From contig DATDYQ010000048.1 in assembly GCA_035288965.1 (NCBI GenBank), positions 1 to 47,666 on the forward strand: DNA of 47,666 nucleotides, in the 5' to 3' direction. Positions 1 through 47,666 of the stretch are shown in pieces. Made by a program: the position numbers and the translations under genes. Positions within the stretch are counted from its first letter, which is position 1. The number at the start of each line of letters is the position of its first letter. Source of the DNA: Candidatus Nanoarchaeia archaeon. GTDB lineage: Archaea > Nanobdellota > Nanobdellia > SCGC-AAA011-G17 > JAGVZF01. The notes under the pieces are model-generated. The model was not told the DNA's origin. It saw only the letters and a program-made list of their open reading frames with translations, and did no database searches.

Positions 1-301
1 TTCCTGATAAACTATTTTGTGAATGGGTTAAATAATATCTATATAAAACATCCCGTTCAGGTTTGCTTAATTTATATTCTATGCTTTTCTTAGTACCACA
101 TTTAGAACATTTAGCCATATCTATTGTTCGTTCTTTGCCACCTCTTTTACTTAATTCTCGGAATTTTATTAATTTAATCTTTATTAATTTCTTTTCATTA
201 ACCGGTTCAGAAATCGTTGGATTGTTGCATTTCCAACAATAATCCGGGTAAAGTATGTTCTTTAAGTTTCTATTAAATGTTATTTCTTCTCTTTCTATCA
301 T
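1..301 (-). CDS. partial hypothetical protein with two CxxC pairs (zinc-ribbon-like); C-terminus runs off the window
   Basis: Not in the ORF track because it is edge-truncated. My reverse-complement translation from ATG (301-299) reads MIEREEITFNRNLKNILYPDYCWKCNN...DMAKCSKCGTKK... with no stop down to position 1. Confidence 0.35.
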   Translation of the reverse strand, partial: MIEREEITFNRNLKNILYPDYCWKCNNPTISEPVNEKKLIKIKLIKFRELSKRGGKERTIDMAKCSKCGTKKSIEYKLSKPERDVLYRYYLTHSQNSLSG

Positions 302-434
302 TTTAATTCCTTATTATTTAATAATGAGAACTTATATTTAAACCTTTTTATATTATTGCAATATAATATATTTAAAGTTTTATATTCATGAATAGTTAAA
401 AAGGTTTAAATAATTAACAAGTAAATAAAGCAAG

Positions 435-758
435 ATGAAAGTGTTTTGTAAAAAGAGGTTTATAGCTAATGCTAAGTTCTCTAATGGTTTTGGGTTAATG
501 TTCAAGAAGAAATTAAAAGATAAAGAGGGAATTATATTAGAAACATTAGAAGGAAGATTAAGTTCAAGCATTCATATGTTATTTGTTTTTCAAACAATAG
601 ATATTATTTGGCTAGATAAGGAATGGAATATAGTTGATATTAAGAAAAATATTAAACCATTTACATTGTTTGTCATGCCAAGAAAAAAAGCAAATTATAT
701 ATTGGAGCTAAGTAAAGCAAATAATCTAAAAATAGGTGATAAGTTATTAATAAAATAA
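435..758 (+). CDS. DUF192-like small protein
   Basis: 107 aa. The core IHMLFVFQTIDIIWLD...NIVDI...ANYILEL...KIGDKL looks like the DUF192 (COG1430) pattern. Recognised by eye only. Confidence 0.5.
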   Translation: MKVFCKKRFIANAKFSNGFGLMFKKKLKDKEGIILETLEGRLSSSIHMLFVFQTIDIIWLDKEWNIVDIKKNIKPFTLFVMPRKKANYILELSKANNLKIGDKLLIK

Positions 759-778
759 GCAAAAAATCACAGGCTGCC

Positions 779-2041
779 ATGGAGTTCTTGATGACCTATG
801 GCTGGGCTATAATTGTAGTGATAACTGCTATCGCCACATTAATATTTTTATTAGGAAATCCAAATGAATTTTCAGGTGATTTTTGCAGATTGCCTCCTGG
901 GTTTAAGTGTGAAGGCTTTGCGATACAAGGAAGTAATGTTATATTTAGAATAACAAATGGTTTAGGAGTAAATTTAGTTTCTAGTAAGTTAAGTGTAATT
1001 AATAGTAATGTTGGACCTTGCATTGAATCTAGCGATATTGCTTTAGGAAGTTTACAAACAGCCACATATAGTGTACAATGTGATAATACTCAAGGAACTG
1101 TTGGTCCTTTTAGGGGAGATATAATTTTTACTTATCAAAGAGCTGATTCTGGATTGTTGTTAAGTGTTAATGGAAATATTAAAGGAGGCGGAGCTGGTGA
1201 AGGTGGAAATTTACCCCCTGGAGGAGTATGCGATGCTGATCAAGATGGTTATAGAGCAAATAGTGGAAGTTGTGGTGGATTAGATTGTAATGATAATGAT
1301 GATGCAGTAAATCCTGGAGCAGCTGAAGTTTGTGGAAATGGAATCGATGAAAATTGTAATGGGAATGGGGATGATACATGTTCTGTTTGCACTAATGGAC
1401 AGACACAAAACTGTCCTCTAACTCAAGGAGTATGTTTTGAATATCAACAAATATGTTTAACTGGGCAATGGAGTCCAAGTACTTGTAGTTATGGAGCTAA
1501 TTATCAAGTTACAGAAACAAGCTGTGATAATCTAGATAATGATTGTGATGGAACAACTGATGAAGGGTGTGCTGTTTGTACACCGGGACAACAACAAAAT
1601 TGTCCATTACAGCTAGGAGTTTGTGCAAATGTCAAGCAAACTTGTAATGCTCAAGGACAGTGGGATGCTTGTGATTATGGAAGTAATTATCAAACTATAG
1701 AAACAAAATGTGATAATCTAGACAATGATTGCGATGGAACATTTACTCCTGATGAAGGTTGTGATGATGATAATGATAATTATTGCGATAATACATTTAC
1801 TGTTCAAAGTAATCCTTTACCAAGTACATGCTCATTTGGAGGAAATGACTGCAGAGATGATAATACAAATGTAAATCCAGGAATTGATGAAAGTTTATCT
1901 GCTGGAAACTGTCAAGATGGATTAGATAATGATTGCGATGGAGCAAGAGATAATTTAGATGCAGATTGTTTTGTTGTTTGTGGTGATGGAGTGTGCACTT
2001 TCCCACAAGAGAATTCAGCTAGTTGTCCATTAGATTGTTAA
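779..2041 (+). CDS. secreted/surface protein: archaeal type IV pilin-like N-terminus plus Cys/Asp-rich MopE-like repeats
   Basis: The N-terminus MEFLMTYGWAIIVVITAIATLIFLL is typical of the mature end of a class III (prepilin-like) signal peptide. The C-terminal 270 aa are full of CDxxDNDCDG / NPGxxExC motifs. Confidence 0.7.
   Translation: MEFLMTYGWAIIVVITAIATLIFLLGNPNEFSGDFCRLPPGFKCEGFAIQGSNVIFRITNGLGVNLVSSKLSVINSNVGPCIESSDIALGSLQTATYSVQCDNTQGTVGPFRGDIIFTYQRADSGLLLSVNGNIKGGGAGEGGNLPPGGVCDADQDGYRANSGSCGGLDCNDNDDAVNPGAAEVCGNGIDENCNGNGDDTCSVCTNGQTQNCPLTQGVCFEYQQICLTGQWSPSTCSYGANYQVTETSCDNLDNDCDGTTDEGCAVCTPGQQQNCPLQLGVCANVKQTCNAQGQWDACDYGSNYQTIETKCDNLDNDCDGTFTPDEGCDDDNDNYCDNTFTVQSNPLPSTCSFGGNDCRDDNTNVNPGIDESLSAGNCQDGLDNDCDGARDNLDADCFVVCGDGVCTFPQENSASCPLDC
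1379..1762 (+). repeat. tandem in-frame duplication (~63-65 aa units) inside the Cys-rich surface protein
   Basis: Unit 1 is CSVCTNGQTQNCPLTQGVCFEYQQICLTGQWSPSTCSYGANYQVTETSCDNLDNDCDGTTDEG. Unit 2 is CAVCTPGQQQNCPLQLGVCANVKQTCNAQGQWDACDYGSNYQTIETKCDNLDNDCDGTFTPDEG. Confidence 0.8.
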
Positions 2042-2262
2042 GCTCTTAATCCTTTTCTAAATTCATATCTTATTACTACAGTTTGAGCCCATTTTGGATT
2101 TAAATCATAATTTTCCAGAAGATGTTTTGTAGCTTTTGTATAACCTTTCTTTTTTACATTAAATTGATCTAATATTTTTATCCATTCATTTGTTGATTTT
2201 AATGTTTTTGATACAATAATCTCGTCTTTCAATCTTTGCATATCTTTCTTTCTTAAAATCAT
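2038..2262 (-). CDS. small hypothetical protein (possibly DUF4287-like)
   Basis: 74 aa. The C-terminal NPKWAQTVVIRYEFRKG resembles the W-x-Q-x-V-x-x-YE motif of DUF4287-type proteins, but the match is weak. Its stop codon overlaps that of the convergent upstream gene. Confidence 0.4.
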   Translation of the reverse strand: MILRKKDMQRLKDEIIVSKTLKSTNEWIKILDQFNVKKKGYTKATKHLLENYDLNPKWAQTVVIRYEFRKGLRA

Positions 2263-2354
2263 GCTATATAGTATAACAATAAGGTTTATAAATATATATG
2301 GTAGGATATAAATTAAGTAGAAAGTTATATAAAAGTCAATTATTCTTTCTTTTT

Positions 2355-3695
2355 ATGGAAGTTAAGTTATGTGCAGTTGGTGGTTATAGTGAATGTGGAA
2401 AAAATATGACTGCAATTAAGGTTGGAGACGAAGCTATAATTCTTGATATGGGTGTTTATCTGCCTAAAGTTATTGATTTTGAAGAAGAAGGGGGGGATAG
2501 AAATTTATTGAATAGAGATTCTTTAATAAAAATGGGGGCTGTTCCTGATGATAATGTTATTAATTCTTGGAGAGATAAAGTAAAAGCTATTATTCCAAGT
2601 CATTGTCATCTTGATCATACAGCTGCTATTCCTTATTTAGCTGGAAGATATAATGCTCCTGTTATTGGAACGCCGTTTACATTAGAAGTAATAAAAGATA
2701 TAATAAAAGATGGAAATTTGAATGTAAGAAATAAATTTAAAAGTTTAAATCCTGGAAGTACAATAAAAATTAGTAAGAATTTTGAGATTGAATTTATTAA
2801 TAGTACTCATTCAACTTTACAGACTGCAATGGTGGCTGTTCATACTCCTGCTGGAATAATATTATATACAAATGATTTTAAATTTGATAATCATCCCATA
2901 ATTGGAAAAGGTCCTGATTATAATAGATTAAGAAAACTAGGAAAAACTGGAAATGTGTTAGCTGTAATAATGGATTCTTTGTATTCAAATTATAACAGAA
3001 AAACTCCAAGTGAAAGTGTGGCTAAGGAAATGCTGAAAGATGTTTTACTTGGAACTGATAATGAAGGACATGCAATAATTGCAACAACATTTGCTTCTCA
3101 TCTAGCTAGATTAAAAAGCATAATTGAATTTGGGAAAAAATTAGATAGAAAAATAGTATTTATGGGAAGAAGCATGTATAGATATACAATGGCTGCTGAA
3201 AAATTAAAATTAGTTAGCTTTACTAAGGAAGCTGAGATTTGTAAATATGCTAACAATATAAAAAGAAAACTAAAACAGATTGAGAAAGAAGGAAGAGATA
3301 AATATCTTATAGTATGTACGGGAAATCAGGGAGAACCAAGATCAACTTTAGTAAGAATGGCCAATGGAGAACTGCCTTTTAACTTTAAAGATGAAGATCA
3401 TATAATATTTTCATGCAAGACAATTCCAGCAAAGGAAAATATTGAGAATAGAGCTGCTTTGGAAAGAAAATTGAAATCTATGAAAACTAGAATATTTACA
3501 GATATCCATCAAAGTGGACATGCTTCTAGGGAAGATATGAGAGATTTAATTGATTTAGTAAAACCTAGAAAGGTAATACCAAGTCATGGTGATAGTGGAA
3601 TGTATATTGGATTATTAGATTTAGCTAAAGAGATGGGATATAATGAGAAAGATGCAAGAATGGTAAATACTGGAGAGACTGTAAATTTGAATTAG
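2355..3695 (+). CDS. rnj: archaeal RNase J-like metallo-beta-lactamase/beta-CASP ribonuclease
   Basis: It has the HxHxDH motif (SHCHLDHTAAIPYL) and a later H motif (HQSGHASREDM). The N-terminus VKLCAVGGYSECGKNMTAIKV is typical of this family. The ORF track starts at 2298, but that ATG lies only 3 nt past the TATA-like ggtttataaatat (2283-2295). I therefore prefer ATG 2355. Confidence 0.8.
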   Translation: MEVKLCAVGGYSECGKNMTAIKVGDEAIILDMGVYLPKVIDFEEEGGDRNLLNRDSLIKMGAVPDDNVINSWRDKVKAIIPSHCHLDHTAAIPYLAGRYNAPVIGTPFTLEVIKDIIKDGNLNVRNKFKSLNPGSTIKISKNFEIEFINSTHSTLQTAMVAVHTPAGIILYTNDFKFDNHPIIGKGPDYNRLRKLGKTGNVLAVIMDSLYSNYNRKTPSESVAKEMLKDVLLGTDNEGHAIIATTFASHLARLKSIIEFGKKLDRKIVFMGRSMYRYTMAAEKLKLVSFTKEAEICKYANNIKRKLKQIEKEGRDKYLIVCTGNQGEPRSTLVRMANGELPFNFKDEDHIIFSCKTIPAKENIENRAALERKLKSMKTRIFTDIHQSGHASREDMRDLIDLVKPRKVIPSHGDSGMYIGLLDLAKEMGYNEKDARMVNTGETVNLN

Positions 3696-3748
3696 AAAGC
3701 TTTAAATATAAGATAATCTTACCAATAAGATAAACTTATTAAACTAAA

Positions 3749-4000
3749 ATGGCAAGCATGGAAGTAACAAGTATAAGCTCTAGGGGGCAAGTTGTAATTC
3801 CTCAAAAACTTAGAGATAAGCTTAAAATAAGTGAAGGAGAAAAATTTATTATAGTTGGAGAAGATGATACCATTATATTAAAGAAAATTAAATCTCCATC
3901 ATTTGATGATTTATTAAAAAAAACAAGAGAGTTTGCTAAAAATAAAAAATTAAAAGAAGGTGATATCAGTGATGCAATTAAAAGAGTACGCAAAGTATGA
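3749..4000 (+). CDS. AbrB/SpoVT-family antitoxin
   Basis: It carries the swapped-hairpin motif SSRGQVVIPQKLRDKLKISEGEKFII. It overlaps the downstream PIN gene by 4 nt. Confidence 0.75.
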   Translation: MASMEVTSISSRGQVVIPQKLRDKLKISEGEKFIIVGEDDTIILKKIKSPSFDDLLKKTREFAKNKKLKEGDISDAIKRVRKV

Positions 4001-4401
4001 AAGTTGTAATCGATACAAATGTATTTATCTCGGGAATATTCTGGGAAGGCAATTTTTGTTCTAAGATAATTGACGCTTTAAAAGATAAAAAAATTCAATC
4101 TATTTGTTCATTAGAAATAATAGAAGAAATTGTAAAAACTCTGAGCACTTTTAGGATCCAAATGGATAAGCAACTAATTAATAATTGGAGAGATATTATT
4201 ATAGAAAATTCTATTATGGTTAGGCCATCTAAAAAAGTAAATATGGTAAAAGATGATCCAGATGATAATAAATTCATTGAAGCAGCAATTGAAGGGAAAG
4301 CTGGATATATAATAAGTCAAGATAAACATCTATTAAAAATTAAAGAATATGAAGGAATTATAATTATAAATCCAAAAGATTTTATAAAGATATTAAAATA
4401 A
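3997..4401 (+). CDS. PIN-domain toxin (VapC-like)
   Basis: The N-terminal VVIDTNVFISG and the later DPDDNKFIEAA supply the acidic residues of a PIN fold. It is paired with the AbrB gene upstream. Confidence 0.75.
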   Translation: MKVVIDTNVFISGIFWEGNFCSKIIDALKDKKIQSICSLEIIEEIVKTLSTFRIQMDKQLINNWRDIIIENSIMVRPSKKVNMVKDDPDDNKFIEAAIEGKAGYIISQDKHLLKIKEYEGIIIINPKDFIKILK

Positions 4402-4444
4402 AACCTTTATATTATATTTTAGATTCTTTTAAATTTGAATTAGA

Positions 4445-4459
4445 AAAGTTTATAAATAC
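4445..4459 (+). promoter_or_regulatory. BRE/TATA promoter (aaagtttataaatac) for the 4480 gene
   Basis: The TATA 5' edge is 31 nt upstream of the ATG. The motif and spacing recur across the window. Confidence 0.5.
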
Positions 4460-4479
4460 TACTTTTAAATAGTTAAATT

Positions 4480-4962
4480 ATGACAACAGGATTGGAACAA
4501 TTTTATGGAACTTATCTTGGATTTTCTCCTACTGATTCATCTGCTGCAGGTCTTGGAGAATTAGAGATTATTATTACAGAATCATTGATTAAGGGTAGAT
4601 TTGCAACTGGTTATGAAATTATATCTGAAGAAATTCCAATATCAATGTTAAAACCTATGACAAAGGAAGATATAAAAAATACTCAGAAAGAAGGAAGTTC
4701 TTATGTAGATCGTTGTGTTGGTTTTGATCTTAAGGGAGTTAAATATATATTTCTTGTAGATCCAAAAGAGGATGAATTTGGATTATTGATTTATGACAAT
4801 GAGTTAGCAGATATACTTGGTCCTCCAGCTTTATTCAACCCTAAGCAAATTGAGATGGGTGCTTATAAAGAATTTATTGAAGCATTAGAAAAAGAAAATG
4901 GTAAGGGTTGTTATCCAACATTAGAAAATGGAGGAAAAGTTTCCAAGGATTTAGGGGAATAA
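4480..4962 (+). CDS. hypothetical protein
   Basis: 160-aa ORF with a promoter motif at the canonical distance. I recognise no family. Confidence 0.5.
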   Translation: MTTGLEQFYGTYLGFSPTDSSAAGLGELEIIITESLIKGRFATGYEIISEEIPISMLKPMTKEDIKNTQKEGSSYVDRCVGFDLKGVKYIFLVDPKEDEFGLLIYDNELADILGPPALFNPKQIEMGAYKEFIEALEKENGKGCYPTLENGGKVSKDLGE

Positions 4963-4964
4963 AA

Positions 4965-5744
4965 ATGTTTGAAACAAGAAAAACAATATTTAATGGTGTA
5001 GAATTACCTGATGAATTTTCAGGGTCAAATGTAATAAATAATGTTGCAATTTCTAGAGATGGAACAAAGTATGCCTATGTTTCGCGTAATGGTGGATTAG
5101 TCATTGGACAAATGCCTGAAAATGGAAGATTAGAGATTGATGGAAATGTTATAAATTATCAAAAAGGAATAAATGGAAATAGAATTAATGTTAAAGGACG
5201 AGGTGTTCATATAAGTTCTTTTGGTGGTGGTTCTGTTATAATTTCGGGAAGTGGAAATTACGTATCTGGCAATGATTTAGAATTTAAAATTGATCAAGCA
5301 TATGTTAATGTTAATAAAGTCTCTTTAAAAGAAAGTGCAAGAGATATTAATTTAGGATTATGTTATGATGTAAATGTTTATGTTAAAGGTTTTACAAACA
5401 ATGAACCAGAATATAAAGAAAATAGATTATTTATAGATGGATTGGAAGGAACCTTATTGTTACCTAAACCAAACTTGGGATTAGATATTGATATAAAAAC
5501 ATCGGCCGGAGAAGTTAAAGGAGATGTAGCGCATAAGGGGATAATAAGAACTTCAGCTGGAGATATATCTATTGACTTATATGCACCCTTAACCATTGAA
5601 GCCAATACTTCTGCTGGGGATGTTAATGTGAGAAAGATGATTTCAGAAGGAAGAGGTGTTTACAGTCCACCAAATCAAAGTTCATTAGGAACTTTAATTT
5701 TAGAAACTTCTGCTGGGGATGTAACTGTAAATTATATGCTTTGA
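4965..5744 (+). CDS. DUF4097-like repetitive beta-rich protein (putative adhesin fold)
   Basis: TSAGEV / TSAGDI / TSAGDV / TSAGDV repeats occur in the C-terminal half. The ORF-track start at 4908 is a TTG. ATG 4965 follows the upstream stop directly. Confidence 0.5.
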   Translation: MFETRKTIFNGVELPDEFSGSNVINNVAISRDGTKYAYVSRNGGLVIGQMPENGRLEIDGNVINYQKGINGNRINVKGRGVHISSFGGGSVIISGSGNYVSGNDLEFKIDQAYVNVNKVSLKESARDINLGLCYDVNVYVKGFTNNEPEYKENRLFIDGLEGTLLLPKPNLGLDIDIKTSAGEVKGDVAHKGIIRTSAGDISIDLYAPLTIEANTSAGDVNVRKMISEGRGVYSPPNQSSLGTLILETSAGDVTVNYML

Positions 5745-5807
5745 TATTATTTCTTGCTAGATTAAATTTATATACTATTCTATCTTATTCTTTGTAGGGG
5801 GAACAAT

Positions 5808-7004
5808 ATGAAATTTGCTCATATGAGTGATGTACATATAGGAGGCTGGAAAGAGCCAAAGCTAAGAGAACTTAATTTAATGAGTTTTAAGAAAGCTATA
5901 GATATTTGTATAAATGAAAATGTTGCTTTTCTATTAATATCTGGAGATTTGTTTAATACTGCTTTACCCCAAATTGAATATATAAAAGAAGTTTCTCATG
6001 ATTTAAGTAGATTAAAAGAGCATGATATCAATGTTTATGTTATTCCGGGAAGCCATGATTTCTCTCCAAGTGGAAAGACTATGATTGATGTTTTAGATAA
6101 AGCAGGATTGATGGAAAATGTGTTTAAGCTTGAAAATGGGAAGTTAAGTTTTACTATAGATAAGACAAATGCTAAGATAACTGGAATTATTGGACAAAGA
6201 ACGGGATTGGAAAGAGAACATTATAAAAAATTAGATAAAGAGAGCTTAGAAAATGAGAAAGGATTCAAAATATTCATGTTTCATACATTGATAAGTGAAT
6301 TAAAGCCTGATTTTTTAGAAAAAGTTGATGGAGAAGGTCTAGATTCTTTACCTAAAGGTTTTGATTATTATGCAGGAGGACATCCGCATTTTGTTTTCAA
6401 TGAAAAAATTGAAGATTATGGAATAATAACTTATCCGGGAGCTTTATTTCCAAATAATTTTATGGAATTAGAAAGGTTTCATCATGGAGGTTTTTTCATT
6501 GTTGATGTTAATAATGAAGTTAATGTAAAACATGTTCCTGTTAAATTTTATGATGTTATTAATCTTAATATTAATGTTGATAATAAAACAAGCAATGAAG
6601 CTAATGATATAATATTAGATGAATTAAATATTAATGTTAATAATAAAATTGTAACTTTAAGAATTCATGGAGTTTTAAGCAATGGAAAATTAAGTGATAT
6701 TGATTGGAAAGGAATTAATAACAAATTAATTGAAGCTTATATTGTTTTAAAAAATACAAGCAAATTAACAACTAAAGATTATGAAGAGTTAAAGATAGAA
6801 GGTGGGGATATAGAAGATATTGAAAATAAAGTAATAAAAGAGAATTTAGGAAAAATTAAAATTATTAATGAAGAGGTAATAATACATAATGTTCTAAATT
6901 CTTTGAATATTGAGAAAGGAGAAGGGGAAAGAAATAGTGATTTTGAAGAAAGAATAGTAAATAATTTTGTTAAAGTTTTTAATTTAGGGGAGATTTGGAA
7001 ATGA
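5808..7004 (+). CDS. mre11: Mre11 (SbcD-type) nuclease
   Basis: Calcineurin-like phosphoesterase motifs are present: MSDVHIGG, SGDLFN, PGSHD, GGHPH. Position is upstream of rad50. Confidence 0.85.
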   Translation: MKFAHMSDVHIGGWKEPKLRELNLMSFKKAIDICINENVAFLLISGDLFNTALPQIEYIKEVSHDLSRLKEHDINVYVIPGSHDFSPSGKTMIDVLDKAGLMENVFKLENGKLSFTIDKTNAKITGIIGQRTGLEREHYKKLDKESLENEKGFKIFMFHTLISELKPDFLEKVDGEGLDSLPKGFDYYAGGHPHFVFNEKIEDYGIITYPGALFPNNFMELERFHHGGFFIVDVNNEVNVKHVPVKFYDVINLNINVDNKTSNEANDIILDELNINVNNKIVTLRIHGVLSNGKLSDIDWKGINNKLIEAYIVLKNTSKLTTKDYEELKIEGGDIEDIENKVIKENLGKIKIINEEVIIHNVLNSLNIEKGEGERNSDFEERIVNNFVKVFNLGEIWK

Positions 7005-8059
7005 ACTTTGATCAATTTATAAGAAGCTTAGAAAAGGATTCAAGAGTTGCAATACTTCATGATACTGATCCAGATGGGGTTTGTAGTGCTGTGATTGTTG
7101 CTAAAGCTGTAGAAAAGATAACTGGGAATAAGATTAAATTAAGAGTTCATCAAGATGATAGAACTGGAGATATATTTGATGAAACAATAAAAAAATTAAA
7201 AGAGAATAAGATTAATAGATTGATTATAACTGATAAACCTATTGATTATAGACCGGAAGGTGTTTTAATTGTCGAGAAGTTTGCCAAGGTTTTAATTATA
7301 GATCATCATAAAAAATATACTGATATTAACAATGAAAATATCTGCTTGTTAAAGGAAGGAAGTTATTATCCAAGCAGTAAAATTGCTTTTGATTATTTTT
7401 CAAGATATGTTAATTTAGAAGCTTTAGACTGGTTAGCTGCTGCAGGATTAATAACAGATTATGCTTTTAAATATTGGGGAGAATTTCTTGATAAAGTATT
7501 CAAAAGATATAATATAAAAAAAACTAAAGATATATTTACGAATGAGCTTGGTGAAATTGGAAGCATAATAAAATATGCTGAAGTATATAATTTAGACAAT
7601 GTTCAAGAGATTTTTGATATAATCTATAATGCAAAGAATCCTAGAGATGTCCATAAATCTAATCTAAAAAAATATTATGATAAAGTTAAAATAGAAGTTG
7701 ATAAGGCTGTAAAAGAATTCAATAAAAAGAAGGAGATTCATGGGGATTTAGATTGGTATGAAGTGAAGAGCAAATATCCTTTAACTTCTGTGATTTCTTC
7801 AATAATATCGGCAAAAAATCAAAGCAGAACATTGGTTGTGACACAAAATTTTAATGGAAGATATAATGTAAGTGCAAGAAGACAAGATCAAAAAATAGCT
7901 GTAAATGACATTCTAAGTGAAGCCGTTGTTGGATTTGAAAATGCCTCTGGTGGAGGTCATAAAACTTCTGCGGGTAGTGTTTTTAACACAAATGATTATG
8001 TGGAATTTAAAAAGCGAGTTTTAAATGATTATAAAAAAATTAAAGCTGGAAAATATTAG
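7001..8059 (+). CDS. DHH/DHHA1 family phosphoesterase (RecJ/GAN/NrnA-like)
   Basis: Motifs seen: HDTDPDGVCSA, IIDHHK (the DHH motif) and GGGHKTSAG (DHHA1). ATG 7001 overlaps the mre11 stop (ATGA). The ORF-track start at 6995 is a TTG. Confidence 0.8.
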   Translation: MNFDQFIRSLEKDSRVAILHDTDPDGVCSAVIVAKAVEKITGNKIKLRVHQDDRTGDIFDETIKKLKENKINRLIITDKPIDYRPEGVLIVEKFAKVLIIDHHKKYTDINNENICLLKEGSYYPSSKIAFDYFSRYVNLEALDWLAAAGLITDYAFKYWGEFLDKVFKRYNIKKTKDIFTNELGEIGSIIKYAEVYNLDNVQEIFDIIYNAKNPRDVHKSNLKKYYDKVKIEVDKAVKEFNKKKEIHGDLDWYEVKSKYPLTSVISSIISAKNQSRTLVVTQNFNGRYNVSARRQDQKIAVNDILSEAVVGFENASGGGHKTSAGSVFNTNDYVEFKKRVLNDYKKIKAGKY

Positions 8060-10082
8060 GAGTTATGTGAATCAAGAAATAGAGTTTCCTATAGGGAGTA
8101 TTTTATTAAGTGGGGATATAGGGAGCGGGAAGAGTACAATATTGTTGGCAATTGATTTTGCTTTATTTGGATTACAAAGAGGAAGTTTAGATGGAAATTC
8201 TTTGTTAAGGAATGGGACTAATAAGGGAAGTGTTGAATTAACATTTGATATTGATGGAAAGGAAGTTATAATAAAAAGAAGTTTGAAAAGAGTTAAAGAT
8301 TCAAGCGGGCAAGATCAAGGATATTTAATATACAATGGTAAAAAAGAAGATCTAAGTCCAGTGGAATTAAAACAAAGAGTTTTGGAATTATTCAATTATC
8401 CTCAAGAATTAGTTACAAAAAGTAAATCATTGATTTTTAGATTTACAGTTTATACGCCTCAAGAAGAGATGAAACATATATTGTTAGAAGATAAAGACTC
8501 GCGGTTAGATACTTTAAGAAAGGTTTTTGGTGTTGATAAATATAAAAGGTTAATAGAAAATTCCAATTTATTTGTAAATGCAATTAAAGTAAAGAAAAAA
8601 GAATTTAGCATGTTATTAAGCAGTTATGCTGAATTTAATGAGGAAAAAGAGAAGTTAGGAGAAGATAATAAAAGTATTGAAAGAATTACTGAAAAGTTAA
8701 AATTAGATTTAAAACATTTTGTTGATTTTAGAGAAAGATTAATTATGGAATTAAATAGTGTTGAGGATAATAACAAGAAATTAAATGAATTAAAAACCAA
8801 ATTAAGAGTAAATGAAAGTGGTTTAAATTTGAATATGAATAATTTAAATAATGCAAAAAATGATATGGTTGATTTAAAGAAGAAAATTGATAATTTAGAA
8901 AAAGACGTTTATGATTATTATATAGAAAAGGATACTGATGAAAAAATAAATTTAAAAGAAAATGAGATAAAGAACTTTGAAAGTGAATTAAATGAACTTA
9001 ATTTTAAATTAAATGAAGCTGTAATAAAGAAGAAAAGTTTTGATGAAATTAATAAAAGTATTAATAGTTTAGATATATGTCCATTATGTAAGCAAAAAGT
9101 AAGCGAAGATCACAAACATACTATAATTGATGAGGAAAAGAAAAAAATAAACCAATTTTTAGACAATATTCCCATAATAGATATTAGAATTAATCTAATA
9201 AACAAAGAAAGAGAGAAGTTAAGAAAAGAGATTGATGAGTTAAAGGAAATTAAAAGTAAATATGAATATCATTTATTAAAAAAGAGAGATTTAGAAGATA
9301 AAAGAGAGAGATTTGATAAGCTAAGGAATGATGATATTAAAATAAATAATGAGATAAATAACTTAAAGAAAGATATTGAATTATTAAATATGGAGATTAG
9401 TCAATTTAAAGATATAGAAATAGAATATTCTAGGTTAAAAAGAGAGATAGAAGATATAAGAGAAAAAGAGAAAATTATCGAAATTGATATTAAAAGCAGA
9501 GAGAATAAGATTAAGGATAACAATGAAAGATTAAGTATATTAAAAAAGAACATAGAAAGATTAGAAATAATAAAGAATAATTTAACAAAGTTAAATGAAA
9601 TACAATACTGGATTGATGAAAATTTGATTAATTTGTTTAATACAATGGAGAGACATATAATGTTAAGAGTTCATAACGACTTTTCCAATTTATTTGATAG
9701 GTGGTTTAACATATTAATTGATGATGAGAATTTAAATGTGAAACTTGATGATGAATTTACTCCATTAATTGAACAGAATGGATATAATATTGATTATAAC
9801 TTTCTATCTGGAGGAGAAAAAACAGCCGCTGCTTTAGCTTACAGATTAAGCTTGAATCAAGTTATTAATAATTTAATAAGTGCCATCAAAACAAAAGATT
9901 TATTGATATTGGATGAACCGACAGATGGATTTAGTGAAGATCAATTAGACAGAATAAGAATTTTGTTAGAAGAGATTAATGTAAAACAAATAATAATAGT
10001 AAGTCATGAAAGCAAGATTGAAAGTTTTGTGGAAAATGTGATAAGATTTAATAAAAGAGATCATGTAAGTGAAATCATATAA
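8025..10082 (+). CDS. rad50: Rad50 ATPase (short, 685 aa)
   Basis: Walker A is GDIGSGKST. A long K/E/N-rich coiled coil carries a CPLC zinc hook. The signature motif is LSGGEKTAAALA and Walker B is LLILDEPTDG. Confidence 0.88.
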   Translation: MIIKKLKLENIRSYVNQEIEFPIGSILLSGDIGSGKSTILLAIDFALFGLQRGSLDGNSLLRNGTNKGSVELTFDIDGKEVIIKRSLKRVKDSSGQDQGYLIYNGKKEDLSPVELKQRVLELFNYPQELVTKSKSLIFRFTVYTPQEEMKHILLEDKDSRLDTLRKVFGVDKYKRLIENSNLFVNAIKVKKKEFSMLLSSYAEFNEEKEKLGEDNKSIERITEKLKLDLKHFVDFRERLIMELNSVEDNNKKLNELKTKLRVNESGLNLNMNNLNNAKNDMVDLKKKIDNLEKDVYDYYIEKDTDEKINLKENEIKNFESELNELNFKLNEAVIKKKSFDEINKSINSLDICPLCKQKVSEDHKHTIIDEEKKKINQFLDNIPIIDIRINLINKEREKLRKEIDELKEIKSKYEYHLLKKRDLEDKRERFDKLRNDDIKINNEINNLKKDIELLNMEISQFKDIEIEYSRLKREIEDIREKEKIIEIDIKSRENKIKDNNERLSILKKNIERLEIIKNNLTKLNEIQYWIDENLINLFNTMERHIMLRVHNDFSNLFDRWFNILIDDENLNVKLDDEFTPLIEQNGYNIDYNFLSGGEKTAAALAYRLSLNQVINNLISAIKTKDLLILDEPTDGFSEDQLDRIRILLEEINVKQIIIVSHESKIESFVENVIRFNKRDHVSEII

Positions 10083-10085
10083 AAC

Positions 10086-10319
10086 TTACTGATCTTCTTC
10101 TATAGAATATTGAACGTTATAATCTTCTGCCTCTTGATTATATAATGATCTTCCTGCCATATTTAAAACTGTTTTTGGTATATGACGAACACTTACTGGT
10201 AATCCTGTCTTTGTTAATGCTTCTAAATCTTCCTGATCAAAGATTTCTTTAACAATCCTTTTTTGCAACTTAATTCGTTCTTCATTTAATCTTATATGTC
10301 CTTTTTTACCTTGATACAT
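10086..10319 (-). CDS. hypothetical protein
   Basis: The ORF starts MYQGKKGHIRLNE, with GGAGGG a few nt upstream of that ATG on the minus strand. The ORF-track start at 10340 is a TTG. Confidence 0.4.
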   Translation of the reverse strand: MYQGKKGHIRLNEERIKLQKRIVKEIFDQEDLEALTKTGLPVSVRHIPKTVLNMAGRSLYNQEAEDYNVQYSIEEDQ

Positions 10320-10376
10320 TTTTAACCCTCCTAAAAACAAGATTTTAAAAAATAATTAGTATTTAAAAGTTACTAT

Positions 10377-10450
10377 GGGATTGTAGTCCAACTTGGTCAA
10401 GACGCCAGCTTGGGGTGTTGGTAATCCCGGTTCAAATCCGGGCAATCCCA
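10377..10450 (+). tRNA. tRNA-Pro (anticodon GGG)
   Basis: Hand-folded cloverleaf. Acceptor GGGATTG/CAATCCC, D arm GTCC..GAC, anticodon stem CCAGC/GTTGG with loop TTGGGGT, T arm CCCGG-TTCAAAT-CCGGG. CCA is not encoded. Confidence 0.85.
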
Positions 10451-10741
10451 TTATTTATTTAATCCTAAAAATGCAGAAATTTCTTTTATAGCTCGAGGAT
10501 TTATAGAAATATGAAGATCAGAACCTTTTCCTGTTCTTTTTTTAAGAATTAAAAGCCAACCTTGATTATTCAATTCTTTTACTGCATTTTCTATTAGTTT
10601 TTTTCCTTTTTTATTATATAAAAATTCGTCTGGTAAATGATTAATAATATTATCAAATGGTGTATGAGAACCTCCGAATTTAGATTTTTTGATTAATTCT
10701 TCAAGAATGAACTTCTTTACTTTATCTGTTTCTAAGTCCAT
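10451..10741 (-). CDS. hypothetical protein
   Basis: 96-aa ORF. I recognise no family. Confidence 0.45.
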   Translation of the reverse strand: MDLETDKVKKFILEELIKKSKFGGSHTPFDNIINHLPDEFLYNKKGKKLIENAVKELNNQGWLLILKKRTGKGSDLHISINPRAIKEISAFLGLNK

Positions 10742-10845
10742 AATTACTAATATACAGAAAAATATAAAAACCAGTTGTTCTCTAAAATGGTATAATCTTG
10801 TACCAAAAAGAAAGATTTAAATAGTTTATTATTACTTAGTTTATT

Positions 10846-11169
10846 ATGAAAGAAAAAAATGTATTTTTAGATTATGTGGGGAATAGTCCATTTATGAGAA
10901 TATTGGATTTTTTAATAACTGGGAGAGAATTTGATTATACAATGACTGATATTTCCAAAAAATCTGGAGTTGGTTGGACTACATTTAACAGAATTTTCCC
11001 AAAAATGATTGAAAATGATATTGTAGTTCAAGTAAGACAAGTTGGGATGGCTAAATTGTATAAAATTAATTTAAATAATCCAGTTGTTCAGAAAATGGTA
11101 AAGCTTTATCAAACTATTTTAGCTGAAAACTTAAAATCTATAGAAAAGAAAAGACTGATAAAAGCATAA
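10846..11169 (+). CDS. winged-helix DNA-binding protein (putative transcriptional regulator)
   Basis: 107 aa. The segment DYTMTDISKKSGVGWTTFNRIFPKMIENDIVVQVRQVGMAKLYKIN reads as an HTH plus wing. Confidence 0.5.
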   Translation: MKEKNVFLDYVGNSPFMRILDFLITGREFDYTMTDISKKSGVGWTTFNRIFPKMIENDIVVQVRQVGMAKLYKINLNNPVVQKMVKLYQTILAENLKSIEKKRLIKA

Positions 11170-11266
11170 AATCAATATTTTTATTATTGAGGAATGACAT
11201 TAAAATAATTAGGAAAGCTTTATATATTTGTTTACTCTATATACGACGATAAAAAGAGGAAAAAAT

Positions 11267-12649
11267 ATGAAAAAGAGGCTAATATTACTATTGTTTGTAC
11301 TTTTTTTATTACCTCTAACTGTTAAAGCTTTAGATGTTAATGTTCAGGCTACGCCTATAAGAAGTACTGTAGCGCCGTTTCAAGATGCTTTATATAATCT
11401 AAAGATAACAAACAATGAAAATAAGGCCATTACCTTTACAATTACTTATTTAGATATATATTGGACAGTAAATCCAAGTGAAATTAAGGTAGAGAGCAAG
11501 AGCAGTAAAGATATTGAATTAAGATTAATTCCGTATAATGCTGATGAAAACAAGCCAAGTGCTGTAAAAATAGTTATAAGTTCGATTGATAAAACTTTTA
11601 GAACTGAAAATGTGTTGGAAATTAAATCCTTAAAATACAATGAGTTGTTAAAATATGAATTATTGTTACCTGAACCAATAGATCCAAGAAAAGATGCTAC
11701 AATTAGATTGAAATTAATCAATGAAAACAGTTATGAGCTTAATGACATGGAACTAAGCTTGGAAAGTGAGTTATTTAATGAGAAAAGAAAGATAAGCATA
11801 GCTCCTTTTGAAACAAAAACTGAAACTTTTATTATAAAATTTAGTGAATTATATCAGGACGGGAATTATGATGTAAGAACTTTTTTAAGATGGAATGATA
11901 AAACAATAATAGATGAAACAAGCCAGGTAGCTGTTGGACAATACCCCAATATAAAAGAAGTTAAAAGCCCAGAATCAAGTTTCTTAAATACAAAGATAGA
12001 GGTAATAAAAACAAATGAAGGAAATACAATAAGCCAGGAAATTTATGAGAAGAGTTTTGGAACTATACAGAAGCAGTTTACTAAATTTAATCCTGAACCC
12101 AATTCTATTGTTAAACAAGATGGGGGATATTTGGCTAGGTGGGAATTTGATTTGAAGCCAGGAGAGACTAAGAGCATATTTATAGAAAGTGATTACAGAA
12201 CAGCTTTCTGGATTATAATTTTAGCATTAATAGTTATAATCTTAGTTGGATTGTGGATGTGGAGCCATGTTGTATTAAAAAAGAGATTAGTTAGCATATT
12301 AACTGAGAAAGATGGAAGCAGTATGATGAAGATTGAAATTGTGTTAAAAAATAGAAGCAGAAAAACTTTGATAAACTTGAAATTAATGGATAGAGTAGGT
12401 CATCTAAGTGAAGTTCCTGATAGTTTTGGAAGCATGCATCCTGCTAAGATAACTAAAAGTACTTCTGGAATATTAATGATCTGGAATATTGATATGTTAA
12501 AACCAGGTGAAGAAAGAATATTTTCTTACAGAGCAAAGAGTAAATTACATGTTGTTGGGAAGTTTAACATTCCAAGAGCGATGTTAAGATATACTGATGG
12601 AAGAAGATTTAGAGTTATTTATTCTAATATTGCAAATGTGTTTAACTAA
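11267..12649 (+). CDS. secreted/membrane-anchored hypothetical protein
   Basis: It has a signal peptide, MKKRLILLLFVLFLLPLTVKA, and an internal TM segment, FWIIILALIVIILVGLWMW. ATG 11267 is preceded by agagga. The ORF-track start at 11228 is a TTG. Confidence 0.6.
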   Translation: MKKRLILLLFVLFLLPLTVKALDVNVQATPIRSTVAPFQDALYNLKITNNENKAITFTITYLDIYWTVNPSEIKVESKSSKDIELRLIPYNADENKPSAVKIVISSIDKTFRTENVLEIKSLKYNELLKYELLLPEPIDPRKDATIRLKLINENSYELNDMELSLESELFNEKRKISIAPFETKTETFIIKFSELYQDGNYDVRTFLRWNDKTIIDETSQVAVGQYPNIKEVKSPESSFLNTKIEVIKTNEGNTISQEIYEKSFGTIQKQFTKFNPEPNSIVKQDGGYLARWEFDLKPGETKSIFIESDYRTAFWIIILALIVIILVGLWMWSHVVLKKRLVSILTEKDGSSMMKIEIVLKNRSRKTLINLKLMDRVGHLSEVPDSFGSMHPAKITKSTSGILMIWNIDMLKPGEERIFSYRAKSKLHVVGKFNIPRAMLRYTDGRRFRVIYSNIANVFN

Positions 12650-12660
12650 AGAATAATAAT

Positions 12661-12675
12661 AAAGCTTTATATAAT
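12661..12675 (+). promoter_or_regulatory. BRE/TATA promoter (aaagctttatataat)
   Basis: The TATA 5' edge is 30 nt upstream of ATG 12696. Confidence 0.5.
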
Positions 12676-12695
12676 GAAAATATAAAATTAATTTT

Positions 12696-13226
12696 ATGAG
12701 TGTTTATACAACTTATATTTTATTGGTAGTTTTAATTATAGTTGTAACATTAATAATATTAAAATATGTTATCATGAAGATATTTGACTTTTATGATTAT
12801 GTTAATATTGCAATTTGGATAATAATAGTATTATTATTAAGTTTCTTTTTCTTTCCAAAAAATATAGATAGTTATGCTGGAATAAGAAGCAATGAATGTG
12901 GTTGTTTTGGATTAAAATTATTAGATAAAGAGAGTAGTAAAGATGTTATTAGCTGTTATGGGATAAAGACAAGTTGTGTTTCTAGAGAAATGTTTAATGA
13001 AAATGCTGTTAAGGATATAAGTTATTGTGAAAGAGAAAATATATATTATGAGAAAATAGATAGTTGTTATAGTTTTGTAGCTAAAGATGTGGCGCAGAAA
13101 GCTGTTAATGGAGATAGAAATTTTGGTAAAGCTTTAGGTTATTGTGATAAAATAAGTGATGCTTATGTTAAGAGTGATTGTGTTGCTTTTGTTAAAACAT
13201 TGGAAGCGGGTGGGGTTGGATTTTAA
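12696..13226 (+). CDS. membrane protein with Cys-rich extracytoplasmic domain
   Basis: Two N-terminal TM segments are followed by a Cys-rich domain. No family assignment. Confidence 0.5.
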   Translation: MSVYTTYILLVVLIIVVTLIILKYVIMKIFDFYDYVNIAIWIIIVLLLSFFFFPKNIDSYAGIRSNECGCFGLKLLDKESSKDVISCYGIKTSCVSREMFNENAVKDISYCERENIYYEKIDSCYSFVAKDVAQKAVNGDRNFGKALGYCDKISDAYVKSDCVAFVKTLEAGGVGF

Positions 13227-13234
13227 AGATAGAT

Positions 13235-13483
13235 TTATTGTTCATCTTTATGATATAAATCAAGAATTATGACCATATTTTGTTCTTTATTATAAGCATA
13301 AGATAAACGAAATGGAGGAATGTAAACCTCTCTTGTTCCTTTTCTTGCATTCATCATAGACTTTCCTATTTCTGGATTTTCTCTAATCTTAGTTAATTGT
13401 TTTATTATTCTCTCTTTTAATGATCTTTCTTTAATTTTAGAAAAAATATTATGAAAATGTGGATAAAAAATAACTTCTACCAT
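13235..13483 (-). CDS. RelE/ParE-family toxin
   Basis: 82 aa. The layout ...IKQLTKIRENPEIGKSM...REVYIPPFRLSYAYNKEQNMVIILDLYHKDEQ is typical of RelE/StbE. It overlaps its AbrB partner. Confidence 0.7.
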   Translation of the reverse strand: MVEVIFYPHFHNIFSKIKERSLKERIIKQLTKIRENPEIGKSMMNARKGTREVYIPPFRLSYAYNKEQNMVIILDLYHKDEQ

Positions 13484-13752
13484 TTTTTGATTTCTTTTAA
13501 GAATTCATCAAAATCCATCTTTATAAATTCGCCTTTGTCATATCTCTTCCAAGCTTCCTCTGTTCTTTTAGCAAATATGATATCTTCTTTTAAATTTTTA
13601 TCTAAATCTTTTACGCTTTTTAGAATAAGACGTTTTCCATCTTTTATAATTATAAACTGTTCACCTTCATTAAAATCTTTCCTCATTTCACTAGGAATTA
13701 CTATTTGGCCTTTTGAACTCATCTTAGTTATGTTTATATTCACTTTTCTCAT
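13477..13752 (-). CDS. AbrB/SpoVT-family antitoxin
   Basis: It carries the motif SSKGQIVIPSEMRKDFNEGEQFII. It lies upstream of the RelE-like gene and overlaps it. Confidence 0.7.
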   Translation of the reverse strand: MRKVNINITKMSSKGQIVIPSEMRKDFNEGEQFIIIKDGKRLILKSVKDLDKNLKEDIIFAKRTEEAWKRYDKGEFIKMDFDEFLKEIKKW

Positions 13753-13771
13753 TGTAAGACGAATCTTACTA

Positions 13772-13786
13772 TATATTTAAAGCTTT
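13772..13786 (-). promoter_or_regulatory. BRE/TATA promoter (minus-strand aaagctttaaatata) for the AbrB-RelE pair
   Basis: The TATA 5' edge is about 29 nt upstream of the minus-strand ATG at 13752. Confidence 0.5.
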
Positions 13787-13886
13787 CTATTTTGTAATAT
13801 AGAAAATTAAAACAATATCTTTAAAAATAGTTAATTCTCGTTAATATTAACCCACCTTAGCTCAACGGTAGAGCATTCGGCTGTAG

Positions 13887-13942
13887 ATAAATTCGCTATT
13901 CGACTTTGCTATCAGCAACAGGATGAAAAATAGCCAGCTGAT
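13887..13942 (+). other. tRNA-Tyr intron 1, canonical 37/38 position, ~56 nt (boundary could shift by 1 nt)
   Basis: It separates the anticodon-loop half CTGTAG from the 3' anticodon stem CCGAA (13944-13948). By hand I found only a relaxed BHB. Confidence 0.6.
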
Positions 13943-13958
13943 CCCGAAAGGTTCCCAG

Positions 13959-13989
13959 AAAGCAATTTTTTGCTAAATTGTTTGGGGTA
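13959..13989 (+). other. tRNA-Tyr intron 2, non-canonical position in the T-arm (53/54), 31 nt
   Basis: The central helix is UCCC (13953-56) paired with GGGG (13984-87). The 3-nt bulges are AG|A and UA|U. A 9-bp inner helix pairs 13960-68 with 13975-83. The predicted cuts fall exactly at the exon ends. Confidence 0.7.
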
Positions 13990-14009
13990 TTCAAATCTGG
14001 GAGGTGGGA

Positions 14010-14017
14010 TTTTTTTT
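14010..14017 (+). terminator. oligo-T terminator after tRNA-Tyr
   Basis: A T8 run lies directly after the discriminator base. Confidence 0.45.
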
Positions 14018-14027
14018 ATTTAGAAAA

Positions 14028-14372
14028 TTAGGTGGAGTTTGCATTTTCTCTTGATTTTTCTTTCATATTAAAATCTAAACTAAAAACTTTGCCTTCTAAA
14101 TCTTTTTTTATTTCTTCTACACGTTGTGGTGTACAATCCCAATCTATCCCAGTTAGATGTTCAAATGTTAATCGATTAAGACATAATGATATATAATTAT
14201 CTCTATCACCTAGATGGCTTAAACCTGTTGAGATATAAGATCCGTTGCTTGGAGAAAAATTAAGTCCTTGTAATTTTAGGGCAATCATTGGTATACTTGA
14301 TGCTGTTCCAAGATGATATTCAACATCTGATACTTTATATCTTATCTCGTATTCCTCTTGGTATTTTCCCAT
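14028..14372 (-). CDS. hypothetical protein
   Basis: 114-aa ORF. I recognise no family. Confidence 0.45.
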   Translation of the reverse strand: MGKYQEEYEIRYKVSDVEYHLGTASSIPMIALKLQGLNFSPSNGSYISTGLSHLGDRDNYISLCLNRLTFEHLTGIDWDCTPQRVEEIKKDLEGKVFSLDFNMKEKSRENANST

Positions 14373-14469
14373 CTGGATAGGTATATCAGAAAAATATTTA
14401 AAACCTTTGATTAATGTTCAATTTTTAAACCAAAAGTAATATAAATAGTTTAAAAGTTTTAATTCTTAT

Positions 14470-14541
14470 GCCTCAGTAGTCTAATGGTTATGACGCGGCC
14501 CTGTCGAGGCCGCAGTCCGGGTCCGATTCCCGGCTGGGGCG
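14470..14541 (+). tRNA. tRNA-Asp (anticodon GTC)
   Basis: Acceptor GCCTCAG/CTGGGGC, anticodon stem CGGCC/GGCCG with loop CTGTCGA, T arm CCGGG-TCCGATT-CCCGG. Confidence 0.9.
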
Positions 14542-14565
14542 CTTATTTTATCTTGGAGGTTTAAA

Positions 14566-15195
14566 ATGAAAATTGGAATTTTAGGTTCTGGAACTGTAGG
14601 TCAACAATTAGGAATTGGATTTATTAGATTAGGATATGATGTTAAAATGGGAACTAGAGATAAAAGCAAGTTAGATGAATGGATTAAAAATAACAATGGA
14701 AGTATTGGAAGTTTTGAGGAAGCAGCTAAATTTGGAGAAGTAATTGTTTTAGCAACAGCTGGAAGTGGAACTGAAAATGCAATTAATCTAGCAAAGAAAG
14801 AGAATTTTGAAAATAAAATTGTAGTTGATGTAACTAATCCTTTGGATCATAGTACAATGCCGCCTGGATTAACATCTAGTTTTGGAAATTCAGAAGGAGA
14901 AAGAATACAAAGGTTATTGCCTAAATCAAAAGTTGTAAAAGCATTCAATACAATAAGTGCTTATATTATGTGTAACCCAAAAAGAGAAGAAGGAGATCCT
15001 GATTTATTTATTTGTGGGAATGATGAAGGAAAAGAGTTTGTAACAAAGATAGCTAAAGAATGGGGTTGGAAAAATGTTTATGATTTGGGAGATTTATCAA
15101 ATGCTTATTGGCTAGAAACTTTTGCAATGTTATGGATTGTTTACGGATTTAAGAACAATCATTGGACACATGCATTTAAATTGCTAAAGAAATAA
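14566..15195 (+). CDS. NADP-dependent oxidoreductase, F420-dependent NADP reductase/ProC-like Rossmann family
   Basis: The N-terminus MKIGILGSGTVGQQLG holds a GxGxxG motif. At 209 aa, the overall layout resembles COG2085-type proteins. Confidence 0.65.
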   Translation: MKIGILGSGTVGQQLGIGFIRLGYDVKMGTRDKSKLDEWIKNNNGSIGSFEEAAKFGEVIVLATAGSGTENAINLAKKENFENKIVVDVTNPLDHSTMPPGLTSSFGNSEGERIQRLLPKSKVVKAFNTISAYIMCNPKREEGDPDLFICGNDEGKEFVTKIAKEWGWKNVYDLGDLSNAYWLETFAMLWIVYGFKNNHWTHAFKLLKK

Positions 15196-15227
15196 ATATT
15201 GTTACAACTTATTAGAAGTTTCAATAG

Positions 15228-15242
15228 AAAGTTTTATAAAGC
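15228..15242 (+). promoter_or_regulatory. BRE/TATA promoter (aaagttttataaagc)
   Basis: The TATA 5' edge is 30 nt upstream of ATG 15263. Confidence 0.5.
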
Positions 15243-15262
15243 TTTTCTTATCTTGATTTTTT

Positions 15263-16765
15263 ATGATGAAGGATAGATTACCAACTAAGTTAAAAACTGG
15301 AACTTTTGTAAATTGGGAAGGTGTAGTTGAAGATATTGATACTCCTTTGCTTAGGGGATTAGATCCAAATCAAGATAATGAAAATTATAAAAAAGAAGTA
15401 AAAAAGACCTTTAAGAATCTAGAATTGGGTCATTTGGGTAATAATATTGTTAGATTATGGACCCGAAATATGGTAGATGTTAATCAGGAGAGATTTATTG
15501 ATAATTTAGTAGAAAGATTGTCTAATCCTTTTATTGATAGAAGTGTAATTGAACAAATTCATATGGGTGTTGAAGAATTAATTGGAAATCCGTCATTTTT
15601 TGGAAGCGTTCAAAAAGGTTTGCATAATCACCATATTGAAATAATAGATATTAAGCAAAGTTTTCTAGCTGGTAACATTGATTTTATTACATTTGAGAGA
15701 GGATCTTTGGAAAGTTATGATATATTAAGAAAAGTTTTATTAAAATCTGACAATAAACTCTTCAGAGATTTAGCAGATATATTTGGTTCATTCCATATTG
15801 TGGGAAATCCCGTTGCTGATTATTATAATATTGTTAATTCTCGTCATCTAAAAATTGTAGGTGATATAAATGGATTTAGATTATATCAAAAAAAAGATTC
15901 TCTTTATGTTGATTCATTAGATAAAAAAAATTTCACAAATGAAGAAAAATTTATTAAAATATGTATGGAGATGAGTGTTCAAAGACAGAAAGCATATAAA
16001 ATATTAGAAGGAAGTTCTGATTTCTTAGAATATATTGCTGCAATGGCTTTATGGGGGAATATAAATAAGTTTACTAAACCTACATTTAATAATGATGAAG
16101 TACTAGATATAAAAGAAGGTTATCATCCGCTTTTGATTTCAAGAAATGGAATTAATTTTAATCCGATTGTTACTCACGATACTCTTTTAACTCCTGATGT
16201 TAAGGTAGTTGCAGTTACGGGACCAAATGCAGCAGGTAAAACTACATATATCAAAGAGCTTGGATTAATATCAAGTTTAGCTCAAAGTGGAAGTTATGTC
16301 TCTGCAAAGATGGCAAATCTTCCTGTACAAAGGAAATTTTTAACTCATTTTGGATCAAAAGATGATATAATGGAAAATTTGTCTTTGTATCAAGCTGAAA
16401 TTCATGAACTAAATGTCTGCCTTTCTAAATTGGAAAAGGGTGTTTTATTTATTTGTGATGAACTCTTTAGAGGAACTGAATCTGGTGAGAATGGAGGAAC
16501 AAGATTACATAAGGCACTTGTGGAATCATTGGTATATGATTATCAGGGAAGAACTTATCTTTCTTCACATTACCATGAATCACTTGCTCAACAAAGAGAT
16601 TTACAGGGAATTAAATTTGCAAGGTTTGGTTTTAATGGAGACGGAAGGCCTTCATATAAGTTACAAAGTGGAATTGATAAGGGGGGATATGCTGTTCAAT
16701 CTGCAATTGATGCTGGATTAGATAAGAAAGTTGTGAAAAGATTGAATGGTAATGGAAAGTTATAG
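15263..16765 (+). CDS. MutS-related ATPase (MutS domain V only)
   Basis: Walker A is VTGPNAAGKTTYIKELG and Walker B is LFICDELFRGTE. The later SSHYHE matches the MutS ABC ATPase core. I see no recognisable mismatch-binding domain. Confidence 0.7.
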   Translation: MMKDRLPTKLKTGTFVNWEGVVEDIDTPLLRGLDPNQDNENYKKEVKKTFKNLELGHLGNNIVRLWTRNMVDVNQERFIDNLVERLSNPFIDRSVIEQIHMGVEELIGNPSFFGSVQKGLHNHHIEIIDIKQSFLAGNIDFITFERGSLESYDILRKVLLKSDNKLFRDLADIFGSFHIVGNPVADYYNIVNSRHLKIVGDINGFRLYQKKDSLYVDSLDKKNFTNEEKFIKICMEMSVQRQKAYKILEGSSDFLEYIAAMALWGNINKFTKPTFNNDEVLDIKEGYHPLLISRNGINFNPIVTHDTLLTPDVKVVAVTGPNAAGKTTYIKELGLISSLAQSGSYVSAKMANLPVQRKFLTHFGSKDDIMENLSLYQAEIHELNVCLSKLEKGVLFICDELFRGTESGENGGTRLHKALVESLVYDYQGRTYLSSHYHESLAQQRDLQGIKFARFGFNGDGRPSYKLQSGIDKGGYAVQSAIDAGLDKKVVKRLNGNGKL

Positions 16766-17569
16766 TTAAGGAATATTACTAGGATCCCAACATGTTCTAA
16801 AGTTTTCATTAAAATTATCTAGCTTATTCATATCTTCTTTTTCTATATTGAAGTTAAAAACGTCAAAGTTTTCTTTTATTCTAAATTCTTTAGTTGATTT
16901 TGGTATTGCTACAATTTTATGCTGTAATTCCCATTTAATTAAAATTTGAGCAGATGTTTTATTATATTTTTTAGCTAGATCAATTAATTTTTTATCATTA
17001 AGTTTATGTCCCCTAGTTAATGGAGAGTAAGCTTCTAGCTGTATTTTATTTTCATTACAAAAATTTAATAATTCTTTTTGATAAAGATAAGGAGAGAATT
17101 CAACTTGATTAATAACTGGAATAATTTTTGCTACTTTTAATAATTCTTTTAAATGTTTTATTGTGAAATTACTAACACCAATTGATTTTGCTTTTCCGCT
17201 TTTATATATTTCTTCTAGAATTTTCCAAGAATTAAGTCTTTGTTCAACAGGCCAATGAATTAAATAAAGATCAACATAATCTAAATCTAATTTTCTTAGA
17301 CTTTCATTAAATGCTTTTAATGGATCAGAATGACCTGCATTCCAAAGTTTTGTTGTTACAAATATTTCTTCTCTTGAAATTTTAGATTCTTTTATTGCAA
17401 TTCCTACAGCTTCTTCATTATTATAAACTGCTGCTGTATCAATATGTCTATAACCTGTTTGTAAAGCATTAAGAACTGCATTTTCTGTTTCTTTTCCAGG
17501 ATTTGCTTGATAAACTCCTAAACCTAATATTGGAATCTTTGTTTTATTGTTTAATGTTAATGTTTCCAT
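16766..17569 (-). CDS. aldo/keto reductase (2,5-diketo-D-gluconate reductase-like)
   Basis: AKR hallmarks are present: GYRHIDTAAVYNNEEAVG, TTKLWN, LYLIHWP, IGVSNF, AYSPL. Confidence 0.85.
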   Translation of the reverse strand: METLTLNNKTKIPILGLGVYQANPGKETENAVLNALQTGYRHIDTAAVYNNEEAVGIAIKESKISREEIFVTTKLWNAGHSDPLKAFNESLRKLDLDYVDLYLIHWPVEQRLNSWKILEEIYKSGKAKSIGVSNFTIKHLKELLKVAKIIPVINQVEFSPYLYQKELLNFCNENKIQLEAYSPLTRGHKLNDKKLIDLAKKYNKTSAQILIKWELQHKIVAIPKSTKEFRIKENFDVFNFNIEKEDMNKLDNFNENFRTCWDPSNIP

Positions 17570-17635
17570 AAGAATAATAAGAAGTTAAAGTTTAAATTGT
17601 TTGTTATTTTATTTCTTTAAAGTGGTTACATATCA

Positions 17636-17650
17636 AAAGCTTTATAAAAC
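17636..17650 (+). promoter_or_regulatory. BRE/TATA promoter (aaagctttataaaac)
   Basis: The TATA 5' edge is 31 nt upstream of ATG 17672. Confidence 0.5.
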
Positions 17651-17671
17651 GTATTATTTCTTTATTTTATC

Positions 17672-17857
17672 ATGGAAGATTATTATCAGGTGCTGTTAGA
17701 TTATGTTAAGCCAGATGATGATAATGTTAGAAAACATTCTCTCCTTTTAGATAATCCAATAACTAAAGAAACTAGAATTCCTGATTTAGAGCAGTTAGTA
17801 ATAGATAAAGAAACTAAATCTTTGTTTCCAAAAAAAAATGAAAAGAAGATTTCTTAA
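17672..17857 (+). CDS. small ORF (61 aa); possibly the frameshifted N-terminus of the downstream transglutaminase-like protein
   Basis: It sits at the canonical distance from a promoter motif. It runs through an A9 homopolymer (17830-17838) that also contains the ATG of the 805-aa ORF in another frame. Confidence 0.3.
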   Translation: MEDYYQVLLDYVKPDDDNVRKHSLLLDNPITKETRIPDLEQLVIDKETKSLFPKKNEKKIS

Positions 17858-20255
17858 TGCTTTTGAGATGTATTTAACACGTTTTCCATTTTACAGTCAA
17901 GAGTTAATACATACTGAAATGGAATTGTCTAAAAAAGAATTTATAAACTTTACAAATAAAATCGATAGGGAAGATAGTACAAGAGCGTTGCTTAACTTTT
18001 GTGGTTATGATGTGGAAGGATTGGATTCAGCTAGAGATATATTTGAATTTGAACTTAAAAAATGGCAAGATAATAAAGATTATTATGTTCCTGTAAGAGA
18101 TTTCTTTGGGCCTTTTATTCCAGAGAATATTATTAATCTAGATGATCCTTATTCAGAAGAATTAATGAATCCGTTAAGACATAGCAGAGATTTTAGTCGT
18201 TATTTAATTTCAATTGCTGCTCTGCCATTTTCTTTAATGGCTCTTTTGCCTGGAGCCTTGTTATCTAAATTTTTTAATAATAATGATACGTCAGAACCTT
18301 TAGATAAAAGAGAAACTGACTTTAATACTAGGGATAAAAGTGATAGTTCTAGCTTTTTTGATAATCTTAAATATAAACTAGCTGATTGGTTAGAATGGTT
18401 TAAAGATATGAATTTAGTTGCTACATATAATAATGATTCAGATTTATTTTTTGTAGAACATTTGATATCAGATTTTCATTCTTCTAATGATAGAATAAAA
18501 GATTTATATAGAAATGGAGTGGCACACAAGGCTTCTAGTGTTTTAACTTCGTCAACAGATATTGAAGATGATGGTTTAGAGCTGGAATTTATTAATGGAA
18601 GTGCTCCCATAGACAAATCAAATATACCACTTCCGATGTTTTACTCTTTATTTGAAACTAGAGATAATGTTGCTAAGATGTACAGATGTAATTGGAATTT
18701 AGATGATACAATAAATAGTCAACTTAGTGCAAATCTTAGACTACCTGAAAAATTCATAAATAGAATTGATGAACTAGTTAAAGGAGAAAAATCAATTGAT
18801 AAAATAAAAGATGAAGTTAAAGAGATGTTTATTTATAAAAAGCCTAAAAAATATAAGGGATTAAGCAGATTTGAATCGGCTGCAGTTTCTATGAATGGTG
18901 TTTGTCAGGATGTTAATTTTTTTCTTTGGCATATTTTAAGGAAAAAAGGAATTCCTAGCTATCTTGCTGTGGGCTTGCAGGGAAAAAATGGAGGAATTAC
19001 CAGAGATTCTGGACATGCAAAAGTTATAGCTTATGACAAAGATAAAAAAGAATGGGGGGAATATGATTCAACTCCAAGAAAAGAAGATGTTGAAATATAT
19101 GAAATGAAAAGAGGATCAAAACAACCAAGCATAGATATTGCTTTCTTGAGAAAAGGTTTGGGTTATTTAAGTTATCCTATCTATATGGGATTAAGTTTTG
19201 GAATTGGAGCTATGGTAACTGGAATAAGATTTACCAAACAAAAAACATTAGAAGGTATGATTATGGCTGAAAAGAGGATTTGTAAAAATGTCTTAGATGA
19301 TTTAGAAGAACATCTTAATAGATTTGATGATAATCTAAATAATGTTGATAAAAATCAAATGTTGTTATTTGAAGAGAAAGAAAAAATCAAAGATGAAACT
19401 ATAGAAAATTCCAGAGATATCATGAATATGTCCAATATTCCGATAATTACTAATGATTCTGAAACAAATCATGAAATTGGAAAGATAGAAAAACTGTTTA
19501 ATCCTTTTAAAATTCTTTATCAGATTGATGAACTAAAATATGTTGTTGATACTCTCCCAGAATATGTTAAAAGGTATCATTATTTTGTTATGGCTGAAAA
19601 TGTTTTTAATGATGTTTTAATAACTAAAGGAGAATTATTTCCATTTACACCAAAAAGACCTGATGAATGGAAAAATGTTATGTTAAATTTATTTAATACC
19701 TTTGCCGAAATTAAAGAGCCTCCACATCCTTTAGAAACAAGACAGCCACGAAGATATTATTATAAAGCTAAAAGGGGAATGTCTGTTAAAATAGATGATG
19801 AAATAACAACTTGGGTAAAAAAACCAAGATTCATTAAAGATTTACATTCTGATGAAAAAAATGTTTTTATAGATGATAGCCATAACAATAATCTGGAAAC
19901 TGTGAAGAACATCTATGAAGGAATGACTGATTATAATGAATGGTATATGGTGACTCATGAAAACGTGGATATGAAACCAGATGTCAAACATTACACATAT
20001 TCTCCTCAAATATTATCTTTTGATAAAATGTGGGCTGTTTCTTCTGAAGAATATTGGACATTATTTGGAAATATAATAAAAAAACATATAAAAAATAGTG
20101 AATCTGTTTTTAGATATATGTGGGAAGATTTAGTTAAAATGCATAATGAGTATAGGAAAGGTAATGGTATGTATTCTTTGACAATCAATTATAACAATGG
20201 CAATATGTTTACAGAAACAGATGAAAAATATGTTGAATTAGAAGATCCATGGTAA
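17838..20255 (+). CDS. membrane protein with transglutaminase-like Cys-His-Asp core
   Basis: The core GVCQDVNFFLWHILRKKGIPSYLAVG...SGHAKVIAY...WGEYDSTP matches the transglutaminase-like cysteine protease pattern. TM segments flank it: YLISIAALPFSLMALLPGALL and YPIYMGLSFGIGAMVTGI. Confidence 0.65.
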   Translation: MKRRFLNAFEMYLTRFPFYSQELIHTEMELSKKEFINFTNKIDREDSTRALLNFCGYDVEGLDSARDIFEFELKKWQDNKDYYVPVRDFFGPFIPENIINLDDPYSEELMNPLRHSRDFSRYLISIAALPFSLMALLPGALLSKFFNNNDTSEPLDKRETDFNTRDKSDSSSFFDNLKYKLADWLEWFKDMNLVATYNNDSDLFFVEHLISDFHSSNDRIKDLYRNGVAHKASSVLTSSTDIEDDGLELEFINGSAPIDKSNIPLPMFYSLFETRDNVAKMYRCNWNLDDTINSQLSANLRLPEKFINRIDELVKGEKSIDKIKDEVKEMFIYKKPKKYKGLSRFESAAVSMNGVCQDVNFFLWHILRKKGIPSYLAVGLQGKNGGITRDSGHAKVIAYDKDKKEWGEYDSTPRKEDVEIYEMKRGSKQPSIDIAFLRKGLGYLSYPIYMGLSFGIGAMVTGIRFTKQKTLEGMIMAEKRICKNVLDDLEEHLNRFDDNLNNVDKNQMLLFEEKEKIKDETIENSRDIMNMSNIPIITNDSETNHEIGKIEKLFNPFKILYQIDELKYVVDTLPEYVKRYHYFVMAENVFNDVLITKGELFPFTPKRPDEWKNVMLNLFNTFAEIKEPPHPLETRQPRRYYYKAKRGMSVKIDDEITTWVKKPRFIKDLHSDEKNVFIDDSHNNNLETVKNIYEGMTDYNEWYMVTHENVDMKPDVKHYTYSPQILSFDKMWAVSSEEYWTLFGNIIKKHIKNSESVFRYMWEDLVKMHNEYRKGNGMYSLTINYNNGNMFTETDEKYVELEDPW

Positions 20256-20317
20256 TTCTAACTACACAATTTTATACTTTATGTTTTAATCTTTTAAAAG
20301 TGGTAACAAAGCGATAG

Positions 20318-20326
20318 ATTTAAATA
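20318..20326 (+). promoter_or_regulatory. TATA-like box (atttaaata) upstream of the AAA-Ubl-JAB-E1 operon; SD-like aaggtggg at 20361-20368
   Basis: This is the only TATA-like element in the 20256-20377 spacer. Unlike the leaderless genes, this one would have a ~30-nt leader, with GGTGG 10 nt before the ATG. Confidence 0.4.
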
Positions 20327-20377
20327 CTGCCATTTTTCTTAAAAATTAAGATGTTAATCTAAGGTGGGTATGATGCA

Positions 20378-21895
20378 ATGAGAAACAAAGAATACGAAGA
20401 AATGCAAACAACTATTCTTTTATTAGAAGAGGAAGTAAATCGACTACGAGAGCCTCCTTACAAAGCAGGAACTGTTTTACAACTTGGAAAAAAAACAGTA
20501 CGACTTATTGTAGATGGAGGTAGTTTTATCGAAGTTGCTATGCCAAGTGATAAAGGTTTAAGTGCAGAAATTAGGAAGAAATTAAGATCAGGAGCAAGAG
20601 TTATTTTGAATGGAGCTGGAGCTATTGTTGATTATTCTGAATTTGATAAGACCATATGTGGAGAAATTACCACTGTTGATGAAATTAACTGTGATAGATT
20701 GAGAGTTAATGTAAGAGGAGAACCAAGAATGGTTTTAAACACTCTAAAAGATGTTAAGGTAGGAGATGAGGTTCAATTGGATTTATCTGGATTACTTGTT
20801 ACTGAAAGATTTGATAGAAAAAAAACACGTTATGTTTTGGAAAAAATTCCGCAAGCACCTTGGAATAATATTGGCGGATTGGAAAAAGCAATTTGTGATA
20901 TTAGGGGAGAAATTGAAGAACCTTTTTTACACAGAGATATCTTTAATAGATATGGACAAGGTCCTGCTAAGGGAATTTTGCTTTACGGACCACCCGGATG
21001 TGGAAAAACAATGATTGCAAAATCTATTGCATATAATCTTGCAAAATTAACAGGCAATGGAGCAGGACATTTTATAAGTGTGAAAGGTCCTGAGATCCTG
21101 GATAAATTTGTAGGAAATTCTGAAGCAAATATCAGAAGAATTTATGGTGCTGCACGTGATGAAGCTAAAGAAAGTAATGTACCAACAGTTGTTTTCATTG
21201 ATGAGGCAGAATCAATCATGAAAGCAAGAGGTAGTGGAATCTCGACTGATGTTTATGACTCTATTGTTCCGCAATTTCTTGCAGAAATGAGTGGTTTAAA
21301 TGGGGGGGATTACGAAGTAGTCACTGTATTGGCCACTAACAGAGAGGACATAATTGATCCTGCAATTTTAAGAGATGGTAGGGTGGATATAAAAATTCGA
21401 ATTCCTAGACCAGACAGAAAGGGAGCTGAACAAATTTTTAAAATATATTTAAAAGATAGACCTATGCGTGGGTTAATGGCTTCTACCAAAGGTCTTGTTG
21501 AAGAAATTGTTGAAAGAATCTACGATGACGAAACAGCAGCATATAATATAATTTCTCCGACTGGAATTATTGGGAGTTTTGGTTATCAAAATTTAATAAG
21601 TGGTGCAATGATAAAAGGAATTATTGATAGGGGATGTAAATCTGCAATTCGAAGAGAAATTGAAGGCGGAAAGAAAGGGTTAGAAAAAGAAGATTTGTAT
21701 CGTGCTGTTAAAGAAAAATTTGATGAGAATTCCGAATTCACGCAAGCACTTGTAAGGGACGATTGGGAAGTTGTTTTTGGTGGAGAAGGAAAGCAATTAT
21801 ACGAAATGTATCGTCATGGACATTTACATTTACAAAAGGCTGATGAACAAAGTGGGAATGATGTTAAACAAAATGAAGGGAGGCAAAGTAAATGA
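20378..21895 (+). CDS. AAA+ unfoldase with N-terminal coiled coil and two OB-like domains; resembles Mpa/ARC more than PAN; no HbYX C-terminus
   Basis: The coiled coil EEMQTTILLLEEEVNRLREPP is followed by OB-like segments. Walker A is GPPGCGKT and Walker B is VVFIDEAES, with NREDIIDPAILRDGRVD downstream. The post-AAA segment is SGAMIKGIIDRGCKSAI...DDWEVV. The protein ends ...NEGRQSK. Confidence 0.85.
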   Translation: MRNKEYEEMQTTILLLEEEVNRLREPPYKAGTVLQLGKKTVRLIVDGGSFIEVAMPSDKGLSAEIRKKLRSGARVILNGAGAIVDYSEFDKTICGEITTVDEINCDRLRVNVRGEPRMVLNTLKDVKVGDEVQLDLSGLLVTERFDRKKTRYVLEKIPQAPWNNIGGLEKAICDIRGEIEEPFLHRDIFNRYGQGPAKGILLYGPPGCGKTMIAKSIAYNLAKLTGNGAGHFISVKGPEILDKFVGNSEANIRRIYGAARDEAKESNVPTVVFIDEAESIMKARGSGISTDVYDSIVPQFLAEMSGLNGGDYEVVTVLATNREDIIDPAILRDGRVDIKIRIPRPDRKGAEQIFKIYLKDRPMRGLMASTKGLVEEIVERIYDDETAAYNIISPTGIIGSFGYQNLISGAMIKGIIDRGCKSAIRREIEGGKKGLEKEDLYRAVKEKFDENSEFTQALVRDDWEVVFGGEGKQLYEMYRHGHLHLQKADEQSGNDVKQNEGRQSK

Positions 21896-22353
21896 GAATG
21901 TTTGGAAGAAAAGAAACTGCTGCTGTTAAACCATTTGCGAAGCAAGAAGTTTTAGAGAATGAGGTTGTAAAACCGATTATTGCAACTGCAAGACCTGGCT
22001 TAACTGATGAGTCTTCTGCTTTAATGAGAAGACTTCCTTCAAATTATGCAGGAAGAACTGTAAGAGATGTACTAAGCTATATGGTTGATTTCAATGAAAG
22101 CAGATCTGCAGAAGCAACAAGTCGATATGGTAAAAAAGTTAAAGATAGTGAAGCTGCTATAATAACAAGCTTGAAGAATGAACTTGGAGCTGCAGGAAGT
22201 GTTGTTGTTATTAATGGTAAAAATGCAAAATTAACTGACAGAATAGACCAATATTTAGTTGATAGAACTAAAAATGTCAGCGGAAGAAATATTCAATATC
22301 AAGAACTTGAGATAGAAGTTTCTGCAGTTCAGCAAGGCGGTTACAGGTTTTAA
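21892..22353 (+). CDS. ubiquitin-like beta-grasp (ThiS/MoaD/SAMP-like) protein with a ~50-aa N-terminal extension, ending GG-YRF
   Basis: The C-terminal part ...GSVVVINGKNAKLTDRIDQYLVD...ELEIEVSAVQQGG|YRF follows the ThiS/MoaD-type layout. The GG is at aa 149-150 (nt 22336-22341), followed by three residues. ATGA overlap with the ATPase gene, and GGGAGG upstream. Confidence 0.6.
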   Translation: MRMFGRKETAAVKPFAKQEVLENEVVKPIIATARPGLTDESSALMRRLPSNYAGRTVRDVLSYMVDFNESRSAEATSRYGKKVKDSEAAIITSLKNELGAAGSVVVINGKNAKLTDRIDQYLVDRTKNVSGRNIQYQELEIEVSAVQQGGYRF

Positions 22354-22396
22354 TTTCTTGCAGATGTAGAAGAATCTTAATCGGTTTGAGAAAGAA

Positions 22397-23398
22397 ATGG
22401 CAGACTTAGATATACTTTTAACTGGGGAAGAGCCAGAAGAAAAATTAGAAGGAGAAAAAAATTTTGGATTAAATGAATTATATATTTCTAAATATGCTTA
22501 TGAAAAAGCCTTTAGATATGCAGAACTTGTTATGCGAGAGAGGAGCGATAGTGTTGAAATCGGGGGATTTTTAACTACACAAAAAGGTGCCAATGACAGG
22601 GTTGCAAGAGATGCATTCCTTGCTCGTGATCAAGAAGTTAGTCGGGGATTTTATAAATTAAGTGCAGAAGATGTTTTGAAGGCTAAGAAAGAGATTGAAG
22701 ATAAAGAACAAAAAATTATTGGGTGGTGGCATAGTCATGGAAGATTTGATGCTTATCATTCTGAAACTGATAGCAAAAATCAGATGGTTTTGCTTAATCA
22801 AATTTCCACTTCTAATTATATTCCCTTTCCTAAAGAAAGAGATTATGATAGTTTGCAAAGCAGAATAGAAGGTAATAAAATAATCTTTTGGGATCCTGAA
22901 GATCCTATCAAGAAATTTGAACTTGAGTTAAAAGAAGAAAATCCTGAATTGGTAGCAAAGAGATTGAAGATTTTAGAGGATAAAAAAATTGGATTTGCTT
23001 ATAGTTTTGTTGTTAATAATCATAGATGGTTGAGAAAAAGAGTTCCTTATTTCGAAATTGCAACAAGAGATTTATGTGTAGACTGTATTAATGCAAATGA
23101 TGTGAGTGTGCCTGTTGGATACAAGATTTTTGATGAAGGGGAATATAAAATTGATGATGAACAATTGATTGCAGAAATTAATGAGCGGGTTCATGTTTTT
23201 GGTGAAGGTCATAAAAATAAAAAATATCTATTGCCTTCAACTTTTGAAGAGCAACGGATGGCTGGAACGCTTTCTAAACCAGATTTCGGATCGATATCTA
23301 AGGTAAGAAAACGTAAATACTACAGAACTGATGAAGGAAGTTTTAAAGGTAAAAAGAAAGAAGAGCAAAAAGACGATTCTAAAGAGGTAGGAAGATGA
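22397..23398 (+). CDS. JAB/MPN+ (JAMM) metalloprotease with ~200-aa C-terminal extension
   Basis: An exact JAMM motif, HSHGRFDAYHSETD (H-x-H-x7-S-x2-D), lies at nt 22730-22771. The upstream Glu is in SVEIGGFL. Confidence 0.85.
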   Translation: MADLDILLTGEEPEEKLEGEKNFGLNELYISKYAYEKAFRYAELVMRERSDSVEIGGFLTTQKGANDRVARDAFLARDQEVSRGFYKLSAEDVLKAKKEIEDKEQKIIGWWHSHGRFDAYHSETDSKNQMVLLNQISTSNYIPFPKERDYDSLQSRIEGNKIIFWDPEDPIKKFELELKEENPELVAKRLKILEDKKIGFAYSFVVNNHRWLRKRVPYFEIATRDLCVDCINANDVSVPVGYKIFDEGEYKIDDEQLIAEINERVHVFGEGHKNKKYLLPSTFEEQRMAGTLSKPDFGSISKVRKRKYYRTDEGSFKGKKKEEQKDDSKEVGR

Positions 23399-24078
23399 AA
23401 TATAAAATAGGACAGAAAGTTTTTATAAAAAGAGCAAATGGGGAGTTGGACCATAAACCAAAAGGAAGTTATTATTATGGGGGTAGTTTCAGGGATCTTC
23501 CGTTAGGATCAAAGGGAACTATTAATGAAATTGTCAATGAAAATATGATTGGTCTAAGAGTGGAAAAACAAAATTATGGTTATAGGTGGTATGTGCATCC
23601 CAGTGAGTTACCTACACCTGAAGAAATAAATTTACATGAAAGAAAGGAACAGGAAAAGATTAATTCTCAGTTAAAAAGTATTCTGTTAGCTGATGAACCA
23701 ATTGTTAAAATGTCGATAACAAGACAAAAATCCTTTGATCCGAAGTTTAATGCAAGAGAAGAGTTTGTTGTTTGGATAAGGGAAGAATTTCCGGAATTAA
23801 AAAAATATTCAAAGAACAAAAGAAAATATTCTGATTTAATAAATAGAAAAAAGGAAGTTATGGAAGGAGCAAAGAAAGCTTATGAACACGCACTTAAAAC
23901 TACTGACAGTTGTGTTAGGGTTGATTTTATTGAAAGCTTTAAGGAGCTTAATAAGCGTATGGGAAATTTTGCTAATGGGCTAGATGAGTTCGTTACCTTT
24001 ATCGAGTATGTTTCTGCTAATCTGATAAACAAAAAAGATAGACATTATGGAACAACTTTAGCAAGAAGAATAAAATGA
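23395..24078 (+). CDS. unrecognised family, paralogue 1 (SH3/KOW-like N-domain plus helical module with H-x7-C)
   Basis: 227 aa. It shares LLADEP..K....SFDPKFNAREEFVVWIREEFPEL...EHALKTTDSC...IEYVSANL...RHYGT with ORFs 25490 and 26121. ATGA overlaps at both ends. Confidence 0.6.
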   Translation: MKYKIGQKVFIKRANGELDHKPKGSYYYGGSFRDLPLGSKGTINEIVNENMIGLRVEKQNYGYRWYVHPSELPTPEEINLHERKEQEKINSQLKSILLADEPIVKMSITRQKSFDPKFNAREEFVVWIREEFPELKKYSKNKRKYSDLINRKKEVMEGAKKAYEHALKTTDSCVRVDFIESFKELNKRMGNFANGLDEFVTFIEYVSANLINKKDRHYGTTLARRIK

Positions 24079-25493
24079 CGAATGACAAAAATATACGATA
24101 TGACAGACAGCAAAGAATTCAAAACTGGCAGCAAGAAAGATTAGCAAATGCAAAGATAGCAATTATTGGATCTGGACAATTAGCCCAATTTACAGCAGCT
24201 TCACTTGTCGCTCTTGGTGTAGGAAATGTAGAAATATATTGTAATGAAAAAGTTAATGGAAAGGAATTCTTAACTTTTGATAGTAATGGAGATGATAAGT
24301 CTAGCTTACTCGAAAAGAAGTTGCATGAAATGAATCCTGATGCTAATGTTAGAAGTTTTAAAATGGAAAGTGATGATAATATACTTTCTTTAGTTGATAA
24401 TCCTGATATAATTTTAGAGTTGACAAATTCATCTGAATTAAAAGAAAAAATTATGGAATATGCAAATGCACATAATGTAAAAATAATTTCTGCATCAACC
24501 GGAAAAACAGGAGGAGAATTATATTTTGTTAAACCGGGAGATGATTATTCGAGTGCAAAACTTACAAAATACGATGGAGAAAAACAGAGAACATTCACTA
24601 GCGAAATTTTTGGTGGTATGATTACAGAAGAAGTTAGAAAGATTTTGATGCCTCTTAAAGAAGGAGAAGATGCTGTTAAGAATTTGGCTTATGATGCGAC
24701 TGCTGAAAAGAGATTCAGTAAAGAAGGAGATTTTGATGCACAGCCTTTTGAAGATTTATCACAAAAAAGAATTTTAATTATCGGAGCAGGAGCTCTTGGG
24801 AATTTTGTTGCTTTGGGAGCTACGCTTGAGGGAATCGGAAAAATTGATATTTTAGATTTTGATGAAGTTGAACCTCATAATCTAAACAGACAAATTATGT
24901 TTTACGATGCTGTTGGAAAGAAAAAATCTTTAGCACTAGCAGAAAAGATCAAACAAATTAACCCTGACATCGAAGTTAAAGGATTGGTTGAAAAATTAGA
25001 TGAGAATACAACTTATTTTTTAAACAATAACCCAGACTTAATTTTGGATTGTGTTGATAACTTTGCAACTAGAGCTATAACAAATTACTTTGCTGTTCAT
25101 TATGGAATTCCGTTAGTAAGTGGTGGAACAAATTCAAATTCTGGGCAAGTTGTTGTTTATGAGCCTGGACAGAGTGCCTGTTTAGAATGTAAACTTGGTG
25201 TTGAACAAGCATTAGGGGTAGCTTTACAAGGAAGCAAGTGCACAGACGCACCTAATCCAAGTGTAATCATGACAAATGAAATTATTGGAGGAATGATGGT
25301 TGGAGAAGCTTTGAAAGTTTTAGATAAAGGATATGGAACTTCAGTTTCAAGAATTTTGAAATATGATTCAACAGCTCCTGTTAGGGGTGGTTTAATCGGA
25401 GCTAGTAATGCATGTGAATGTTCAAGGGGAGAAATTAAGGAATGGCTGCAAGGGGTTAAAGAGATGTTTTCTTTAGCTAAGGATGAAAAATGA
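24075..25493 (+). CDS. E1-like activating enzyme with tandem ThiF/MoeB-type domains (degenerate N-terminal, active C-terminal)
   Basis: Domain 1 is RYDRQ...KIAIIGSGQLAQ...GVGNVEIYCNEKV and lacks the DxD...NLNRQ motif. Domain 2 is RILIIGAGALGN...IDILDFDEVEPHNLNRQ...LDCVDNFATR...CLEC...GSKCTDAP...CEC. Confidence 0.85.
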   Translation: MTNDKNIRYDRQQRIQNWQQERLANAKIAIIGSGQLAQFTAASLVALGVGNVEIYCNEKVNGKEFLTFDSNGDDKSSLLEKKLHEMNPDANVRSFKMESDDNILSLVDNPDIILELTNSSELKEKIMEYANAHNVKIISASTGKTGGELYFVKPGDDYSSAKLTKYDGEKQRTFTSEIFGGMITEEVRKILMPLKEGEDAVKNLAYDATAEKRFSKEGDFDAQPFEDLSQKRILIIGAGALGNFVALGATLEGIGKIDILDFDEVEPHNLNRQIMFYDAVGKKKSLALAEKIKQINPDIEVKGLVEKLDENTTYFLNNNPDLILDCVDNFATRAITNYFAVHYGIPLVSGGTNSNSGQVVVYEPGQSACLECKLGVEQALGVALQGSKCTDAPNPSVIMTNEIIGGMMVGEALKVLDKGYGTSVSRILKYDSTAPVRGGLIGASNACECSRGEIKEWLQGVKEMFSLAKDEK

Positions 25494-26116
25494 CTTTTGA
25501 TATTGGAGAAAAAGTGAAGATTGTAAAAACAGAGGGATTTAATAGAGGATGTTATAGAAATGGACTTTCTTTATTCCAAATTCATCTAGGAACTAAAGGA
25601 GTGATTACAAATATACAAAATAATAAAGATGCTTTTATTTATGTTAGAATAGGGGGAGAGGATTATTCTTTTCTACCAACTGAATTAGCTTATTGTGAAG
25701 AAGGAAAAAGTAAGCATGAAAAGAAAAAATTGGAGAGTTTGCTTATTGCAGAAGAGCCTGTTGATAAAATTAAAAAAGAAAAATCCTTTGATCCGAAGTT
25801 TAATGCAAGAGAAGAGTTTGTTGTTTGGGTAAGGGAAGAATTTCCGGAATTAATGTATCAAAAGGGACATTATGAAATACCTTCTAAAAGAAGAAGAGAA
25901 GTTTATGAAGCTGCAATAGCTGCATGTCGGCATGGTATTGAAACAACTGGAGCTTGTGTGCAAAGGACATTTCAAAATAATTTTAGTAATTTAATGACGG
26001 ATGGTTGCTCAGATCTTGAAGTAAGAATATATAGCATAGTATCTTTAATAGAATGTGTTTCTGCTAATCTGGGAAACGAAAATAGACATTATGGAACAAT
26101 TTTAGCAAGAAAATAA
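25490..26116 (+). CDS. unrecognised family, paralogue 2 (SH3/KOW-like N-domain plus helical module with H-x7-C)
   Basis: 208 aa. Motifs: LLIAEEPVDKIKKEKSFDPKFNAREEFVVWVREEFPEL...RHGIETTGAC...IECVSANLGNENRHYGT. ATGA overlap with the E1 gene. Confidence 0.6.
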   Translation: MTFDIGEKVKIVKTEGFNRGCYRNGLSLFQIHLGTKGVITNIQNNKDAFIYVRIGGEDYSFLPTELAYCEEGKSKHEKKKLESLLIAEEPVDKIKKEKSFDPKFNAREEFVVWVREEFPELMYQKGHYEIPSKRRREVYEAAIAACRHGIETTGACVQRTFQNNFSNLMTDGCSDLEVRIYSIVSLIECVSANLGNENRHYGTILARK

Positions 26117-26120
26117 TAAA

Positions 26121-26858
26121 ATGACTAATGATAAACTAGATGAATTATTAAACGGGAAAGAGCCAGAAGAAAGATTAGAAGTGAATGTTAATCGGGAATT
26201 CAAGCCTAAAATTAATGTGAGAGAAGAATTTGTATTGTGGATCCGTGAACAGTTTCCGGAACTTGGAGAATATATAAAAAAAGGAGGCATATATAAAAGT
26301 TTAGAAACTCGTGAGGAGGAGATTTATCAAGCTGCTCTGGGAGCAGTAAATCATGGTTTAACCTCTACTGAAGATTGTGCAAGCACACGTTTACATTCTG
26401 GATGGGTTGAATTTGAAAAAGGATTTGGGGTAAAGGGAAATCCTAGAAGAAGAGCAAAGAGTTTAGGAAGTTTTGTTAAGGCATTAGAAGACCTCTCAAT
26501 TAGCTTAGGTGGAGACAAACATTATACGAGGGCCGGAAAATTTTTAAATGGTAAACCTTATAGTGATTATTTGTATAGAAATCTGCGAGCTTTTGTTTAT
26601 ATGGTGGGAGAGGAAAATGGCAAGGATACAAAATACCTAGTTTTTGATGTAAAACAAAAATTTGAAGGCAATAATATCCCTGTTTTGATAGGTGAACTTC
26701 GTGGATTATCAAAATGGGATTTTGAAAGTTTAGGGAGAATTGCCTCTAAATTTCAGGGAACTGAGATAGATTTTATTGAAAAGGTTGATAAACTTGTTCC
26801 ACAAAAAGGATCATATGACTATTCACATGGATATTATGGCAGTGTTAAGTATAAGTGA
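26121..26858 (+). CDS. unrecognised family, paralogue 3 (helical module first, then a distinct ~110-aa C-terminal domain)
   Basis: 245 aa. Motifs: LLNGKEPEERLEVNVNREFKPKINVREEFVLWIREQFPEL...NHGLTSTEDC...LEDLSISLGGDKHYT. It starts MTNDK, as the E1 does. Confidence 0.6.
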   Translation: MTNDKLDELLNGKEPEERLEVNVNREFKPKINVREEFVLWIREQFPELGEYIKKGGIYKSLETREEEIYQAALGAVNHGLTSTEDCASTRLHSGWVEFEKGFGVKGNPRRRAKSLGSFVKALEDLSISLGGDKHYTRAGKFLNGKPYSDYLYRNLRAFVYMVGEENGKDTKYLVFDVKQKFEGNNIPVLIGELRGLSKWDFESLGRIASKFQGTEIDFIEKVDKLVPQKGSYDYSHGYYGSVKYK

Positions 26859-26985
26859 AACAACCATTCTTGGTAAAATAAATTTTTATGATAAAAAATA
26901 TTGTGGTAGATGATTTTTGGTAGGTGAATTTTAATATCTTTTATAATTCATAAAATTAATAAATAAGTTGTGTTAACTATTGTTA

Positions 26986-27168
26986 ATGGAGGTGAAAAAC
27001 TTGAGAAAAGGATTAATAAAAATTACTTGTGATCCAAAAAACTGTGGGTTTATGGTGAGAAGTCATAATAAAAATGAATTAATAAGTTTGGCTCAAAATC
27101 ATGTTAAAAAGATACATCATAAAAGTGTTCCTACAGCAGAAATGAAAAAAATGATAAAAAAAGCTTAA
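26986..27168 (+). CDS. DUF1059-like small protein
   Basis: The layout ...ITCDPKNCGFMVRSHNKNELISLAQNHVKKIHH... resembles DUF1059. The ORF-track start at 26980 is a TTG, and ATG 26986 follows taatggaggtg. Confidence 0.55.
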   Translation: MEVKNLRKGLIKITCDPKNCGFMVRSHNKNELISLAQNHVKKIHHKSVPTAEMKKMIKKA

Positions 27169-27190
27169 TTTTTTTTTTCTTTTATTTTAT
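27169..27190 (+). terminator. oligo-T terminator
   Basis: A T10 run begins immediately after the stop codon, followed by further T tracts. Confidence 0.5.
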
Positions 27191-27381
27191 CTATAAATGT
27201 GTTGATTTCATATTTATTGCAATACTTAAATAACCGAAAACTATATATATTACTAATTTGCCCAATTTTCTTACTAATGTTTCTCTATCCAACGAATAAT
27301 CACAAGAGCACTGGTCTATGCGATGTTTCTGCTATTTTATCGATAATAAAAGAAGATAATATAAGCAGTAAATTTAAACGC

Positions 27382-27455
27382 GGGCCGGTAGCTCAGCTTG
27401 GTAGAGCACCTGACTTTTAATCAGGTGGTCGTGGGTTCAAATCCCATCCGGCTCA
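27382..27455 (+). tRNA. tRNA-Lys (anticodon TTT)
   Basis: Acceptor GGGCCGG/CCGGCTC, D arm GCTC-AGCTTGGTA-GAGC, anticodon stem CCTGA/TCAGG with loop CTTTTAA, T arm GTGGG-TTCAAAT-CCCAT. Confidence 0.9.
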
Positions 27456-27463
27456 TACACAAA

Positions 27464-27709
27464 ATGAAGAAAGAACTAAACATAGTAGGTCATGGCTTGG
27501 TCCCGAAGCATTTTAAATTAAGTGAAGAAGAGAAAAAAGAACTTCTGGAAAAATATAATATTGGATTAACACAATTGCCAAAAATCTATGATAATGATCC
27601 TATGATCAAAATAATGGGAGATGTTAAAATAGGTGATATTGTTAAAATAGAGAGAGATAGTCCAACAGCTGGAAAAGGTATTTTTTATAGAGTGGTGGTG
27701 CATGGTTAA
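27464..27709 (+). CDS. rpoH: RNA polymerase subunit H (Rpb5 homologue)
   Basis: Motifs: HGLVPKHFKLSEEEKKELLEKYNI...QLPKI...DP...GDIVKIERDSPTAG...YRVVV. The ORF-track start at 27398 lies inside tRNA-Lys. I use ATG 27464. Confidence 0.85.
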   Translation: MKKELNIVGHGLVPKHFKLSEEEKKELLEKYNIGLTQLPKIYDNDPMIKIMGDVKIGDIVKIERDSPTAGKGIFYRVVVHG

Positions 27710-29192
27710 AGATTATCAATTAATATTGGGAAAATATTTCGATAAACATTCTTTTGTAGATAGCAATATAAGAAGCTATAATAATTTTGTGGAAAAAGGA
27801 ATGCAAAAGATAGTTAATGAGACTTCTGAGATTATTCCAACAATTATTCCACAGGAAGTTGAAAACTTCAAGATAAAGTTAAATAAAATATGGGCGGAAA
27901 AACCACAAATAACTGAAGCTGATGGAAGTAAAAGAAATGTTTATCCTATGGAAGCTAGGTTAAGAAAATTAACATATTCTGCTCCCTTGTTTTTGGAAGT
28001 AGCTGCACATATAGATAATGTTCAGCGTGAATCATTTACAACTGAAGTTGGAAAATTACCTGTAATGTTAAAAAGCAAATACTGCCATTTATACGGACTA
28101 AAAAGAGAAGAGTTAATTGAACATGGAGAAGATCCTGATGATAAAGGAGGATATTTCATATTAAATGGAAATGAAAGGGTGTTAATTACAGTTGAAGATT
28201 TAGCTGCAAATAAAATGTTTATCAATGAGGGCAGTTCGGGACCAAGCAAATATACTGCTAAGATATTTTCTGAAAGGGGAAGTTATAGAATTCCACATAC
28301 AATTGAACAGATGAAAGATGGAATAATTTATTTATCATTCACAAGATTCAGAAGAGTTCCAATAATTGCTGTGATAAAAGCCTTGGGATTGATTAGGGAT
28401 GAGGAAATTGTAAGATTTATTTCAGAAGAAAAACAATATGATGATGTTTTTGTAAATCTAGTTAATTCAGTTGAAATAAAAAATCAAAATGATGCACTAG
28501 AATTCTTATCAAAAAGAATTGGATTAACACAACCAAAAGAACAGAGAGATGAAAAAACATATGAACAATTAGATAAATATCTATTGCCTCATCTAGGAAT
28601 TACTTCAAAAGAAAGAATATGGAAAGCTTATAATTTATGTAAATGTATTAAGAAATATTTGATGGTGGTAAGAGATGGAGTTGAACTGCCTGACAAAGAT
28701 CATTATATGAATAAAAGATTAAAATTAAGTGGAGATTTATTAGGAGATTTATTTAGGGTTAATTTAAGAGCTTTAGTACAAGATATGTTATATAACTTCC
28801 AGAGATTAGTCAAAAGAGGAAAATTCCATTCTATTAAGATTATTATAAGAGATAAATTATTAACATCTAGAATTAAAAGCGCGATGGCAACTGGATCATG
28901 GGTTGGTGGAAGAAAAGGAATTAGTCAGAATATAGATAGAACAAATGATTTAGCAACATTATCACACTTACAAAGAGTTGTTTCATTATTAACAAGTACA
29001 CAAGAGAATTTTGAGGCAAGAGCATTACATTCTACTCATTGGGGAAGATTATGCCCTATAGAAACTCCTGAGGGAACACCAATTGGATTAAGAAAGAATT
29101 TAGCTTTTATGGCAAGCATAGCTCAAGAAGAATATAGTGAAGATAAGTTGAAAAAAACATTGGAGGCTGCTGGTTTAAAATTAATATCATAA
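27702..29192 (+). CDS. rpoB2: RNA polymerase subunit B'' (N-terminal part of split RpoB)
   Basis: The Rpb2 N-terminal region is present, e.g. GGYFILNGNERVLI and LSHLQRV...HWGRLCPIETPEG. It sits in the operon position after rpoH. Confidence 0.9.
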   Translation: MVKDYQLILGKYFDKHSFVDSNIRSYNNFVEKGMQKIVNETSEIIPTIIPQEVENFKIKLNKIWAEKPQITEADGSKRNVYPMEARLRKLTYSAPLFLEVAAHIDNVQRESFTTEVGKLPVMLKSKYCHLYGLKREELIEHGEDPDDKGGYFILNGNERVLITVEDLAANKMFINEGSSGPSKYTAKIFSERGSYRIPHTIEQMKDGIIYLSFTRFRRVPIIAVIKALGLIRDEEIVRFISEEKQYDDVFVNLVNSVEIKNQNDALEFLSKRIGLTQPKEQRDEKTYEQLDKYLLPHLGITSKERIWKAYNLCKCIKKYLMVVRDGVELPDKDHYMNKRLKLSGDLLGDLFRVNLRALVQDMLYNFQRLVKRGKFHSIKIIIRDKLLTSRIKSAMATGSWVGGRKGISQNIDRTNDLATLSHLQRVVSLLTSTQENFEARALHSTHWGRLCPIETPEGTPIGLRKNLAFMASIAQEEYSEDKLKKTLEAAGLKLIS

Positions 29193-29193
29193 A

Positions 29194-30996
29194 ATGACGG
29201 ACGTATACCTAGATGATGTTTATATTGGAACTGTAGAAAAGGCTAAGGAATTTGTAGACAAAGTAAGAGAGGATAGAAGAACTGCAAAAATTCCAGGAAT
29301 TATTAATATAGGATATAATGAAGATTTTGATGAAATATTGATAGAAACATCAAGGGGTAGAGCAAGAAGACCTTTAATTGTTGTTGAGAATGGAAAATCA
29401 AAATTAACAGATGAAATCTTACAGAAATTACAAAAAAATGAGATGGACTGGAAAGATTTAGTTGAACAAGGAATGATTGAATATTTGGATGCTACTGAAG
29501 AGGAAAATTCTTATGTATCTTTAAAAGAAGAGGACTTAACAAAAGAACATACCCATCTTGAGATTAGTCCGATAACAATTTTAGGAGTTTGTACATCGAT
29601 AGTTCCGTATGCAAATCACGGTGGAAGTTCTAGATTAATTAGAGGAAGTAAGATTCAAAGACAGGCTTTAGGATTATATGCTGCTAATTTCTTGCTAAGA
29701 ATGGATACAGATGCTAGTGTGTTACATTATCCTCAAAGACCAATTGTAAATACATTTATGCACGGTGTTTACGGATATGACAAACATCCTGCTGGGCAAA
29801 ATATTATAATAGCTATAATGAGTTATCAAGGATATAACATGCAGGACGCTACTATATTTAATAAAGGTAGTATTGACAGAGGATTAGGAAGAAGTTCATA
29901 TTTCAGACCATATTTAATAGAAGAATTAAGATATTCTGGTGGATTAACAGATGATGTATGCATTCCAGACAAGGAAGTTAAAGGATATAAAGCAGAGAAA
30001 GATTATAGATTATTAGAAAAAGATGGAATAATATATACTGGAGCTGAAGTTAAAGAAGATGATGTTTTGGTCGGAAAAACAAGTCCACCAAGATTTTTAG
30101 GAGAATTAGAAGAATTTAGTGTTGCTGCAAATGTTAGAAGAGAGAGCAGTGCTTCTGTTAAACATGGAGAAGCTGGAAAAGTTGATATGATAATAATGAC
30201 TGAAAATGAAGAGGGTAATAGAATTGTGCAAGTAAGATTAAGAGATCAAAGAATACCTGAAGTAGGAGATAAATTTGCTTCAAGATATGGACAAAAGGGA
30301 GTTATTGGTATGTTAGTAAGCCAAGAAGATATGCCATTTACAGCTGCGGGAGTTGTGCCTGATATTTTGTTTTCACCTCATGGAATTCCAAGCAGAATGA
30401 CAATTAATCACATGATAGAAATTGTAGCTGGAAAAGTTGGAGCTTTGAGAGGTGAATATATTAGGGGAACAACATTTGACTCTGAACCTGAAGCTGAATT
30501 AAGAAAACAATTACTTGAGCTTGGTTTTAGGGATAATGGAACTGAAACAATGTATAATGGAATAACTGGAGAAATGTTTGAAGCAAGAATTTATGTGGGG
30601 AATATATTTTACTTGAAATTAAAACATATGGTAGCTAATAAATTACACTCAAGAGCATCTGGAAGAATACAATTATTAACAAGACAGCCAATAGAAGGAA
30701 GAAGCAAAGGCGGTGGATTAAGAATTGGAGAGATGGAGAAAGATTGTTTTGTTGCTCATGGAGCTTCATTATTATTAAAAGAAAGATTTGATTCTGATAA
30801 AACATTATTATATGTTTGCGAGAATTGCGGAATGATAGCAATATATGATAGTTATAAAAATAAAAAATATTGTCCGAAGTGCGGAAGTAATGTTAATATT
30901 AGTGCGGTTGAAATAAGCTATGCATTCAAACTATTATTAGATGAATTAAAATCAATGGTTGTTTATCCAAAATTGGAGTTAAAAAGCAAATACTAA
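29194..30996 (+). CDS. rpoB1: RNA polymerase subunit B' (C-terminal part of split RpoB)
   Basis: Motifs: GDKFASRYGQKG, PDILFSPHGIPSRMTI, GEMEKDC, and a C-terminal Zn ribbon CENCG...CPKCG. Confidence 0.9.
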   Translation: MTDVYLDDVYIGTVEKAKEFVDKVREDRRTAKIPGIINIGYNEDFDEILIETSRGRARRPLIVVENGKSKLTDEILQKLQKNEMDWKDLVEQGMIEYLDATEEENSYVSLKEEDLTKEHTHLEISPITILGVCTSIVPYANHGGSSRLIRGSKIQRQALGLYAANFLLRMDTDASVLHYPQRPIVNTFMHGVYGYDKHPAGQNIIIAIMSYQGYNMQDATIFNKGSIDRGLGRSSYFRPYLIEELRYSGGLTDDVCIPDKEVKGYKAEKDYRLLEKDGIIYTGAEVKEDDVLVGKTSPPRFLGELEEFSVAANVRRESSASVKHGEAGKVDMIIMTENEEGNRIVQVRLRDQRIPEVGDKFASRYGQKGVIGMLVSQEDMPFTAAGVVPDILFSPHGIPSRMTINHMIEIVAGKVGALRGEYIRGTTFDSEPEAELRKQLLELGFRDNGTETMYNGITGEMFEARIYVGNIFYLKLKHMVANKLHSRASGRIQLLTRQPIEGRSKGGGLRIGEMEKDCFVAHGASLLLKERFDSDKTLLYVCENCGMIAIYDSYKNKKYCPKCGSNVNISAVEISYAFKLLLDELKSMVVYPKLELKSKY

Positions 30997-30997
30997 A

Positions 30998-33586
30998 ATG
31001 GTAGAATATGTTTATAAGAAAATAGGAAGTATAACTTTTGGATTATTTAGTGCAAAACAGATTAAAAAAATAGCTGCTGTAAAAGTTGTAACTCCTGAAC
31101 TATATGATAAGGAAGGTTATCCTGTTGATGGAGGATTGATGGATGTTAGACTGGGAGTTATAGATCCCGGATTAAGATGTAAAACTTGTGGTGGAAAATT
31201 AAAAGAATGTATTGGTCATTTTGGTTATATTGAATTGGCAAGACCTGTAATACACATAAAATATATTAATCATATTCTAAGTTTTTTAAGAAGTTGCTGC
31301 AGAGAATGTGGAAGAGCTTTGGCTGAAGAGGGAAAAATAGAAGCCATGGTTGAACAACTTGGCATTATAGAAAAAGAAAAGGGAGTTGAGGCAAGAAGAG
31401 CTTTAGTAAAAGAATTTTTATCAGAAACAAGAGCTGTTAAGAAATGTCCTTATTGCCAATCAAAACAATTTGATGTTAAACTGGAAAAACCAAGCACAAT
31501 AATGGAAGATGATAAAAGAGTAAGCCCAATAGAGATAAGAGCAAGATTAGAAAAAATCCCAGATAAAGATGTTGTTGCTTTGGGGGTTAACCCAGCATAC
31601 GCAAGGCCTGAGTGGATGGTGTTAACTGTAATGCCGATTCCTCCTGTAACTACAAGACCAAGTATTACATTAGAAACAGGAGAGAGAAGCGAAGATGATT
31701 TAACACATAAACTTGGAGATATAGTAAGAATAAATCAAAGATTGTTTGAAAATATAAATGCAGGAGCTCCTGAAATTATTATAGAAGATTTATGGGATTT
31801 ATTACAATACCATGTAACAACTTATTTTGATAATTCAATAACTCAAGTTCCTCCAGCAAGACATAGAAGCGGACAACCATTAAAAACTTTAACAGAAAGA
31901 ATAAAAAGTAAAGAGGGAAGAATAAGACATAACTTAGCAGGAAAGAGAGTTAACTATGCTGCTAGAACTGTTATTAGTCCTGATCCTAAGATTAAATTTA
32001 ATGAAGTTGGGGTTCCTTTGATTGTTGCGATGGAATTAACTGTTCCTGAAATGGTAACAGAATGGAACATGAAAAGATTGAAGGAATTTATCAAAAGAGG
32101 ACCAACACAATATCCAGGAAGCAATTATGTTGTAAGACCGGATGGAAAGAAAAAGAAAATTACAGATGAAACAAGAGAACAATTGTTAGAGGAATTACAA
32201 CCCGGATATATTGTTGAAAGACATTTAATGGATGGAGATATTGCAATATTTAACAGACAGCCAAGTTTGCATAGAATGTCAATTATGTGTCATAAAGTTA
32301 AGATATTGCCTGGAAGAAGTTTCAGATTAAACCCAGCTGTATGTACTCCTTATAATGCAGATTTCGATGGAGATGAAATGAATTTACATATTCCACAAAA
32401 TGAAGAATCTAGGGCAGAAGCGGAAATATTAATGCAAGTTCAGTATCACATTATAACTCCAAAAAATGGATTAAATATTGTTGGATGTATAGATGATAGC
32501 GTTGTTGGAAATTATTTATTAACAAGAGAATTAGAATTTGATAGGGAAGATGCTGTTGAATTATTATTGGCTATTGGTGTTGATAAAAGTGAGAGATTTA
32601 AGAAATTTGGAAAGAAAGTTGGTGGAAAAGAAGTGTTTAGTTGTTTACTGCCTGATGATTTTGAATTTATCGGAAAAAGCAAAAATGCTGATCTAACAGG
32701 AAATAAGGATGTAGTAATAAAGAGTGGAAGTTTGATTAAAGGAGTTATTGACAAAGCTACGATAGGAGAGGATAATGGAAGCTTGATTAGAAGCTTATAT
32801 GCTAAATATGATGAAGATACAGGAATTGTAATATTAAGCAACATTTTCAAATTGGGAATTCAGGTATTGTTTAAGGTTGGATTTACAACTGCAATATCTG
32901 ACACTGATTTACCTGAAAAAGTAAAGGCAAAATGTGATGAACTAATACAAGATGCTTATAATCAGGTTAATCAATTTATTGAAGATTATTTAAAGGAAAG
33001 ATTAGAAGCTATTCCTGGATTAAATGAAAAAGAAACTTTAGAAGTAAAAATAATTGAAGTATTAAATAAGGTAAGAAATTTGGTTGGAGAGCAGGTTCAA
33101 AGCATAGCTGATGATAAGAATCCAACTATAATAATGGCAAGATCTGGAGCTACAGGAAATATATTGAATCTAGCTCAGATGTCAAGTTGCGTTGGACAAC
33201 ATGCATTAAGGGGTGGAAGAATAAGCAAAGGATTTAGAGGAAGAACCTTGCCAATTTTTAAACCAGGGGATTTATCTCCAGCGGCTAGAGGTTTTGTTAA
33301 GGATGGATTTAAAAAAGGACTTAATCCTTATGAATTTTTCTTTGGAGCTATGACTGGAAGAGATAGTTTAATGGATACTGCATTGAGAACTCCAAAATCA
33401 GGATATTTGTATAGAAGATTGGCTAATGCATTGCAGGATTTAAGAGTGGAATATGATAATACTGTAAGAGATGCTAATAAAACAATAATGCAATTTGTTT
33501 ATGGTGATGATGGAATCGATGTAAGCAAAAGTGAAGGCGGAAAGATTAATGTTAAAAAAATAATTAAAGAGGTTATGGGCAAATAA
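30998..33586 (+). CDS. rpoA1: RNA polymerase subunit A'
   Basis: It has the Rpb1 N-terminal Zn motifs, the active-site [10 protein letters not shown], and RQPSLHRMS. Confidence 0.92.
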
Positions 33587-33587
33587 A

Positions 33588-34733
33588 ATGGCAAAAAGTG
33601 TTTATGATGAGTATGAAGAAATGTTACCTGGGAAATTATTAGAAGATGTAAAAAATGAATGCCAAGAAGAAAGATTGAGTGCAGCAGATGCTAAAAAAGT
33701 TTTGGAAAGTGTAAAAGATGCTTATGAAAAAGCAAAAATAAGTCCAGGGGAGGCTATAGGAATTATAACGGCTGAAAGTTTTGGAGAACCTGGAACACAG
33801 ATGATATTAAGAACATTCCACTTTGCAGGTGTTTCTGAATTAAATGTCACTCTTGGATTACCAAGATTAATTGAAATTTTTGATGCTAGGAAGGAACCTA
33901 GTACACCTAGAATGGATATTTATTTGAAAGCAAAATACAACAAAGATCCTAAACTTGCCAGGAAAATAGCTGCAAGAATAAAAGAAACCAAATTAAAAGA
34001 AATTGTAACTGAATTTAGTATTAACTTGGGAAATGCTGCAGTTGAAGCTAAAATTGATCAGAAAAAGATAAAAGATCTAGGTTTAGAATTAAGCGAAGTT
34101 GTAAAAATATTAAATATAAACACAAAATTGTTTAATGCTAAAGAAGAAAGGGGTAATTTAATATTAAGTCCAAAGGGAAGTCAGAATAATTTGAGCGAAG
34201 TCTTTAGAATAAAAGAGAAAGCTAAGGACATAGTAATTGGTGGGATAAAAGGAATAGGTCAAGTTCTGCCTGTAAAAAAAGATAATGAATTTATGATAAT
34301 ATGTTCAGGAAGTAATTTAAAAGAAGTTTTACAATTAGAAGAAATTGATGAAAAAAATACAACAAGTAATAATATAATAGAAATTTTAAATGTTTTAGGC
34401 ATTGAAGCTGCAAGACAAGCTATAATAAATGAATCTTTAAGAGTTATTGAAGATCAAGGATTGGATATTGATATAAGACATATAATGTTTTTAGCTGATG
34501 TCATGACAATTACTGGAGAGGTTAATGGAGTTAGCAGGGGAGGAATAACAGGAGAAAAAGAGAGTGTATTGGCAAGAGCAAGTTTTGAAACTCCTATAAA
34601 ACATATCATTAATGCTTCTTTAATAGGTGAAAGAGATAATTTAAATAGTGTAATAGAAAATGTTTTATTAAATCAGCCTGTGCCATTGGGAACCGGATTA
34701 CCTGGGTTAATAGCAAAGATGAAGAAAAAATGA
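33588..34733 (+). CDS. rpoA2: RNA polymerase subunit A''
   Basis: Rpb1 C-terminal region (trigger loop): [28 protein letters not shown]. It follows rpoA' in the operon. Confidence 0.9.
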
Positions 34734-34984
34734 GCATTGAAAATTTAAAAAAGGCATTGAAAGAAGAAAAGTTAATTTATGGTAAAGATGAAACCTTAAA
34801 AAAAATAAAAAGTGGAAAGGTAAGTGAAGTTTTTTTATCATCTAACTGTCCTAAAGAGTTAAAGGAAGATATTCTTCATTATTCTAAAATAGCCAATATA
34901 AAAGTAGATCAATTAGATGTTCCAAATGATGAGCTTGGAATTATATGTAAAAAACCATTTTCAATTTCGGTAGCTTGTTATTAA
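34730..34984 (+). CDS. rpl30e: ribosomal protein L30e
   Basis: 84-aa L7Ae/L30e-fold protein ([28 protein letters not shown]...). It occupies the conserved slot between rpoA'' and nusA. Confidence 0.75.
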
Positions 34985-34985
34985 T

Positions 34986-35393
34986 ATGAAAATAGACAAC
35001 GATACAATAAACTTGATCAATTTGTTTGAGAAAATGACTAATTCTCATGTTAAAGATTGTTTTACTAGCAATGGAAGAATTGTTTTCGTTGTTAAAAATG
35101 GGGAAGCTAGGAATGCAATTGGTATAAAAGGAAGAAATGTAAATAAAATTGAATATATGATCAAGAAAAAAATAAAGATTGTTGAATATAATGATGATGT
35201 TGTTAAGTTTGTGAGAAGTTTTTTGTTTCCAATAAAACCAAGCGAGATTAAGTTTGAAAATGATATTATTGAGATAAAAGCTGATGATATGAAAGATAGA
35301 GGAATTTTAATTGGAAGAGATAGAAAGAATTTAATAAACTTAAAAGAAGTTGTGAATAAATATTTTAAAGTAAGTGATATTAAGATTGTTTAG
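34986..35393 (+). CDS. nusA: archaeal NusA-like KH-domain protein
   Basis: 135 aa with two KH-like GxxG segments (AIGIKGRNV, LIGRDRKNL). It is in the conserved operon position. Confidence 0.75.
   Translation: MKIDNDTINLINLFEKMTNSHVKDCFTSNGRIVFVVKNGEARNAIGIKGRNVNKIEYMIKKKIKIVEYNDDVVKFVRSFLFPIKPSEIKFENDIIEIKADDMKDRGILIGRDRKNLINLKEVVNKYFKVSDIKIV
35311..35393. repeat. 83-bp direct repeat, copy 1 (the authentic 3' end of nusA)
   Basis: Compared base by base, it is identical to 36594-36676. Confidence 0.95.
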
Positions 35394-35435
35394 ATAATTT
35401 CTTTATCATTTCTTCTAAATAATATTTTTGGGTGG

Positions 35436-35966
35436 TTATTTGAAAATAACTTCTTTAGTGATATCAATGAGTTCTTTACAAATCTTTTTCAAGTTGTTAA
35501 TTTTTGCTTCTTCTTTTACTGAAATCTGTACTCCATAAGTGTAACCCTCTCTTAGATCAATGATACTACTCTCTTTGATATCATCCATCTCTTCATATTC
35601 TAATAGTTCGATAAATTTTTCATCAAGCTGGATTTCATTATTCTCTTTGAGAAATCTTATTAGTGCGATAGTGCATGTCTGATTTGAAGATTCATAACCA
35701 AATTTAGTAGCGATTGCTAGGAAACAATGATAAATGCAATAGAATCCAGCTGATATAGACCAATCGGAAAATCCAATCTCTCTGAATTTTGTTATGCCAT
35801 CTAGGTTATGCTCTGCTTTGACTAGGTGTTTCTTCGCTTCTTTAATACTTGGGTCTATTTTCAACAAACCTCTATGTTTCTCTCTCTTGCCTAATTTTCT
35901 ACAATCTTTAATTTCTTTCTTTGCTTTGCTCAAACACCACTTCACCTGTTTAGAGGCTTGTGACAT
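35436..35966 (-). CDS. HEPN-domain protein (toxin partner of the MNT)
   Basis: 176-aa helical protein, ...AKKHLVKAEHNL...SAGFYCIYHCFLAIATKFG.... It overlaps the upstream nucleotidyltransferase gene by 17 nt. Confidence 0.65.
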   Translation of the reverse strand: MSQASKQVKWCLSKAKKEIKDCRKLGKREKHRGLLKIDPSIKEAKKHLVKAEHNLDGITKFREIGFSDWSISAGFYCIYHCFLAIATKFGYESSNQTCTIALIRFLKENNEIQLDEKFIELLEYEEMDDIKESSIIDLREGYTYGVQISVKEEAKINNLKKICKELIDITKEVIFK

Positions 35967-36540
35967 TTTTCAGTATCTCCACATATATATCCTGACCATA
36001 AATGATAATTGCATTTTTTATTATATCCAAGAAGGCTTTATCTTTCTTTTTAAGATTTTCTAATAAGTCTAAGTGAGTTAATTTGATAGCGTGAAGTTTT
36101 TTAGGAAGTATTTCTTCTTTTTTCTTCAAAACAGTATTTACTTCTTTGACCTCTTTATTTTCTAGTACTATCATTATATCAATATCTTGGGCATGAGCAT
36201 AATCTTTAATTGTAGAGCCAAAAAGCATGACTATTCTGTCTTTCTTAAAGAGTTCTTTAAATTCTTCTTTCCAGCGTTTGAATTTATTTGCTTCGTCTGC
36301 GAGTATGAAAGCAACGAGGTGAGTAACATAATCATTACTAAAATTAAGTTTGTAGATTATGGATTTTCCTATGGTTTTGCTTATTACCAAATTTTCCTGA
36401 AGAAGTCTTTTAAATATCTTCTGAGCACCAACATGGCTGATGTTAAGGATTTTGCTAATGGAATTGGCATTATAAAAATTAGTGTAATCTTTGAATAAGA
36501 TAATTACAGTTTCTCGTTCTTTTTGGGTCAAAGTTATCAT
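35950..36540 (-). CDS. nucleotidyltransferase (MNT-type) with N-terminal winged HTH
   Basis: The wHTH is ISKILNISHVGAQKIFKRLLQENLV. The minimal NTase motif is MLFGSTIKDYAHAQDIDIMIV (GS...DxD). Confidence 0.75.
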   Translation of the reverse strand: MITLTQKERETVIILFKDYTNFYNANSISKILNISHVGAQKIFKRLLQENLVISKTIGKSIIYKLNFSNDYVTHLVAFILADEANKFKRWKEEFKELFKKDRIVMLFGSTIKDYAHAQDIDIMIVLENKEVKEVNTVLKKKEEILPKKLHAIKLTHLDLLENLKKKDKAFLDIIKNAIIIYGQDIYVEILKNVTSL

Positions 36541-36593
36541 GGTAACATAAAGTTACTATATAGAAACTATGAGTTACTATATAAACTTTTCTG

Positions 36594-36676
36594 TTGGAAG
36601 AGATAGAAAGAATTTAATAAACTTAAAAGAAGTTGTGAATAAATATTTTAAAGTAAGTGATATTAAGATTGTTTAG
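36594..36676. repeat. 83-bp direct repeat, copy 2 (orphan duplicate of the nusA 3' end)
   Basis: Identical to 35311-35393. The flanks differ on both sides. The last 14 nt also encode the 3' end of minus-strand gene 36663-37739. Confidence 0.95.
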
Positions 36677-37739
36677 CGTATTTTTCCAACTTATTAATAT
36701 TAATACTTGTACTTGTTTTCTTTGATATATTGCTGCCCCATTCTGCGAATGTTATTGAATTTTTTTCATCAAAACAGAAGATATGTTTTAAATTATAATA
36801 AGAGAATACATAACAATTATCATTATCTTTATATTCTTCTGAGATTGATCGGATGTCTATTGTTTTAAGATAATTGATTATTTCATTCTTTGTCTTAGAA
36901 TCTAAATTTTCAGGAACTTGTTTTTGGCATCCTTTGTCAATTTTTACTGGATCAAATGTACAGTAACCGCGATCATATTCTCCAGATATACAAAATGCAT
37001 TTTTTAATTTTTCATTAGTTTCTATTTTTGGTGTTAATCTTACGTTTTTATTGACACATTCAAAGGCGGATTGAAATTCGGTAGATTCTTCAGAATATGC
37101 AAGGAAATAACATAAGCTTTCATTAATTTCCGGATATGATATAATATTTGGATGATCCCATAATATTAATCCATTAGTTTGTATTTGCTTTTTGCATGGA
37201 AATTTTGGTTCAACTTTATCATAATAACTTACAGAAACTTCATTACCATCACAAATGCAAGAATATTTTCCTCCATCTGCTTTTATATTACATCCTTCAA
37301 CAATATTCCCAAATGCTGGAGCAATTGGTCTTTCTGAATACATAGATTCAGCATAACCAATTAAATCTTGATGACAAAGTTCTCCATTAATTGGATTATA
37401 ATATTTATAATAATCTCCCTTATTTGATATAGAATATCCACTAGTAGTTGTATGATTTATAGTATAGTTCTCTACTTGATAATTATCATAAACTATAAAA
37501 ATTTCCTCTTCATATGCAAAATCTGTAGATCCTGCACTTCCTGCCCATCCATGAATTTCATTTTCTTTTTTGTAAGATCCTTCATAACTTACCGTATTTG
37601 AATTTAATTTACCAAGTAAATCAGAAAGTTTTATTTGATCAGCACTTGTTAGTTGATAATTTTGTTTTGTTGATTGAATACATCCACTAATAAAAATAAC
37701 TGAAAAAAATAGAACAAAATAAATAACCCTCTTTTTCAT
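36663..37739 (-). CDS. putative lipoprotein, hypothetical
   Basis: The signal peptide has a lipobox-like Cys (MKKRVIYFVLFFSVIFISGC). The mature part is Cys-rich. Confidence 0.55.
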   Translation of the reverse strand: MKKRVIYFVLFFSVIFISGCIQSTKQNYQLTSADQIKLSDLLGKLNSNTVSYEGSYKKENEIHGWAGSAGSTDFAYEEEIFIVYDNYQVENYTINHTTTSGYSISNKGDYYKYYNPINGELCHQDLIGYAESMYSERPIAPAFGNIVEGCNIKADGGKYSCICDGNEVSVSYYDKVEPKFPCKKQIQTNGLILWDHPNIISYPEINESLCYFLAYSEESTEFQSAFECVNKNVRLTPKIETNEKLKNAFCISGEYDRGYCTFDPVKIDKGCQKQVPENLDSKTKNEIINYLKTIDIRSISEEYKDNDNCYVFSYYNLKHIFCFDEKNSITFAEWGSNISKKTSTSININKLEKYAKQS

Positions 37740-37771
37740 ATAAATAACATAATTAATGGTTATATTTAAAT

Positions 37772-39310
37772 TTATTCATATTCTATTGTTGAAGGCGGTT
37801 TTTGGGTTATGTCATAAACAACTCGATTAACTCCTTGGACTTCATTTATTATTCTATTAGATATTTTTTCTAGCAGTTCATTTGGAATTTTTGCCCAATC
37901 TGCAGTCATTGCATCAACACTGGTTACAGCTCTTAAAGAGATAATATATTCATAAGTTCTTGAATCTCCCATTACACCGACTGATTTTACTGGAAATAAT
38001 GCTGCTAATGCTTGCCATGTTTTGTCATATTGTTTTGATTTTTTTAGTTCATCAATAAAAATATAATCTGATTCTCTTAAGATATTTAATTTTTCATTTG
38101 TTATTTCACCTAAAATTCTTATTGCTAAACCAGGTCCTGGAAATGGGTGTCTGTTTAATAATTCATTAGGAATTTTTAGCTCTTTCCCTAATTTTCTAAC
38201 TTCATCTTTGTAAAGTTCCTTTAATGGTTCAATAATTTTTAATTTCATTTTTTCAGGCAATGTTAAATTATGATGGCTTTTGATTTTAGAAGCAATTTTT
38301 GATGGCTGGGCACTTTCTATCCTATCTGGGTAAATTGTTCCTTGTCCTAAAAATTTAATATTTTTATATTTTTTATTTAGTTCGAAAACCTTATCTTCAA
38401 AAACTTGTATAAATGTGTGGCCGATTATTTTTCTTTTTTCTTCTGGATCCGAGATTTTGTTTAACTTTTCTAAAAATAATTTTGATGCATCTACATGGTG
38501 GAAATGTTTGAATTTTAGTTTATTTTCGAATAAATTTATTACTTCTTTTTCTTCATTTTTTCTTAATAAACCGTGATTAATAAAAACACAATGTAATCTT
38601 TCATTAATAGCTTTATTTAATAATGTAGCAGCTACTGCGCTATCTACACCCCCAGAAACCCCCATAATAACAGAATTGTTTCCTATTTCTTTTTTAATTT
38701 CTTTTATCAACTTATTCGGCAAATCTTTTATTCCCCAATTTTTCTTTGCATTGCAAATATCAAAAACAAAATTTTCAAAAATCTTAATTCCATTTAAAGT
38801 GTGAATAACTTCAGGATGAAATTGGACTCCGTATAGCTTTTTATTATTGTTTTCAAAAGCGGCAATCTTACAACTATCTGTTGAAGCTAGAATATTAAAA
38901 TCACTAGACATTGAGTTTATTAAATCTCCGTGACTCATCCATATTTGTTCTTTTTTAGACAAATTTTTTAGTAATGTTGATTGTTTTTTGATATATAATA
39001 TTTTTTTACCAAATTCTTTTAGTTTTCCATTAAGAACTTTTGAATTTGTGAGTTTTCCTATTAATTGTAAACCATAACAAATTCCTAGAATTGGAATATT
39101 AAGATTGAGAATTCTTTTATCTATTAATGGAGCTTTTTTATCATAGACACTTGATGGACCACCTGAAAAAATAATTCCGGATGGGTTTATTTTTTTTATT
39201 TTTTCTAATGAAGTATTGTAAGGTAATATTTCAGAATAAACTCCAAGATCTCTAACTCTTCTTGCTATTAAATGGCAATATTGGCCACCAAAATTTATGA
39301 TTAATATCAT
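37772..39310 (-). CDS. guaA: GMP synthase (glutamine-hydrolysing)
   Basis: An N-terminal GATase domain (ILGICYGLQL, FHPE) is followed by the PP-loop SGGVDS. The C-terminal dimerisation domain ends PPSTIEYE. Confidence 0.9.
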   Translation of the reverse strand: MILIINFGGQYCHLIARRVRDLGVYSEILPYNTSLEKIKKINPSGIIFSGGPSSVYDKKAPLIDKRILNLNIPILGICYGLQLIGKLTNSKVLNGKLKEFGKKILYIKKQSTLLKNLSKKEQIWMSHGDLINSMSSDFNILASTDSCKIAAFENNNKKLYGVQFHPEVIHTLNGIKIFENFVFDICNAKKNWGIKDLPNKLIKEIKKEIGNNSVIMGVSGGVDSAVAATLLNKAINERLHCVFINHGLLRKNEEKEVINLFENKLKFKHFHHVDASKLFLEKLNKISDPEEKRKIIGHTFIQVFEDKVFELNKKYKNIKFLGQGTIYPDRIESAQPSKIASKIKSHHNLTLPEKMKLKIIEPLKELYKDEVRKLGKELKIPNELLNRHPFPGPGLAIRILGEITNEKLNILRESDYIFIDELKKSKQYDKTWQALAALFPVKSVGVMGDSRTYEYIISLRAVTSVDAMTADWAKIPNELLEKISNRIINEVQGVNRVVYDITQKPPSTIEYE

Positions 39311-39354
39311 CTTAATATGTGTTAGTTATATTATATAAATTTTTAGTATGTTAG

Positions 39355-39369
39355 AAAGCTTTATAAATC
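39355..39369 (+). promoter_or_regulatory. BRE/TATA promoter (aaagctttataaatc) of rps12
   Basis: The TATA 5' edge is 30 nt upstream of ATG 39390. Confidence 0.6.
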
Positions 39370-39389
39370 AATAGAAAGCTAAAAAATAC

Positions 39390-39827
39390 ATGGGAAATAA
39401 ATCTAGGGGATTAATGGCCGGAAAGAGACTAAAGATGAGAAGAAAAACCGGAAGATGGCACAATAAATGGTATATTAAAAGAGTTCTTAGATTGAAAGAA
39501 AAGTCAGATCCTTTGGGTGGAGCAAGCCAAGCTAAAGGAATTGTTTTAGAAAAAAAACAAGTTGAAGCAAAACAGCCAAATTCAGGAATGAGGAAATGTG
39601 TAGTCGTTCAGTTAATGAAAAATGGAAGAAAGGTAACTGCATTTACACCCGGAAATAATGCTATTAAAATGATAGATGAGCATGATGAAGTTGTAATTGA
39701 AAATATGGGTGGAACAAAAGGAAGAGCTAAAGGTGATATTCCTGCTGTTAGGTGGCAAGTTATTAAGGTAAATGATCAGAGTTTGAAAGCTTTATTATCT
39801 GGAAAGATAGAGAAAGGTAGAAGATAA
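39390..39827 (+). CDS. rps12: ribosomal protein S12 (uS12)
   Basis: Motifs: ...[37 protein letters not shown].... Confidence 0.92.
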
Positions 39828-39882
39828 ATATAATTTTTATAGAATATGAATTTATATAAACTAATTCTATTATTTTTATTTT

Positions 39883-41787
39883 ATGTGGGAATTTAATAGA
39901 GATAATCACGAAAGACTTGTTGAAAGTGTGTCTAAAATGAGGAATTCTGATATTGTTGAAAATCTGGAATATGAAGAGCCAAAATACACTTCTGCAAAAA
40001 CTGGGGAAATGTTAAATCCAGAGGTTATTGATCTAACTAAAAAGATATATACAAATTTAGACTTGCCTGTCGCTGGATTTAATCAAGGTGGTTTAATATC
40101 TGGAATGGCAATTTGTAAGCAAAGCAGAGCGGAAGATGATGCAAGAGTGATTACGGCTAGAATGATTCAGGGCAATAAAAAATTGAGGAATGCCTTGGAT
40201 AAATTACAGATTCCGGATTATATGTCTGAAATAGGCGGTCCATTTTTTGAAGCTGTTTGGGATGAGTATGGTGATGATTCTGTTGCAAGAAATGTAGATT
40301 TTTCAGCAGTATTTCATGGAGTTTCTATGTTAGAAGCTATGACTTTGTTGCATAATCGGGTTTTGTTTGGAATAGAAAAATCTACAAGGTATGTTGATTA
40401 TAGTGAGAGAAGAAGAGATGGGAATTTTAACTATATTGTTGATCCTTTGATTAAAATGGTAGGATTAGAAAATGATTTTAGAAGAACAACTGATAGATTT
40501 TTTAAGATATATTCTAGAGTTATCAATGATAAAGGGGATAAATATAAAGAATTATTGGGATGGATTGGCAATAATCTACCTTTTGAAAATTTCAAAGAAA
40601 AAGCCCAGGAATCTTTAAAAAGATTGGGCCAAGAATATGCAACAGATGAAGAATTAAAAGAAGGATATAGCAGAACAATAAGCGCTGCTCTTAAAGATCA
40701 AGTAAGACATTTGCTCCCTCTTTCTGCGAGAACAAGTCTTGGCATTATCTTTAATGCTGAAGCTATGCGTCATTTAGTATATCAACAGCAATCTAGATTT
40801 TTTGCTGAAGGAATTATGATAAATGAATTATTTAAAAGAGAGATGAAAAAATTAGTCGGACCTTTATTAGACCATACAGAATATGATGATAAAAGATCTA
40901 TTGAAAGTCGTGATTTCCTTTTTGAAACGAGAAAACCATTAATAGGATATAAAATAAGAGATATTGATTTTAAAGAAGCTGATAGCATAATAAAAAATGA
41001 AAAACTTAAATTAGATGTTTATAGATATGGTGATTTTGTAAAAGTAAATGATTCTAATTTAAATCTAGAAATTATGTTTAATTTAGATGGAAGTTTAGAT
41101 GACCTTATTTCTGCAATATTACGAGAAAAAGTTTCTAATATAACGATTACTCAATCTAATAATGAAGTTAAACATATGTCTAGAGAACAAAAAATAAAAT
41201 TGTTGAATAATTATGCGGGAATTGGACATGATGATTTAAGAAAAAATAGAAGATATAAACCCGGGAGGGCTTTTGAAGTTGTAAGTTTGGATTTAACTAT
41301 GTTAATGCCAATAGCTGAAATAAGGGATATTCGAAGACATACTGTTCCATCTTATCTTGATCCTTTAAATTTTAATCCAGAACTTGGATCTTATATATCT
41401 CCTGGATTAAGAGCAATAGGATTAGAGGGGGATATTCAAAAAGCTAATAAAGAATCAAGCAGTATGTGGTATAGGATTAATGAAAAATGTGGTCCTTATG
41501 CTGCCAGCACTTCATTACCAATGTCGACATTTGGTTCGATGAATACTAAGATTAATTTAAGAGAGGATTTTCATATAAATGAATTAAGAACTCAGACAGG
41601 GGCTGCCCCTGTTTATTTGAGATTATGTCAGATGAAATATGCTGGTTTAAGTGTTTTAATGCCTGAAGTGGCAAGATTGATGAAGTTTGTAAATCAAGAA
41701 ACTGAAATTGACTTTGGAAGATCCATACAGGAAATGCGTTCTATCAAAAAAAGAAAGGAATCTCAAGAGAAAGTAAATATTGCTTAG
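39883..41787 (+). CDS. large ThyX-like (FAD-dependent thymidylate synthase-like) protein, probable fused pseudo-dimer
   Basis: LLHNRVLFGIEKSTRYVDY resembles a degenerate RHRxxSxxxxSxRY ThyX signature. INLREDFHINELRTQTGAAPVYLRLCQM resembles the ThyX C-terminal NLRE..H...LR...AQ.EIR motif. At 634 aa it is over twice the length I recall for a ThyX monomer. Confidence 0.5.
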   Translation: MWEFNRDNHERLVESVSKMRNSDIVENLEYEEPKYTSAKTGEMLNPEVIDLTKKIYTNLDLPVAGFNQGGLISGMAICKQSRAEDDARVITARMIQGNKKLRNALDKLQIPDYMSEIGGPFFEAVWDEYGDDSVARNVDFSAVFHGVSMLEAMTLLHNRVLFGIEKSTRYVDYSERRRDGNFNYIVDPLIKMVGLENDFRRTTDRFFKIYSRVINDKGDKYKELLGWIGNNLPFENFKEKAQESLKRLGQEYATDEELKEGYSRTISAALKDQVRHLLPLSARTSLGIIFNAEAMRHLVYQQQSRFFAEGIMINELFKREMKKLVGPLLDHTEYDDKRSIESRDFLFETRKPLIGYKIRDIDFKEADSIIKNEKLKLDVYRYGDFVKVNDSNLNLEIMFNLDGSLDDLISAILREKVSNITITQSNNEVKHMSREQKIKLLNNYAGIGHDDLRKNRRYKPGRAFEVVSLDLTMLMPIAEIRDIRRHTVPSYLDPLNFNPELGSYISPGLRAIGLEGDIQKANKESSSMWYRINEKCGPYAASTSLPMSTFGSMNTKINLREDFHINELRTQTGAAPVYLRLCQMKYAGLSVLMPEVARLMKFVNQETEIDFGRSIQEMRSIKKRKESQEKVNIA

Positions 41788-41897
41788 TATTTATATAATT
41801 TTTTTATATTAACTCAGAAATTTCGGTATTGTGTATAATAATCGGGGTTGTAATAAGATTAGCTTTGATGACAATATGTGGTAAACTAGATAGAAAG

Positions 41898-41912
41898 AAA
41901 GCTTTATAAATA
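41898..41912 (+). promoter_or_regulatory. BRE/TATA promoter (aaagctttataaata) of rps7
   Basis: The TATA 5' edge is 30 nt upstream of ATG 41933, the same spacing as rps12. Confidence 0.6.
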
Positions 41913-41932
41913 GAATAAAAACTCAAAAAGTT

Positions 41933-42529
41933 ATGGACTTTAAATTATTTAATAGATGGGATGTAAGTACATTAAAAGTAAATGATGTAGCGCTTCAAAG
42001 TTATATAAACATTAAACCAATTCTAGTTCCAAGAACAGCTGGAAGAGCTGCTAAAAATAGATTATGGAATGATAAAGCTCCAATTGTTGAAAGATTGATG
42101 AACAAGATATTAATTCCGGGACATAAGGGAAAAAAACATAAGATATCAAGCGGAAGATCTTCTGGGAAAGCTGTAATGGCTTATCAAATTGTTATAAAGA
42201 CGTTTCAAATAATAGAACAAACAACAAAGAAAAATCCTATTGAAGTTTTTGTTAAGGCTTTGGAAAATGCTGCACCTAGAGAAGAAATTACAACAATAGA
42301 ATATGGTGGAGCAAGATATCCGCAAGCTGTTGATATCGCACCTCAGAGAAGAATAGATTTAGCTTTGAGGTTAATGACACAAGGAGCTTATCAGAAATCT
42401 TTTAATAATAAAGTAAGATATGAAAAAGTTTTGGCTGATGAGATTATAGCTGCTAGTTTAGTTGATCAGAAAAGTGCGGCTATAGCTAAGAAATTAGAAT
42501 TAGAAAGACAGGCTGATGCAAGTAGATAA
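41933..42529 (+). CDS. rps7: ribosomal protein S7 (uS7)
   Basis: 198 aa. The pattern ...IVERLMNKI...GKK......A...VE.GGARY.QAVD..P.RR.DLALR is typical of archaeal S7. Confidence 0.92.
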   Translation: MDFKLFNRWDVSTLKVNDVALQSYINIKPILVPRTAGRAAKNRLWNDKAPIVERLMNKILIPGHKGKKHKISSGRSSGKAVMAYQIVIKTFQIIEQTTKKNPIEVFVKALENAAPREEITTIEYGGARYPQAVDIAPQRRIDLALRLMTQGAYQKSFNNKVRYEKVLADEIIAASLVDQKSAAIAKKLELERQADASR

Positions 42530-42559
42530 AGTTATAAAGAAGTAAAGCATTTTTTTTAT

Positions 42560-43048
42560 ATGTTAAAAAAAGAGCAGTATGTTTGGGTGATATTAAGACT
42601 TTTAATGGGATGGACTTTTTTATGGGCTTTTTTTGACAAATTATTTGGATTGGGTTTTGCTACTAAAGCTGATAAAGCATGGATTTTGGGAAATTCTCCC
42701 ACTTATGGATTTTTAAAACTTGGAACTCATGGTCCTTTTGCTTCTTTTTTCCAAAGTTTAGCAGGAAATGTATTTGTTGATTGGCTTTTTATGATGGGAT
42801 TATTATTTTTAGGGATAGCATTCCTTTTTGGAATTGGAGTTAGATTGGCTAGTTATTTGGGAAGCTTATTATTTTTATTAATGTGGCTTGCTTTAATACC
42901 TCCAGCAAACAATCCATTTTTAGATGAGCATATTATTTATATAACAATTTTAATAGGATTATCAACTGTGAAAGCTGGACATTGGTTTGGATTTGGGAAA
43001 TGGTGGGATAAGGGAAAATTAGCAAGGAAATATAGATTTTTACAATAA
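42560..43048 (+). CDS. DoxX-family membrane protein
   Basis: It has four hydrophobic segments, and the N-terminus VILRLLMGWTFLWAFFDKLFG is typical of DoxX/DoxD-like proteins. Confidence 0.6.
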   Translation: MLKKEQYVWVILRLLMGWTFLWAFFDKLFGLGFATKADKAWILGNSPTYGFLKLGTHGPFASFFQSLAGNVFVDWLFMMGLLFLGIAFLFGIGVRLASYLGSLLFLLMWLALIPPANNPFLDEHIIYITILIGLSTVKAGHWFGFGKWWDKGKLARKYRFLQ

Positions 43049-43103
43049 AATTATTTAGCAATTTTCCATTAAGTTTATATATAATAAATGATTTAATTAT
43101 AAT

Positions 43104-44273
43104 ATGAAATATTTCATTATTCTATTAATATTTTCATTACTAATTGTTGTTGGTGGTTGTGTTGAAGAAGGAAATTTCATATCTACTTCTACATACACTC
43201 AAAAAGATTCTGGAATAATAGAGGTAGTACATATTACTAGGGCAGGATATGTAGTGGTGCATGAAAACAATGATGGTGTTCCGGGAGAAGTTTTGGGAGT
43301 TAGTGAATTAATTTATGGCACTAACTATGATATTAAAATTTCAAATAATAAAGAGCCAACTACACCGAGTGTTGTTATTAAGCTTTATTATGATAATGGA
43401 GATTCTGTGTTTGATATTAAGGATGATATTCCAGTAGAATCAAATGGTGCTACAATTATAGTTCCTATAGGTAGTGTTATTCCTAGAGTATTTAATGGGA
43501 GTTTACAACGATTTGAACCATTTAAAGTTGATGCTACAATATTAGATATTTATACCGTATATAAAGGTGGTCTTAAAGAAATGGGTAAAATCAAAATTAA
43601 TAAAATATTAGAACCATGTGGATCATCTGCTTGGAAGTGCAAGACAAAGATGATAGAAGGAGATGTATTGGAAGTTTTTTTTGAGGGAGGTACTAAAGTG
43701 GAAGGTTATTGTCCTCCTGATACAAGTTTAGCACCATGCTCAATGGGTTATGATATTAAAAAAGGAGACGATATGGAAGCAATGATTCAGATTGATATTG
43801 AAGATTCATCATATAAAAGAAATCTTGTTTTTGTGATAAGAGAAATAGAAAAAACAGCTGGAGATGATCAATGCGAGGTGCGAATCACAGGATGCGACCT
43901 ATATTGCGTTGATAAAAAATCTACTTCACCAGCAAATACGCCCAGGGATGCATGTCATTATACTTCTGAATCCTGGTGTAGTTCAACATGTGGAATGAAA
44001 AATAATGTTTGTGATTTTGATCAGAAGTGTGTAAGTTGCGCTAAATCATGTGAAGCAGAAATTGGAGGATTAAATTATTTATCAAACTCAGTAGATATAG
44101 CCAGAATGCAAGGGTGTGTAAAAAACTGCCAAGCTCCATTAACTACATGTGGTAATGGAATATGTGAAAACAATGAGGGTGCAATTGGGTGCGATCCACC
44201 AAATGAAGGTCAAAATCCTTGCGTGGGATATATATTCTGTCCTGAAGATTGTGCAGAAGGAGACTTTCCTTAA
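43104..44273 (+). CDS. putative lipoprotein with Cys-rich C-terminal domain
   Basis: The signal/lipobox is MKYFIILLIFSLLIVVGGC. More than 20 Cys lie in the last ~170 aa. Confidence 0.55.
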   Translation: MKYFIILLIFSLLIVVGGCVEEGNFISTSTYTQKDSGIIEVVHITRAGYVVVHENNDGVPGEVLGVSELIYGTNYDIKISNNKEPTTPSVVIKLYYDNGDSVFDIKDDIPVESNGATIIVPIGSVIPRVFNGSLQRFEPFKVDATILDIYTVYKGGLKEMGKIKINKILEPCGSSAWKCKTKMIEGDVLEVFFEGGTKVEGYCPPDTSLAPCSMGYDIKKGDDMEAMIQIDIEDSSYKRNLVFVIREIEKTAGDDQCEVRITGCDLYCVDKKSTSPANTPRDACHYTSESWCSSTCGMKNNVCDFDQKCVSCAKSCEAEIGGLNYLSNSVDIARMQGCVKNCQAPLTTCGNGICENNEGAIGCDPPNEGQNPCVGYIFCPEDCAEGDFP

Positions 44274-44299
44274 ATTTTTTAAATTACTGATTTTTAAAT

Positions 44300-45019
44300 T
44301 TATTTAGCAATTTTCCATAATAAATTAAATTGTTTTTTATATGTTTCTGCAACTTCTTTATTCTCTATAATTATCAAATAATAAGGCATTGATAAGATAA
44401 ATATTGCAACTTTATTTTTATATATTATTTGAGCTGTTTTTCCTATATAATCTTCTGATAATTGTCTATATTTTAGATTATGATACTTTAACTTTTTACT
44501 TCCTTGTTTAATGATTATTTTTTCTTTTATATGTTTAGTTTGTATAAGGTTAAGATATTGTTTTAGATAGATTGGCTCTACTTCATTTAATAAAGTATTT
44601 TCATCTATTCCGATAAGGTATGCTTCATCGTTTTCTTTTAAAGAAGATATTATATCTTTTATTAAGGTTCTATATACTTTTTGGCCTTTATGAAGTTCTA
44701 CTTTTGTTTCTTCTTTTGTTATTTCCATAATTTTTTTTAAATCCGGGATAATTTTTTGTAAATTTTCTAGCTTTAGTTTAAGAAGTTCTATTAAATTTTC
44801 TGGAGATGTTGCTTGAAAATATTTTTTGTTGTTTTTTAAAATTGAATTGATAAGTTCTTTTTCTTGCATTCTCTCTAAAGCATCATAAATATAACCTCGA
44901 TGTAAGCCTAGTTTTTGTGAAATTTCAGAAGGATTTTGCATTCCCTGTTTTAGTAAAATAAGATAGATTCTAACTTCATTGTCTGTTAGTCCGAGTTCTT
45001 TTAATTGAGATTCGTACAT
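44300..45019 (-). CDS. TrmB-family transcriptional regulator
   Basis: The N-terminus LKELGLTDNEVRIYLILLKQGMQNPSEISQKLGLHRGYIYDALERMQEKELI is a TrmB-type wHTH. Confidence 0.75.
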   Translation of the reverse strand: MYESQLKELGLTDNEVRIYLILLKQGMQNPSEISQKLGLHRGYIYDALERMQEKELINSILKNNKKYFQATSPENLIELLKLKLENLQKIIPDLKKIMEITKEETKVELHKGQKVYRTLIKDIISSLKENDEAYLIGIDENTLLNEVEPIYLKQYLNLIQTKHIKEKIIIKQGSKKLKYHNLKYRQLSEDYIGKTAQIIYKNKVAIFILSMPYYLIIIENKEVAETYKKQFNLLWKIAK

Positions 45020-45133
45020 GCTATTTTATTATGTTTTCTAGTTAATAAATGTTTCGTATTTTAAAGTGCGACAAAAATTTAAATATTCATCTAATATATT
45101 ATAAAGTAATAAATAATAAGGAGAAAAACGAAA

Positions 45134-45487
45134 ATGAACAAAATACAAAAAATAGAAACATTGTGTGCATTGGTTGCATCTCTTAATGGATGTGGTATAA
45201 AACAACCTGAACAAAAAGTAAACTGGAGCAACTTTATGGCAGAAATAGCGAGTAATCAACCTGTAAGAGTTTATGCTCAAAGAGATGGTTCAAGACAATA
45301 TGTTACAGAAATACCTGAAATTGATGGAACATTGGTTGTAATAGATAGAGATAATGATGGTAATCCTGAAATGGAGTACTGTACAAAGAGAGATGGTACT
45401 GGATGGATTAGTCATTATTCGCCTCAAAAATCTAAGAACGATCATCCAAAAAGAGTATCAACTAAATTTTATAACAACAATAAATAA
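45134..45487 (+). CDS. putative small lipoprotein
   Basis: It has a lipobox-like LVASLNGC. No family assignment. Confidence 0.45.
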   Translation: MNKIQKIETLCALVASLNGCGIKQPEQKVNWSNFMAEIASNQPVRVYAQRDGSRQYVTEIPEIDGTLVVIDRDNDGNPEMEYCTKRDGTGWISHYSPQKSKNDHPKRVSTKFYNNNK

Positions 45488-45491
45488 TTTT

Positions 45492-45917
45492 TTATTTTTC
45501 AGCTTCTTTTTTTAAAGATTCAAGAAATGTTTTATTTGTTTTTTTAATAGATGATTCAGGCAATAATATTTTTGCAATAAATGTTCCCATGCCTAAAATC
45601 TCTTCTATTATTGTAACTGTTGTTTGCTTGTTATTATCAAGAATAAATGTTAATCTCCTATGAAATCCAGAACAATCTCCTGTCCATGCCACAATATAAG
45701 GAGAATTTGATTCAATGATCAATGGATTATATTTGAAAGTTTTAATTCCTGATTTGATTTTTATTTCTAGTTTATTATTAATTAATAAATCATCTCCAAC
45801 AGTATATTTAGAATTCTTTATTACAGGATTCCAGGATTTCCAGTTATTAACATCTTTAATAATATTCCAAACTTTTTCTATTGGTGCATTTATTACTATT
45901 GATTGTTCTACTGCCAT
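45492..45917 (-). CDS. SRPBCC (START/polyketide cyclase-like) domain protein
   Basis: The N-terminus SIVINAPIEKVWNIIKDVNNWKSWNP is characteristic of SRPBCC proteins. Confidence 0.65.
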   Translation of the reverse strand: MAVEQSIVINAPIEKVWNIIKDVNNWKSWNPVIKNSKYTVGDDLLINNKLEIKIKSGIKTFKYNPLIIESNSPYIVAWTGDCSGFHRRLTFILDNNKQTTVTIIEEILGMGTFIAKILLPESSIKKTNKTFLESLKKEAEK

Positions 45918-46011
45918 TTGATATAAAATTTACTTAATAAAATAATATAAAAATGTTTTGATTTATAGTGATTTGTTAGTATTTATAAAGTTTTATATCT
46001 TAATAATCTCC

Positions 46012-47184
46012 ATGAAATTGGTGACAAATATATATGATTTATGTGATAATAAAACAGTAAAAGTTGTATTAAATAATAAGTTAAGAAATTTAATATTAAA
46101 TAAAATAGACAATAAAAAACTAAATCAAATTGCTAAAGAATTAAATATAACATATTCTACATTATGGAAATATATTAATAAAAGGTATTCTGTACCTCTT
46201 GAATTATTTAAGATTTTAAATATAAATTTGCCCAAGAGTATTATTCTTGAAAGTGGTTCAAAAAGAAATAAAGTTAAATTACCCCCTTTATTAACAGAAG
46301 ATTTAGCTAAAATTATAGGTGCTTATGTAGCTGATGGTCATTTAAGAAGAAGAATTACAGTATGGAACGAAAATAAAAATGCTACCCATTATGAATTTGT
46401 TTTAAGAGAAGAATATAAAACAAATGTTGATTCTTTCTGTAGATGGTTTAATAATAGCTTTGGAACAAAAATAGTTCCTATAAAAAGGAAAAATCATTAT
46501 GAAGTTTATGTAAGTAATAAGATCATTTTCTTATATTTAACCAGAATATTAAGATTATTAACTGGAAAAAAGGTAAATATTATAGATATTCCAGAATATA
46601 TCAAAGATTCTAGTAAAAATATTCAAATTTCTTTTTTGAAAGGCCTTTTTATGTTTGATGGTGGTGTTGATTATAGAAATGGTTATGTAACGTTGATATC
46701 AAAAAGTGAAAGGTTGATAAATAGTGTTCATCAAATTCTAAATAATCTTGGTATGAGTTCACATTATTGTTCTAGAAAACAAGATAAATTTGGGAGATAT
46801 AGAATATTGATTAGAGATCGGGAAAGTTTGAAAAAATCTTTAATTTTATTTGAAAAAAATACTGAGAAATGGCATAGACTTCATGAAAATTTATATGGAT
46901 TTAAATATAATAAAATTCAAAAACTAGACACCTTTTTATATAAATTAAATAAATATTATCCAAAAAAGAGAAAATCTTCTATAAACTTCAACGACGTAAT
47001 TTTGGTAGTAAATGGATTAGATGAGGCAAATTTTAAAGATATTTCTTTAAAATTATCAAGAAAAAAGACAGTTGTATATGAATTTCTTAATAAATTAAAA
47101 AGATGGAAAATTTTAAAAAATAAACAGAAAGGTTTAAATAAGGTTTGGATGATTCAAAATAATCTACCAATTATAAGGAGGTAA
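46012..47184 (+). CDS. free-standing double-motif LAGLIDADG endonuclease-like protein with N-terminal HTH
   Basis: Two LAGLIDADG motifs: LAKIIGAYVADGHL and ISFLKGLFMFDGGV. The HTH is LNQIAKELNITYSTLWKYI. The ORF-track start at 45958 is a TTG, and ATG 46012 lies ~25 nt after a TATA-like tttataaag. Confidence 0.75.
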   Translation: MKLVTNIYDLCDNKTVKVVLNNKLRNLILNKIDNKKLNQIAKELNITYSTLWKYINKRYSVPLELFKILNINLPKSIILESGSKRNKVKLPPLLTEDLAKIIGAYVADGHLRRRITVWNENKNATHYEFVLREEYKTNVDSFCRWFNNSFGTKIVPIKRKNHYEVYVSNKIIFLYLTRILRLLTGKKVNIIDIPEYIKDSSKNIQISFLKGLFMFDGGVDYRNGYVTLISKSERLINSVHQILNNLGMSSHYCSRKQDKFGRYRILIRDRESLKKSLILFEKNTEKWHRLHENLYGFKYNKIQKLDTFLYKLNKYYPKKRKSSINFNDVILVVNGLDEANFKDISLKLSRKKTVVYEFLNKLKRWKILKNKQKGLNKVWMIQNNLPIIRR

Positions 47185-47189
47185 CCTAT

Positions 47190-47666
47190 TTGGCGGACAT
47201 ATTAACAGACAAAGTTAGGATATTACAAAAACAACCAGAACATATAAGGAACATCGCTATTTGTGCCCATATCGATATCCTTTAAGATACAACTTCTTAA
47301 GGACGAATGCATGGAAAAACAACATTTAGCGATAGTCTTTTAGCAGGAGCAGGGATGATAAGCGAAGAGTTAGCTGGAAAACAACTAGCTTTAGATTTTC
47401 ATGAAGATGAGATTGCAAGAGGAATAACAATAGATGCTGCTAATGTTTCTATGGTGCATAATGTAGAAGGACAAGATTTTTTAATAAACTTAATTGATAC
47501 TCCAGGACATGTTGATTTTGGAGGTGATGTAACAAGAGCAATGAGAGCTGTTGATGGAGCTATTGTTTTAGTTGATGCTGTTGAAGGAATGATGCCACAA
47601 ACAGAAACTGTTTTACGTCAAGCTTTAAGAGAAAGAGTTAAGCCGGTTTTATTTATTAATAAAGTT
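47190..47666 (+). CDS. fusA: elongation factor 2 (aEF-2), 5' part, interrupted by a 33-nt stop-containing insertion in the P-loop codons; runs off the window
   Basis: A TTG start follows AGGAGGT by 7 nt. The translation is [28 protein letters not shown], then a 33-nt insert with two TAA stops, then [41 protein letters not shown]...DTPGHVDF... Confidence 0.85.
47277..47309 (+). other. candidate BHB-type mRNA intron inside fusA
   Basis: Removing exactly these 33 nt restores AHIDHGKTT. Flanking and internal pairings give an outer helix, a 3-nt bulge, a central helix, a 3-nt bulge and an inner helix (details in findings). Confidence 0.65.

Follow-up and report, generated by a model that had tools for sequence, protein, structure and literature searches.

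A putative ubiquitin-like conjugation operon of DPANN archaea linked to an Mpa/ARC-type unfoldase gene

Introduction

ATPases of the Mpa family unfold their substrates through a tag, and in the case of Pup the N-terminus of the tag is threaded first. Conjugation without an E2 is established for the SAMPs of Haloferax, and in the Qbs layout a JAMM enzyme and an E1 accompany a protein whose Gly-Gly end is followed by a short tail. The bacterial BilD provides a precedent for an IAD-AAD E1 that works with a JAB-processed ubiquitin-like protein (Ubl) (bioRxiv 10.1101/2023.09.26.559546). The SAMP and Urm1 systems are functionally linked to AAA+/proteasome-mediated turnover (PMC4895103, PMC4569737), which we count as a likeness to the locus described here, and the Ub operons of Caldiarchaeum and Asgard archaea encode an E2 of the UBC type together with a RING E3 and lack a gene for an unfoldase (PMC3082918, PMC5654768). 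Here we describe, from a tiny archaeon of symbiotic type, an apparently complete Ubl-tagging kit linked to an unfolding motor of the type that works with the unrelated Pup tag in mycobacteria. No published description of a Ubl kit combined with an Mpa-type unfoldase was found.

Results

The window, that is, the whole stretch of 47,666 nucleotides of DPANN archaeal DNA that was analysed, contains seven tightly packed open reading frames on the + strand at 20378-26858 (Table 1). The first-pass annotation, made from the sequence alone, had read them as one unit, and the list of open reading frames agrees: four junctions are 4-nt ATGA start/stop overlaps (21892, 23395, 24075 and 25490) and the remaining two are gaps of 43 nt (22354-22396) and 4 nt (26117-26120). 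Inspection by eye of the region upstream of the first gene revealed a TATA-like element, TTTAAATA, at 20319-20326 and a Shine-Dalgarno-like site, GGTGGG, at 20364-20369; no element comparable to the TATA-like one was seen by eye in the 43-nt gap. As had also been claimed, the window yielded no gene for a canonical (UBC) E2, a RING protein or a proteasome, and there were no cofactor-biosynthesis genes near the operon.

Table 1. Position of the operon features in the window and evidence used for each
Feature	Length (aa)	Position	Strand	Evidence
Upstream intergenic region (presumed promoter and leader of the unit)		20256..20377	+	read by eye from sequence
Mpa/ARC-type AAA+ unfoldase	505	20378..21895	+	TIGR03689, PDB matches, motifs
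Ubl precursor	153	21892..22353	+	family alignment, AF2, Foldseek
JAMM/MPN+ metalloprotease	333	22397..23398	+	Pfam Prok-JAB, alignment
Paralogue 1	227	23395..24078	+	AF2, Foldseek, family alignment
Single-chain E1	472	24075..25493	+	Pfam ThiF, MoeB alignment, orthologue alignment
Paralogue 2	208	25490..26116	+	family alignment, motif location
Paralogue 3	245	26121..26858	+	family alignment, motif location

The operon recurs in ~25 distinct loci with the same gene order and 35-75% protein identity, so a seven-gene linkage unique to this contig, which would have refuted the first-pass reading, can be discarded. Since the same set is found in the same order at this level of identity, the linkage goes beyond chance. 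The loci come from MAGs of Nanoarchaeota, Woesearchaeota and Pacearchaeota and from metagenomes; none of the ~25 lies in a viral contig, and the gene combination was found only in genomes of the Nanoarchaeota group (DPANN). Of the 24 informative loci, ~21 have the unfoldase gene directly upstream of the tag gene, and the two usually overlap by 4 nt. The ATPase does not adjoin the tag in L031, L037 and probably L025, indicating that the conjugation module can stand alone. Two operon types were distinguished: Type A is the form present in the window, and in Type B the paralogues are replaced by one large protein.

The second gene encodes the putative tag. Its N-terminal tail (~residues 1-27) is disordered and rich in K/E/T/S, its body is beta-grasp-like with a helical insert in the AF2 model (pLDDT 77, below 50 for residues 1-23) and its C-terminus reads ...VQQGG-YRF, as the first-pass annotation had it, with Gly149-Gly150 at 22336-22341 and the YRF tail, inferred to be removable, at 22342-22350. 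Across the Ubl family of 36, the ...EIEVSAVQQGG end is kept and followed by 2-10 variable residues starting with Y, F or L, this pattern of a conserved Gly-Gly end with variable trailing residues holding in 34/36 orthologues, and a K/E/T/S-rich N-tail of 24-45 aa is present in all 36. By our own reading of the Foldseek list, 48 of the 50 top matches to the model are beta-grasp domains, among them Nip45 SLD2, SUMO, Atg8, ISG15, the PI3K and Raf RBDs and Mth1743. The candidate consequently passes the point on which the earlier reading could have failed, namely not modelling as a beta-grasp. The support consists of a single AF2 model with weak Foldseek E-values (0.08-0.8 for these top matches), and profile comparison of the Ubl with ThiS/MoaD and with Ub/SUMO/NEDD8 gave no match.

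The enzymes expected to process and activate such a tag carry intact motifs. The JAMM protein matched Pfam Prok-JAB (2.7e-8) and contains the catalytic residues Glu54 and H112-S-H114...S122..D125 (22730-22771; motif H112-x-H-x7-S-x2-D), a conserved C227-x-x-C230 and an extension of ~150 aa; neither the catalytic residues nor the CxxC vary among 14 orthologues, in keeping with the protease originally proposed. The E1 matched Pfam ThiF in two stretches (9.9e-70). Its inactive adenylation domain (~1-200) bears an invariant R8-Y-x-R11-Q12, and the active one contains GAGALGN (237-243), D261/D263, N271-R-Q273 and D325-C-V-D328. A four-Cys zinc site (C369, C372, C447 and C449) is present, an inserted CYS domain is absent, and Cys389 (25239-25241), in the crossover loop, aligns with the Cys that is conserved in this loop of MoeB (LTCVEAG). 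The Arg motif, the nucleotide-binding motifs, the zinc cysteines and Cys389 are invariant in 7-9 orthologues, and the orthologue and MoeB alignments uphold the fused E1 of the first-pass annotation. All E1 homologues recovered but one sit in the operon and none in a molybdopterin or thiamine context, which would have counted against that annotation; the exception, a distant, single-domain relative from a Helarchaeota MAG (L039), neighbours a JAB gene.

These genes could also belong to a sulfur-carrier system modelled on QbsCDE or CysO/Mec+, in which the Gly-Gly protein would act as a carrier resembling ThiS/MoaD. After trimming by the JAMM enzyme and adenylation by a ThiF/MoeB-like E1 it would become a thiocarboxylate that serves to thiolate cofactors, tRNA or metabolites, and the ATPase would be unrelated or merely regulatory. 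The Gly-Gly end with a short tail, the JAMM enzyme and the E1 do form the Qbs layout too, and the best NCBIfam matches of the E1 are ThiF and MoeB, but both score below their curated cut-offs (190.7 vs 275.25 and 166.6 vs 266, respectively; the UbaA model gave 109.6 vs 450). Moreover, tandem IAD-AAD E1s are known from conjugating E1s, no rhodanese domain, cofactor or thiolation gene was present in any operon locus, the tag gene is translationally coupled to the unfoldase in ~21/24 loci and sulfur carriers lack the long disordered N-tail. We regard a sulfur-carrier function as very improbable and Ubl conjugation chemistry as probable.

The first gene was confirmed from end to end as an Mpa/ARC-like unfoldase. 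NCBIfam TIGR03689 (pup_AAA) matched residues 8-477 over profile positions 26-508 of 512 (6.6e-113), with a score below the curated cut-off. In PDB searches, Mpa was the sole match of both ends, through its residues 78-179 for the N-terminal 160 aa and 473-581 for the C-terminal 151 aa, and in other genomes the closest relatives are Mpa proteins of bacteria, with 34-40% identity over residues 7-474. The N-terminal coiled coil is short and closes with PPY (26-28); an OB region, a single AAA module and the C-terminal domain specific to Mpa follow. The set of ATPase motifs is complete (Walker A 204-211, pore loop KFVG at 243, Walker B 271, sensor-1 at 319 and Arg fingers 332-335). The proteasome-docking motif G-x-Y-L/V ends 74 of the 79 bacterial Mpa relatives; the archaeal unfoldases have variable C-termini without an HbYX or GQYL tail. 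As there is neither a docking tail nor a linked proteasome gene, degradation is unsupported, and the outcome may be unfolding or disassembly and not obligatory delivery to a 20S proteasome.

The missing docking tail also fits an ATPase that serves the conjugation machinery as chaperone or regulator and does not read tagged proteins, for example by unfolding or recycling the tag, dissolving assemblies of tag or E1 or remodelling the paralogues. The precedent of the Mpa family is nevertheless tag-mediated unfolding of substrates, and the disordered N-tail found in 36/36 tags, which would remain free after C-terminal conjugation, fits engagement by the pore. The tightest linkage in the operon, that of the ATPase gene with the tag gene, can be read in favour of such a chaperone, as can the reported oligomerisation of some bacterial Ubls (PMC11601603). 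Overall, the chaperone explanation appears improbable, and we consider the tag, or proteins carrying it, rather likely substrates of the ATPase.

The three remaining proteins form a real family (37-46% identity to paralogue 1 in the alignment) without annotation, as the description of them as paralogues of an unknown family had implied. Paralogue 1 is composed of an SH3-like N-terminal barrel (1-72), a long helix, LKSILLADEP (93-102) and a core (120-206), all-alpha in the AF2 model (pLDDT 84), with His165 (23887-23889) and the invariant Cys173 (23911-23913). Paralogue 2 has an SH3-like N-domain, LESLLIAEEP (81-90; 25730-25759) and the helical His/Cys core. Paralogue 3, the most conserved subtype of the family, lacks the SH3 domain; LDELLNGKEP lies near its N-terminus (residues 6-15; 26136-26165), the helical His/Cys core comes next and a distinct domain of ~110 aa is C-terminal. 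This LDxLLxGEEP motif is common to the paralogues, the large Type B protein and the JAB protein, which carries it near its N-terminus (LDILLTGEEP, 22406-22435), and its distribution points to a common docking site. The only Pfam matches of paralogue 1 were weak and to the SH3-like domain, and Foldseek likewise matched the N-domain alone (eL21, chromo-barrel, PWWP, SH3 and Mind-bomb domains). The helical core had no match in Pfam, NCBIfam, PADLOC, PHROGs or PDB sequences and matches no E2 and no solved structure.

The His-x7-Cys of this core had been called invariant; the Cys is so in 35/35 family members, whereas the His is conserved in at least 90%, one member having Gln. Cys proteins are present in every locus, as two non-homologous forms, each with an invariant Cys and a conserved His, that share only the SH3-like N-domain (hhalign 1.3e-21). 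In the large Type B protein an HP..H motif precedes the invariant Cys, an arrangement like that of the HPN...Cys loop in E2s. Whether these cysteines carry the tag can be argued both ways. In a scheme that lacks an E2 step, targets would receive the tag straight from the E1, as in SAMP/UbaA, and the paralogues and the large Type B protein would be non-catalytic adaptors, substrate receptors or first targets that bring other proteins to the E1 or the unfoldase, with His/Cys/His binding a structural metal. His165, Cys173 and His217 are all conserved in the paralogue family and could equally, judged from sequence, be a metal-binding site instead of marking a thioester Cys. An all-alpha, non-UBC-like core without an E2 match, distant small relatives of the core without the Cys, SH3-like domains as typical binding modules and the E2-less conjugation of SAMPs (PMC4895103) agree with this scheme. 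It does not readily account for a Cys that is strictly invariant in 35 members while neighbouring residues vary, lies at the start of helix 172-187 in the AF2 model, a position suiting a nucleophile, and has a counterpart in the E2-like arrangement of the Type B replacement. Transfer without an E2 step is in our view unlikely, though a serious candidate, and the role of the paralogues as thioester carriers is no more than tentative.

Discussion

The gene set, the intact catalytic motifs, the Gly-Gly end with its variable tail, the predicted folds and the synteny are established by the sequence analyses; every biochemical step outlined below is inferred, and no experiment exists. The best explanation, which we favour only slightly over its being wrong, is that the operon encodes a Ubl conjugation system of DPANN archaea functionally coupled to a Pup-type unfoldase. 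The tag would be made as a precursor with a disordered tail of ~27 aa, a beta-grasp body and ...QQGG plus 2-10 extra residues. The JAMM protease would cleave after Gly-Gly, exposing the reactive end, and would probably also remove the tag from targets. The terminal Gly would be adenylated by the single-chain E1 and form a thioester on Cys389, from which the tag would pass to target lysines, most likely via the invariant Cys of the paralogues, acting as an E2/E3 surrogate of non-UBC fold; the choice of targets would rest with their variable SH3-like or C-terminal domains. The Mpa/ARC-type hexamer, predicted to be co-translated with the tag, would then bind tagged proteins, and its pore would engage the free N-terminal tail of the tag and unfold them, as Mpa does with Pup. 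An accessory role in conflict/defence or symbiosis is only tentatively favoured over core proteostasis, the former being about an even chance and the latter rather unlikely.

Each known system shares part of this arrangement. QbsCDE and CysO/Mec+ also pair a JAMM peptidase and an adenylating enzyme of the ThiF/MoeB kind with a Gly-Gly protein that has extra residues at its C-terminus, but have rhodanese/biosynthetic partners and thiocarboxylates, none of which is linked here, whereas the E1 of the operon is a tandem IAD-AAD protein. In the bacterial antiviral BilABCD (bioRxiv 10.1101/2023.09.26.559546), a JAB/JAMM peptidase trims the Ubl precursor, as proposed here, the IAD supplies an Arg and there is a four-Cys zinc site; the pair of inactive and active adenylation domains is shared with BilD and with eukaryotic E1s. 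The archaeal operon differs in lacking the UBC-fold E2 (BilB) and the inserted CYS domain of ~80 aa in the E1, where Cys389 occupies a short crossover loop like that of MoeB and UbaA, and in having an AAA+ unfoldase and novel Cys proteins. The Caldiarchaeum/Asgard Ub-E1-E2-RING-Rpn11 operons (PMC3082918, PMC5654768) are likewise operonic archaeal Ub systems in which a JAMM/Rpn11-like enzyme processes the Ub precursor; here, in contrast, no E2/RING was detected and an Mpa-type ATPase comes first in the operon. The SAMP/UbaA/HvJAMM1 system of Haloferax and Urm1 of Sulfolobus resemble the proposed scheme in archaeal Ubl conjugation without a canonical E2 and in tag removal by a JAMM enzyme. Their genes, however, are dispersed and do not form an operon, the E1, UbaA, is a homodimer with a single domain per subunit, SAMPs stop at Gly-Gly without a tail and double as sulfur carriers, and the unfoldases are PAN or Cdc48 and not Mpa-type. 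Compared with the Pup-Mpa/ARC-proteasome pathway of Actinomycetota, Nitrospirota and others, the host is archaeal, the coiled coil is much shorter, the G-Q-Y-L docking tail of 74/79 bacterial relatives is missing, genes for Pup, PafA, Dop or the 20S proteasome are not linked, and the tag would be a folded, E1-activated beta-grasp with a Gly-Gly end, unlike the disordered Pup ligated by PafA/Dop. What the two have in common is the whole architecture of the Mpa ATPase, at 34-40% identity, and a disordered N-terminal segment of the tag that could thread first.

The seven genes form one unit in an ordinary archaeal chromosome

The first-pass annotation had described seven same-strand genes as one unit, and the ORF list agreed with this description, giving exactly seven plus-strand genes whose junctions are, as it had also stated, four 4-nt ATGA-type overlaps, one 4-nt gap and one 43-nt gap. 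On the 5' side, the operon is preceded by an AT-rich spacer of 122 nt with TTTAAATA at 20319-20326 and a GGTGGG site right before the ATG, and on the 3' side it is followed by a DUF1059 mini-gene, a tRNA-Lys and then the archaeal RNA polymerase operon. The remaining window is an ordinary archaeal chromosome of about 30% G+C that includes RNase J, Mre11/Rad50-like, NusA, S12, S7 and GMP synthase genes. The lack of E2, RING and proteasome genes that had been pointed out at first reading was maintained, since none of these, nor PAN, was found in the window. The product of the gene located on the same strand 122 nt 5' of the operon (17838-20255, plus strand) is 805 aa long and has a transglutaminase-like core (Pfam, 1.3e-5). 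This gene was considered as an eighth member and discarded because it had no counterpart in L001-L011, those of the related metagenome and MAG loci that were searched with it.

Other features of the window were recorded separately. Neighbouring HEPN and nucleotidyltransferase genes (35436-36540, minus strand) make up a toxin-antitoxin-like pair some 9 kb 3' of the operon, past the RNA polymerase genes. A ThyX homologue of 634 aa (39883-41787, plus strand) matches the Thy1 profile with residues 115-299 only and may carry an insertion or intein inside, and a separate ORF of 408 aa (45958-47184, plus strand) contains a LAGLIDADG domain. The sole match of a 500-aa protein (15263-16765, plus strand) was MutS domain V, the ATPase domain, without the mismatch-binding domains.

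Coordinates of the operon genes and of the motif shared by four of their products
Feature	Position	Strand	Product length (ORF list)	Location in protein
AAA ATPase	20378-21895	+	505 aa	
Tag (Ubl candidate)	21892-22353	+	153 aa	
JAMM protease	22397-23398	+	333 aa	
Paralogue 1	23395-24078	+	227 aa	
E1	24075-25493	+	472 aa	
Paralogue 2	25490-26116	+	208 aa	
Paralogue 3	26121-26858	+	245 aa	
Shared motif, JAMM	22406-22435			residues 4-13, N-terminus
Shared motif, paralogue 1	23671-23700			
Shared motif, paralogue 2	25730-25759			
Shared motif, paralogue 3	26136-26165			

The ATPase has the full Mpa/ARC architecture and lacks the proteasome-docking tail

The proposal that the first gene encodes an Mpa/ARC-like unfoldase was borne out by the NCBIfam model TIGR03689 (pup_AAA), which aligned with residues 8-477 over profile positions 26-508 of 512 (6.6e-113), while the NCBIfam PAN models reached only about 1e-54. 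The score of 378.1 bits is below the TIGR03689 equivalog cut-off (504.75). The full-length Mpa/ARC layout, consisting of a coiled coil, an OB region, a single AAA module and an Mpa-type C-terminal domain, is present, and Mpa was the sole PDB match of the terminal regions, the first 160 residues aligning with Mpa residues 78-179, which cover the coiled-coil end and the OB region, and the last 151 residues with 473-581. The Walker A, Walker B, KFVG pore loop, sensor-1 and Arg finger motifs are intact. Outside these operons, the nearest relatives among 185,579 species genomes are bacterial Mpa/ARC proteins (34-40% identity over residues 7-474), and in none of 79 bacterial loci were other genes of the operon found beside them. 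The 20S-docking tail G-x-Y-L/V forms the C-terminal end of 74 of these 79 relatives. The G-Q-Y-L (HbYX-like) docking motif is absent from the window ATPase, which ends in ...NEGRQSK, and the archaeal tails are charged and variable in all seven orthologues. Neither Pup, PafA/Dop nor 20S proteasome genes were detected in the window, the rest of the genomes not being covered.

The tag resembles a ubiquitin-like precursor

The tag family comprises 37 protein clusters with 40-69% identity, all of them unnamed and from metagenomes or MAGs. In their alignment, the N-terminal 24-45 residues are variable and rich in K/E/T/S, and they are followed by a conserved body, which ends in a nearly invariant ...EIEVSAVQQGG (GG at least 90% conserved). 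Beyond the GG, all complete orthologues carry 2-10 variable residues, the first being Y, F or L. As far as sequence can tell, such a conserved GG with variable extra residues is characteristic of a Ubl precursor. The AF2 model (pLDDT 77, below 50 for residues 1-23) contains a two-helix insert, and by our reading Ubl or beta-grasp domains made up 48 of the 50 best Foldseek matches in the PDB, with target-normalised TM up to 0.64 and weak E-values (0.08-0.8); they included Nip45 SLD2, SUMO, Atg8/GABARAP, ISG15, the USP7 UBLs, the PI3K and Raf RBDs and Mth1743. The beta-grasp Ubl with a terminal GG, anticipated before modelling, was thus recovered in the element order b-b-a-(a)-b-b-3_10-b-b, and the support for this predicted fold is consistent but statistically weak. 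The tag had no match in Pfam, NCBIfam, PADLOC or PHROGs, and hhalign of its profile against ThiS/MoaD and against Ub/SUMO/NEDD8 gave nothing. A search for a viral origin gave no relative of the tag among 2.9 million viral contigs.

JAMM and E1 retain their catalytic motifs and score below the cut-offs of known family models

In support of the JAMM assignment, Glu54, His112, His114, Ser122 and Asp125 do not vary among 14 orthologues, and the same is true of a CxxC at 227-230. Against the HvJAMM1-type desampylase model NF041370 the protein scored 32.1, below the cut-off of 130. The E1, which had been read as fused, does contain two ThiF stretches, a degenerate N-domain and a C-domain with all adenylation motifs. 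The N-terminal half has lost its nucleotide motifs and kept an invariant R-Y-x-R-Q (R8/R11/Q12). The C-terminal half can be aligned with MoeB and ThiF and includes a four-Cys zinc site; in the MoeB alignment its Cys389 is paired with the conserved Cys of the crossover loop, and only 16 residues separate C372 from C389. Scores were below the cut-offs of UbaA-type NF047750 (109.6 against 450), ThiF (190.7 against 275.25) and MoeB (166.6 against 266), and the PADLOC E1-E2 models matched the E1 part only (residues ~190-372). No rhodanese or biosynthetic neighbour was found in any locus, meeting the expectation that relatives of this E1 would not sit in a thiamine or molybdopterin setting.

The gene set recurs in two operon types

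Linkage of the seven genes could have been a peculiarity of this contig. Instead, the same gene set recurs in further loci of the window's form (Type A) and in about 15 loci in which one large protein takes the place of the paralogues (Type B). The loci were gathered through the paralogue, tag and E1 families and annotated by homology; the locus scans relied on short peptide patterns, so the distribution is under-counted. The Type A order is ATPase, tag, JAMM, (SH3-core)n, E1, SH3-core and core-Cdom (window, L003, L006/L027, L028, L013 and L026), and that of Type B is ATPase, tag, large protein, JAMM and E1 (for example L007, L008, L009, at 5306-7204, L011, L016, L020, L021, L023, L024, L031, L036 and L037). 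Of 24 informative loci, about 21 have the ATPase directly 5' of the tag, mostly with a 4-nt overlap, and it is missing beside the tag in L031, L037 and probably L025. In two of these, the Woesearchaeota loci L031:3587-9407 and L037:4682-9596, which consist of tag, large protein, JAMM and E1, tblastn on ~17 kb did not find the ATPase, indicating that the conjugation module can exist without a linked unfoldase.

The named sources are MAGs or single-cell genomes of Nanoarchaeota, Woesearchaeota or Pacearchaeota, with three exceptions, a MAG under the label Methanosarcinales and two with no more than 'archaeon' in the title, and the neighbouring genes vary between loci. On one MAG contig (L033:321-11170), a single E1 is accompanied by at least four genes for the large protein and two for JAMM, which is a local expansion of putative targeting components. 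Two further loci were set aside. L001 was not accepted as a genuine E1-less variant, because its gene at 10795-11661 is a chimera of two paralogues of L006 (12162-13034 and 14445-15302), the 5' half coming from one and the 3' half from the other, with the intervening E1 lost and flanks 100% identical to those of L006, which reflects recombination/deletion or assembly collapse. The Helarchaeota locus L039 contains only a JAB gene and a single-domain E1.

Two unannotated families of Cys proteins may take the place of an E2

The three proteins that had been assigned to an unknown family indeed share a helical core of ~110 aa without any library match (Pfam, NCBIfam, PADLOC and PHROGs). The His-x7-Cys reported as invariant held for one of its two residues: in 35 members Cys173 is invariant, whereas His165 is only nearly so (paralogue 1 numbering), as is His217. 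Paralogues 1 and 2 combine an SH3-like N-domain with the core, and paralogue 3 combines the core with a C-terminal domain. In the AF2 model of paralogue 1 (pLDDT 84), a small beta-barrel is followed by a long helix and then by an all-helical core, in which the Cys occupies the start of a helix. Foldseek against PDB and BFVD matched only the N-domain barrel (eL21, chromo-barrel, PWWP, SH3 and Mind-bomb repeats), with no match for the helical core and no E2 among the matches, and the family profile searched by sequence against solved structures gave nothing credible. Searching 1.84 billion representative proteins with a profile retrieved only 72 relatives, of which the most distant are 100-120 aa long and lack the Cys. 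Among such distant relatives of the helical core, P0146-P0157 are stand-alone proteins of this length with an F..W.R.QFP.L motif and no conserved Cys. It is possible that the core fold represents an older binding module.

The only part that the Type B large protein (457-633 aa) has in common with the paralogues is the SH3-like N-domain (hhalign 1.3e-21). The C-domain of the large protein contains an invariant His-Pro, Cys and Gly in NNxHPxxHN-x8-C-x-G, with beta-strands (a beta-meander) before this pattern and a long helix after it. The resemblance of this layout to the HPN...Cys loop of E2s is one of motif only, and none of the sequence methods confirmed an E2-like reading. The C-domain gave hhalign probabilities of at most 0.2 against six eukaryotic E2s, a weak reference, and against the paralogue core, and its profile found nothing credible by sequence among solved structures. 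Scanning the 35 paralogue and 23 large-protein members singly against the families yielded weak SH3_15 matches only, and no E2 or UQ_con/Prok-E2 match was obtained for any operon protein in Pfam, NCBIfam or PADLOC. The paralogue core compared with the six eukaryotic E2s reached a probability of 0.2, a weak test given the small, eukaryotic reference profile. Membership of the paralogues in the UBC/E2 superfamily, defined by an alpha/beta UBC fold and a Cys behind an HPN-type loop, was rejected because the core is all-helical in AF2 and Foldseek returned no E2; the H-x7-C spacing is the sole feature reminiscent of E2s. Both families, paralogue and large protein, are unannotated, and they constitute candidates for a non-UBC conjugating enzyme.

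A short motif, L-[DE]-x-L-L-x-G-E-E-P, is common to the JAMM, all three paralogues and the Type B large protein. It occupies residues 4-13 in every JAMM orthologue, stands right before the core in the three paralogues and is kept where the ATPase is not adjacent. The corresponding regex gave 34 matches in 411 unique ORFs, 25 of them in JAMM, paralogue or large proteins, the others being six Walker-A artefacts and three unrelated matches. With its hydrophobic patch and the acidic residues after it, the motif is reminiscent of SUMO-interacting motifs, and we therefore read it as a common docking peptide; by this analogy it may be SIM-like and serve a common partner, the receptor being unidentified.

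Proposed mechanism and role

Every biochemical step of the pathway is inferred. The tag precursor would be trimmed by the JAMM, a cleavage predicted from the conserved GG with disposable extra residues and from the intact JAMM site; JAB-type trimming of a Ubl precursor has been shown for BilC/BilA (bioRxiv 10.1101/2023.09.26.559546). To judge by its motifs, the E1 would adenylate the tag and hold it as a Cys389 thioester. The Cys proteins may act as carrier or ligase with target-selecting domains, since a Cys protein is always present, in two non-homologous forms with a common binding domain, and is multiplied in some genomes. That they are instead metal-binding adaptors is a serious alternative. 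The tag would then be read by the ATPase. In the Pup/Mpa mode, the free N-terminus of the tag enters the pore, and the tag studied here could do likewise, a suggestion based on its translational coupling to a complete Mpa-type unfoldase and on the universally kept disordered N-tail. As the docking tail is missing, delivery to the 20S is unsupported and the end point may be unfolding or disassembly.

Sporadic occurrence, changing neighbourhoods and putative targeting proteins that are multiplied and non-homologously replaced are typical of conflict systems, and the expansion and swapping of targeting proteins between the operon types follows this pattern. Against this, no defence-island context or mobile-element link was found for the operon. 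The role is left open, and we lean towards an accessory function in conflict or symbiosis. That genomes as small as those of DPANN devote 6.5 kb to this system implies that it has real value.

Taken together, the data allow a speculative reading that we consider improbable as a whole: a DPANN-only pathway of tagging and unfolding, the third of its kind and independent of the other two, in which a ubiquitin-fold tag is activated by a eukaryote-like single-chain E1, Cys proteins of a new all-alpha fold pass the tag on as a non-UBC E2/E3 analogue, and a Pup-type Mpa/ARC unfoldase reads it via its disordered N-terminal tail, leading, without proteasome docking, to unfolding or disassembly and not to degradation, most plausibly in conflict with viruses or the host cell. 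If true, it would provide a mechanistic bridge between the ubiquitin and Pup systems and mean that the E2 step was reinvented at least once. All parts are small soluble proteins, which makes direct testing by reconstitution in E. coli feasible.

Comparison with known systems

We found no description of this gene set in the literature, PMC8665760 included; coverage was incomplete, and novelty is thus not proven. The E1 has its inactive and active adenylation domains (IAD and AAD) in a single chain, as BilD and eukaryotic E1s do (bioRxiv 10.1101/2023.09.26.559546), which extends this form to archaea beyond the Asgard and Caldiarchaeum lineages. Unlike the BilABCD E1, it has no mobile alpha-helical CYS domain (~80 aa) in the crossover loop, and no counterpart of the UBC-fold E2, BilB, was detected in the operon. 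In SAMP/UbaA the Ubl stops at Gly-Gly, whereas the tags extend 2-10 residues beyond it, and both E1 and JAMM score below the cut-offs of the SAMP/UbaA/desampylase families. The ThiS/MoaD-ThiF/MoeB sulfur-carrier systems differ in that the E1 does not reach the ThiF and MoeB cut-offs and neighbours for rhodanese or cofactor biosynthesis are absent. CBASS Cap2/Cap3 places an E1-E2 fusion beside a CD-NTase and effector, while the operon has the E1 part only and the window no CD-NTase. With respect to Mpa/ARC, the ATPase has the full architecture, without the G-Q-Y-L tail and with a score below the pup_AAA cut-off. For each of the Bil, SAMP/UbaA, Caldiarchaeum and Mpa/ARC families, defining features or scores are lacking, there being no UBC E2, CYS domain or GQYL tail.

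Two unrelated solutions for tag-directed unfolding are known: one uses ubiquitin together with E1/E2/E3 and the 26S proteasome, the other Pup together with PafA and Mpa. The operon joins ubiquitin-type chemistry (beta-grasp GG tag, E1 and JAMM) with a Pup-type motor, a mix that bears on the origin and modularity of tag-unfoldase pairing. Its biochemistry being inferred, it works like a Ubl conjugation pathway whose closest relatives are Bil, SAMP/UbaA and the Caldiarchaeum Ub operon, and whose motor is an Mpa/ARC homologue.

What the first reader, a model, noticed from the sequence alone, without database searches (positions are those of the whole stretch)
20378..21895. AAA+ ATPase looks Mpa/ARC-like rather than PAN-like and lacks a proteasome-docking tail
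The architecture is a coiled coil (aa ~5-25), two successive OB-like segments (aa ~28-90 and ~95-145), one AAA module, and a ~130-aa C-terminal domain. From memory of actinobacterial Mpa, two segments resemble that subfamily: RGSGISTDVYDSIVPQFLAEMSGL, and SGAMIKGIIDRGCKSAI followed by DDWEVV. Archaeal PAN has a single OB domain. The C-terminus (NEGRQSK) has no hydrophobic-Tyr-X or GQYL-type motif. The protein may therefore not dock on a 20S core particle, and may act as a stand-alone unfoldase or with a different partner.
Basis: partly seen in the sequence, partly recalled or inferred. Interest (0 to 1): 0.7.

Follow-up and report, generated by a model that had tools for sequence, protein, structure and literature searches.

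The report
Mpa-type unfoldase in archaeal ubiquitin-like operon
A tiny-genome (DPANN) archaeon carries a protein-unfolding motor built like the actinobacterial proteasome ATPase Mpa, without Mpa's proteasome-docking tail, and its gene opens an operon for a ubiquitin-like tag, the tag's activating enzyme and a tag-removing protease, a combination I found described nowhere.

Summary
ORF 20378-21895 encodes a 505-aa AAA+ protein. Its best profile match is the Mpa/ARC model TIGR03689 (378 bits, full length; PAN models 174-184 bits). Its best solved-structure matches, by sequence and by predicted fold, are M. tuberculosis Mpa. The AF2 model (pLDDT 90.6) shows a short coiled-coil helix, two tandem OB barrels, one AAA module and the Mpa-specific beta-grasp with its inserted hairpin. 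No GQYL or HbYX tail exists in this protein or across about 70 DPANN relatives; some have no tail at all.

The gene is translationally coupled to a 7-gene operon (20378-26858). This encodes a beta-grasp ubiquitin-like protein with an invariant ...EVSAVQQGG plus a removable tail, a JAMM/JAB peptidase, a tandem-ThiF E1 and three unknown paralogs. AAA sits directly upstream of the Ubl in 20 of 21 loci. Sister ATPases sit next to Pup ligases and a Pup ending in GGQ.

Whether it feeds a 20S proteasome remains open. I rate it a new variant of a known kind, interest about 0.72.

The parts
20318..20325 (+). TATA-box-like TTTAAATA about 53 nt upstream of the ATG. A GGTGG Shine-Dalgarno-like element lies at 20364-20368.
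   Evidence: Read directly from the sequence. Promoter function is inferred, not tested.
20378..21895 (+). Mpa/ARC-like AAA+ unfoldase, 505 aa.
20384..20446 (+). N-terminal coiled-coil helix (aa 3-23), followed by the near-invariant PP at aa 26-27.
   Evidence: AF2 secondary structure; conserved columns of alignment A1.
20462..20812 (+). Tandem OB domains: OB1 at aa 29-86 and OB2 at aa 97-145.
   Evidence: AF2 gives five strands for each domain. Foldseek alignment to Mpa covers ~490 of 505 residues. PAN profiles align only from aa ~98.
20855..21412 (+). AAA alpha/beta module. Walker A GPPGCGKT 20987-21010, pore loop KFVG 21104-21115, Walker B 21188-21211, Arg fingers 21371-21388.
   Evidence: PF00004 E 3.6e-32; invariant columns; coordinates.
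21413..21871 (+). AAA lid with Mpa-type beta-grasp: hairpin aa 389-401 (21542-21580), helix 460-479, strand 484-487, helix 488-498.
   Evidence: AF2. The topology matches the description of Mpa in PMC9599533.
21872..21892 (+). Low-confidence C-terminal tail NEGRQSK with no HbYX or GQYL.
   Evidence: pLDDT ~51 in the last block; family tails.
21892..22353 (+). Ubiquitin-like protein precursor, 153 aa. It has a disordered N-terminus (aa 1-23), a beta-grasp core, an invariant ...EIEVSAVQQGG (GG at 22336-22341) and a removable tail YRF. Its start overlaps the AAA stop (ATGA).
22397..23398 (+). JAMM/JAB metallopeptidase, 333 aa. Glu54 lies in EIGG, and the motif HSHGRFDAYHSETD is at aa 112-125 (22730-22771).
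   Evidence: PF14464 E 2.7e-8; NCBIfam desampylase E 9e-8; motif.
23395..24078 (+). X1, 227 aa. An SH3-like N-domain (aa 1-85) is shared with the long XL proteins of other loci, followed by a helical 'X domain' (FNAREEFVVWIREEFPEL...) of unknown function.
   Evidence: No Pfam or PADLOC match.
24075..25493 (+). E1-like activating enzyme, 472 aa, made of two tandem ThiF domains. The N-terminal half is degenerate (GSGQLA, no NLNRQ). The C-terminal half is intact: GAGALG at 237, NLNRQ at 269, DNFATR at 328, CLEC at 369, CEC at 447.
   Evidence: PF00899 E 1e-69 in 2 stretches; NCBIfam ThiF/MoeB/UbaA models; motifs; internal repeat.
25490..26116 (+). X2, 208 aa, a paralog of X1 (41% identity).
26121..26858 (+). 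X3, 245 aa. It has the X domain plus an unrelated C-terminal half, and is the last gene of the operon.

Best explanation
The protein is a hexameric, Mpa-family AAA+ unfoldase. It serves as the dedicated reader and motor of a ubiquitin-type tagging cassette encoded in the same operon. The proposed cycle has four steps.
1. The JAMM peptidase trims the variable tail of the Ubl precursor and exposes ...QQGG.
2. The tandem-ThiF E1 adenylates that glycine. The Ubl is then attached to target proteins. In most relatives this probably needs the His/Cys-containing XL protein. In this window the transfer would be E2-independent, or would use the X proteins.
3. The ATPase captures the tagged protein through its coiled-coil/OB face. 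It probably starts threading on the tag's ~25-residue disordered N-terminus, as Mpa does with Pup, and unfolds the protein through the pore.
4. The JAMM peptidase recycles the tag.

The family has no conserved C-terminus, so I commit to the view that it does not open a 20S gate by C-terminal insertion. It would act as a stand-alone unfoldase or extractor, or hand substrates over by some other contact.

Shown here: the fold, the intact motor motifs, the absence of a tail motif, the operon and its conservation, the Ubl diglycine, and the JAMM and E1 motifs. Inferred: conjugation to targets, recognition of the tag by the ATPase, and the fate of the unfolded protein.
For: The motor is Mpa-like and looks intact.
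- Profile and structure evidence.
- Walker A/B, the pore loop, sensor-1 and the Arg fingers are invariant or nearly so across 89 sequences.

The genes form an operon.
- Four gene junctions overlap by 4 nt (AAA/Ubl, JAB/X1, X1/E1, E1/X2). The other two gaps are 43 nt and 4 nt.
- AAA lies directly upstream of the Ubl in 20 of 21 loci. These span AAA sequences down to ~50% identity and two gene orders.
- Ubl and AAA homologs share contigs in at least 13 further cases.

The tag behaves like a processed ubiquitin-like protein.
- It has an invariant EVSAVQQGG followed by 2-14 variable residues. The pattern is kept across the 95 clusters found among 1.84 billion representatives, and a few members end exactly at GG.
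- The AF2 core gives mostly beta-grasp matches, and the N-terminus (aa 1-23) is disordered.

The enzymes carry their catalytic motifs: the JAMM motif and the E1 ATP and Zn motifs.

Sister ATPases P0077 and P0089 are each followed by two Pup_ligase genes, and the P0089 locus (L104) also encodes a 61-aa protein ending GGQ. The family is therefore habitually wired to a small-protein tag.

Tail: 1 of 48 is HbYX-like, none has GQYL, and six have no tail.
Against: - No physical link between the ATPase and the Ubl has been shown. Adjacency is the only evidence.
- The Ubl's fold matches are statistically weak (best E 0.08). No Pfam beta-grasp family reaches significance.
- No E2 or ligase was identified in this window.
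- The coiled coil is only ~20 residues, against my recollection of ~50 in Mpa. Pup-like helix capture may therefore not apply.
- The host phylum has a core proteasome subunit, and the protein retains the 20S-contacting hairpin of Mpa. Delivery to a 20S is not excluded.
- One locus (L100) has Ubl-XL-JAB without an adjacent ATPase.
Confidence: 0.5

Rival explanations
1. This is a full ubiquitin-proteasome analogue. The ATPase docks on the archaeon's own 20S core by non-canonical contacts, such as the beta-grasp hairpin or a lysine-rich tail. It then feeds Ubl-tagged proteins in for degradation while the JAMM peptidase removes the tag, as Rpn11 does on the 26S proteasome.
For: - A proteasome subunit is among the 101 single-copy core genes in 208 complete Nanobdellota genomes.
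- The protein keeps the Mpa beta-grasp hairpin, which in Mpa contacts the 20S alpha ring and is needed for degradation.
- The closest structural relatives after Mpa are the Rpt subunits.
Against: - There is no HbYX or GQYL motif, and no conserved C-terminus of any kind. Tails vary in length and six family members have none.
- No psmA, psmB or PAN lies in the window or in 10 kb beyond either end.
- No 20S gene appears in any of the flanking regions examined.
Confidence: 0.25
2. This is a conflict or defence module. The cassette tags invading proteins (from viruses or host cells), as the bacterial Bil system and CBASS Cap2/Cap3 do, and the ATPase extracts or unfolds the tagged proteins.
For: - The flanking genes differ in every locus, so the cassette looks portable.
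- Accessory genes vary: XL versus X1-3, with extra copies in some loci.
- The E1 gives partial matches to the PADLOC E1-E2 (Cap2-like) models and to the NCBIfam 6A-MBL cap2_3 model.
Against: - The PADLOC matches cover only the generic E1 domain. No other cassette protein matches a defence model beyond generic AAA and JAB hits.
- No relative of the Ubl was found in viral contigs.
- In the window the cassette sits between housekeeping genes and directly upstream of the rpoH-rpoB-rpoA operon.
Confidence: 0.12
3. This is a sulfur-carrier pathway. The Ubl and E1 act like ThiS/MoaD with ThiF/MoeB, or like Urm1/SAMP in tRNA thiolation, and the ATPase is only a neighbour.
For: - The best NCBIfam matches of the E1 are the ThiF and MoeB models.
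- Faint ThiS and Urm1 hits appear in 3 of 39 Ubl members.
Against: - All E1 scores fall below the equivalog cut-offs.
- There is no ThiG, ThiH, MoaE, NcsA or rhodanese gene in any cassette.
- The Ubl precursor tails and the ever-present JAMM peptidase point to protein conjugation and deconjugation.
- AAA-Ubl adjacency holds in 20 of 21 loci with translational coupling.
- The Ubl family is small and separate from ThiS/MoaD.
Confidence: 0.05

Closest known systems
Mpa/ARC, the actinobacterial proteasome-associated ATPase (TIGR03689; PDB 5kwa, 5kzf, 7px9)
   Same: Same domain order: coiled coil, two OB domains, one AAA module, and a beta-grasp with its hairpin inserted in the lid. Identity is 38-40% over 93% of the length. 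It is the best profile, sequence and fold match.
   Different: - No GQYL tail.
- The coiled coil is much shorter (~20 aa).
- The score is below the equivalog cut-off (378 against 504.75).
- The host is archaeal.
- The neighbours are a beta-grasp Ubl, an E1 and a JAMM peptidase, not Pup, PafA, Dop and PrcAB.
- It falls in a clade sister to all sampled bacterial Mpa, not inside them.
PAN and the eukaryotic Rpt1-6 subunits
   Same: Coiled coil, OB and AAA layout; a classic-clade AAA module; and the conserved proline after the coiled coil.
   Different: - PAN has one OB domain (established knowledge). PAN profiles align only from OB2 onward and score 174-184 bits against a cut-off of 500.
- PAN has no beta-grasp.
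- PAN carries a C-terminal HbYX motif, which this protein lacks.
Pup-PafA-Dop-Mpa tagging system, including the UBact-type systems of Nitrospirota and other bacteria
   Same: An Mpa-type unfoldase is encoded next to a small protein tag with a diglycine-containing C-terminus and a disordered part. Sister loci L103 and L104 are of this type.
   Different: The tag here is a folded beta-grasp protein activated by an E1. Pup is instead a disordered peptide ligated by a glutamine-synthetase-like enzyme. Tag removal here is by a JAMM peptidase, not by Dop.
SAMP-UbaA-HvJAMM1 system of Haloferax, and Urm1 systems of Sulfolobales
   Same: An archaeal beta-grasp tag ending in GG, a MoeB/ThiF-type E1, and a JAMM desampylase-like peptidase. 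The window has no recognisable E2.
   Different: - The SAMP genes are scattered, and the readers are PAN, Cdc48 and the 20S.
- This E1 is a tandem ThiF.
- This Ubl is a distinct family of only 95 clusters, with a long disordered N-terminus and a precursor tail.
- The cassette brings its own Mpa-type ATPase.
Operon-encoded Ub/E1/E2/RING/Rpn11 system of Caldiarchaeum (PMC5654768), and bacterial Bil/Bub and CBASS Cap2/Cap3
   Same: The Ubl, the E1 and a JAB-type peptidase are encoded in one operon.
   Different: - None of those, as far as I know, includes an AAA+ unfoldase.
- Those systems have a recognisable E2. Here only a His...Cys domain (XL) occurs in relatives, and it was not confirmed as an E2.
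- No RING protein is present.
Rpn11-Rpt coupling in the eukaryotic 26S proteasome
   Same: A JAMM deubiquitinase is encoded and used together with a coiled-coil/OB/AAA translocase. This is a functional analogy only.
   Different: No lid scaffold is present. A physical association of the two proteins is purely inferred.

Membership tests
Mpa/ARC proteasome ATPase (TIGR03689) | N-terminal coiled coil followed by two tandem OB domains | tested here: met
   AF2 gives helix 3-23, OB1 29-86 and OB2 97-145 at pLDDT ~90. Foldseek aligns ~490 columns to Mpa with TM up to 0.82. The coiled coil is shorter than in Mpa.
Mpa/ARC proteasome ATPase (TIGR03689) | Single AAA module with intact Walker A/B, pore loop and Arg fingers | tested here: met
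   PF00004 E 3.6e-32; invariant columns; motif positions.
Mpa/ARC proteasome ATPase (TIGR03689) | C-terminal beta-grasp whose hairpin is inserted in the helical subdomain ('unique to Mpa homologues', PMC9599533) | tested here: met
   Predicted hairpin 389-401, helix 460-479 and strand 484-487, matching the description read. This rests on a predicted structure only.
Mpa/ARC proteasome ATPase (TIGR03689) | C-terminal GQYL 20S-activation motif | tested here: not met
   The protein ends NEGRQSK. None of 48 DPANN relatives has GQYL, whereas every actinobacterial hit does.
Mpa/ARC proteasome ATPase (TIGR03689) | Score above NCBI's equivalog cut-off | tested here: not met
   378.1 bits against a cut-off of 504.75.
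Mpa/ARC proteasome ATPase (TIGR03689) | Genomic linkage to Pup, PafA/Dop and 20S genes | tested here: not met
   The neighbours are a Ubl, a JAB peptidase and an E1. Only the sister-group loci L103 and L104 carry Pup_ligase genes, and L104 alone carries a Pup-like protein.
Mpa/ARC proteasome ATPase (TIGR03689) | Phylogenetic placement with Mpa rather than other AAA proteins | tested here: inconclusive
   NJ tree on 285 AAA columns with a Cdc48 D1/D2 outgroup. Mpa-like sequences form a clade at 100%. The archaeal or metagenomic clade (DPANN family, second group and P0089) has 99% support and is sister to bacterial Mpa (100%). No PAN or Rpt sequences were available for the tree. The method was a distance method only.
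PAN / Rpt proteasome-activating nucleotidase | Single OB domain, HbYX tail, profile score above cut-off | tested here: not met
   The protein has two OB domains and no HbYX. The PAN models score 184, 174, 141 and 135 bits against cut-offs of 500-750.
Cdc48/VAT | N-domain plus two AAA modules (D1, D2) | tested here: not met
   The protein has one AAA module. The CDC48 model scores 195 bits against a cut-off of 802, aligned to D2 only.
Ubiquitin-like conjugation system of E1/JAMM type (SAMP-like) | Beta-grasp modifier with a C-terminal diglycine | tested here: met
   GG is nearly invariant (at least 90% of 39 sequences) and is kept across most of the 95 clusters. Fold matches to the AF2 core are mostly beta-grasp proteins, but with weak statistics (E at least 0.08). 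No Pfam Ubl family is significant.
Ubiquitin-like conjugation system of E1/JAMM type (SAMP-like) | E1 with an adenylation domain (GxGxxG, NLNRQ, Asp) and Zn-binding CxxC...CxC | tested here: met
   PF00899 E 1e-69; motifs at aa 237, 269, 328, 369 and 447.
Ubiquitin-like conjugation system of E1/JAMM type (SAMP-like) | JAMM motif E...HxHx7Sx2D | tested here: met
   Glu54 and HSHGRFDAYHSETD at aa 112-125; PF14464.
Ubiquitin-like conjugation system of E1/JAMM type (SAMP-like) | Covalent (isopeptide) attachment of the modifier to target proteins | not testable with these tools
   This needs biochemistry or proteomics.
E2 (UBC-like) conjugating enzyme, candidate: XL proteins of related loci | UBC fold with an HPN-like motif upstream of the catalytic Cys | tested here: inconclusive
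   The XL C-terminal domain has an invariant His and Cys 14 residues apart (HPF...ICIG). There is no Pfam hit, and a profile search of the PDB gave nothing relevant. The domain is absent from this window.

The most novel reading that the evidence does not exclude
Mpa-type unfoldases are not an actinobacterial adjunct of pupylation. They are an older, modular 'tag reader' found in both domains of life. In sister lineages the same reader is wired to Pup. This would be a natural intermediate between the Pup-proteasome and ubiquitin-proteasome systems. It would also be a minimal archaeal tag, unfold and de-tag machine that may work without a 20S.
Probability: 0.35. Interest if true: 0.85.

Novelty: new variant of a known kind. 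Interest (0 to 1): 0.72.

Why it matters
Two unrelated ways of marking proteins for an unfoldase are known. Ubiquitin-type tags use an E1 and are read by Rpt, PAN or Cdc48. Pup uses PafA and is read by Mpa. Here the Mpa-type reader is found encoded with the ubiquitin-type chemistry, in archaea with very small genomes, while close sister ATPases keep Pup.

If the functional link is real, three things follow.
- Readers and tags were exchanged as modules during evolution.
- It provides a compact operon (five core genes, seven in this window) in which tagging, unfolding and tag removal could be reconstituted together.
- It raises the question of whether targeted unfolding without a docked protease is a regulatory end in itself in organisms that depend on hosts.

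It also corrects the annotation of this family. Public records call these proteins 'AAA family ATPase' or 'proteasome-associated ATPase', with no mention of the linked tagging genes.

Tried and rejected
- **GG motif in the ATPase tail as a pseudo-Ubl or JAMM site.** I considered this because tails such as ...KSQGGKTK recur. I rejected it as a general feature. Only 18 of 48 tails have GG, 11 have EVK, and six proteins have no tail. The window's subclade lacks GG, and pLDDT there is ~50.
- **Upstream 805-aa transglutaminase-core protein (17838-20255) as part of the system.** No homolog lies near the cassette in five other loci.
- **XL proteins as E2 enzymes.** This rests on a motif resemblance only. 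Pfam at E up to 10 and a PDB profile search gave nothing.
- **X1-X3 as relatives of the XL catalytic domain.** Only the N-terminal SH3-like ~85 aa is shared. The window has no XL His/Cys domain in any frame.
- **Known defence systems.** PADLOC gave only generic AAA, JAB and E1 matches.
- **Viral carriage.** No relative of the Ubl was found in viral contigs.
- **psmA/psmB/PAN near the window.** Pfam on 40 of the window's ORFs, including nearly all those of at least 100 aa, found none. Walking 10 kb beyond each end found none. One look-up found no record. The whole genome could not be reached.
- **Genome-contig scan with the single protein.** It returned mostly bacterial Mpa and only two Nanoarchaeota loci.
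- **The third protein search (XL).** It gave only six hits because of the word prefilter.
- **Literature.** Six full-text searches found no paper linking DPANN archaea to Mpa or pupylation, and none describing an Mpa-like ATPase in an E1/JAB/Ubl operon. The library is incomplete, so this is absence from that library only.
Full report
**What is there**

The ORF at 20378-21895 (+) is real and encodes 505 aa. The window is archaeal. It carries a split rpoB, rpoA1/A2, a NusA-like KH protein, Mre11/Rad50 and ribosomal proteins S12 and S7. GC content is about 30%. The closest named homologs of the protein come from Nanoarchaeota, Pacearchaeota and Woesearchaeota, which are DPANN archaea.

**Checking the observation**

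Against NCBIfam, the best model is by far TIGR03689 'pup_AAA / proteasome ATPase'. It scores 378 bits, aligning aa 8-477 to model positions 26-508 of 512. The two general PAN models reach only 184 and 174 bits and start aligning near aa 98. CDC48 reaches 195 bits on its D2 domain only. The TIGR03689 score is below the equivalog cut-off of 504.75.

Against PDB sequences, M. tuberculosis Mpa gives a single stretch of 273 bits over aa 125-474 (5kwa: aa 68-474). Cdc48/p97 entries rank higher only because two domains of about 140-155 bits each are summed.

An AlphaFold2 model built on an 89-sequence alignment is confident, with pLDDT 90.6 and pTM 0.81. It shows the following elements:
- a helix at aa 3-23;
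- a five-stranded OB domain at 29-86, with the usual helix between strands 3 and 4;
- a second five-stranded OB domain at 97-145;
- one AAA module;
- a lid carrying a beta-hairpin at 389-401, a helix at 460-479 and a strand at 484-487.

That last arrangement matches the beta-grasp described as unique to Mpa homologues. It consists of one helix plus three strands, with the hairpin inserted in the helical subdomain (PMC9599533).

In a Foldseek search of the PDB, the first 30 hits are all Mpa chains, with E 1e-38 to 1e-33 and TM up to 0.82. Rpt subunits follow at E 1e-24.

The motor motifs are intact and conserved: Walker A, the KFVG pore loop, Walker B, sensor-1 Asn and two Arg fingers.

The protein ends in NEGRQSK, and the last block has low pLDDT. 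Across 48 DPANN relatives anchored at the conserved DDWE motif, the results were:
- one has an HbYX-like end, and none has GQYL;
- tail length after the anchor varies from 30 to 62 residues;
- six proteins stop right after the last helix.

All actinobacterial hits end in GQYL.

The ATPase stop codon overlaps the start of the next gene (ATGA at 21892-21895). Six further genes follow, with 4-nt overlaps or short gaps, up to 26858.

Gene 2 (153 aa) has no Pfam family. Its 39 homologs share the ending ...LEIEVSAVQQGG, with the GG nearly invariant, followed by 2-14 variable residues that usually begin with Tyr or Phe. This is the signature of a ubiquitin-like precursor.
- Its AF2 model has pLDDT 77. 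It shows a disordered N-terminus (aa 1-23) and a beta-beta-alpha-alpha-beta-beta-beta-beta core.
- PDB fold matches to that core are statistically weak, with best E 0.08. Most are nonetheless beta-grasp proteins: a SUMO-like domain, Atg8/GABARAP, ISG15, Raf and PI3K RBDs, and Mth1743.
- A profile search of 1.84 billion representative proteins finds only 95 clusters, and most listed full-length members keep the GG. A few end exactly at GG.

Gene 3 is a JAMM/JAB peptidase with a complete E...HxHx7Sx2D motif.

Gene 5 is an E1 built from two ThiF domains in one chain. The first domain is degenerate. The second is intact, with GxGxxG, NLNRQ, DNxxxR and CxxC...CxC.

Genes 4, 6 and 7 (X1-X3) are paralogs with no known family.

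**Conservation of the cassette**

I collected 20 further loci: five through the ATPase and 15 through the Ubl.
- The ATPase lies directly upstream of the Ubl in every locus with enough upstream DNA except L100. That makes 20 of 21 when the window is counted.
- The common gene order is AAA-Ubl-XL-JAB-E1, where XL is a 450-616-aa protein.
- The window's subclade (window, L087, L088, L101) has the order AAA-Ubl-JAB-X1-E1.
- XL and X1/X2 share only an SH3-like N-terminal domain.
- The XL C-terminal domain has an invariant His and Cys 14 residues apart. By eye this recalls the E2 HPN...Cys motif. Neither Pfam nor a profile search of the PDB confirms it.
- The XL C-terminal domain is absent from the window.
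- The flanking genes differ in every locus.
- The upstream transglutaminase-like gene of the window is not conserved elsewhere.

**Evolutionary placement**

I built a neighbour-joining tree on 285 columns of the AAA module, using Cdc48 D1 and D2 as the outgroup. It gives these clades:
- all Mpa-like sequences together (100/100);
- the 71 DPANN sequences (100);
- the 22 bacterial Mpa sequences, from Actinomycetota, Nitrospirales, Rokubacteria, Myxococcota and one Patescibacteria MAG (100);
- the DPANN clade plus a second small group and P0089 (99), sister to the bacterial clade.

The archaeal proteins are therefore not a recent acquisition from Actinobacteria. There are two caveats: this is a distance method, and no PAN or Rpt sequences were available for the tree.

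Within the second group, P0076 (a Nanoarchaeota MAG) again heads an AAA-Ubl-XL-JAB-E1 cassette. P0077 and P0089 are instead followed by two Pup_ligase (PafA/Dop) genes. In L104 there is also a 61-aa protein ending ...QQSGGQ, a typical Pup. One family of unfoldases is therefore encoded next to either of two unrelated tagging chemistries. L104 also has a small protein carrying the X-domain motif of the window's X1-X3. The X domain may therefore go with the ATPase rather than with the tag.

**How it most likely works**

The shown facts are an intact Mpa-type translocase, translational coupling to a GG-tagged beta-grasp protein, and an E1 and a JAMM peptidase in the same conserved cassette. From these I infer a cycle of tagging, unfolding and tag removal:
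1. The JAMM peptidase trims the precursor.
2. The E1 activates the glycine.
3. The tag is transferred to targets. The ligase is unknown; XL is the candidate in other loci.
4. The ATPase engages tagged proteins. The tag's own disordered N-terminus is an obvious place to start threading, as with Pup in Mpa (PMC8755798, abstract listed).
5. The JAMM peptidase recycles the tag.

The family has no conserved C-terminus. Canonical gate-opening by insertion into 20S alpha-ring pockets is therefore unlikely, and I favour stand-alone unfolding or extraction (confidence about 0.5).

The main rival (0.25) is non-canonical docking on the host 20S. A proteasome subunit is a single-copy core gene in Nanobdellota, and the 20S-contacting hairpin of Mpa is retained. 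I could not reach the rest of this genome. The window and 10 kb beyond each end hold no psmA, psmB or PAN.

A defence role (0.12) and a sulfur-carrier role (0.05) are less likely, for the reasons given under the rival explanations.

**Comparison with what is known, and novelty**

The protein works like Mpa and shares all of Mpa's structural hallmarks. It fails three membership criteria: the GQYL tail, the equivalog score, and linkage to Pup and the 20S. I therefore file it as a new archaeal variant of the Mpa/ARC kind, not as Mpa.

The cassette resembles the SAMP/UbaA/JAMM system in its chemistry, and the Caldiarchaeum and bacterial Bil/Bub operons in being operon-encoded. To my knowledge none of those includes an unfoldase. 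Six full-text searches found no description of this combination, and none of Mpa-like or Pup-like genes in DPANN archaea. The library is incomplete, so novelty is provisional.

**Verdict**

- Observation: confirmed.
- Interpretation: partly supported, and substantially extended.
- Novelty: new variant of a known kind.
- Interest: 0.72.

Noticed in passing
L104:423-5935 and L103:7169-11931 (metagenome contigs Ga0209211_10015925 and Ga0209542_10014596): ATPases of the sister group are followed by two Pup_ligase (PafA/Dop) genes. L104 3888-4073 encodes a 61-aa protein ending ...YQQSGGQ, a typical Pup. These contigs come from the same JGI samples that also yielded DPANN-type cassette loci (L089; L090, L092, L095, L097). 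Pupylation may therefore exist outside the known bacterial phyla. The organisms were not identified.
   Followed up: partly
window 23395-24078, 25490-26116, 26121-26858; L104:5612-5935: Three paralogous proteins (X1-X3) share a ~100-aa helical domain (FNAREEFVVWIREEFPEL...HYG) with no Pfam, NCBIfam or PADLOC match. A small protein with the same motif sits in the Pup-type cassette L104. The domain may therefore be an accessory of the ATPase rather than of the tag.
   Followed up: partly
L001:10498-12219, L003:11902-13752, L005:12116-13789 and 17410-19086, L007:9980-11590, L102:10992-12341: The XL proteins combine an SH3-like N-domain with a C-terminal domain that has an invariant His and Cys 14 residues apart (HPFLHN...ICIG) and a conserved GEVIAKRLRR. 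This is a possible novel E2-like enzyme. It was not detectable by Pfam or by a PDB profile search.
   Followed up: partly
window 24075-25493: The E1 is a single chain of two ThiF domains. The first has lost the nucleotide-binding and Arg-finger motifs. It is a pseudo-heterodimer, reminiscent of the inactive and active adenylation domains of eukaryotic E1s.
   Followed up: partly
C-termini of P0007-P0068 (homologs of window 21872-21892): The tails of the DPANN ATPases fall into recurrent flavours, ...(S/T)xGGK(T)K, ...TKL(K/R)EVK(Q) and ...ER(R/G)xx, and are lysine-rich. Lys is the last residue in 25 of 48. Their meaning is unknown.
   Followed up: partly
L005 (ENA ERZ21878447 ctg45461l, 1.36 Mb): A full cassette with two XL copies lies on a 1.36-Mb contig among many short co-directional ORFs of unknown function, a protein kinase, a radical SAM gene and a gene with a sigma-54 DNA-binding domain. 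That is odd for an archaeon. The identity of the organism or element was not determined.
   Followed up: no
window 17838-20255: An 805-aa protein with a transglutaminase-core domain (aa 318-410) lies directly upstream of the operon. It is not conserved next to the cassette in the other loci.
   Followed up: yes
window 27382-27709: tRNA-Lys (27382-27455) is immediately followed by what looks like rpoH. The listed TTG ORF at 27398 overlaps the tRNA, and the real start is probably the internal MKKELNIV. Next come the split rpoB (27702-30996) and rpoA1/A2 (30998-34733), so the cassette sits just upstream of the core transcription operon.
   Followed up: no
window 39883-41787 and 45958-47184: The ThyX-domain protein is 634 aa, but the Thy1 match covers only aa 115-299, so it may carry a large insertion or extension. 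A free-standing LAGLIDADG endonuclease gene lies near the end of the window.
   Followed up: no
window 35436-36540 (-) and 3997-4401 (+): These are toxin-antitoxin-like pairs. One is a HEPN protein with a nucleotidyltransferase (MNT). The other is a PIN_3 (VapC-like) gene, preceded in the related contig L106 by a MazE-like gene.
   Followed up: no
window 15263-16765: A 500-aa protein contains only MutS domain V (the ATPase domain) at aa 318-493. It lacks the mismatch-binding domains.
   Followed up: no

Follow-up and report, generated by a model that had tools for sequence, protein, structure and literature searches.

A putative ubiquitin-like modifier precursor encoded beside an AAA+ unfoldase in DPANN archaea

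The gene described here, from a Candidatus Nanoarchaeia archaeon, encodes a previously unnamed ubiquitin-like protein (Ubl) of DPANN archaea, and its operon context points to an undescribed protein-tagging pathway, in which the gene product is probably the precursor of a protein modifier in a DPANN-archaeal conjugation system. To our knowledge, Ubl conjugation outside eukaryotes has been described for only a few systems, namely the SAMPs, the Caldiarchaeum/Asgard operons, Bil, Bub, CBASS and TtuB, and a full-text literature search, the coverage of which was incomplete, yielded no description of this operon. As far as searches show, it represents the first operon-level coupling of a beta-grasp tag with an AAA+ unfoldase. 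The Ubl family is unannotated and comes from a very abundant yet poorly understood archaeal group. With its four to five small proteins, the system may provide a compact and tractable model for the recruitment of an unfoldase by a covalent tag and for an initiation region supplied by the tag.

The window, that is, the whole 47,666-nt stretch of DNA that was analysed (contig DATDYQ010000048.1), contains the following features of the operon:

20378..21895, + strand: Mpa/ARC-like AAA+ unfoldase of 505 aa, assigned by NCBIfam TIGR03689 and PDB matches
21892..22353, + strand: gene of the Ubl precursor (153 aa and a stop codon), with translational coupling to the ATPase gene
21892..21972, + strand: N-terminal extension of the Ubl (residues 1-27), variable, rich in K/E/T/S/Q and predicted to be disordered
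21973..22341, + strand: beta-grasp core of the Ubl (residues 28-150), predicted by an AlphaFold2 model and Foldseek
22336..22341, + strand: Gly149-Gly150, the predicted mature C-terminus and adenylation/conjugation site, from conservation across 88 members
22342..22350, + strand: Tyr-Arg-Phe tail, predicted to be removed, with variable-length tails in homologues
22397..23398, + strand: JAMM/MPN+ metalloprotease of 333 aa, identified by Pfam, NCBIfam and its motif and predicted to process the precursor and to act in deconjugation
23395..24078, + strand: accessory protein 'u227', characterised by alignment A3 and AlphaFold
24075..25493, + strand: E1-like activating enzyme of 472 aa, matching Pfam ThiF in two stretches (9.9e-70)
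25490..26116, + strand: u227 paralogue of 208 aa, 46% identical to u227
26121..26858, + strand: third u227 paralogue of 245 aa, with the helical domain in common with u227

The original prediction, which proposed the Ubl gene, was correct in treating the ORF as real: it has 37 close homologues, and an exhaustive profile search recovered a family of 95 clusters at 50% identity, lacking annotation and found mostly in MAGs of Nanoarchaeota, Woesearchaeota and Pacearchaeota. No model for the family exists in Pfam or NCBIfam. The start codon overlaps the stop codon of the ATPase gene (ATGA, 21892-21895) and lies 8 nt downstream of a Shine-Dalgarno-like GGGAGG (21878-21883), and the ATPase and Ubl genes overlap by the same 4 nt in six loci (the window, L003, L006, L007, L008 and L010). 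The broad alignment of the family offered no sufficiently conserved stretch, and distant loci were therefore sought with a degenerate DNA pattern scan, which returned mostly chance matches in bacteria together with informative archaeal loci.

The most prominent feature of the family is the glycine pair near the C-terminus, which in the window reads IEVSAVQQGG-YRF-TAA. GG is found at the aligned positions in 83 of the 88 diverse members, and G149, G150 and N108 are the only columns conserved in at least 90% of these 88 members. The residues that follow are variable. All 35 complete close homologues carry a tail of 2-10 aa after GG, the first residue being Y or F in 31 of them, while across the whole family the tails span 0-163 aa, with two members stopping exactly at GG and several (e.g. 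P0101, P0109 and P0114) carrying long C-terminal fusions. This range of tails, including the fusions, is the pattern expected of a Ubl precursor, and the earlier reading of a GG end followed by a removable YRF tail stands, with the removal itself being predicted. It is highly improbable that the protein is never conjugated and serves as a small beta-grasp adaptor or regulator in non-covalent association with the ATPase, its GG being structural. Such a role would agree with the lack of sequence homology to known modifiers and with the translational coupling to the ATPase gene, suggestive of co-production in stoichiometric amounts; nevertheless, no feature of the family is better conserved than GG, the sequence after it is hypervariable, and an E1 and a JAMM protease with intact active sites are encoded in every locus, even in those lacking an ATPase (L011, L093 and L094).

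The AlphaFold2 model of the Ubl (alignment A1) has a mean pLDDT of 77, rising to 87-95 in the core blocks, and comprises b1 (29-35), b2 (44-48), a1 (57-78), a2 (85-99), b3/b4 (104-112) and a terminal hairpin (123-144) that leads to AVQQGG. Helix a1 accommodates a private insert of ~16 aa (residues ~67-83), which is common to no homologue. The structure prediction that had been suggested as a check thus returned a beta-grasp, spanning approximately residues 28-150 instead of the last ~100 aa to which the Ubl domain had been assigned. Almost all of the top 50 PDB matches found by Foldseek are ubiquitin-like (SUMO, Atg8, ISG15, UBL or RBD domains), with a TM to target of 0.5-0.64, although the E-values are weak (best match, E 0.079 and probability 0.94; none <=1e-3), and the support for the fold is moderate, not decisive. 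Membership of the ThiS/MoaD/SAMP group, whose layout the original prediction had recognised in the protein, was not borne out by sequence. Pfam ThiS (PF02597) reached only E 0.14 in two of 36 members and Urm1 only E 0.086 in one of 36, neither of which is significant; a comparison of the 88-sequence profile with manually entered SAMP1 and MoaD sequences by hhalign gave ~1% probability; and the family profile and phmmer found nothing significant among PDB sequences. Taken together, Pfam, NCBIfam, PADLOC, phmmer, the PDB profile search and hhalign revealed no significant link of the Ubl to ThiS, MoaD, SAMP or ubiquitin. Its place in the ubiquitin-like superfamily is indicated by the predicted beta-grasp, the conserved GG and the association with an E1 and a protease.

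This association is highly conserved. The order ATPase-Ubl-(accessory)-JAMM-E1 is kept in all loci long enough to judge, in each of which a double-ThiF E1 and a JAMM share the operon with the Ubl, and the three genes persist together in the very distant members L011, L093 and L095. In the window, the JAMM gene starts 43 nt downstream of the Ubl gene, and its product begins with an LDxLLxxEEPEE motif. The protein matches Pfam Prok-JAB above cutoff (2.7e-8), its best named match is the NCBIfam desampylase (9.2e-8), and the zinc site E..HxHx7SxxD, read from the translation, is intact (E54, H112-S-H114-x7-S122-x-x-D125). JAMM orthologues are encoded in every sufficiently long locus. The intact catalytic motif, the conserved operon and the known precedents are in keeping with a processing of the tail by this enzyme, as had been suggested.

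The E1 is a single chain in which a degenerate N-terminal ThiF domain (IAD) precedes an intact C-terminal one (AAD), the two being 27% identical (E 1e-19), so that inactive and active adenylation domains are combined in one pseudo-dimer, as in canonical E1s. The N-terminal half lacks the NLNRQ Arg (Arg finger), the Mg-binding DxxDN Asp and CxxC, while the AAD carries CxxC...CxC and a short crossover loop with a Cys; the crossover, between CLEC and PSVIMTNE, is ~25 aa long as read from the sequence and contains no inserted CYS domain. The pairing of a degenerate and an intact half is also seen in BilD and eukaryotic E1s (PMC10557695). A minimal single-chain IAD-AAD E1 in archaea lacking an E2 bears on the origin of the eukaryote-type E1 architecture. 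The best PDB matches of the enzyme are MoeB and ThiF, followed by SAE2, UBA5 and UBA1.

Since the active half is closest by sequence to ThiF and MoeB (NCBIfam TIGR02356, 190 bits; PDB 1jw9/1zud), the Ubl might alternatively be a sulfur carrier of the ThiS/MoaD/CysO/QbsE type, trimmed by the JAMM and converted by the E1, via an acyl-adenylate, to a thiocarboxylate for a biosynthetic thiolation of tRNA or a cofactor, with no protein tag being formed. A short, MoeB-like crossover loop without a CYS domain and the lack of a detectable E2 would be in keeping with this role. Trimming of carriers ending in GG-xx by an operon-encoded JAMM is known from the bacterial systems QbsE/QbsD and CysO/Mec+, whose carriers are small beta-grasp proteins that are subsequently activated by ThiF/MoeB-type enzymes, and archaeal SAMPs function both as protein modifiers and as sulfur carriers. 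However, the QbsE and CysO operons also encode the biosynthetic enzymes that accept the sulfur, and a rhodanese domain is usually fused to their E1, whereas the E1 described here has no rhodanese, and no sulfur-transfer gene (ThiG, MoaE, CysM or NcsA-type) was found in the operon across ~15 loci. Moreover, all ThiF/MoeB NCBIfam scores of the E1 are below their cutoffs, the conserved partner is a protein unfoldase that comes from two different families, and the long fusions after GG (P0101, P0109 and P0114) suit modifier precursors. Among the enzymes discussed in PMC10557695, the IAD-AAD pseudo-dimer marks conjugating E1s, while those of sulfur pathways are homodimers. The sulfur-carrier role is consequently considered improbable, and a protein modifier remains the preferred reading.

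A modifier could also be deployed in conflict, with the Ubl being placed on invader proteins and the ATPase serving as effector or regulator, as in systems of the Bil or CBASS-Cap2 kind. The combination of a Ubl, an IAD-AAD E1 and JAMM pre-processing corresponds to BilA, BilD and BilC, the last of which is a JAMM DUB that pre-processes BilA and exposes its terminal Gly (PMC10557695). PADLOC 'E1-E2' (Cap2) models match the E1 and IetA and TRIP13 models match the ATPase, the accessory paralogues number from one to five per locus, a variability typical of conflict systems, and L093 sits among many small unannotated ORFs. On the other hand, the PADLOC matches are at domain level only, that of the E1 being through its ThiF domain. 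Bil includes an E2 (BilB) and an E1 with a ~80-aa CYS domain, in contrast to the short crossover loop found here and the lack of any detectable E2, and it occurs as a sporadic defence island, whereas the system of the window lies on the chromosome, occurs widely within one archaeal clade and is associated with an unfoldase. No relatives were found among 2.9 million viral contigs, and the GC content of the operon (33%) equals that of the adjacent RNA polymerase operon; a viral or mobile origin was rejected on these grounds. The loci are collinear and diverge gradually across Nanoarchaeota, Woesearchaeota and Pacearchaeota MAGs, and the flanking genes are housekeeping ones, e.g. those encoding ribosomal protein L16 and RNAP. 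An anti-virus function thus appears quite improbable.

The AAA+ unfoldase begins with a short N-terminal coiled coil (~20 aa) that terminates in PPY, followed by OB region(s), a single AAA module and a C-terminal region; in this arrangement of coiled coil, OB and single AAA it resembles Mpa more than PAN or Cdc48. The best model is NCBIfam TIGR03689 (pup_AAA), with 378 bits over residues 8-477, yet below the equivalog cutoff of 504.75, compared with 174-184 bits for PAN models and ~155 bits for a single Cdc48/VAT domain. The best single-stretch PDB match is Mpa of M. tuberculosis (7px9/5kwa, 268-273 bits), whose structures align to residues 68-474 or 125-474. The claim of an Mpa-like ATPase upstream of the Ubl is thereby confirmed. 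In four Woesearchaeota/Nanoarchaeia loci, however, the Mpa-like protein is replaced, directly upstream of the Ubl, by a ClpX-like ATPase (NF003745, 273-303 bits), while in the distant member L092 this position is once more taken by an Mpa-like ATPase, and the N-tail of the Ubl is ~53 aa long. Both families that occupy the slot are of bacterial type. This exchange in the same slot argues strongly for a functional coupling between the tag and the unfoldase. The C-termini of eight ATPase orthologues are variable and have no GQYL/HbYX docking motif and no penultimate Tyr; because a proteasome-docking motif is lacking, a degradative outcome is without support.

An Mpa-like ATPase next to a small tag with a disordered N-terminus resembles the Pup-Mpa (ARC) system of Actinobacteria, and the original prediction drew an analogy to Pup, which folds onto the coiled coil of Mpa, in speculating on a hybrid tag with a GG end for conjugation and an N-terminal handle for unfoldase engagement. 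Pup is an intrinsically disordered protein of ~64 aa that ends in GGQ or GGE and is ligated by PafA/Dop. The tag of the window, unlike Pup, is predicted to be a folded beta-grasp, ends in GG-YRF and is accompanied by an E1, with no PafA/Dop-like gene in the operon (Pfam), and the ATPase, unlike Mpa, does not reach the pup_AAA cutoff, contains a far shorter coiled coil and ends without GQYL. Given also that the sequence of the N-tail is not conserved, the Pup-like reading was rejected.

The disordered handle proved to be shorter than the ~50 aa originally assigned to it. Residues 1 to ~23-27 are indeed variable and modelled with low confidence (pLDDT <50 for residues 1-23), while residues 28-50 (PIIATARPGL...ALMRRLP) show some of the highest conservation in the protein and are modelled as strands b1 and b2 (pLDDT 87-88); mean pairwise identity is 15-17% for residues 1-27 versus 59% for residues 28-66. 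Among close homologues the tail is 24-38 aa long, most commonly 26-27, and contains 13.8% Lys, with 21% hydrophobic residues compared with 32% in the core. AAA+ pores require an initiation region of roughly 25 aa, and the N-tails of all ten Mpa-linked Ubls measure 25-53 aa, while those of ClpX-linked Ubls measure 12-20 aa and two distant members with tails of 6 and 8 aa lack an ATPase neighbour. A strict correlation between tail length and ATPase adjacency was rejected, since it holds only in part: long tails are likewise seen where the Ubl gene has no ATPase gene beside it, namely in L094 (31 aa), the P0078 contig (~41 aa) and L095 (~82 aa), which makes the link a tendency, and one that is confounded by phylogeny.

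A role of the N-tail as an unfoldase initiation region is plausible and consistent with these comparisons of sequence. It is also possible, if on balance unlikely, that the protein is a genuine modifier whose tail is unrelated to the unfoldase, being a SUMO-like arm with chain-forming lysines or a neutral linker, and that the ATPase recognises the beta-grasp or the accessory proteins. SUMO has a flexible N-terminal arm of ~15-20 aa that bears chain-forming Lys, and SUMO-like domains lead the fold search; the Lys content of the tails, the three long tails lacking an ATPase neighbour and the ATPase coiled coil of merely ~20 aa are compatible with such an arrangement. The lengths of the Mpa-linked tails, roughly that of an AAA+ initiation region, the shorter tails of ClpX-linked Ubls and the shortest ones where no ATPase is adjacent argue against it, as does the number of Lys, which ranges from 0 to 8 per tail and is only 0-2 in some. 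The fullest version of the preferred reading is that DPANN archaea possess, in addition to the ubiquitin-26S and Pup-Mpa types, a third, independently assembled tag-and-unfold pathway, in which a JAMM-trimmed orphan tag is attached by an E2-less E1 and its N-tail feeds conjugates to bacterial-type unfoldases, Mpa- or ClpX-like and interchangeable between lineages, for remodelling or degradation; as a whole, this scenario is speculative and rather unlikely.

Judging from homology and precedent, the operon JAMM would trim the short tail (YRF in the window) and expose Gly150, which the pseudo-dimeric E1 would adenylate, with a thioester probably forming on the Cys of the crossover loop, and transfer of the Ubl to target lysines would then proceed, as it does in archaeal sampylation, with no recognisable E2. 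We hypothesise that the co-translated AAA+ unfoldase, Mpa-like in the window and ClpX-like in the sister branch, acts on the conjugates, and that the disordered, Lys-rich N-tail of ~25 aa is most likely the flexible end engaged by its pore, although the tail might instead provide acceptor lysines for chain formation. The JAMM may also undo conjugation.

The proposed pathway shares with sampylation (SAMP1-3/UbaA/HvJAMM1 of Haloferax volcanii) an archaeal beta-grasp protein ending in GG, a ThiF/MoeB-type E1, a JAMM and the absence of a recognisable E2. It differs in that the Ubl has no sequence similarity to SAMP, ThiS or MoaD and has a core of ~120 aa as well as an additional helix, a hairpin at the end and a disordered N-tail, that the E1 is a single-chain IAD-AAD pseudo-dimer instead of a homodimer, and that the genes form one operon with an AAA+ unfoldase. 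A precursor Ubl with residues after GG and its own JAMM is likewise encoded in the Caldiarchaeum subterraneum/Asgard operon, which however specifies a true ubiquitin, an E2 and a RING E3 and has no unfoldase gene, whereas the window has an orphan Ubl, no detected E2 or E3 and an unfoldase. SUMO, which is trimmed by Cys proteases and conjugated via Ubc9, is similar as a beta-grasp precursor with GG plus a tail and a flexible N-arm and provides the top structural matches, but has no sequence relationship to the Ubl. With QbsE/QbsD and CysO/Mec+, the system shares JAMM-trimmed residues after GG, while differing in the presence of an unfoldase and the lack of a sulfur acceptor or rhodanese. The removal of such residues by an operon-encoded JAMM has been established experimentally for the CsUb precursor, from which CsRpn11 removes 9 aa after GG (PMC6043591), and JAMM trimming is likewise established for BilA by BilC (PMC10557695).

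No E2 or E3 is detectable, and UQ_con and Prok-E2 have no match among the operon proteins of the window and related loci. Two accessory families were considered as E2 candidates and rejected. The 'X' family, which is widespread and follows the Ubl in other loci, has no invariant Cys. The u227 paralogues do have an invariant His and Cys (His165 and Cys173 of u227, alignment A3), located in the all-alpha domain, but the AlphaFold model of u227 (pLDDT 78.5), instead of a UBC fold, shows an SH3-like barrel followed by a long helix, a disordered linker and a novel all-alpha domain. No match to u227 was found in Pfam, NCBIfam or PADLOC, and the Foldseek matches (L21e, chromo-barrel and Mind-bomb repeat) were confined to the barrel at the N-terminus, with none for the helical domain, which is limited to the window's own clade. 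These lineage-specific proteins, u227 paralogues in the window and the 'X' family elsewhere, may be specificity factors. The third paralogue carries the motif LDELLNGKEPEE at its N-terminus, its C-terminal extension is distinct, and its orthologues occur in L001, L004 and L005 (~283 bits).

The gene under study very probably encodes the precursor of a ubiquitin-like protein (Ubl). Its 153-aa ORF (21892-22353, +) ends in ...QELEIEVSAVQQGG-YRF, followed by a TAA stop codon, and its start codon and the TGA that ends the preceding gene run into each other as ATGA (21892-21895), with GGGAGG located 8 nt 5' of the start; the overlap and the GGGAGG support the annotated start and hence the N-terminal extension of the protein. 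The gene belongs to a co-directional, densely packed block (20378-26858), the junctions of which are 4-nt overlaps or small gaps.

Genes of the block
20378-21895, +, AAA ATPase
21892-22353, +, Ubl
22397-23398, +, JAMM metalloprotease
23395-24078, +, unknown protein of 227 aa (u227)
24075-25493, +, E1
25490-26116, +, unknown protein of 208 aa (u208)
26121-26858, +, unknown protein of 245 aa (u245)

A word-indexed search recovered 37 Ubl homologues (38-99 % identity), which lack any Pfam domain and are named only 'hypothetical protein', and 95 clusters at 50 % identity (E <= 1e-3) emerged when 1.84 billion representatives were searched exhaustively with a profile. The genome matches come from MAGs, apart from one single-cell genome, and carry the labels Nanoarchaeota, Woesearchaeota, Pacearchaeota or Nanoarchaeia, except for one MAG labelled Methanosarcinales. 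Mean pairwise identity in the close family is approximately 60 % for residues 28-66 and 84-150 and 15-17 % for residues 1-27. Only N108, G149 and G150 reach at least 90 % conservation in the 88-sequence alignment of the whole family; the GG is found at the aligned position in 83 members, and the sequence that follows it is hypervariable. In close relatives, the post-GG tail comprises 2-10 aa, and 31 of 35 such tails start with Y or F; two family members (P0093 and P0113) have no tail, and three (P0101, P0109 and P0114) carry 70-160 aa of unrelated sequence after the GG. An invariant diglycine with a seemingly disposable extension is the pattern expected of Ubl precursors. The GG with a short tail after it, as noted in the original prediction, recurs in the close relatives. 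The conservation of the GG, together with the ever-present E1 and JAMM, contradicts the view of the Ubl as a non-conjugated adaptor, which is very improbable.

The fold of the Ubl, predicted by AlphaFold2 from a 36-sequence alignment (mean pLDDT 77, pTM 0.65, residues 1-23 below 50), comprises strands b1 (29-35) and b2 (44-48), a long helix (57-78), a second helix (85-99), strands b3/b4 (104-112) and a terminal hairpin (123-144) leading into AVQQGG. Foldseek returned no PDB match at E <= 1e-3 (best 0.079, probability 0.94); nevertheless, its top 50 consist almost exclusively of beta-grasp domains, with TM scores normalized to the target of 0.5-0.64, and include the Nip45 SUMO-like domain, SUMO, Atg8/GABARAP, ISG15, the USP7 and PLIC UBLs, the PI3K and Raf RBDs and the archaeal ThiS/MoaD-like Mth1743. 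A beta-grasp fold, as expected in the original prediction, is predicted with moderate support. The ThiS/MoaD/SAMP layout also proposed there can be read by eye, in '..G(R/K)TV.DVL.Y' at the start of helix 1 (compare 'DATVGDALDAL' of SAMP1) and in the strand 'V.(I/V)NG..', but neither resemblance is statistically significant and sequence methods connect the Ubl family to no known Ubl. The long helix of the window protein contains a private insert of approximately 16 aa (FNESRSAEATSRYGKK, residues ~67-83, pLDDT 58-69), found elsewhere only in the 99 %-identical P0002.

The disordered N-terminal handle was initially placed in the first ~50 residues, but residues 28-50 (PIIATARPGL...ALMRRLP) rank with the best-conserved segments in the family and form the predicted first beta-hairpin of the grasp (pLDDT 87-88). 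The actual extension comprises residues 1-27; in close relatives it spans 24-38 aa (most commonly 26-27) and is variable in sequence, rich in K/E/T/S/Q (Lys 13.8 %) and contains 21 % hydrophobic residues, versus 32 % in the core. Across the whole family its length ranges from 3 to 82 aa (median 24), being 25-53 aa in the 10 loci with an upstream Mpa-like ATPase, 12-20 aa where the upstream ATPase is ClpX-like, and 6, 8, 31, ~41 and ~82 aa where no ATPase is adjacent. The pore of AAA+ enzymes needs an initiation segment of some minimum length, and Pup is threaded N-terminus first. In all Mpa-linked tags the tail is of sufficient length for such a segment; the converse fails, as long tails also occur without an adjacent ATPase, and the sample is small and confounded by phylogeny. 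A Pup-like helix of the tail, induced by binding to the coiled coil of the ATPase, is not supported, since the tail sequence is not conserved and the coiled coil is short, measuring only ~20 aa (..ILLLQEELERL..PPY) in an alignment of eight orthologues. Alternatively, the tail may be a SUMO-like flexible arm with acceptor lysines.

The Mpa-like character of the adjacent ATPase was correctly anticipated, as among the NCBIfam models it scores highest with pup_AAA (Mpa/ARC), reaching 378 bits over residues 8-477 but not the cutoff of 504.75; PAN models score 174-184 bits. Among PDB sequences, Mpa is matched in one stretch of 350-400 residues (268-273 bits), whereas Cdc48/VAT match domain by domain only (~155 bits each). 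The ATPase C-termini are variable and, in the eight aligned orthologues, lack an HbYX or GQYL motif for docking to the 20S proteasome. An Mpa-like ATPase again lies upstream of the distant family member at locus L092 (246 bits to pup_AAA). In four loci labelled Woesearchaeota or Nanoarchaeia, the position immediately upstream of the Ubl is instead occupied by a ClpX-like AAA+ protein.

ClpX-like ATPases upstream of the Ubl
L031, 3617-4735, -
L037, 2538-3737, -
L053, 664-1812, +
L055, 3813-4961, -

These proteins (372-399 aa; Pfam AAA_2 and ClpB_D2-small) score 273-303 bits against the NCBIfam ClpX model NF003745 (cutoff 359), lack the N-terminal zinc domain and, in all but L031, keep an MGF tripeptide at the position of the ClpP-docking IGF loop of ClpX. 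To our knowledge, ClpX is not expected in archaea. The occurrence of two unrelated unfoldase families in one operon slot is a non-orthologous displacement and a strong argument that an unfoldase is required by the Ubl system. In L011, the locus of a higher-GC distant member, an M42 (TET-type) aminopeptidase-like gene (1154-2419) takes the place of the ATPase just upstream of the Ubl, which is another tie to proteolysis.

The JAMM neighbour, likewise proposed at the outset, matches Pfam Prok-JAB (2.7e-8) and has an intact motif (E54...H112-x-H114-x7-S122-x-x-D125). The E1 contains two paralogous ThiF domains (27 % identity, E 1e-19): the NLNRQ arginine, the DxxDN aspartate and the CxxC are retained in the C-terminal half, which also has a short crossover loop carrying a Cys, but have been lost from the N-terminal half. 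The protein is a single-chain pseudo-dimer of inactive and active adenylation domains (IAD-AAD), an arrangement described for BilD and eukaryotic E1s (PMC10557695). Unlike those enzymes, the window E1 has no inserted CYS domain, and an E2 is not detectable in any operon protein. In L093, two overlapping genes share the E1 between them, one IAD-like (7730-8392, 220 aa) and one AAD (8389-9168, 259 aa), a split that recalls the heterodimeric eukaryotic E1s; the Ubl of this locus (4766-5131) ends exactly at GG. A function of the Ubl as a sulfur carrier is unlikely: although the nearest sequence relatives of the E1 are ThiF and MoeB, and sulfur carriers trimmed by JAMM proteases are known, approximately 15 loci contain neither a rhodanese domain nor a partner for sulfur transfer, and the partner that stays constant is an unfoldase.

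The mechanism that we consider most likely, and reasonably probable as a whole, is a five-step chain of trimming, activation, E2-less transfer, unfolding and recycling. The JAMM would first remove the tail after the GG, for which experimental precedents exist in the removal of 9 aa after the GG of CsUb by CsRpn11 (PMC6043591) and the pre-processing of BilA by BilC (PMC10557695). The IAD-AAD E1 would then adenylate, and perhaps thioester, Gly150, and accessory proteins would guide the E2-independent transfer of the Ubl. The AAA+ unfoldase would act on the conjugates, plausibly from the N-tail of the tag, which the JAMM would recycle. Systems combining Ubl, E1 and JAMM are already known, and neither the operon nor the family was found described in full-text literature, the coverage of which was incomplete; what is new is the orphan family of Ubls, an archaeal E1 that unites IAD and AAD in a single chain and lacks an E2 partner, and the linkage, within one operon, of a Ubl to interchangeable bacterial-type unfoldases.

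The order ATPase-Ubl-(accessory)-JAMM-(accessory)-E1 is maintained in every locus long enough to judge (L001-L010, from different MAGs), with the ATPase/Ubl ATGA overlap in six loci. A core of Ubl, JAMM, double-ThiF E1 and X, an accessory family of 380-632 aa without an invariant Cys that follows the Ubl in most clades, is retained in the very distant L011, L093 (E1 split) and L095. In the clade of the window, X is replaced by the mutually paralogous u227, u208 and u245, which share only the N-terminal barrel with it; this family is clade-specific, with 1-5 copies per locus (window, L001, L004 and L005). The architecture that AlphaFold predicts for the u227 family runs from an SH3-like barrel through a long helix and a disordered linker to an all-alpha domain. 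Foldseek recognizes only the barrel, and comparison with Pfam, NCBIfam, PADLOC and PDB folds gave nothing for the all-alpha domain; its invariant residues are F114, P116, N119, R121, E122, E123, W127, H165 and C173, of which the His/Cys pair could be catalytic. Between the MAG contigs of L001 (12249-14010) and L005 (12162-16197), the Ubl, ATPase and JAMM proteins do not differ at all, but the E1 and one of the accessory paralogues are missing from L001, with the junction between two paralogous accessory genes, suggesting recombinational deletion or assembly collapse.

A short linear motif, (D/E)LDxLLxx(E)EPEx(K), lies at the very start of almost all JAMM orthologues encoded in the operons (also in L001, L003, L004, L006-L008, L010, L018, L060, L031 and L037) and appears again in the three accessory paralogues, within linkers or at N-termini. 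It resembles a docking peptide common to these proteins, which may all bind the same partner, be it the E1, the Ubl or the ATPase.

Occurrences of the motif in the window
22397-22445, JAMM N-terminus
23680-23709, u227 aa 96-105
25739-25768, u208 aa 84-93
26139-26174, u245 aa 7-18

The resemblance of the parts to Bil and the variable accessory copy number would suit a defence system, but this is quite improbable given the missing E2, a search for viral relatives that found none, the core-genome composition of the operon, the housekeeping genes on its flanks and the spread of the system over the whole clade. The GC content of the block (~33 %, 24-34 % over the window) equals that of the RNA polymerase operon. 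Outside the block, the window is ordinary archaeal chromosome, including the rpoH-B''-B'-A'-A'' operon, NusA-KH, S7, GuaA, RNase J, Mre11/Rad50-like genes and three tRNAs.

The gene that immediately precedes the ATPase encodes an 805-aa protein (17838-20255) with a transglutaminase-core domain (Pfam 1.3e-5) and is not kept at that position in related loci. Also outside the operon are a 500-aa protein (15263-16765) whose only MutS part is domain V, an unusually long ThyX homologue (39883-41787, 634 aa), in which the Thy1 match spans only part of the model, and an ORF with a LAGLIDADG domain (45958-47184); inteins or homing endonucleases could be the source of the latter two.

Follow-up and report, generated by a model that had tools for sequence, protein, structure and literature searches.

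Compact operons that combine a ubiquitin-like modifier (Ubl), an E1 and a JAMM/Rpn11-like protease occur in Caldiarchaeum subterraneum and Asgard archaea (PMC5654768, PMC3082918), and the ubiquitination-like operons of bacteria, Bub and Bil, are diverged, with surprising chemistry and accessory families that are new (PMC11601596, PMC10557695). Urm1 conjugation proceeds without an E2 (PMC9574740). The window analyzed here (47,666 nt of contig DATDYQ010000048.1, from a Candidatus Nanoarchaeia archaeon) holds a compact archaeal Ubl-E1-JAMM operon that resembles the Caldiarchaeum/Asgard ubiquitin operons (E1/E2/RING-E3/Rpn11); the latter, however, possess a canonical UBC E2 and a RING E3, whereas neither is detectable in this locus, which encodes a family of helical proteins instead. 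Bub and Bil are bacterial and defence-linked, their E2s are UBC-related, and Bub uses Ser oxyesters; in contrast, the operon studied here belongs to an archaeal chromosome, adjoins housekeeping genes, and retains a Cys in the E1 as well as in the new family.

The SAMP/UbaA/HvJAMM1 and Urm1/Uba4 systems share with this locus an archaeal setting, a MoeB/ThiF-type E1 with a crossover-loop Cys and a Zn site, a small GG-ended modifier, a JAMM isopeptidase and the lack of a UBC E2. They differ in that (i) the E1 here is a fusion of a degenerate and an active domain, (ii) the Ubl is made as a 150-aa precursor, extended at its N-terminus and bearing a tail at its C-terminus, (iii) the operon itself encodes an ARC-like AAA, and (iv) SAMP systems have no partner comparable to the three to six Cys-bearing helical copies that surround the E1. 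The AAA matches the Mpa/ARC model of the Pup-proteasome system (NCBIfam TIGR03689, pup_AAA) over its full length, including the N-terminal coiled coil and OB region, but at 378 bits, below the 505-bit cutoff; its host is archaeal, and its C-terminus, read from the sequence, has no HbYX-type tail. Unlike in the Pup system, Pup, Dop and PafA are absent here and the tag would be activated by an E1 rather than by a glutamine-synthetase-like ligase.

Table 1. Features of the operon in the window (LD, LD-like motif; AF2, AlphaFold2).
Feature	Position	Strand	Remarks
ARC/Mpa-like AAA+ unfoldase	20378..21895	+	505 aa; coiled coil, OB, AAA regions
Putative Ubl precursor	21892..22353	+	153 aa; C-terminal end ...SAVQQGG-YRF
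JAMM/MPN+ metalloprotease (JAB)	22397..23398	+	333 aa; Pfam Prok-JAB 2.7e-8
LD LDILLTGEEP, JAB	22406..22435	+	extreme N-terminus
Paralogue 1	23395..24078	+	227 aa; family HMM E 6.6e-83
Layout, paralogue 1			SH3-like barrel, residues 1-67; long helix to LD, 75-103; Cys module, ~108-220
LD LKSILLADEP, paralogue 1	23671..23700	+	
Near-identical stretch, paralogue 1	23716..23800	+	85 nt; 94% identity to 25769-25853 of paralogue 2
His165...Cys173, paralogue 1	23887..23913	+	His ends helix 152-169; Cys starts helix 172-187 (AF2)
E1	24075..25493	+	472 aa; degenerate N-terminal and active C-terminal ThiF/MoeB adenylation domains, fused
Paralogue 2	25490..26116	+	208 aa; architecture as paralogue 1; family HMM E 1.5e-71
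LD LESLLIAEEP, paralogue 2	25730..25759	+	
His148...Cys156, paralogue 2	25931..25957	+	codon check
Paralogue 3	26121..26858	+	245 aa
Layout, paralogue 3			N-terminal LD-like helix; Cys module, ~25-135; small alpha/beta C-terminal domain, ~155-225
LD LDELLNGKEP, paralogue 3	26136..26165	+	predicted helical, residues 3-11, pLDDT ~85
His78...Cys86, paralogue 3	26352..26378	+	Cys at N-terminus of helix 85-102 (AF2)

Partner proteins and the search for an E2

The E1 matches Pfam ThiF (9.9e-70) in two stretches and consists of two ThiF halves only, with neither a UFD-like E2-recruiting domain nor a rhodanese domain. Zn motifs are present (CLEC at 369 and CEC at 447), and the crossover-loop Cys389 (GSKCT), which aligns on C187 of MoeB, is kept in 9/9 archaeal E1 orthologues; a thiol relay is therefore chemically plausible. 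The HxH-x7-S-xx-D motif of JAB is intact (HSHGRFDAYHSETD). Orthologues of the Ubl precursor, which has 101 homologous clusters, all keep the GG but vary in the tail; for its putative beta-grasp fold, an hhalign comparison with ThiS/MoaD/SAMP/Urm1 gave no significant match. As the first-pass annotation had maintained, no UBC-type E2 was detectable: none of the operon proteins in the window yielded a UBC, Prok-E2, UFC1 or ATG3-type match. Some operons elsewhere encode a separate protein of ~150 aa with RPDN...GLRCC.HP, which could be a cryptic E2 in the operons that have one; the window contains no such protein.

A Cys-bearing, all-helical family

The three open reading frames had been described as a triplicated family, with coordinates that proved exact, and BLASTP confirmed that they are true paralogues: paralogues 1 and 2 align with E 2e-43 (41% identity, 232 columns), and paralogues 1 and 3 with E 3e-23 (35%, 135 columns). 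They have in common a module of ~115–135 aa (mean column identity 61% in the three-way alignment) containing His-x7-Cys, for which the annotated residue numbers are correct codon by codon, and all of the motifs quoted for it are present, namely LLx[AG][DEK]EP, F[DK]PK[FI]N[AV]REEFVxWIRE[EQ]FPEL, H[AG][LI]x[TS]TxxC, [IL]Ex[VL]Sx[NS]L and [RK]HY. Outside the 85-nt stretch of near identity, paralogues 1 and 2 are far more diverged; a crossover between them at this stretch removed the E1 in contig L011. Paralogue 3 represents the single-copy, best-conserved type in each operon, with orthologues at 41–62% identity and exactly one copy per operon detected by an HMM of its C-terminal domain.

In AlphaFold2 models the module has no beta-strand and forms an all-alpha bundle (pLDDT 82 for the whole of paralogue 1, exceeding 90 within its module, and 86 for paralogue 3), and the predicted fold is thus not UBC, in agreement with the earlier impression of a helical sequence rather than a UBC beta-meander. 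The N-terminal SH3-like barrel proposed for paralogues 1 and 2 was supported by modelled strands within residues 8–67 of paralogue 1, by Foldseek matches at E of about 1e-2 (eL21, PWWP, chromo, SH3 and the Mind-bomb SH3 repeat at the top) and by weak Pfam SH3_15 matches in four family members; barrel-type members carry one to three such barrels. The C-terminal extension of paralogue 3 (~110 aa) is likewise a real domain, modelled as three strands and two helices with pLDDT 88–96. Searches with the module against Pfam, NCBIfam, PADLOC and PDB sequences returned zero matches, as did Foldseek searches with it against PDB and BFVD, upholding the view that no known family is recognizable. The nearest Foldseek neighbors of the module, FAT-type and PsbQ-type four-helix bundles, are non-significant (E 0.3–3, the noise level). 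We conclude that this is a previously undescribed, all-helical family with a strictly conserved cysteine.

In the models, the Cys lies in the first helix turn after a Ser/Thr N-cap and the His closes the preceding helix, so that the two flank a helix-loop-helix turn. The likeness to the HPN-to-Cys spacing of E2s drawn in the first-pass annotation is therefore superficial, given also the missing P-N and the different fold. Its claim of an invariant His-x7-Cys stood for the three copies in the window and, as regards the Cys, for 64/64 informative long-form members (orthologues and paralogues together), but not for the His, which is kept in 53/64, nor for a short subtype, which lacks both residues together with the LD motif and the HYGT tail and to which Cys loss is confined. 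Seven of the 11 His-less, Cys-bearing members have a His immediately after the Cys (C-H), which looks like a relocated dyad partner. Conservation across the family is highest at F114, N119, F124, W127, F132, P133, Y145, R151 and E154 rather than at the His or Cys, and what every subtype retains, the short form without Cys included, is a set of aromatic or charged residues in the first helices; the ancestral function of the module may thus have been binding.

Distribution and a putative docking motif shared with JAB

The family is small: a set of 1.84 billion proteins contains about 75 representatives. Every named relative comes from a Nanoarchaeota MAG, and no viral copies were found. Wherever flanks exist, its genes lie inside an operon of an ARC/Mpa-like AAA, a GG-tailed Ubl precursor, a JAMM protease and a fused two-domain E1, so the linkage expected from the window holds in every contig with enough flank. 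In six independent long contigs the family is restricted to such operons, and the copy-number survey that had been suggested gave three to six per operon; in 13 metagenome contigs every copy adjoins E1, JAB, AAA or further family copies. In our judgement, the analysis encountered none of the three outcomes against which the proposal had been set, namely a structural match to a known non-enzymatic family, poor conservation of the Cys or His among orthologues, and a family mostly without Ubl/E1/JAB neighbors. ATGA start/stop overlaps in the window join AAA to Ubl, JAB to paralogue 1, paralogue 1 to E1 and E1 to paralogue 2, and the E1 gene is thereby translationally coupled to family genes on either side. 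Of the 68 window ORFs with 60 aa or more, a regular expression for the LD-like motif (LDxLLxGEEP) matched four only, the three paralogues and JAB, which argues that the family and JAB either have a single docking site on a core component in common or contend for it. In the sister Ubl operons L012–L014, the barrel and LDxLL chassis is attached to a large unknown domain with C-terminal IIQGG(x)RR, and the Cys module is absent.

Candidate roles of the family

At a probability of roughly 40%, our leading interpretation is that the module is an E1-docked, Cys-dependent Ubl acceptor, a functional E2/E3 analogue on a fold unrelated to UBC; the family may be a stand-in for the missing E2. In the sequence of steps that we infer, the JAMM protease would trim the YRF tail of the precursor to expose Gly-Gly, and the active C-terminal half of the E1, by homology to MoeB, ThiF and UbaA, would adenylate the Ubl and load it onto Cys389. 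A family member would dock through its LDxLLxGEEP helix onto a common partner, for which the E1 and the Ubl are the likeliest candidates, with additional docking through the SH3-like barrel in the types that have one. It would then receive the Ubl on the invariant Cys that starts a helix of the bundle, with help from a His eight residues upstream in most members or immediately after the Cys in one subtype. Accessory domains (one to three barrels, or the alpha/beta C-domain of paralogue 3) may choose targets or sites of action, the Cys-less short paralogue of other operons could act as a UEV-like non-catalytic partner, and the ARC/Mpa-like unfoldase would handle conjugates while JAB recycles the Ubl. 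In favor of this acceptor function are the AAA-Ubl-JAB-E1 linkage, the coupling to the E1, the lack of a recognizable E2 and the Cys at a helix start in 64/64; the several paralogues per operon, with variable accessory domains and a Cys-less variant, would by analogy mirror E2/UEV and E3 diversification. The family resembles UBC-fold E2s (Pfam Prok-E2_A-E, CBASS Cap2 E2, BilB) in its place beside E1, Ubl and JAB, in having one Cys that is strictly conserved and mostly preceded by a His (in 53/64), and in paralogue expansion, its Cys-less variant being reminiscent of UEVs. It differs from them in its all-alpha module devoid of beta-meander and HPN and in the absence of any sequence or structure match, and the partner E1 has no UFD. 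The non-UBC fold, the E1 architecture and the fact that the His and Cys are not among the most universally conserved residues speak against an acceptor, and we know of no all-alpha E2. To our knowledge, archaeal SAMP/UbaA and Urm1/Uba4 conjugation needs no E2, so an E2 is not a necessity in this operon.

The conservation of aromatic or charged positions in the first helices would suit non-catalytic adaptors or scaffolds, whose four-helix-type bundle and LD-like helix assemble E1, JAB, Ubl-conjugates and the AAA ring as a primitive 'lid', with barrels binding a conserved partner and a structural or redox-regulatory Cys; taken as a whole, we consider this possible but somewhat improbable. JAB bears the same LD-like motif, the reuse of barrel and LDxLL in sister operons makes these elements look like docking devices, and a set of several paralogues that accompanies a JAMM protease and an AAA ring is, by analogy, reminiscent of proteasome lid logic. 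The bundle and its short amphipathic LDxLL helix also call to mind FAT/GIT-type up-down bundles that bind paxillin LD motifs (LDxLLxxL), but with Foldseek E 2–3, probability 0.1–0.16 and no sequence relation, this likeness suggests an analogy for the binding mode, not homology. Adaptors would leave the 64/64 Cys at a helix N-terminus, with its mobile His partner, unexplained, and the AAA is missing from the immediate neighborhood of the distant operons L013 and L014. The QGG(x)RR ends of the sister-operon proteins suggest that barrel-LDxLL proteins can be E1 clients rather than enzymes, a parallel to the CD-NTases that are clients of Cap2 in CBASS (PMC10097602), and Urm1-type conjugation hits its targets through a reactive Cys (PMC9574740). 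By extension, family members, coupled as they are to the E1, might be dedicated substrates that barrel and LD motif bring to the E1, that receive the tag on the Cys or on a Lys close by, and that the AAA then unfolds or remodels. We regard this as unlikely: no Lys is strongly conserved (K117 in 44/82 only), three to six tag-only paralogues have no obvious rationale in a reduced genome, the Cys-less form would be an untaggable copy, and the E1 lacks the rhodanese domain of Urm1-like thiocarboxylate chemistry.

Least credible to us, and distinctly improbable, is that the family comprises Cys-His peptidases or isopeptidases of a new kind, as extra DUBs or for Ubl processing, or that it serves an E1-Ubl thiocarboxylate pathway as a persulfide/sulfur-relay carrier. 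Nucleophiles of the papain type are likewise arranged as a Cys at the start of a helix and a His close to it, and Bub operons offer the precedent of a novel Ser-His protease family that had been hidden (PMC11601596). However, the fold is neither papain-like nor otherwise protease-like, we see no third catalytic residue and no oxyanion element, 11/64 members do without the His, and the operon already has its JAMM protease. MoeB/ThiF-type E1s classically serve sulfur transfer, which is the attraction of a relay, but rhodanese, cysteine desulfurase and Moa/Thi genes are absent from the operon, and the presence of JAB, the AAA and a precursor with GG plus a tail is more indicative of protein conjugation than of sulfur chemistry on cofactors. 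The family is a new component within an uncharacterized ubiquitin-like tagging operon of a DPANN-type archaeon with a tiny genome.

Gene content and setting of the operon

The operon is tightly packed on the + strand of the archaeal window (G+C ~30%), in the order AAA ATPase, Ubl candidate, JAMM protease (JAB), para1, E1, para2 and para3, where para1 to para3 are the three paralogues of the helical, Cys-bearing family. ATGA start/stop overlaps occur at the AAA/Ubl, JAB/para1, para1/E1 and E1/para2 junctions, and rpoH, rpoB'', rpoB' and rpoA' follow downstream of the operon at 27.4–34.7 kb. An origin in a defence island or mobile element was considered and rejected, since the operon is chromosomal, lies beside RNA polymerase and ribosomal genes, and is not accompanied by an integrase; its PADLOC matches come solely from the generic E1, JAB and AAA domains. 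The 805-aa protein encoded directly upstream of the AAA gene (17838–20255), with a transglutaminase-like core (PF01841, 1.3e-5), has a homologue in none of the related loci and was rejected as an operon member; it probably lies outside the conserved operon. The strong purine skew farther upstream, at 8025–10082 (GC skew 0.51, G+C 24%), is ordinary: the gene there encodes a Rad50-type SMC ATPase that is rich in Lys, Glu and Asn and has a zinc hook of the CxxC kind (ICPLCK).

Coordinates of the operon genes, motifs and associated genes in the window and in related loci on other contigs (L handles; numbering is that of each locus)
Feature	Locus	Coordinates	Strand	Remarks
ARC/Mpa-like AAA ATPase	window	20378–21895	+	TIGR03689, 378 bits, full length, below cutoff
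Ubl candidate	window	21892–22353	+	153 aa, ending ...SAVQQGGYRF
JAMM protease (JAB)	window	22397–23398	+	Prok-JAB match, intact HxH-x7-S-xx-D
para1	window	23395–24078	+	
E1	window	24075–25493	+	472 aa, two ThiF halves
para2	window	25490–26116	+	
para3	window	26121–26858	+	
LD-like motif (LDxLLxGEEP), JAB	window	22406–22435		
LD-like motif, para1	window	23671–23700		
LD-like motif, para2	window	25730–25759		
LD-like motif, para3	window	26136–26165		
Short subtype gene	L001	11351–11671		
Short subtype gene	L004	10888–11214		
Short subtype gene	L006	12933–13259		
Short subtype gene	L009	1591–1917		
X protein	L012	10482–12155		557 aa
X protein	L012	15776–17452		
X protein	L013	10429–12048		
X protein	L013	12045–13415		456 aa
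X protein	L014	10406–11950		
Ser/Thr kinase + ~300-aa gene pair	L001	1–2588		
Ser/Thr kinase + ~300-aa gene pair	L005	1920–4766		
Ser/Thr kinase + ~300-aa gene pair	L006	2071–4612		
Ser/Thr kinase + ~300-aa gene pair	L012	1–2340		
RPDN...GLRCC.HP protein	L004	3897–4382		
RPDN...GLRCC.HP protein	L012	7940–8365		
RPDN...GLRCC.HP protein	L009	1152–1601		
RPDN...GLRCC.HP protein	L010	2–241		

The E1 (Pfam ThiF, 9.9e-70) is of the ThiF/MoeB type with a crossover-loop Cys: alignment of its C-terminal half to E. coli MoeB places Cys389 (GSKCT) on C187, the crossover-loop Cys of MoeB, and the equivalent of Cys389 is kept in 9/9 archaeal E1s examined. Zn ligands are present at CLEC(369) and CEC(447). 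The N-terminal ThiF half reads as degenerate (GSGQLA, lacking the DxD...NLxRQ nucleotide motif); since it shares one chain with an active C-terminal half, the E1 is a fused inactive-plus-active pseudo-dimer. Such fused pseudo-heterodimers are typical of eukaryotic E1s and unusual for prokaryotic MoeB/ThiF-type E1s. The JAB (Prok-JAB, 2.7e-8) carries HSHGRFDAYHSETD, which fits the metalloprotease signature and places it among JAMM/MPN+ proteins. By its E1 and JAB, the operon is to be classed at the system level with the E1-Ubl-JAB conjugation operons.

In the Ubl candidate, a putative β-grasp protein, ...SAVQQGG is invariant in 6/6 orthologues and is followed by a variable tail of 3–10 residues (YRF, YRI, YQRRF and FRAPGLRDLR); the GG with its variable tail fits a precursor that would be trimmed by the JAB. 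The candidate has no sequence match in the PDB, and hhalign comparison with ThiS, MoaD, SAMP and Urm1 sequences was not significant. Its conserved core of ~110–125 residues (PIIATARPGL...QQGG) is preceded by a poorly conserved N-terminal extension of ~25–35 residues. The Pup N-terminus serves as an initiation region for its unfoldase, and by analogy one might speculate that this extension, if unstructured, gives the AAA unfoldase a place to start. The AAA protein, though archaeal, has its nearest match in the actinobacterial Mpa/ARC model and not in PAN. The HbYX motif is lacking from its C-terminus (...NEGRQSK), which orthologues do not conserve, and coupling to the 20S proteasome is therefore not assured.

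Two observations concern variation around the operon. Upstream of it in four loci stands a Ser/Thr kinase gene and then a divergent ~300-aa gene, a pair absent from the window. The ~300-aa gene gave a weak MazE/AbrB-type Pfam match in L001 and may be PhoU-like; the pair may be a regulatory link to the operon. In L011, a 33-kb contig near-identical to the window and from the same population, a para1/para2 chimera occupies 3030–3698 and the E1 gene is missing. The crossover lies inside a ~50-nt stretch identical between para1 and para2, itself part of an 85-nt stretch of 94% identity (23716–23800 and 25769–25853 in the window); the rest of the two genes is diverged. Either recombination or gene conversion has given rise to a real E1-deletion variant in L011, or the assembly has collapsed there.

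Fold and conservation of the helical family

The first-pass annotation had described the three ORFs as paralogues with a common module and a conserved His-Cys dyad (H165/C173, H148/C156 and H78/C86 in para1 to para3), and on checking its motifs and residue numbers were all correct. The paralogy is genuine, as evidenced by E values of 2e-43 for para1 against para2 and 3e-23 (over 135 residues) for para1 against para3; the mean column identity of the three-way module alignment is 61%. AlphaFold2 models of para1 and para3 were built with family alignments. In the para1 model (pLDDT 82 overall, >90 in the module), residues 1–67 form a small β-barrel (strands 8–10, 40–48, 51–56 and 65–67), a long helix (75–98) bears LKSILLADEP at its end, and the module is all-α, with helices at 120–131, 135–140, 146–150, 152–169, 172–187 and 192–206. 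The para3 model (pLDDT 86) has an N-terminal helix (3–11) carrying LDELLNGKEP, the same helical bundle at residues 33–125, and a small three-stranded domain with two helices at 155–225. The His residue is located at the end of one module helix; the helix that follows has the Cys residue in its first turn, after an S/T-T N-cap.

The module contains no β-strand in either model and therefore does not have a UBC fold, which bears out the earlier impression of a helical protein lacking the UBC β-meander. The four-stranded antiparallel β-meander is absent from the para1 and para3 modules (pLDDT >90), the family is unmatched by the UQ_con, Prok-E2_A-E, UFC1 and ATG3/ATG10 profiles, and no E2 occurs among the Foldseek PDB matches of the two models. 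The proposed likeness to the E2 HPN-to-Cys spacing is superficial, as the motif H-[GA]-x-x-[ST]-T-x-x-C has no P-N and 11/64 Cys-bearing members lack the His. In fold, profile, HPN motif and structural match alike, the helical family lies outside the UBC E2s.

Nor does the family match any other described one, in agreement with the first-pass annotation, which had recognized none. Pfam gave no match for the three paralogues at E<=0.1 and, for 75 members at E<=1, no recurrent match besides SH3_15, which hit the barrel weakly in 4/75 members (best E 4e-4, under the gathering score). The three paralogues were assigned to no family by NCBIfam or PADLOC, and a PDB sequence-profile search returned solely a de novo coiled coil. 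Foldseek searches of both models against the PDB, and of para1 against BFVD, yielded no match at E<1e-3. Most para1 matches fell on the barrel, which resembles SH3-like barrels, with eL21, PWWP, chromo, SH3 and Mib as PDB neighbours (E about 1e-2, TM(target) up to 0.55) and weak BFVD matches to DUF4314 and a Mind-bomb SH3 repeat. The best neighbours of the module were generic up-down four-helix bundles (PsbQ, FAT/GIT LD-motif binders and designed bundles; E 0.3–3), and the para3 C-domain had no Foldseek match. No NEL or HECT catalytic domain was among the best 50 Foldseek PDB matches listed, and the residue after the module Cys is V, A or H, not the x-D of an NEL-type CxD loop. A description of the operon or the family was not found in the literature searched.

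An alignment of 82 sequences was used to evaluate conservation, and four subtypes were distinguished: barrel, para3-type, module-only and short. Barrel types consist of one to three barrels and the module and occur in several copies per operon; the para3 type, made up of the module and the C-domain, occurs exactly once per operon and is 41–62% identical across loci. The short type (about 105–115 aa, ending ...IEWE) is found in L001, L004, L005, L006 and L009, lies downstream of the para3-type gene in other operons, and is absent from the window; His, Cys, LD-like motif and HYGT tail are all missing from it. Among the long-form sequences covering its column the Cys is present in 64/64 and the His in 53/64, so that the Cys half of the supposed invariant dyad holds for the long forms and the His half does not. 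In seven of the 11 His-less members, which make up an 'AW[KE]G...C-H...FPY' subtype, the Cys is immediately followed by a His. Conservation across all subtypes resides elsewhere, at F114, N119, F124, W127, F132, P133, Y145, R151 and E154 (para1 numbering). This pattern points to a binding or structural core of greater age, to which an invariant Cys and a His of shifting position have been added.

Two other assignments of the His and Cys residues found no support. For a papain-like or other Cys-His peptidase, there was no protease among the Foldseek or Pfam matches, and the His is not invariant. For a metal site of His, Cys and His217, no constant ligand set exists, since the C-H subtype has FPY in place of the HY tail and loses His165.

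Distribution, docking motif and sister operons

A word-indexed search of 5.8 billion clusters recovered 16 family proteins, and an exhaustive HMMER search of 1.84 billion representatives gave 76 matches, one of them a repetitive false positive. Relatives with names are 'Nanoarchaeota archaeon' MAGs; the related Ubl also occurs in records named Pacearchaeota and Woesearchaeota, and a viral-contig scan contained no family member. The association with Ubl, E1 and JAB genes recurs elsewhere: the arrangement AAA-Ubl-JAB-(family)n-E1-(family)n is found in 6/6 independent long contigs (the window, L001, L004, L005, L006 and L007), with 3 (window), 4, 4, 5, 4 and 6 family copies per operon by HMM, and in 13/13 metagenome contigs, scanned with a 15-sequence family alignment, the family genes adjoin E1, JAB, AAA, Ubl or more family genes. 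On a 757-bp ENA contig (P0003), para2 has an HNH-like N-terminus (PF13392) in place of its first third, in all likelihood through chimeric assembly.

Both strands were searched, in ORFs of at least 60 aa, with the pattern L-x2-3-[LMIV]-L-x1-3-[EDKNS]-[EDSP]-P, which describes the LD-like motif N-terminal to the Cys module. Of the 68 ORFs of the window four were matched, namely para1, para2, para3 and the JAB, the last at its extreme N-terminus. Both the family and the JAB N-terminus were matched in the window, L001, L004 and L006, and family members alone in L005 and L007; no other ORF was matched in the window or the related loci. This confinement argues for one common site at which the JAB and the Cys-bearing paralogues probably dock through an LD-like peptide.

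More distant Ubl homologues (35–45% identical) belong to Ubl-X-JAB-E1 operons, in which X is a protein of 456–558 aa that stands where the helical family would be and has no Cys module. The same putative SH3-like barrel is present in 4/5 X proteins, the exception being the 456-aa protein of L013; it is N-terminal, but internal in the 557-aa protein of L012. An LDxLL element, spotted by eye, is followed by a large unknown domain and by the ending ...IIQGG(x)RR, and no Pfam or PDB match was obtained. The presence of barrel and LDxLL in proteins lacking the Cys module marks them as a reusable docking chassis. Since the distant operons L013 and L014 keep both elements with no adjoining AAA gene, the docking partner is likeliest the E1 or the Ubl. 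In CBASS, CD-NTases are clients activated via E1, and the chassis-bearing X proteins may by analogy be E1-activated clients.

In L004 and L012 the AAA gene is preceded upstream by the gene of a conserved ~150-aa protein (RPDN-x8-GLRCC-x-HP), which in L009 adjoins the short paralogue. This protein has no Pfam match, is absent from the window, and might be a cryptic UBC-like E2 in its operons.

Possible roles of the family

The best-supported reading, to which we give a probability of roughly 40%, takes the module for a Cys-dependent acceptor of the Ubl close to the E1, with the function of an E2/E3 but a new fold. It draws on the exclusive, translationally coupled linkage of the family to the E1, the lack of another carrier candidate in the window, the helix-N-terminal Cys kept in every long form, the relocatable His, the predicted thioester competence of the E1 and an E2/UEV-like diversification of the paralogues. 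Against it count the E1, which has no UFD, and the older conserved core, which is not the His-Cys dyad; we know of no precedent for an all-α E2, and E2-free archaeal Ubl systems exist. The GG-tailed sister proteins on the same barrel/LD chassis likewise seem to point away from an acceptor and toward a dedicated substrate or client of the E1, a role that we regard as unlikely for the helical family. A non-catalytic adaptor or scaffold is rather unlikely, and a novel peptidase or sulfur carrier very improbable.

The Cys-acceptor reading can be extended, more doubtfully, to a DPANN Ubl cascade in which all-helical Cys carriers of a previously unknown family, with three to six paralogues per operon and a Cys-less UEV-like variant, would perform the E2/E3 step, dock through an LD-like helix that the JAMM protease also uses, and feed an Mpa/ARC-like unfoldase; this would be a non-UBC thioester relay invented independently. 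The analysis shows sequence, fold class, conservation and gene context; every chemical step of such a cascade is inferred.

The E1-Ubl-JAB kind of operon is already known, and it is the helical protein family that is new here. To our knowledge, all characterized Ubl cascades with an E1-to-target carrier use a UBC-fold E2, either separate or E1-fused, and the sole alternatives we know of, SAMP and Urm1 among them, do without an E2. If the acceptor role is true, a second, structurally unrelated carrier family would mean that the thioester relay had more than one origin, and would provide a new enzyme class to look for in prokaryotic E1/JAB operons, many of which are 'E2-less'. Being small and soluble, the system lends itself well to reconstitution in vitro. 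DPANN archaea have reduced genomes, and their protein quality control is poorly understood; even if the helical proteins are adaptors or clients, the operon would represent an undescribed protein-tagging and unfolding machine that combines a fused two-domain E1, a GG-tailed 150-aa Ubl, a JAMM protease, an Mpa-like AAA and 3–6 helical paralogues.

What the first reader, a model, noticed from the sequence alone, without database searches (positions are those of the whole stretch)
24075..25493. Single-chain E1 with a degenerate plus an active adenylation domain (eukaryote-like pseudo-dimer)
Both halves begin with a Rossmann GxGxxG (KIAIIGSGQLAQ; RILIIGAGALGN) and end with a related helix (SEIFGGMITEEVRKIL versus NEIIGGMMVGEALKVL), which shows an internal duplication. 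Only the second half keeps the full catalytic set. It has DFDEVEPHNLNRQ, DCVDNFATR, a CLEC...CEC Zn-type cluster, and a crossover-loop Cys (GSKCTDAP, C389). The first half has YCNEKVNGKEFL in place of the nucleotide-binding motif. ThiF, MoeB and UbaA act as homodimers. A fused inactive/active pair is the hallmark of eukaryotic Uba1-type E1s and, to my recollection, of some recently described bacterial defence E1s. Finding it in a small archaeal genome is notable.
Basis: partly seen in the sequence, partly recalled or inferred. Interest (0 to 1): 0.75.

Follow-up and report, generated by a model that had tools for sequence, protein, structure and literature searches.

The report
Archaeal two-domain (inactive+active) E1 enzyme
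This gene encodes a small ubiquitin-activating-type (E1) enzyme built from a dead copy and a live copy of the same domain fused in one chain. That layout was thought typical of eukaryotes. Here it sits in a compact operon with a ubiquitin-like protein, a trimming protease and an unfolding ATPase, in a tiny DPANN archaeon and in many relatives.

Summary
ORF 24075-25493 (+, 472 aa) holds two ThiF/E1 adenylation domains (27% identical, E 1e-19).

**The two halves.** The C-terminal half keeps every catalytic residue, a Zn-type Cys cluster and an invariant crossover-loop Cys389. The N-terminal half has lost the NLxRQ arginine, the Mg-binding Asp (now Asn118) and the third P-loop Gly. It keeps an invariant N-terminal RYxRQ arginine finger.

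**Structure.** AlphaFold gives a confident model (pLDDT 93, pTM 0.94). Its 50 best PDB matches are all eukaryotic single-chain E1s.

**Family.** At least 134 clusters at 50% identity have the same tandem layout. They occur in DPANN archaea and, unexpectedly, in Desulfobacterota, Chloroflexota and Acidobacteriota.

**Differences from known E1s.** It lacks the Cys domain and ubiquitin-fold domain of canonical E1s, and the about 80-aa CYS insertion of bacterial BilD.

**Operon.** The neighbours are an AAA+ unfoldase, a 153-aa protein ending QQGG+YRF, a JAMM peptidase and three His/Cys paralogs. I read this as a Bil-like ubiquitin-like conjugation system coupled to an unfoldase.

**Verdict.** A new variant of a known kind. 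No biochemistry was tested, and the E2 step is inferred.

The parts
24075..25493 (+). E1-like enzyme, 472 aa, with tandem ThiF-family adenylation domains (IAD + AAD)
   Evidence: ORF. Pfam ThiF 234.8 bits with 2 stretches. AF2 pLDDT 93, pTM 0.94. Foldseek top hits are UBA7, Uba1 and UBA6.
24075..24710 (+). Inactive adenylation domain (IAD), residues 1-212
   Evidence: Pfam ThiF E 1.1e-19 on its own. The P-loop is GSGQLA. The NLxRQ motif is absent. The Mg Asp is replaced by N118, as in 59/64 family members.
24096..24110 (+). RYDRQ motif of the IAD. R11 is the predicted arginine finger reaching into the AAD ATP site.
   Evidence: R8, R11 and Q12 are kept in 63/64 and Y9 in 61/64. The motif aligns with RYSRQ of ThiF and so with RYNRQ (R14) of MoeB. 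BilD uses IAD Arg9 in the same way. The contact itself is inferred.
24726..25490 (+). Active adenylation domain (AAD), residues 218-472
   Evidence: Best PDB sequence match is MoeB 1jw9, 9.2e-22. All ATP/Mg residues are invariant in 64 homologs.
24783..24800 (+). AAD P-loop GAGALG (G237, G239, G242)
   Evidence: 64/64 at each Gly.
24855..24893 (+). DFDEVEPHNLNRQ. D261 is the ribose-binding Asp (equivalent to MoeB D62). R272 binds phosphate (equivalent to MoeB R73).
   Evidence: Alignment to MoeB. D261, D263, N269, R272 and Q273 are 64/64.
25047..25061 (+). DCVDN. D328 is the Mg-binding Asp (equivalent to MoeB D130).
   Evidence: Alignment. D328 is 64/64.
25179..25190 (+). CLEC, the first half of the predicted structural Zn site (C369, C372)
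   Evidence: 63/64 and 60/64. Same position as the CxxC of MoeB. Metal binding was not tested.
25239..25241 (+). Cys389, the predicted catalytic (thioester-forming) cysteine on a short crossover loop
   Evidence: 64/64. It aligns with the crossover-loop Cys of MoeB. It lies only 12-19 residues after the CxxC in all 64 homologs, so there is no inserted Cys domain.
25413..25421 (+). CEC, the second half of the predicted Zn site (C447, C449)
   Evidence: 63/64 and 60/64.
21892..22353 (+). Candidate ubiquitin-like modifier precursor, 153 aa. It ends ...EVSAVQQGG (22330-22341) plus a YRF tail (22342-22350).
   Evidence: In a family of 26 aligned sequences, Q148, G149 and G150 are invariant and are followed by variable 2-10 aa tails. 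AF2 pLDDT 80. Foldseek hits are weak (E >= 0.07); most of them, including the best-covered targets, are beta-grasp proteins or domains: Atg8, SUMO2, MoaD, Mth1743. The family HMM hits a gene next to the tandem E1 in the window and in 10 further loci: L002-L008, L009 (same contig as L004), L011, L015.
22397..23398 (+). JAMM/MPN+ metallopeptidase, 333 aa. The motif HSHGRFDAYHSETD is at 22730-22771. Predicted to trim the Ubl tail and/or deconjugate.
   Evidence: Pfam Prok-JAB 34.1 bits. NCBIfam desampylase-like hit. Motif. A JAMM gene lies next to the E1 in nearly all loci.
20378..21895 (+). AAA+ unfoldase of Mpa/ARC architecture (coiled coil, OB, AAA). Walker A 20987-21010; pore loop KFVG 21104-21115.
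   Evidence: TIGR03689 pup_AAA 378 bits over 8-477. PDB Mpa/ARC chains match as one stretch over 68/125-474. Its stop overlaps the Ubl start (ATGA).
23395..24078 (+). Paralog 1, 227 aa: SH3-like N-domain plus a helical domain with invariant His165/Cys173 (23887-23913). Candidate Ubl acceptor or carrier; function unknown.
   Evidence: Family alignment A3. No Pfam or PDB hit. ATGA overlaps with both JAMM and E1.
25490..26116 (+). Paralog 2, 208 aa, same architecture (His/Cys at 25931-25957)
26121..26858 (+). Paralog 3, 245 aa. No SH3-like domain. Same His/Cys domain (26352-26378) plus a C-terminal extension.

Best explanation
The gene encodes a minimal single-chain E1. An inactive adenylation domain (IAD, residues 1-212) and an active one (AAD, 218-472) pack as an intramolecular pseudo-dimer, taking the place of the MoeB/ThiF homodimer.

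Proposed cycle:
1. The neighbouring JAMM peptidase removes the YRF tail of the 153-aa beta-grasp protein and exposes Gly150.
2. The AAD binds ATP-Mg through G237/G239/G242, D261, R272, K284 and D328. The site is completed by Arg11 of the IAD's N-terminal RYDRQ helix. The AAD adenylates Gly150.
3. Cys389 on the short crossover loop attacks the adenylate to give an E1~Ubl thioester.
4. The Ubl is passed to a Cys-bearing partner or directly to target lysines. In most relatives that partner is a protein with a YLFPxCRVAV...HPF...C.G domain. In this window it is probably one of three paralogs with an invariant His-x7-Cys.
5. The co-transcribed AAA+ unfoldase engages the tagged protein or the Ubl's disordered N-terminal extension.

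What is shown: the domain duplication, the asymmetric loss and retention of catalytic residues, the predicted Uba1-like fold, and the conserved gene module.

What is inferred: every chemical step, the Arg-finger contact, the identity of the acceptor, and the role of the ATPase.
For: - **Tandem ThiF domains**.
- **Family-wide asymmetry** of ATP-site residues and the Arg finger.
- **Confident AF2 model.** The best 50 PDB matches are all single-chain eukaryotic E1s at TMq (TM-score normalised to the query) 0.61-0.69.
- **Tandem layout across the family.** 134 of the 150 best 50%-identity representatives match with both halves.
- **Invariant Cys389.** It aligns with the MoeB crossover Cys. The C-terminal 170 aa align contiguously only with MoeB and UBA5.
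- **Ubl partner.** Its family has an invariant QQGG followed by variable tails. The beta-grasp fold hits are weak; most of them are beta-grasp proteins or domains.
- **Intact JAMM motif**.
- **Operon packing.** Four ATGA start/stop overlaps.
- **Recurrent module.** Ubl - Cys-protein - JAMM - E1 plus an AAA+ recurs in archaeal and bacterial loci. It has the same gene order as BilABCD: Ubl-E2-DUB-E1.
Against: - No biochemical data exist for any member.
- No recognisable E2 is in the window.
- The candidate E2-like families have no significant Pfam, PADLOC or PDB match. hhalign of A6 against UBE2D2 gives only 1.6% probability.
- The Ubl fold match is weak (best E 0.066).
- I could not inspect model coordinates, so the Arg11-to-AAD contact is not verified.
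- The IAD keeps G32, often the ribose Asp (47/64) and a Lys/Arg at position 75 (51/64). Residual nucleotide binding in some members is therefore not excluded.
Confidence: 0.75

Rival explanations
1. It is a sulfur-carrier activating enzyme of the MoeB/ThiF/UbaA type. It would adenylate a MoaD/ThiS-like protein for thiocarboxylate formation (molybdopterin, thiamine or tRNA thiolation), and the N-half would be only a scaffold.
For: The best sequence matches of both halves are MoeB and ThiF. NCBIfam lists ThiF/MoeB models first. Public annotations say 'molybdopterin-synthase adenylyltransferase'. The Ubl model also resembles MoaD and Mth1743.
Against: All ThiF/MoeB/UbaA NCBIfam scores are below their curated cut-offs, for example 190.7 against 275 and 109.6 against 450. 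The enzyme has no rhodanese domain. No MoaE, ThiG, NcsA or cysteine-desulfurase gene lies in any of the loci read. The partner protein is made as a GG+tail precursor next to a JAMM peptidase and an AAA+ unfoldase, a context typical of conjugation systems. Dual use, as for Haloferax SAMPs, is not excluded.
Confidence: 0.1
2. The E1 works without any E2, as in archaeal SAMPylation. The E1 thioester or acyl-adenylate would be resolved directly by target lysines. The three His/Cys paralogs would be substrates, adaptors or regulators rather than carriers.
For: No UBC-like protein is detectable in the window. The His/Cys paralog family is narrow, with 12 database relatives, and is absent from most loci. 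UbaA acting without an E2 is established knowledge for Haloferax.
Against: Every other locus examined, 17 in all (7 and 10 further, all except L003, L014 and L022), carries a protein with an invariant Cys preceded by HPF in a YLFPxCRVAV context like the E2 motif YPFKPPKVAF..HPN..C, in the BilB position of the operon. In the window lineage the same SH3-like N-domain is joined to a different domain that again has an invariant His and Cys. This looks like replacement of a catalytic module.
Confidence: 0.25
3. The N-terminal half is not dead. It would be a nucleotide-binding regulatory site or a second, divergent active site.
For: G32 is invariant, GSG is kept in 41/64, the ribose Asp in 47/64 and Lys/Arg75 in 51/64. 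R213 and F214 ahead of the AAD are conserved.
Against: The phosphate-binding NLxRQ motif is absent. The Mg Asp is Asn in 59/64 and the third Gly is Ala in 56/64. In this protein the ribose Asp is Cys. The N-half has no Cys or Zn motif. The equivalent of the trans arginine, position 216, is not conserved.
Confidence: 0.1

Closest known systems
BilD, the E1 of bacterial BilABCD (Type I/II Bil) antiviral ubiquitination-like operons
   Same: A prokaryotic single-chain N-terminal IAD plus C-terminal AAD pseudo-dimer. An IAD arginine completes the AAD site (Arg9 in BilD, Arg11 here). [quoted passage not shown] The operon contains a Ubl made as a precursor, a JAMM peptidase and, in relatives, a Cys protein in the same gene order Ubl-X-DUB-E1.
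   Different: BilD carries an inserted mobile alpha-helical CYS domain of about 80 aa that holds its catalytic Cys417. Here the Cys sits 12-19 residues after the CxxC on the crossover loop itself. No BilD-named chain appeared in the hits displayed by any PDB sequence or fold search (searches show 60 of 80 and 60 of 69 hits; searches are complete; one search shows the best 50). No Bil model appeared among the 25 of 33 PADLOC families shown for the E1. This system adds an AAA+ unfoldase, and its Ubl has a helical insert and an N-terminal extension. It occurs in DPANN archaea. I could not obtain a BilD sequence for a direct comparison.
Canonical eukaryotic E1s (Uba1, UBA6, UBA7; NAE1-UBA3, SAE1-SAE2)
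   Same: An asymmetric IAD/AAD adenylation core with one active site and an arginine from the IAD. They are the best structural matches of the model (8oif UBA7 E 6e-24, TMq 0.69; Uba1 0.65).
   Different: Less than half the size. It has no FCCH/SCCH catalytic Cys domain and no UFD, so E2 recruitment must differ. Sequence identity is only 13-17%. The N-half profile scores higher against MoeB (88 bits) than against eukaryotic E1s (about 50 bits). Common descent of the duplication is therefore not shown.
Non-canonical homodimeric E1-like enzymes (MoeB, ThiF, UBA5, Uba4, archaeal UbaA)
   Same: The AAD resembles them most in sequence (MoeB 9e-22). Like them, it carries the catalytic Cys on the crossover loop, plus the CxxC...CxxC-type Zn site.
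   Different: Those enzymes are symmetric homodimers with two active sites. Here one partner is fused and inactivated. NCBIfam cut-offs for MoeB, ThiF and UbaA are not reached.
Caldiarchaeum subterraneum / TACK-Asgard archaeal ubiquitin operon (Ub, E1, E2, RING E3, Rpn11)
   Same: An archaeal operon with a Ubl precursor, an E1 and a JAMM peptidase (PMC5654768 and PMC3082918, listed; their content is from my own knowledge).
   Different: From my own knowledge, not tested here: that E1 is a single-domain protein with recognisable UBC E2 and RING E3 partners. Here no UBC or RING is detectable, an AAA+ ATPase is part of the operon, and the E1 is a fused pseudo-dimer.

Membership tests
ThiF/MoeB/E1 adenylation superfamily (Pfam PF00899) | Rossmann-like adenylation domain matching the family model above the gathering score | tested here: met
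   Whole protein 234.8 bits with 2 stretches. The N-half alone scores 70.9 bits against a cut-off of 28.1.
Pseudo-dimeric (IAD+AAD) E1s, i.e. the canonical E1 core and BilD | Two adenylation domains in one functional unit, of which only one keeps the ATP/Mg site | tested here: met
   AAD residues are invariant. The IAD lacks the NLxRQ Arg, the Mg Asp (Asn118) and the third Gly, across 64 homologs.
Pseudo-dimeric (IAD+AAD) E1s | The domains pack like the MoeB dimer or the Uba1 IAD/AAD pair | tested here: met
   Prediction only. pTM 0.94. Foldseek TMq 0.61-0.69 to UBA7, Uba1 and UBA6 over about 600 alignment columns.
Pseudo-dimeric (IAD+AAD) E1s | An arginine from the IAD N-terminus completes the AAD active site | tested here: inconclusive
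   The RYxRQ motif is kept in 63/64 in the IAD, and the equivalent Arg is lost before the AAD. I could not inspect the contact in the model.
Canonical eukaryotic E1 (Uba1 type) | Catalytic Cys in a separate inserted Cys domain (FCCH/SCCH) | tested here: not met
   Only 16 residues separate C372 from C389 (12-19 across the family). The total length is 472 aa.
Canonical eukaryotic E1 (Uba1 type) | C-terminal ubiquitin-fold domain that recruits the E2 | tested here: not met
   After the CxC the model has only one helix, 454-471.
BilD (Bil operons) | Alpha-helical CYS domain of about 80 aa inserted in the AAD crossover loop | tested here: not met
   Feature as described. It is absent here.
BilD (Bil operons) | Operon with a Ubl, an E2 (BilB), a JAB DUB and the E1, in the order Ubl-E2-DUB-E1 | tested here: inconclusive
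   Ubl, JAMM and E1 are present in the window. The slot between the Ubl and JAMM is empty here. In relatives it is filled by a Cys protein whose E2 nature is unproven.
BilD (Bil operons) | Sequence membership: grouping with BilD in a tree or a profile | not testable with these tools
   No BilD sequence was obtainable. No BilD chain or Bil model appeared in the displayed PDB or PADLOC lists, some of which were truncated.
MoeB / ThiF / SAMP-activating UbaA (NCBIfam equivalogs) | Score above the curated cut-off | tested here: not met
   TIGR02356 190.7 against 275.25. NF004281 166.6 against 266. NF047750 UbaA 109.6 against 450.
Ubiquitin-like modifier (partner of the E1) | Beta-grasp fold with a conserved C-terminal Gly-Gly that is exposed by processing | tested here: inconclusive
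   QQGG is invariant and followed by variable tails. The AF2 core has pLDDT >= 90. The fold matches are weak (E >= 0.066; TM-score normalised to the target up to 0.67); most of them are beta-grasp proteins or domains. Processing was not tested.
E2 (UBC fold) partner | UBC fold with HPN...Cys | tested here: inconclusive
   The relatives' A6 family has an invariant Cys and near-invariant HPF, and the motif YLFPxCRVAV resembles E2 YPFKPPKVAF. hhalign probability is only 1.6% and there is no PDB or Pfam hit. The family is absent from the window.

The most novel reading that the evidence does not exclude
The window carries one version of a previously undescribed, widespread prokaryotic ubiquitin-like conjugation system, found in DPANN archaea, Desulfobacterota, Chloroflexota and Acidobacteriota. 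It would be defined by four components: a minimal IAD-AAD E1 with its catalytic Cys on the crossover loop; a GG-tailed beta-grasp modifier; a JAMM peptidase; and a new Cys-dependent carrier family, obligatorily coupled to an AAA+ unfoldase (Mpa/ARC-like or ClpX-like). This E1 would represent the simplest stage of the asymmetric E1 core, before acquisition of Cys and UFD domains. The system would be a prokaryotic 'tag-and-unfold' pathway analogous to ubiquitin/Cdc48 or Pup/Mpa.
Probability: 0.4. Interest if true: 0.85.

Novelty: new variant of a known kind. Interest (0 to 1): 0.68.

Why it matters
The asymmetric IAD/AAD core was long taken as a eukaryotic invention. BilD showed that it exists in bacteria.

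This family shows a still simpler form: two MoeB-like domains fused, one inactivated, with the catalytic Cys still on the crossover loop. That combines traits of 'canonical' and 'non-canonical' E1s, and it is common in genome-reduced DPANN archaea and in several bacterial phyla.

It offers a small, probably tractable model for asking three questions. What is gained by inactivating one protomer? How does an E1 without a UFD hand its Ubl on? And what is a Ubl tag used for when it is hard-wired to an AAA+ unfoldase in organisms with minimal proteomes?

It also supplies outgroup material for dating the duplication that produced eukaryotic E1s.

Tried and rejected
- **BubCD as a similar tandem protein.** The weak PDB hit to 9ea4 suggested this. 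I rejected it: BubCD is a JAB-E1 fusion that homodimerises and lacks a catalytic Cys.
- **Specific affinity of the N-half for eukaryotic IADs.** The single-sequence search ranked the Uba1 IAD, NAE1 and SAE1 among the hits. A 25-sequence profile did not confirm this: MoeB 88 bits, ThiF 77, Uba4 73, eukaryotic E1s about 50.
- **Recent in-lineage duplication.** The N-half HMM scores the family's own C-halves (median 82, maximum 109 bits) about the same as E. coli MoeB. In NJ trees the N-halves are roughly equidistant from the C-halves and from single-domain outgroups. The origin of the duplication therefore remains open.
- **Sequence searches for the other operon proteins.** I searched the Ubl, the three paralogs and the relatives' HPF..C domain against PDB, Pfam and PADLOC. 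All came back empty.
- **A copy of the HPF..C domain in the window.** tblastn and HMM searches found none.
- **First bootstrap attempts.** One timed out and one failed on the Kimura correction. I redid the analysis with Poisson distances.
- **Literature.** Searches for a DPANN or tandem-ThiF E1, or for an E1/JAB/ClpX operon, found nothing. The library lacks many subscription papers, so this is not proof of novelty.
Full report
**Observation.**

The ORF at 24075-25493 (+) encodes 472 aa.

The two halves are homologous:
- BLASTP of residues 1-214 against 215-472 gives 27% identity, E 1e-19. The alignment runs from the P-loops to the two GG helices.
- Pfam ThiF (PF00899) matches the protein in two stretches. 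It matches the N-half alone at 70.9 bits, E 1.1e-19.
- Profile-profile comparison of the family's N-halves and C-halves gives 99.8% probability.

The organism is archaeal. Directly downstream lie RpoH, a split RpoB''/RpoB' and RpoA'/RpoA''. The closest named homologs are from Nanoarchaeota, Pacearchaeota and Woesearchaeota. G+C is about 30%.

**Which half is active.**

I aligned 64 full-length homologs at 31-72% identity.

C-half:
- Invariant residues are G237, G239, G242, D261, D263, N269, R272, Q273, K284, D328 and C389.
- C369, C372, C447 and C449 are kept in 60-63 of 64.
- Against E. coli MoeB these map to D62, R73, K86 and D130, the crossover-loop Cys and the CxxC pairs.

N-half:
- The P-loop is G-S-G/D-x-L-A. 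The third Gly is Ala in 56/64.
- The NLxRQ segment has no counterpart.
- The Mg Asp is Asn118 in 59/64.
- The ribose Asp is kept in 47/64 but is Cys56 in this protein.
- There is no Cys or Zn motif.

The N-terminal RYxRQ motif is retained in 63/64. Its second Arg corresponds to MoeB R14, which acts in trans in the MoeB dimer (established knowledge). BilD uses IAD Arg9 in the same way. The equivalent segment ahead of the AAD keeps R213 and F214, but position 216 is variable.

This is the asymmetry expected if the N-half serves the C-half's active site and not the reverse.

**Structure.**

AlphaFold2 with the 64-sequence alignment gives mean pLDDT 93 and pTM 0.94. Both halves have the same order of strands and helices.

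Foldseek against the PDB returns eukaryotic single-chain E1s in all 50 best positions: UBA7 8oif at E 6e-24 and TMq 0.69, then Uba1 and UBA6 at about 0.65. Such scores need both domains to superpose in the IAD/AAD arrangement.

Features that are missing:
- There is no inserted Cys domain. Only 12-19 residues separate the CxxC from the catalytic Cys in all 64 sequences.
- After the CxC there is a single helix, so there is no UFD.
- The last 170 residues align contiguously only with MoeB and UBA5, the E1s whose Cys sits on the crossover loop.

The enzyme therefore combines the asymmetric core of canonical E1s with the catalytic loop of non-canonical ones.

**Family and distribution.**

An exhaustive HMMER search with the C-half found 183 representatives (50% identity clusters) with E <= 1e-30. 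Of the best 150, 134 match with both halves and are 400-640 aa long.

A scan of GTDB species representatives found tandem members in two groups:
- Archaea: Nanoarchaeota, Woesearchaeota, Pacearchaeota and Aenigmatarchaeota, plus a Methanosarcinales MAG.
- Bacteria: Desulfobacterales and 'delta proteobacteria', a Thermoflexales, a Proteobacteria MAG and an Acidobacteriota MAG.

I built NJ trees of the separated halves with 20 single-domain MoeB/ThiF-like outgroups (212 columns):
- The N-halves form one split in 293/300 bootstraps and the C-halves in 217/300.
- The sub-clades are congruent. The deltaproteobacterial group is recovered 300/300 in both halves.
- The fusion therefore arose once, before the family diversified and crossed the domain boundary.
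- The N-halves evolve faster (mean distance 1.23 against 0.86).

Whether this event is the same as the one behind the eukaryotic or BilD IADs could not be tested, because I could not obtain those sequences. The N-half profile is no closer to eukaryotic IADs than to MoeB.

**Context.**

The E1 is the fifth gene of a seven-gene, same-strand operon (20378-26858) with four ATGA start/stop overlaps. Members:

1. An AAA+ ATPase. Its whole architecture matches actinobacterial Mpa/ARC: TIGR03689 at 378 bits over residues 8-477, and PDB Mpa chains as a single stretch. It has a KFVG pore loop.
2. A 153-aa protein.
   - Its family has an invariant ...SAVQQGG followed by 2-10 variable residues.
   - Its AF2 core is confident. 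The fold hits are weak; most of them are beta-grasp proteins or domains: Atg8, SUMO2, Nip45 SLD2, MoaD, Mth1743.
3. A JAMM peptidase with an intact HxHx7Sx2D motif.
4. Three paralogs of 227, 208 and 245 aa that flank the E1. They have an invariant His-x7-Cys in a helical domain. Two of them also have an SH3-like N-domain.

The Ubl family HMM hits a gene beside the E1 in the window and in 10 further loci (L002-L008, L009, L011, L015), two of which, L004 and L009, are the same contig. Four deltaproteobacterial loci (L016, L017, L019, L024) carry a 123-126 aa '...AIKPQEGG+tail' protein read by eye.

In relatives the order is usually Ubl - X - JAMM - E1, the same as BilABCD (Ubl-E2-DUB-E1). X is a protein whose C-terminal domain has an invariant Cys and a near-invariant HPF (YLFPxCRVAV...HPFL...IC.G). 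This pattern recalls the E2 signature YPFKPPKVAF..HPN..ICL, but it has no statistical support. The window and its nearest relative L003 lack X and have the His/Cys paralogs instead.

An AAA+ gene is nearly always present but is not orthologous across loci. It is Mpa/ARC-like in the window, L003 and L004. It is ClpX-like in L002, L006, L007 and the bacterial loci.

**Mechanism and rivals.**

The best reading (confidence about 0.75) is a conjugation E1. JAMM exposes Gly150. The AAD, completed by IAD Arg11, adenylates it. Cys389 takes it as a thioester. It then goes to a Cys carrier or to targets, and the unfoldase acts on the product. All chemistry is inferred.

A purely sulfur-carrier role is unlikely:
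- NCBIfam cut-offs for MoeB, ThiF and UbaA are missed.
- No sulfur-pathway gene is nearby.
- The context is precursor, peptidase and unfoldase.

An E2-independent, SAMP-like mode cannot be excluded for this particular window. Residual nucleotide binding by the N-half in some members is also possible.

**Comparison and novelty.**

BilD is the closest known analogue. In the literature I could search, it is the only other prokaryotic IAD-AAD E1. This family fails BilD's defining CYS-domain feature and appears as a separate sequence family with an added AAA+ partner.

I found no paper describing it. Database names are only 'ThiF family adenylyltransferase' or 'molybdopterin-synthase adenylyltransferase'.

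I rate the E1 as a new variant of a known kind. The system around it may prove to be a new kind of prokaryotic Ubl pathway.

Noticed in passing
window 20378-21895 (+): The AAA+ ATPase has the full architecture of actinobacterial Mpa/ARC proteasomal ATPases: TIGR03689 at 378 bits, and PDB Mpa chains matched over 68/125-474. It lacks a C-terminal HbYX-type motif (it ends GRQSK). An ARC-type unfoldase in a DPANN archaeon is unusual. In more distant loci a ClpX-like ATPase occupies the same slot.
   Followed up: partly
window 23395-24078, 25490-26116, 26121-26858 (+): Three paralogs of a narrow family with only 12 database relatives. They share an invariant FxPxFNxREEFxxW...H-x7-C...HYGT signature, and two have an SH3-like N-domain. 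They have no Pfam, PDB or PADLOC match. They replace the SH3 + 'HPF..C.G' proteins of related loci.
   Followed up: partly
window 22397-22441 (JAMM N-terminus MADLDILLTGEEPEE); 23671-23700, 25730-25759, 26136-26165 in the paralogs; also the N-termini of JAMM, AAA+ and other proteins in L003-L008: A short acidic motif, L-[DE]-x-[IL]-L-x(3,4)-E-P, recurs in several different proteins of the operon and of related operons. It may be a shared docking peptide for one hub component.
   Followed up: no
L001, L002, L004-L008, L010-L013, L016-L021, L024, L087 (for example L004 5768-7390, L016 10113-11228): An uncharacterised protein family (alignment A6). It has an invariant Cys, a near-invariant HPF and a 'YLFPxCRVAV' strand, and always lies beside the tandem E1 and JAMM, in the BilB (E2) position. 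It has no Pfam, PADLOC or PDB sequence match. It is a candidate divergent E2.
   Followed up: partly
L012, L016-L022, L024, L087: Bacterial genomes (Desulfobacterales, Thermoflexales, Acidobacteriota) carry the same tandem E1. L016, L017, L019 and L024 also have a Ubl (ending ...AIKPQEGG+tail), an A6 protein, a ClpX-like AAA+ and a JAMM. This implies transfer of the module between archaea and bacteria.
   Followed up: partly
window 17838-20255 (+): An 805-aa protein with a transglutaminase-like Cys-protease core (PF01841, 25.9 bits). It lies 123 nt upstream of the operon on the same strand. It is not conserved in the nearest related locus, L003.
   Followed up: no
window 27382-27455 and 27398-27709: tRNA-Lys(UUU) overlaps the mechanically listed TTG start of the RpoH (Rpb5-C) ORF. 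The real RpoH start is probably the downstream Met (MKKELNIV...).
   Followed up: no
protein P0073: A 263-aa fragment 80% identical to this E1 is deposited under 'Candidatus Gottesmanbacteria' (a CPR bacterium). This is probably a binning error for a DPANN contig.
   Followed up: no
window 39883-41787 (+): A 634-aa ORF whose only Pfam hit is ThyX (Thy1, residues 115-299). That is unusually long for a flavin-dependent thymidylate synthase.
   Followed up: no
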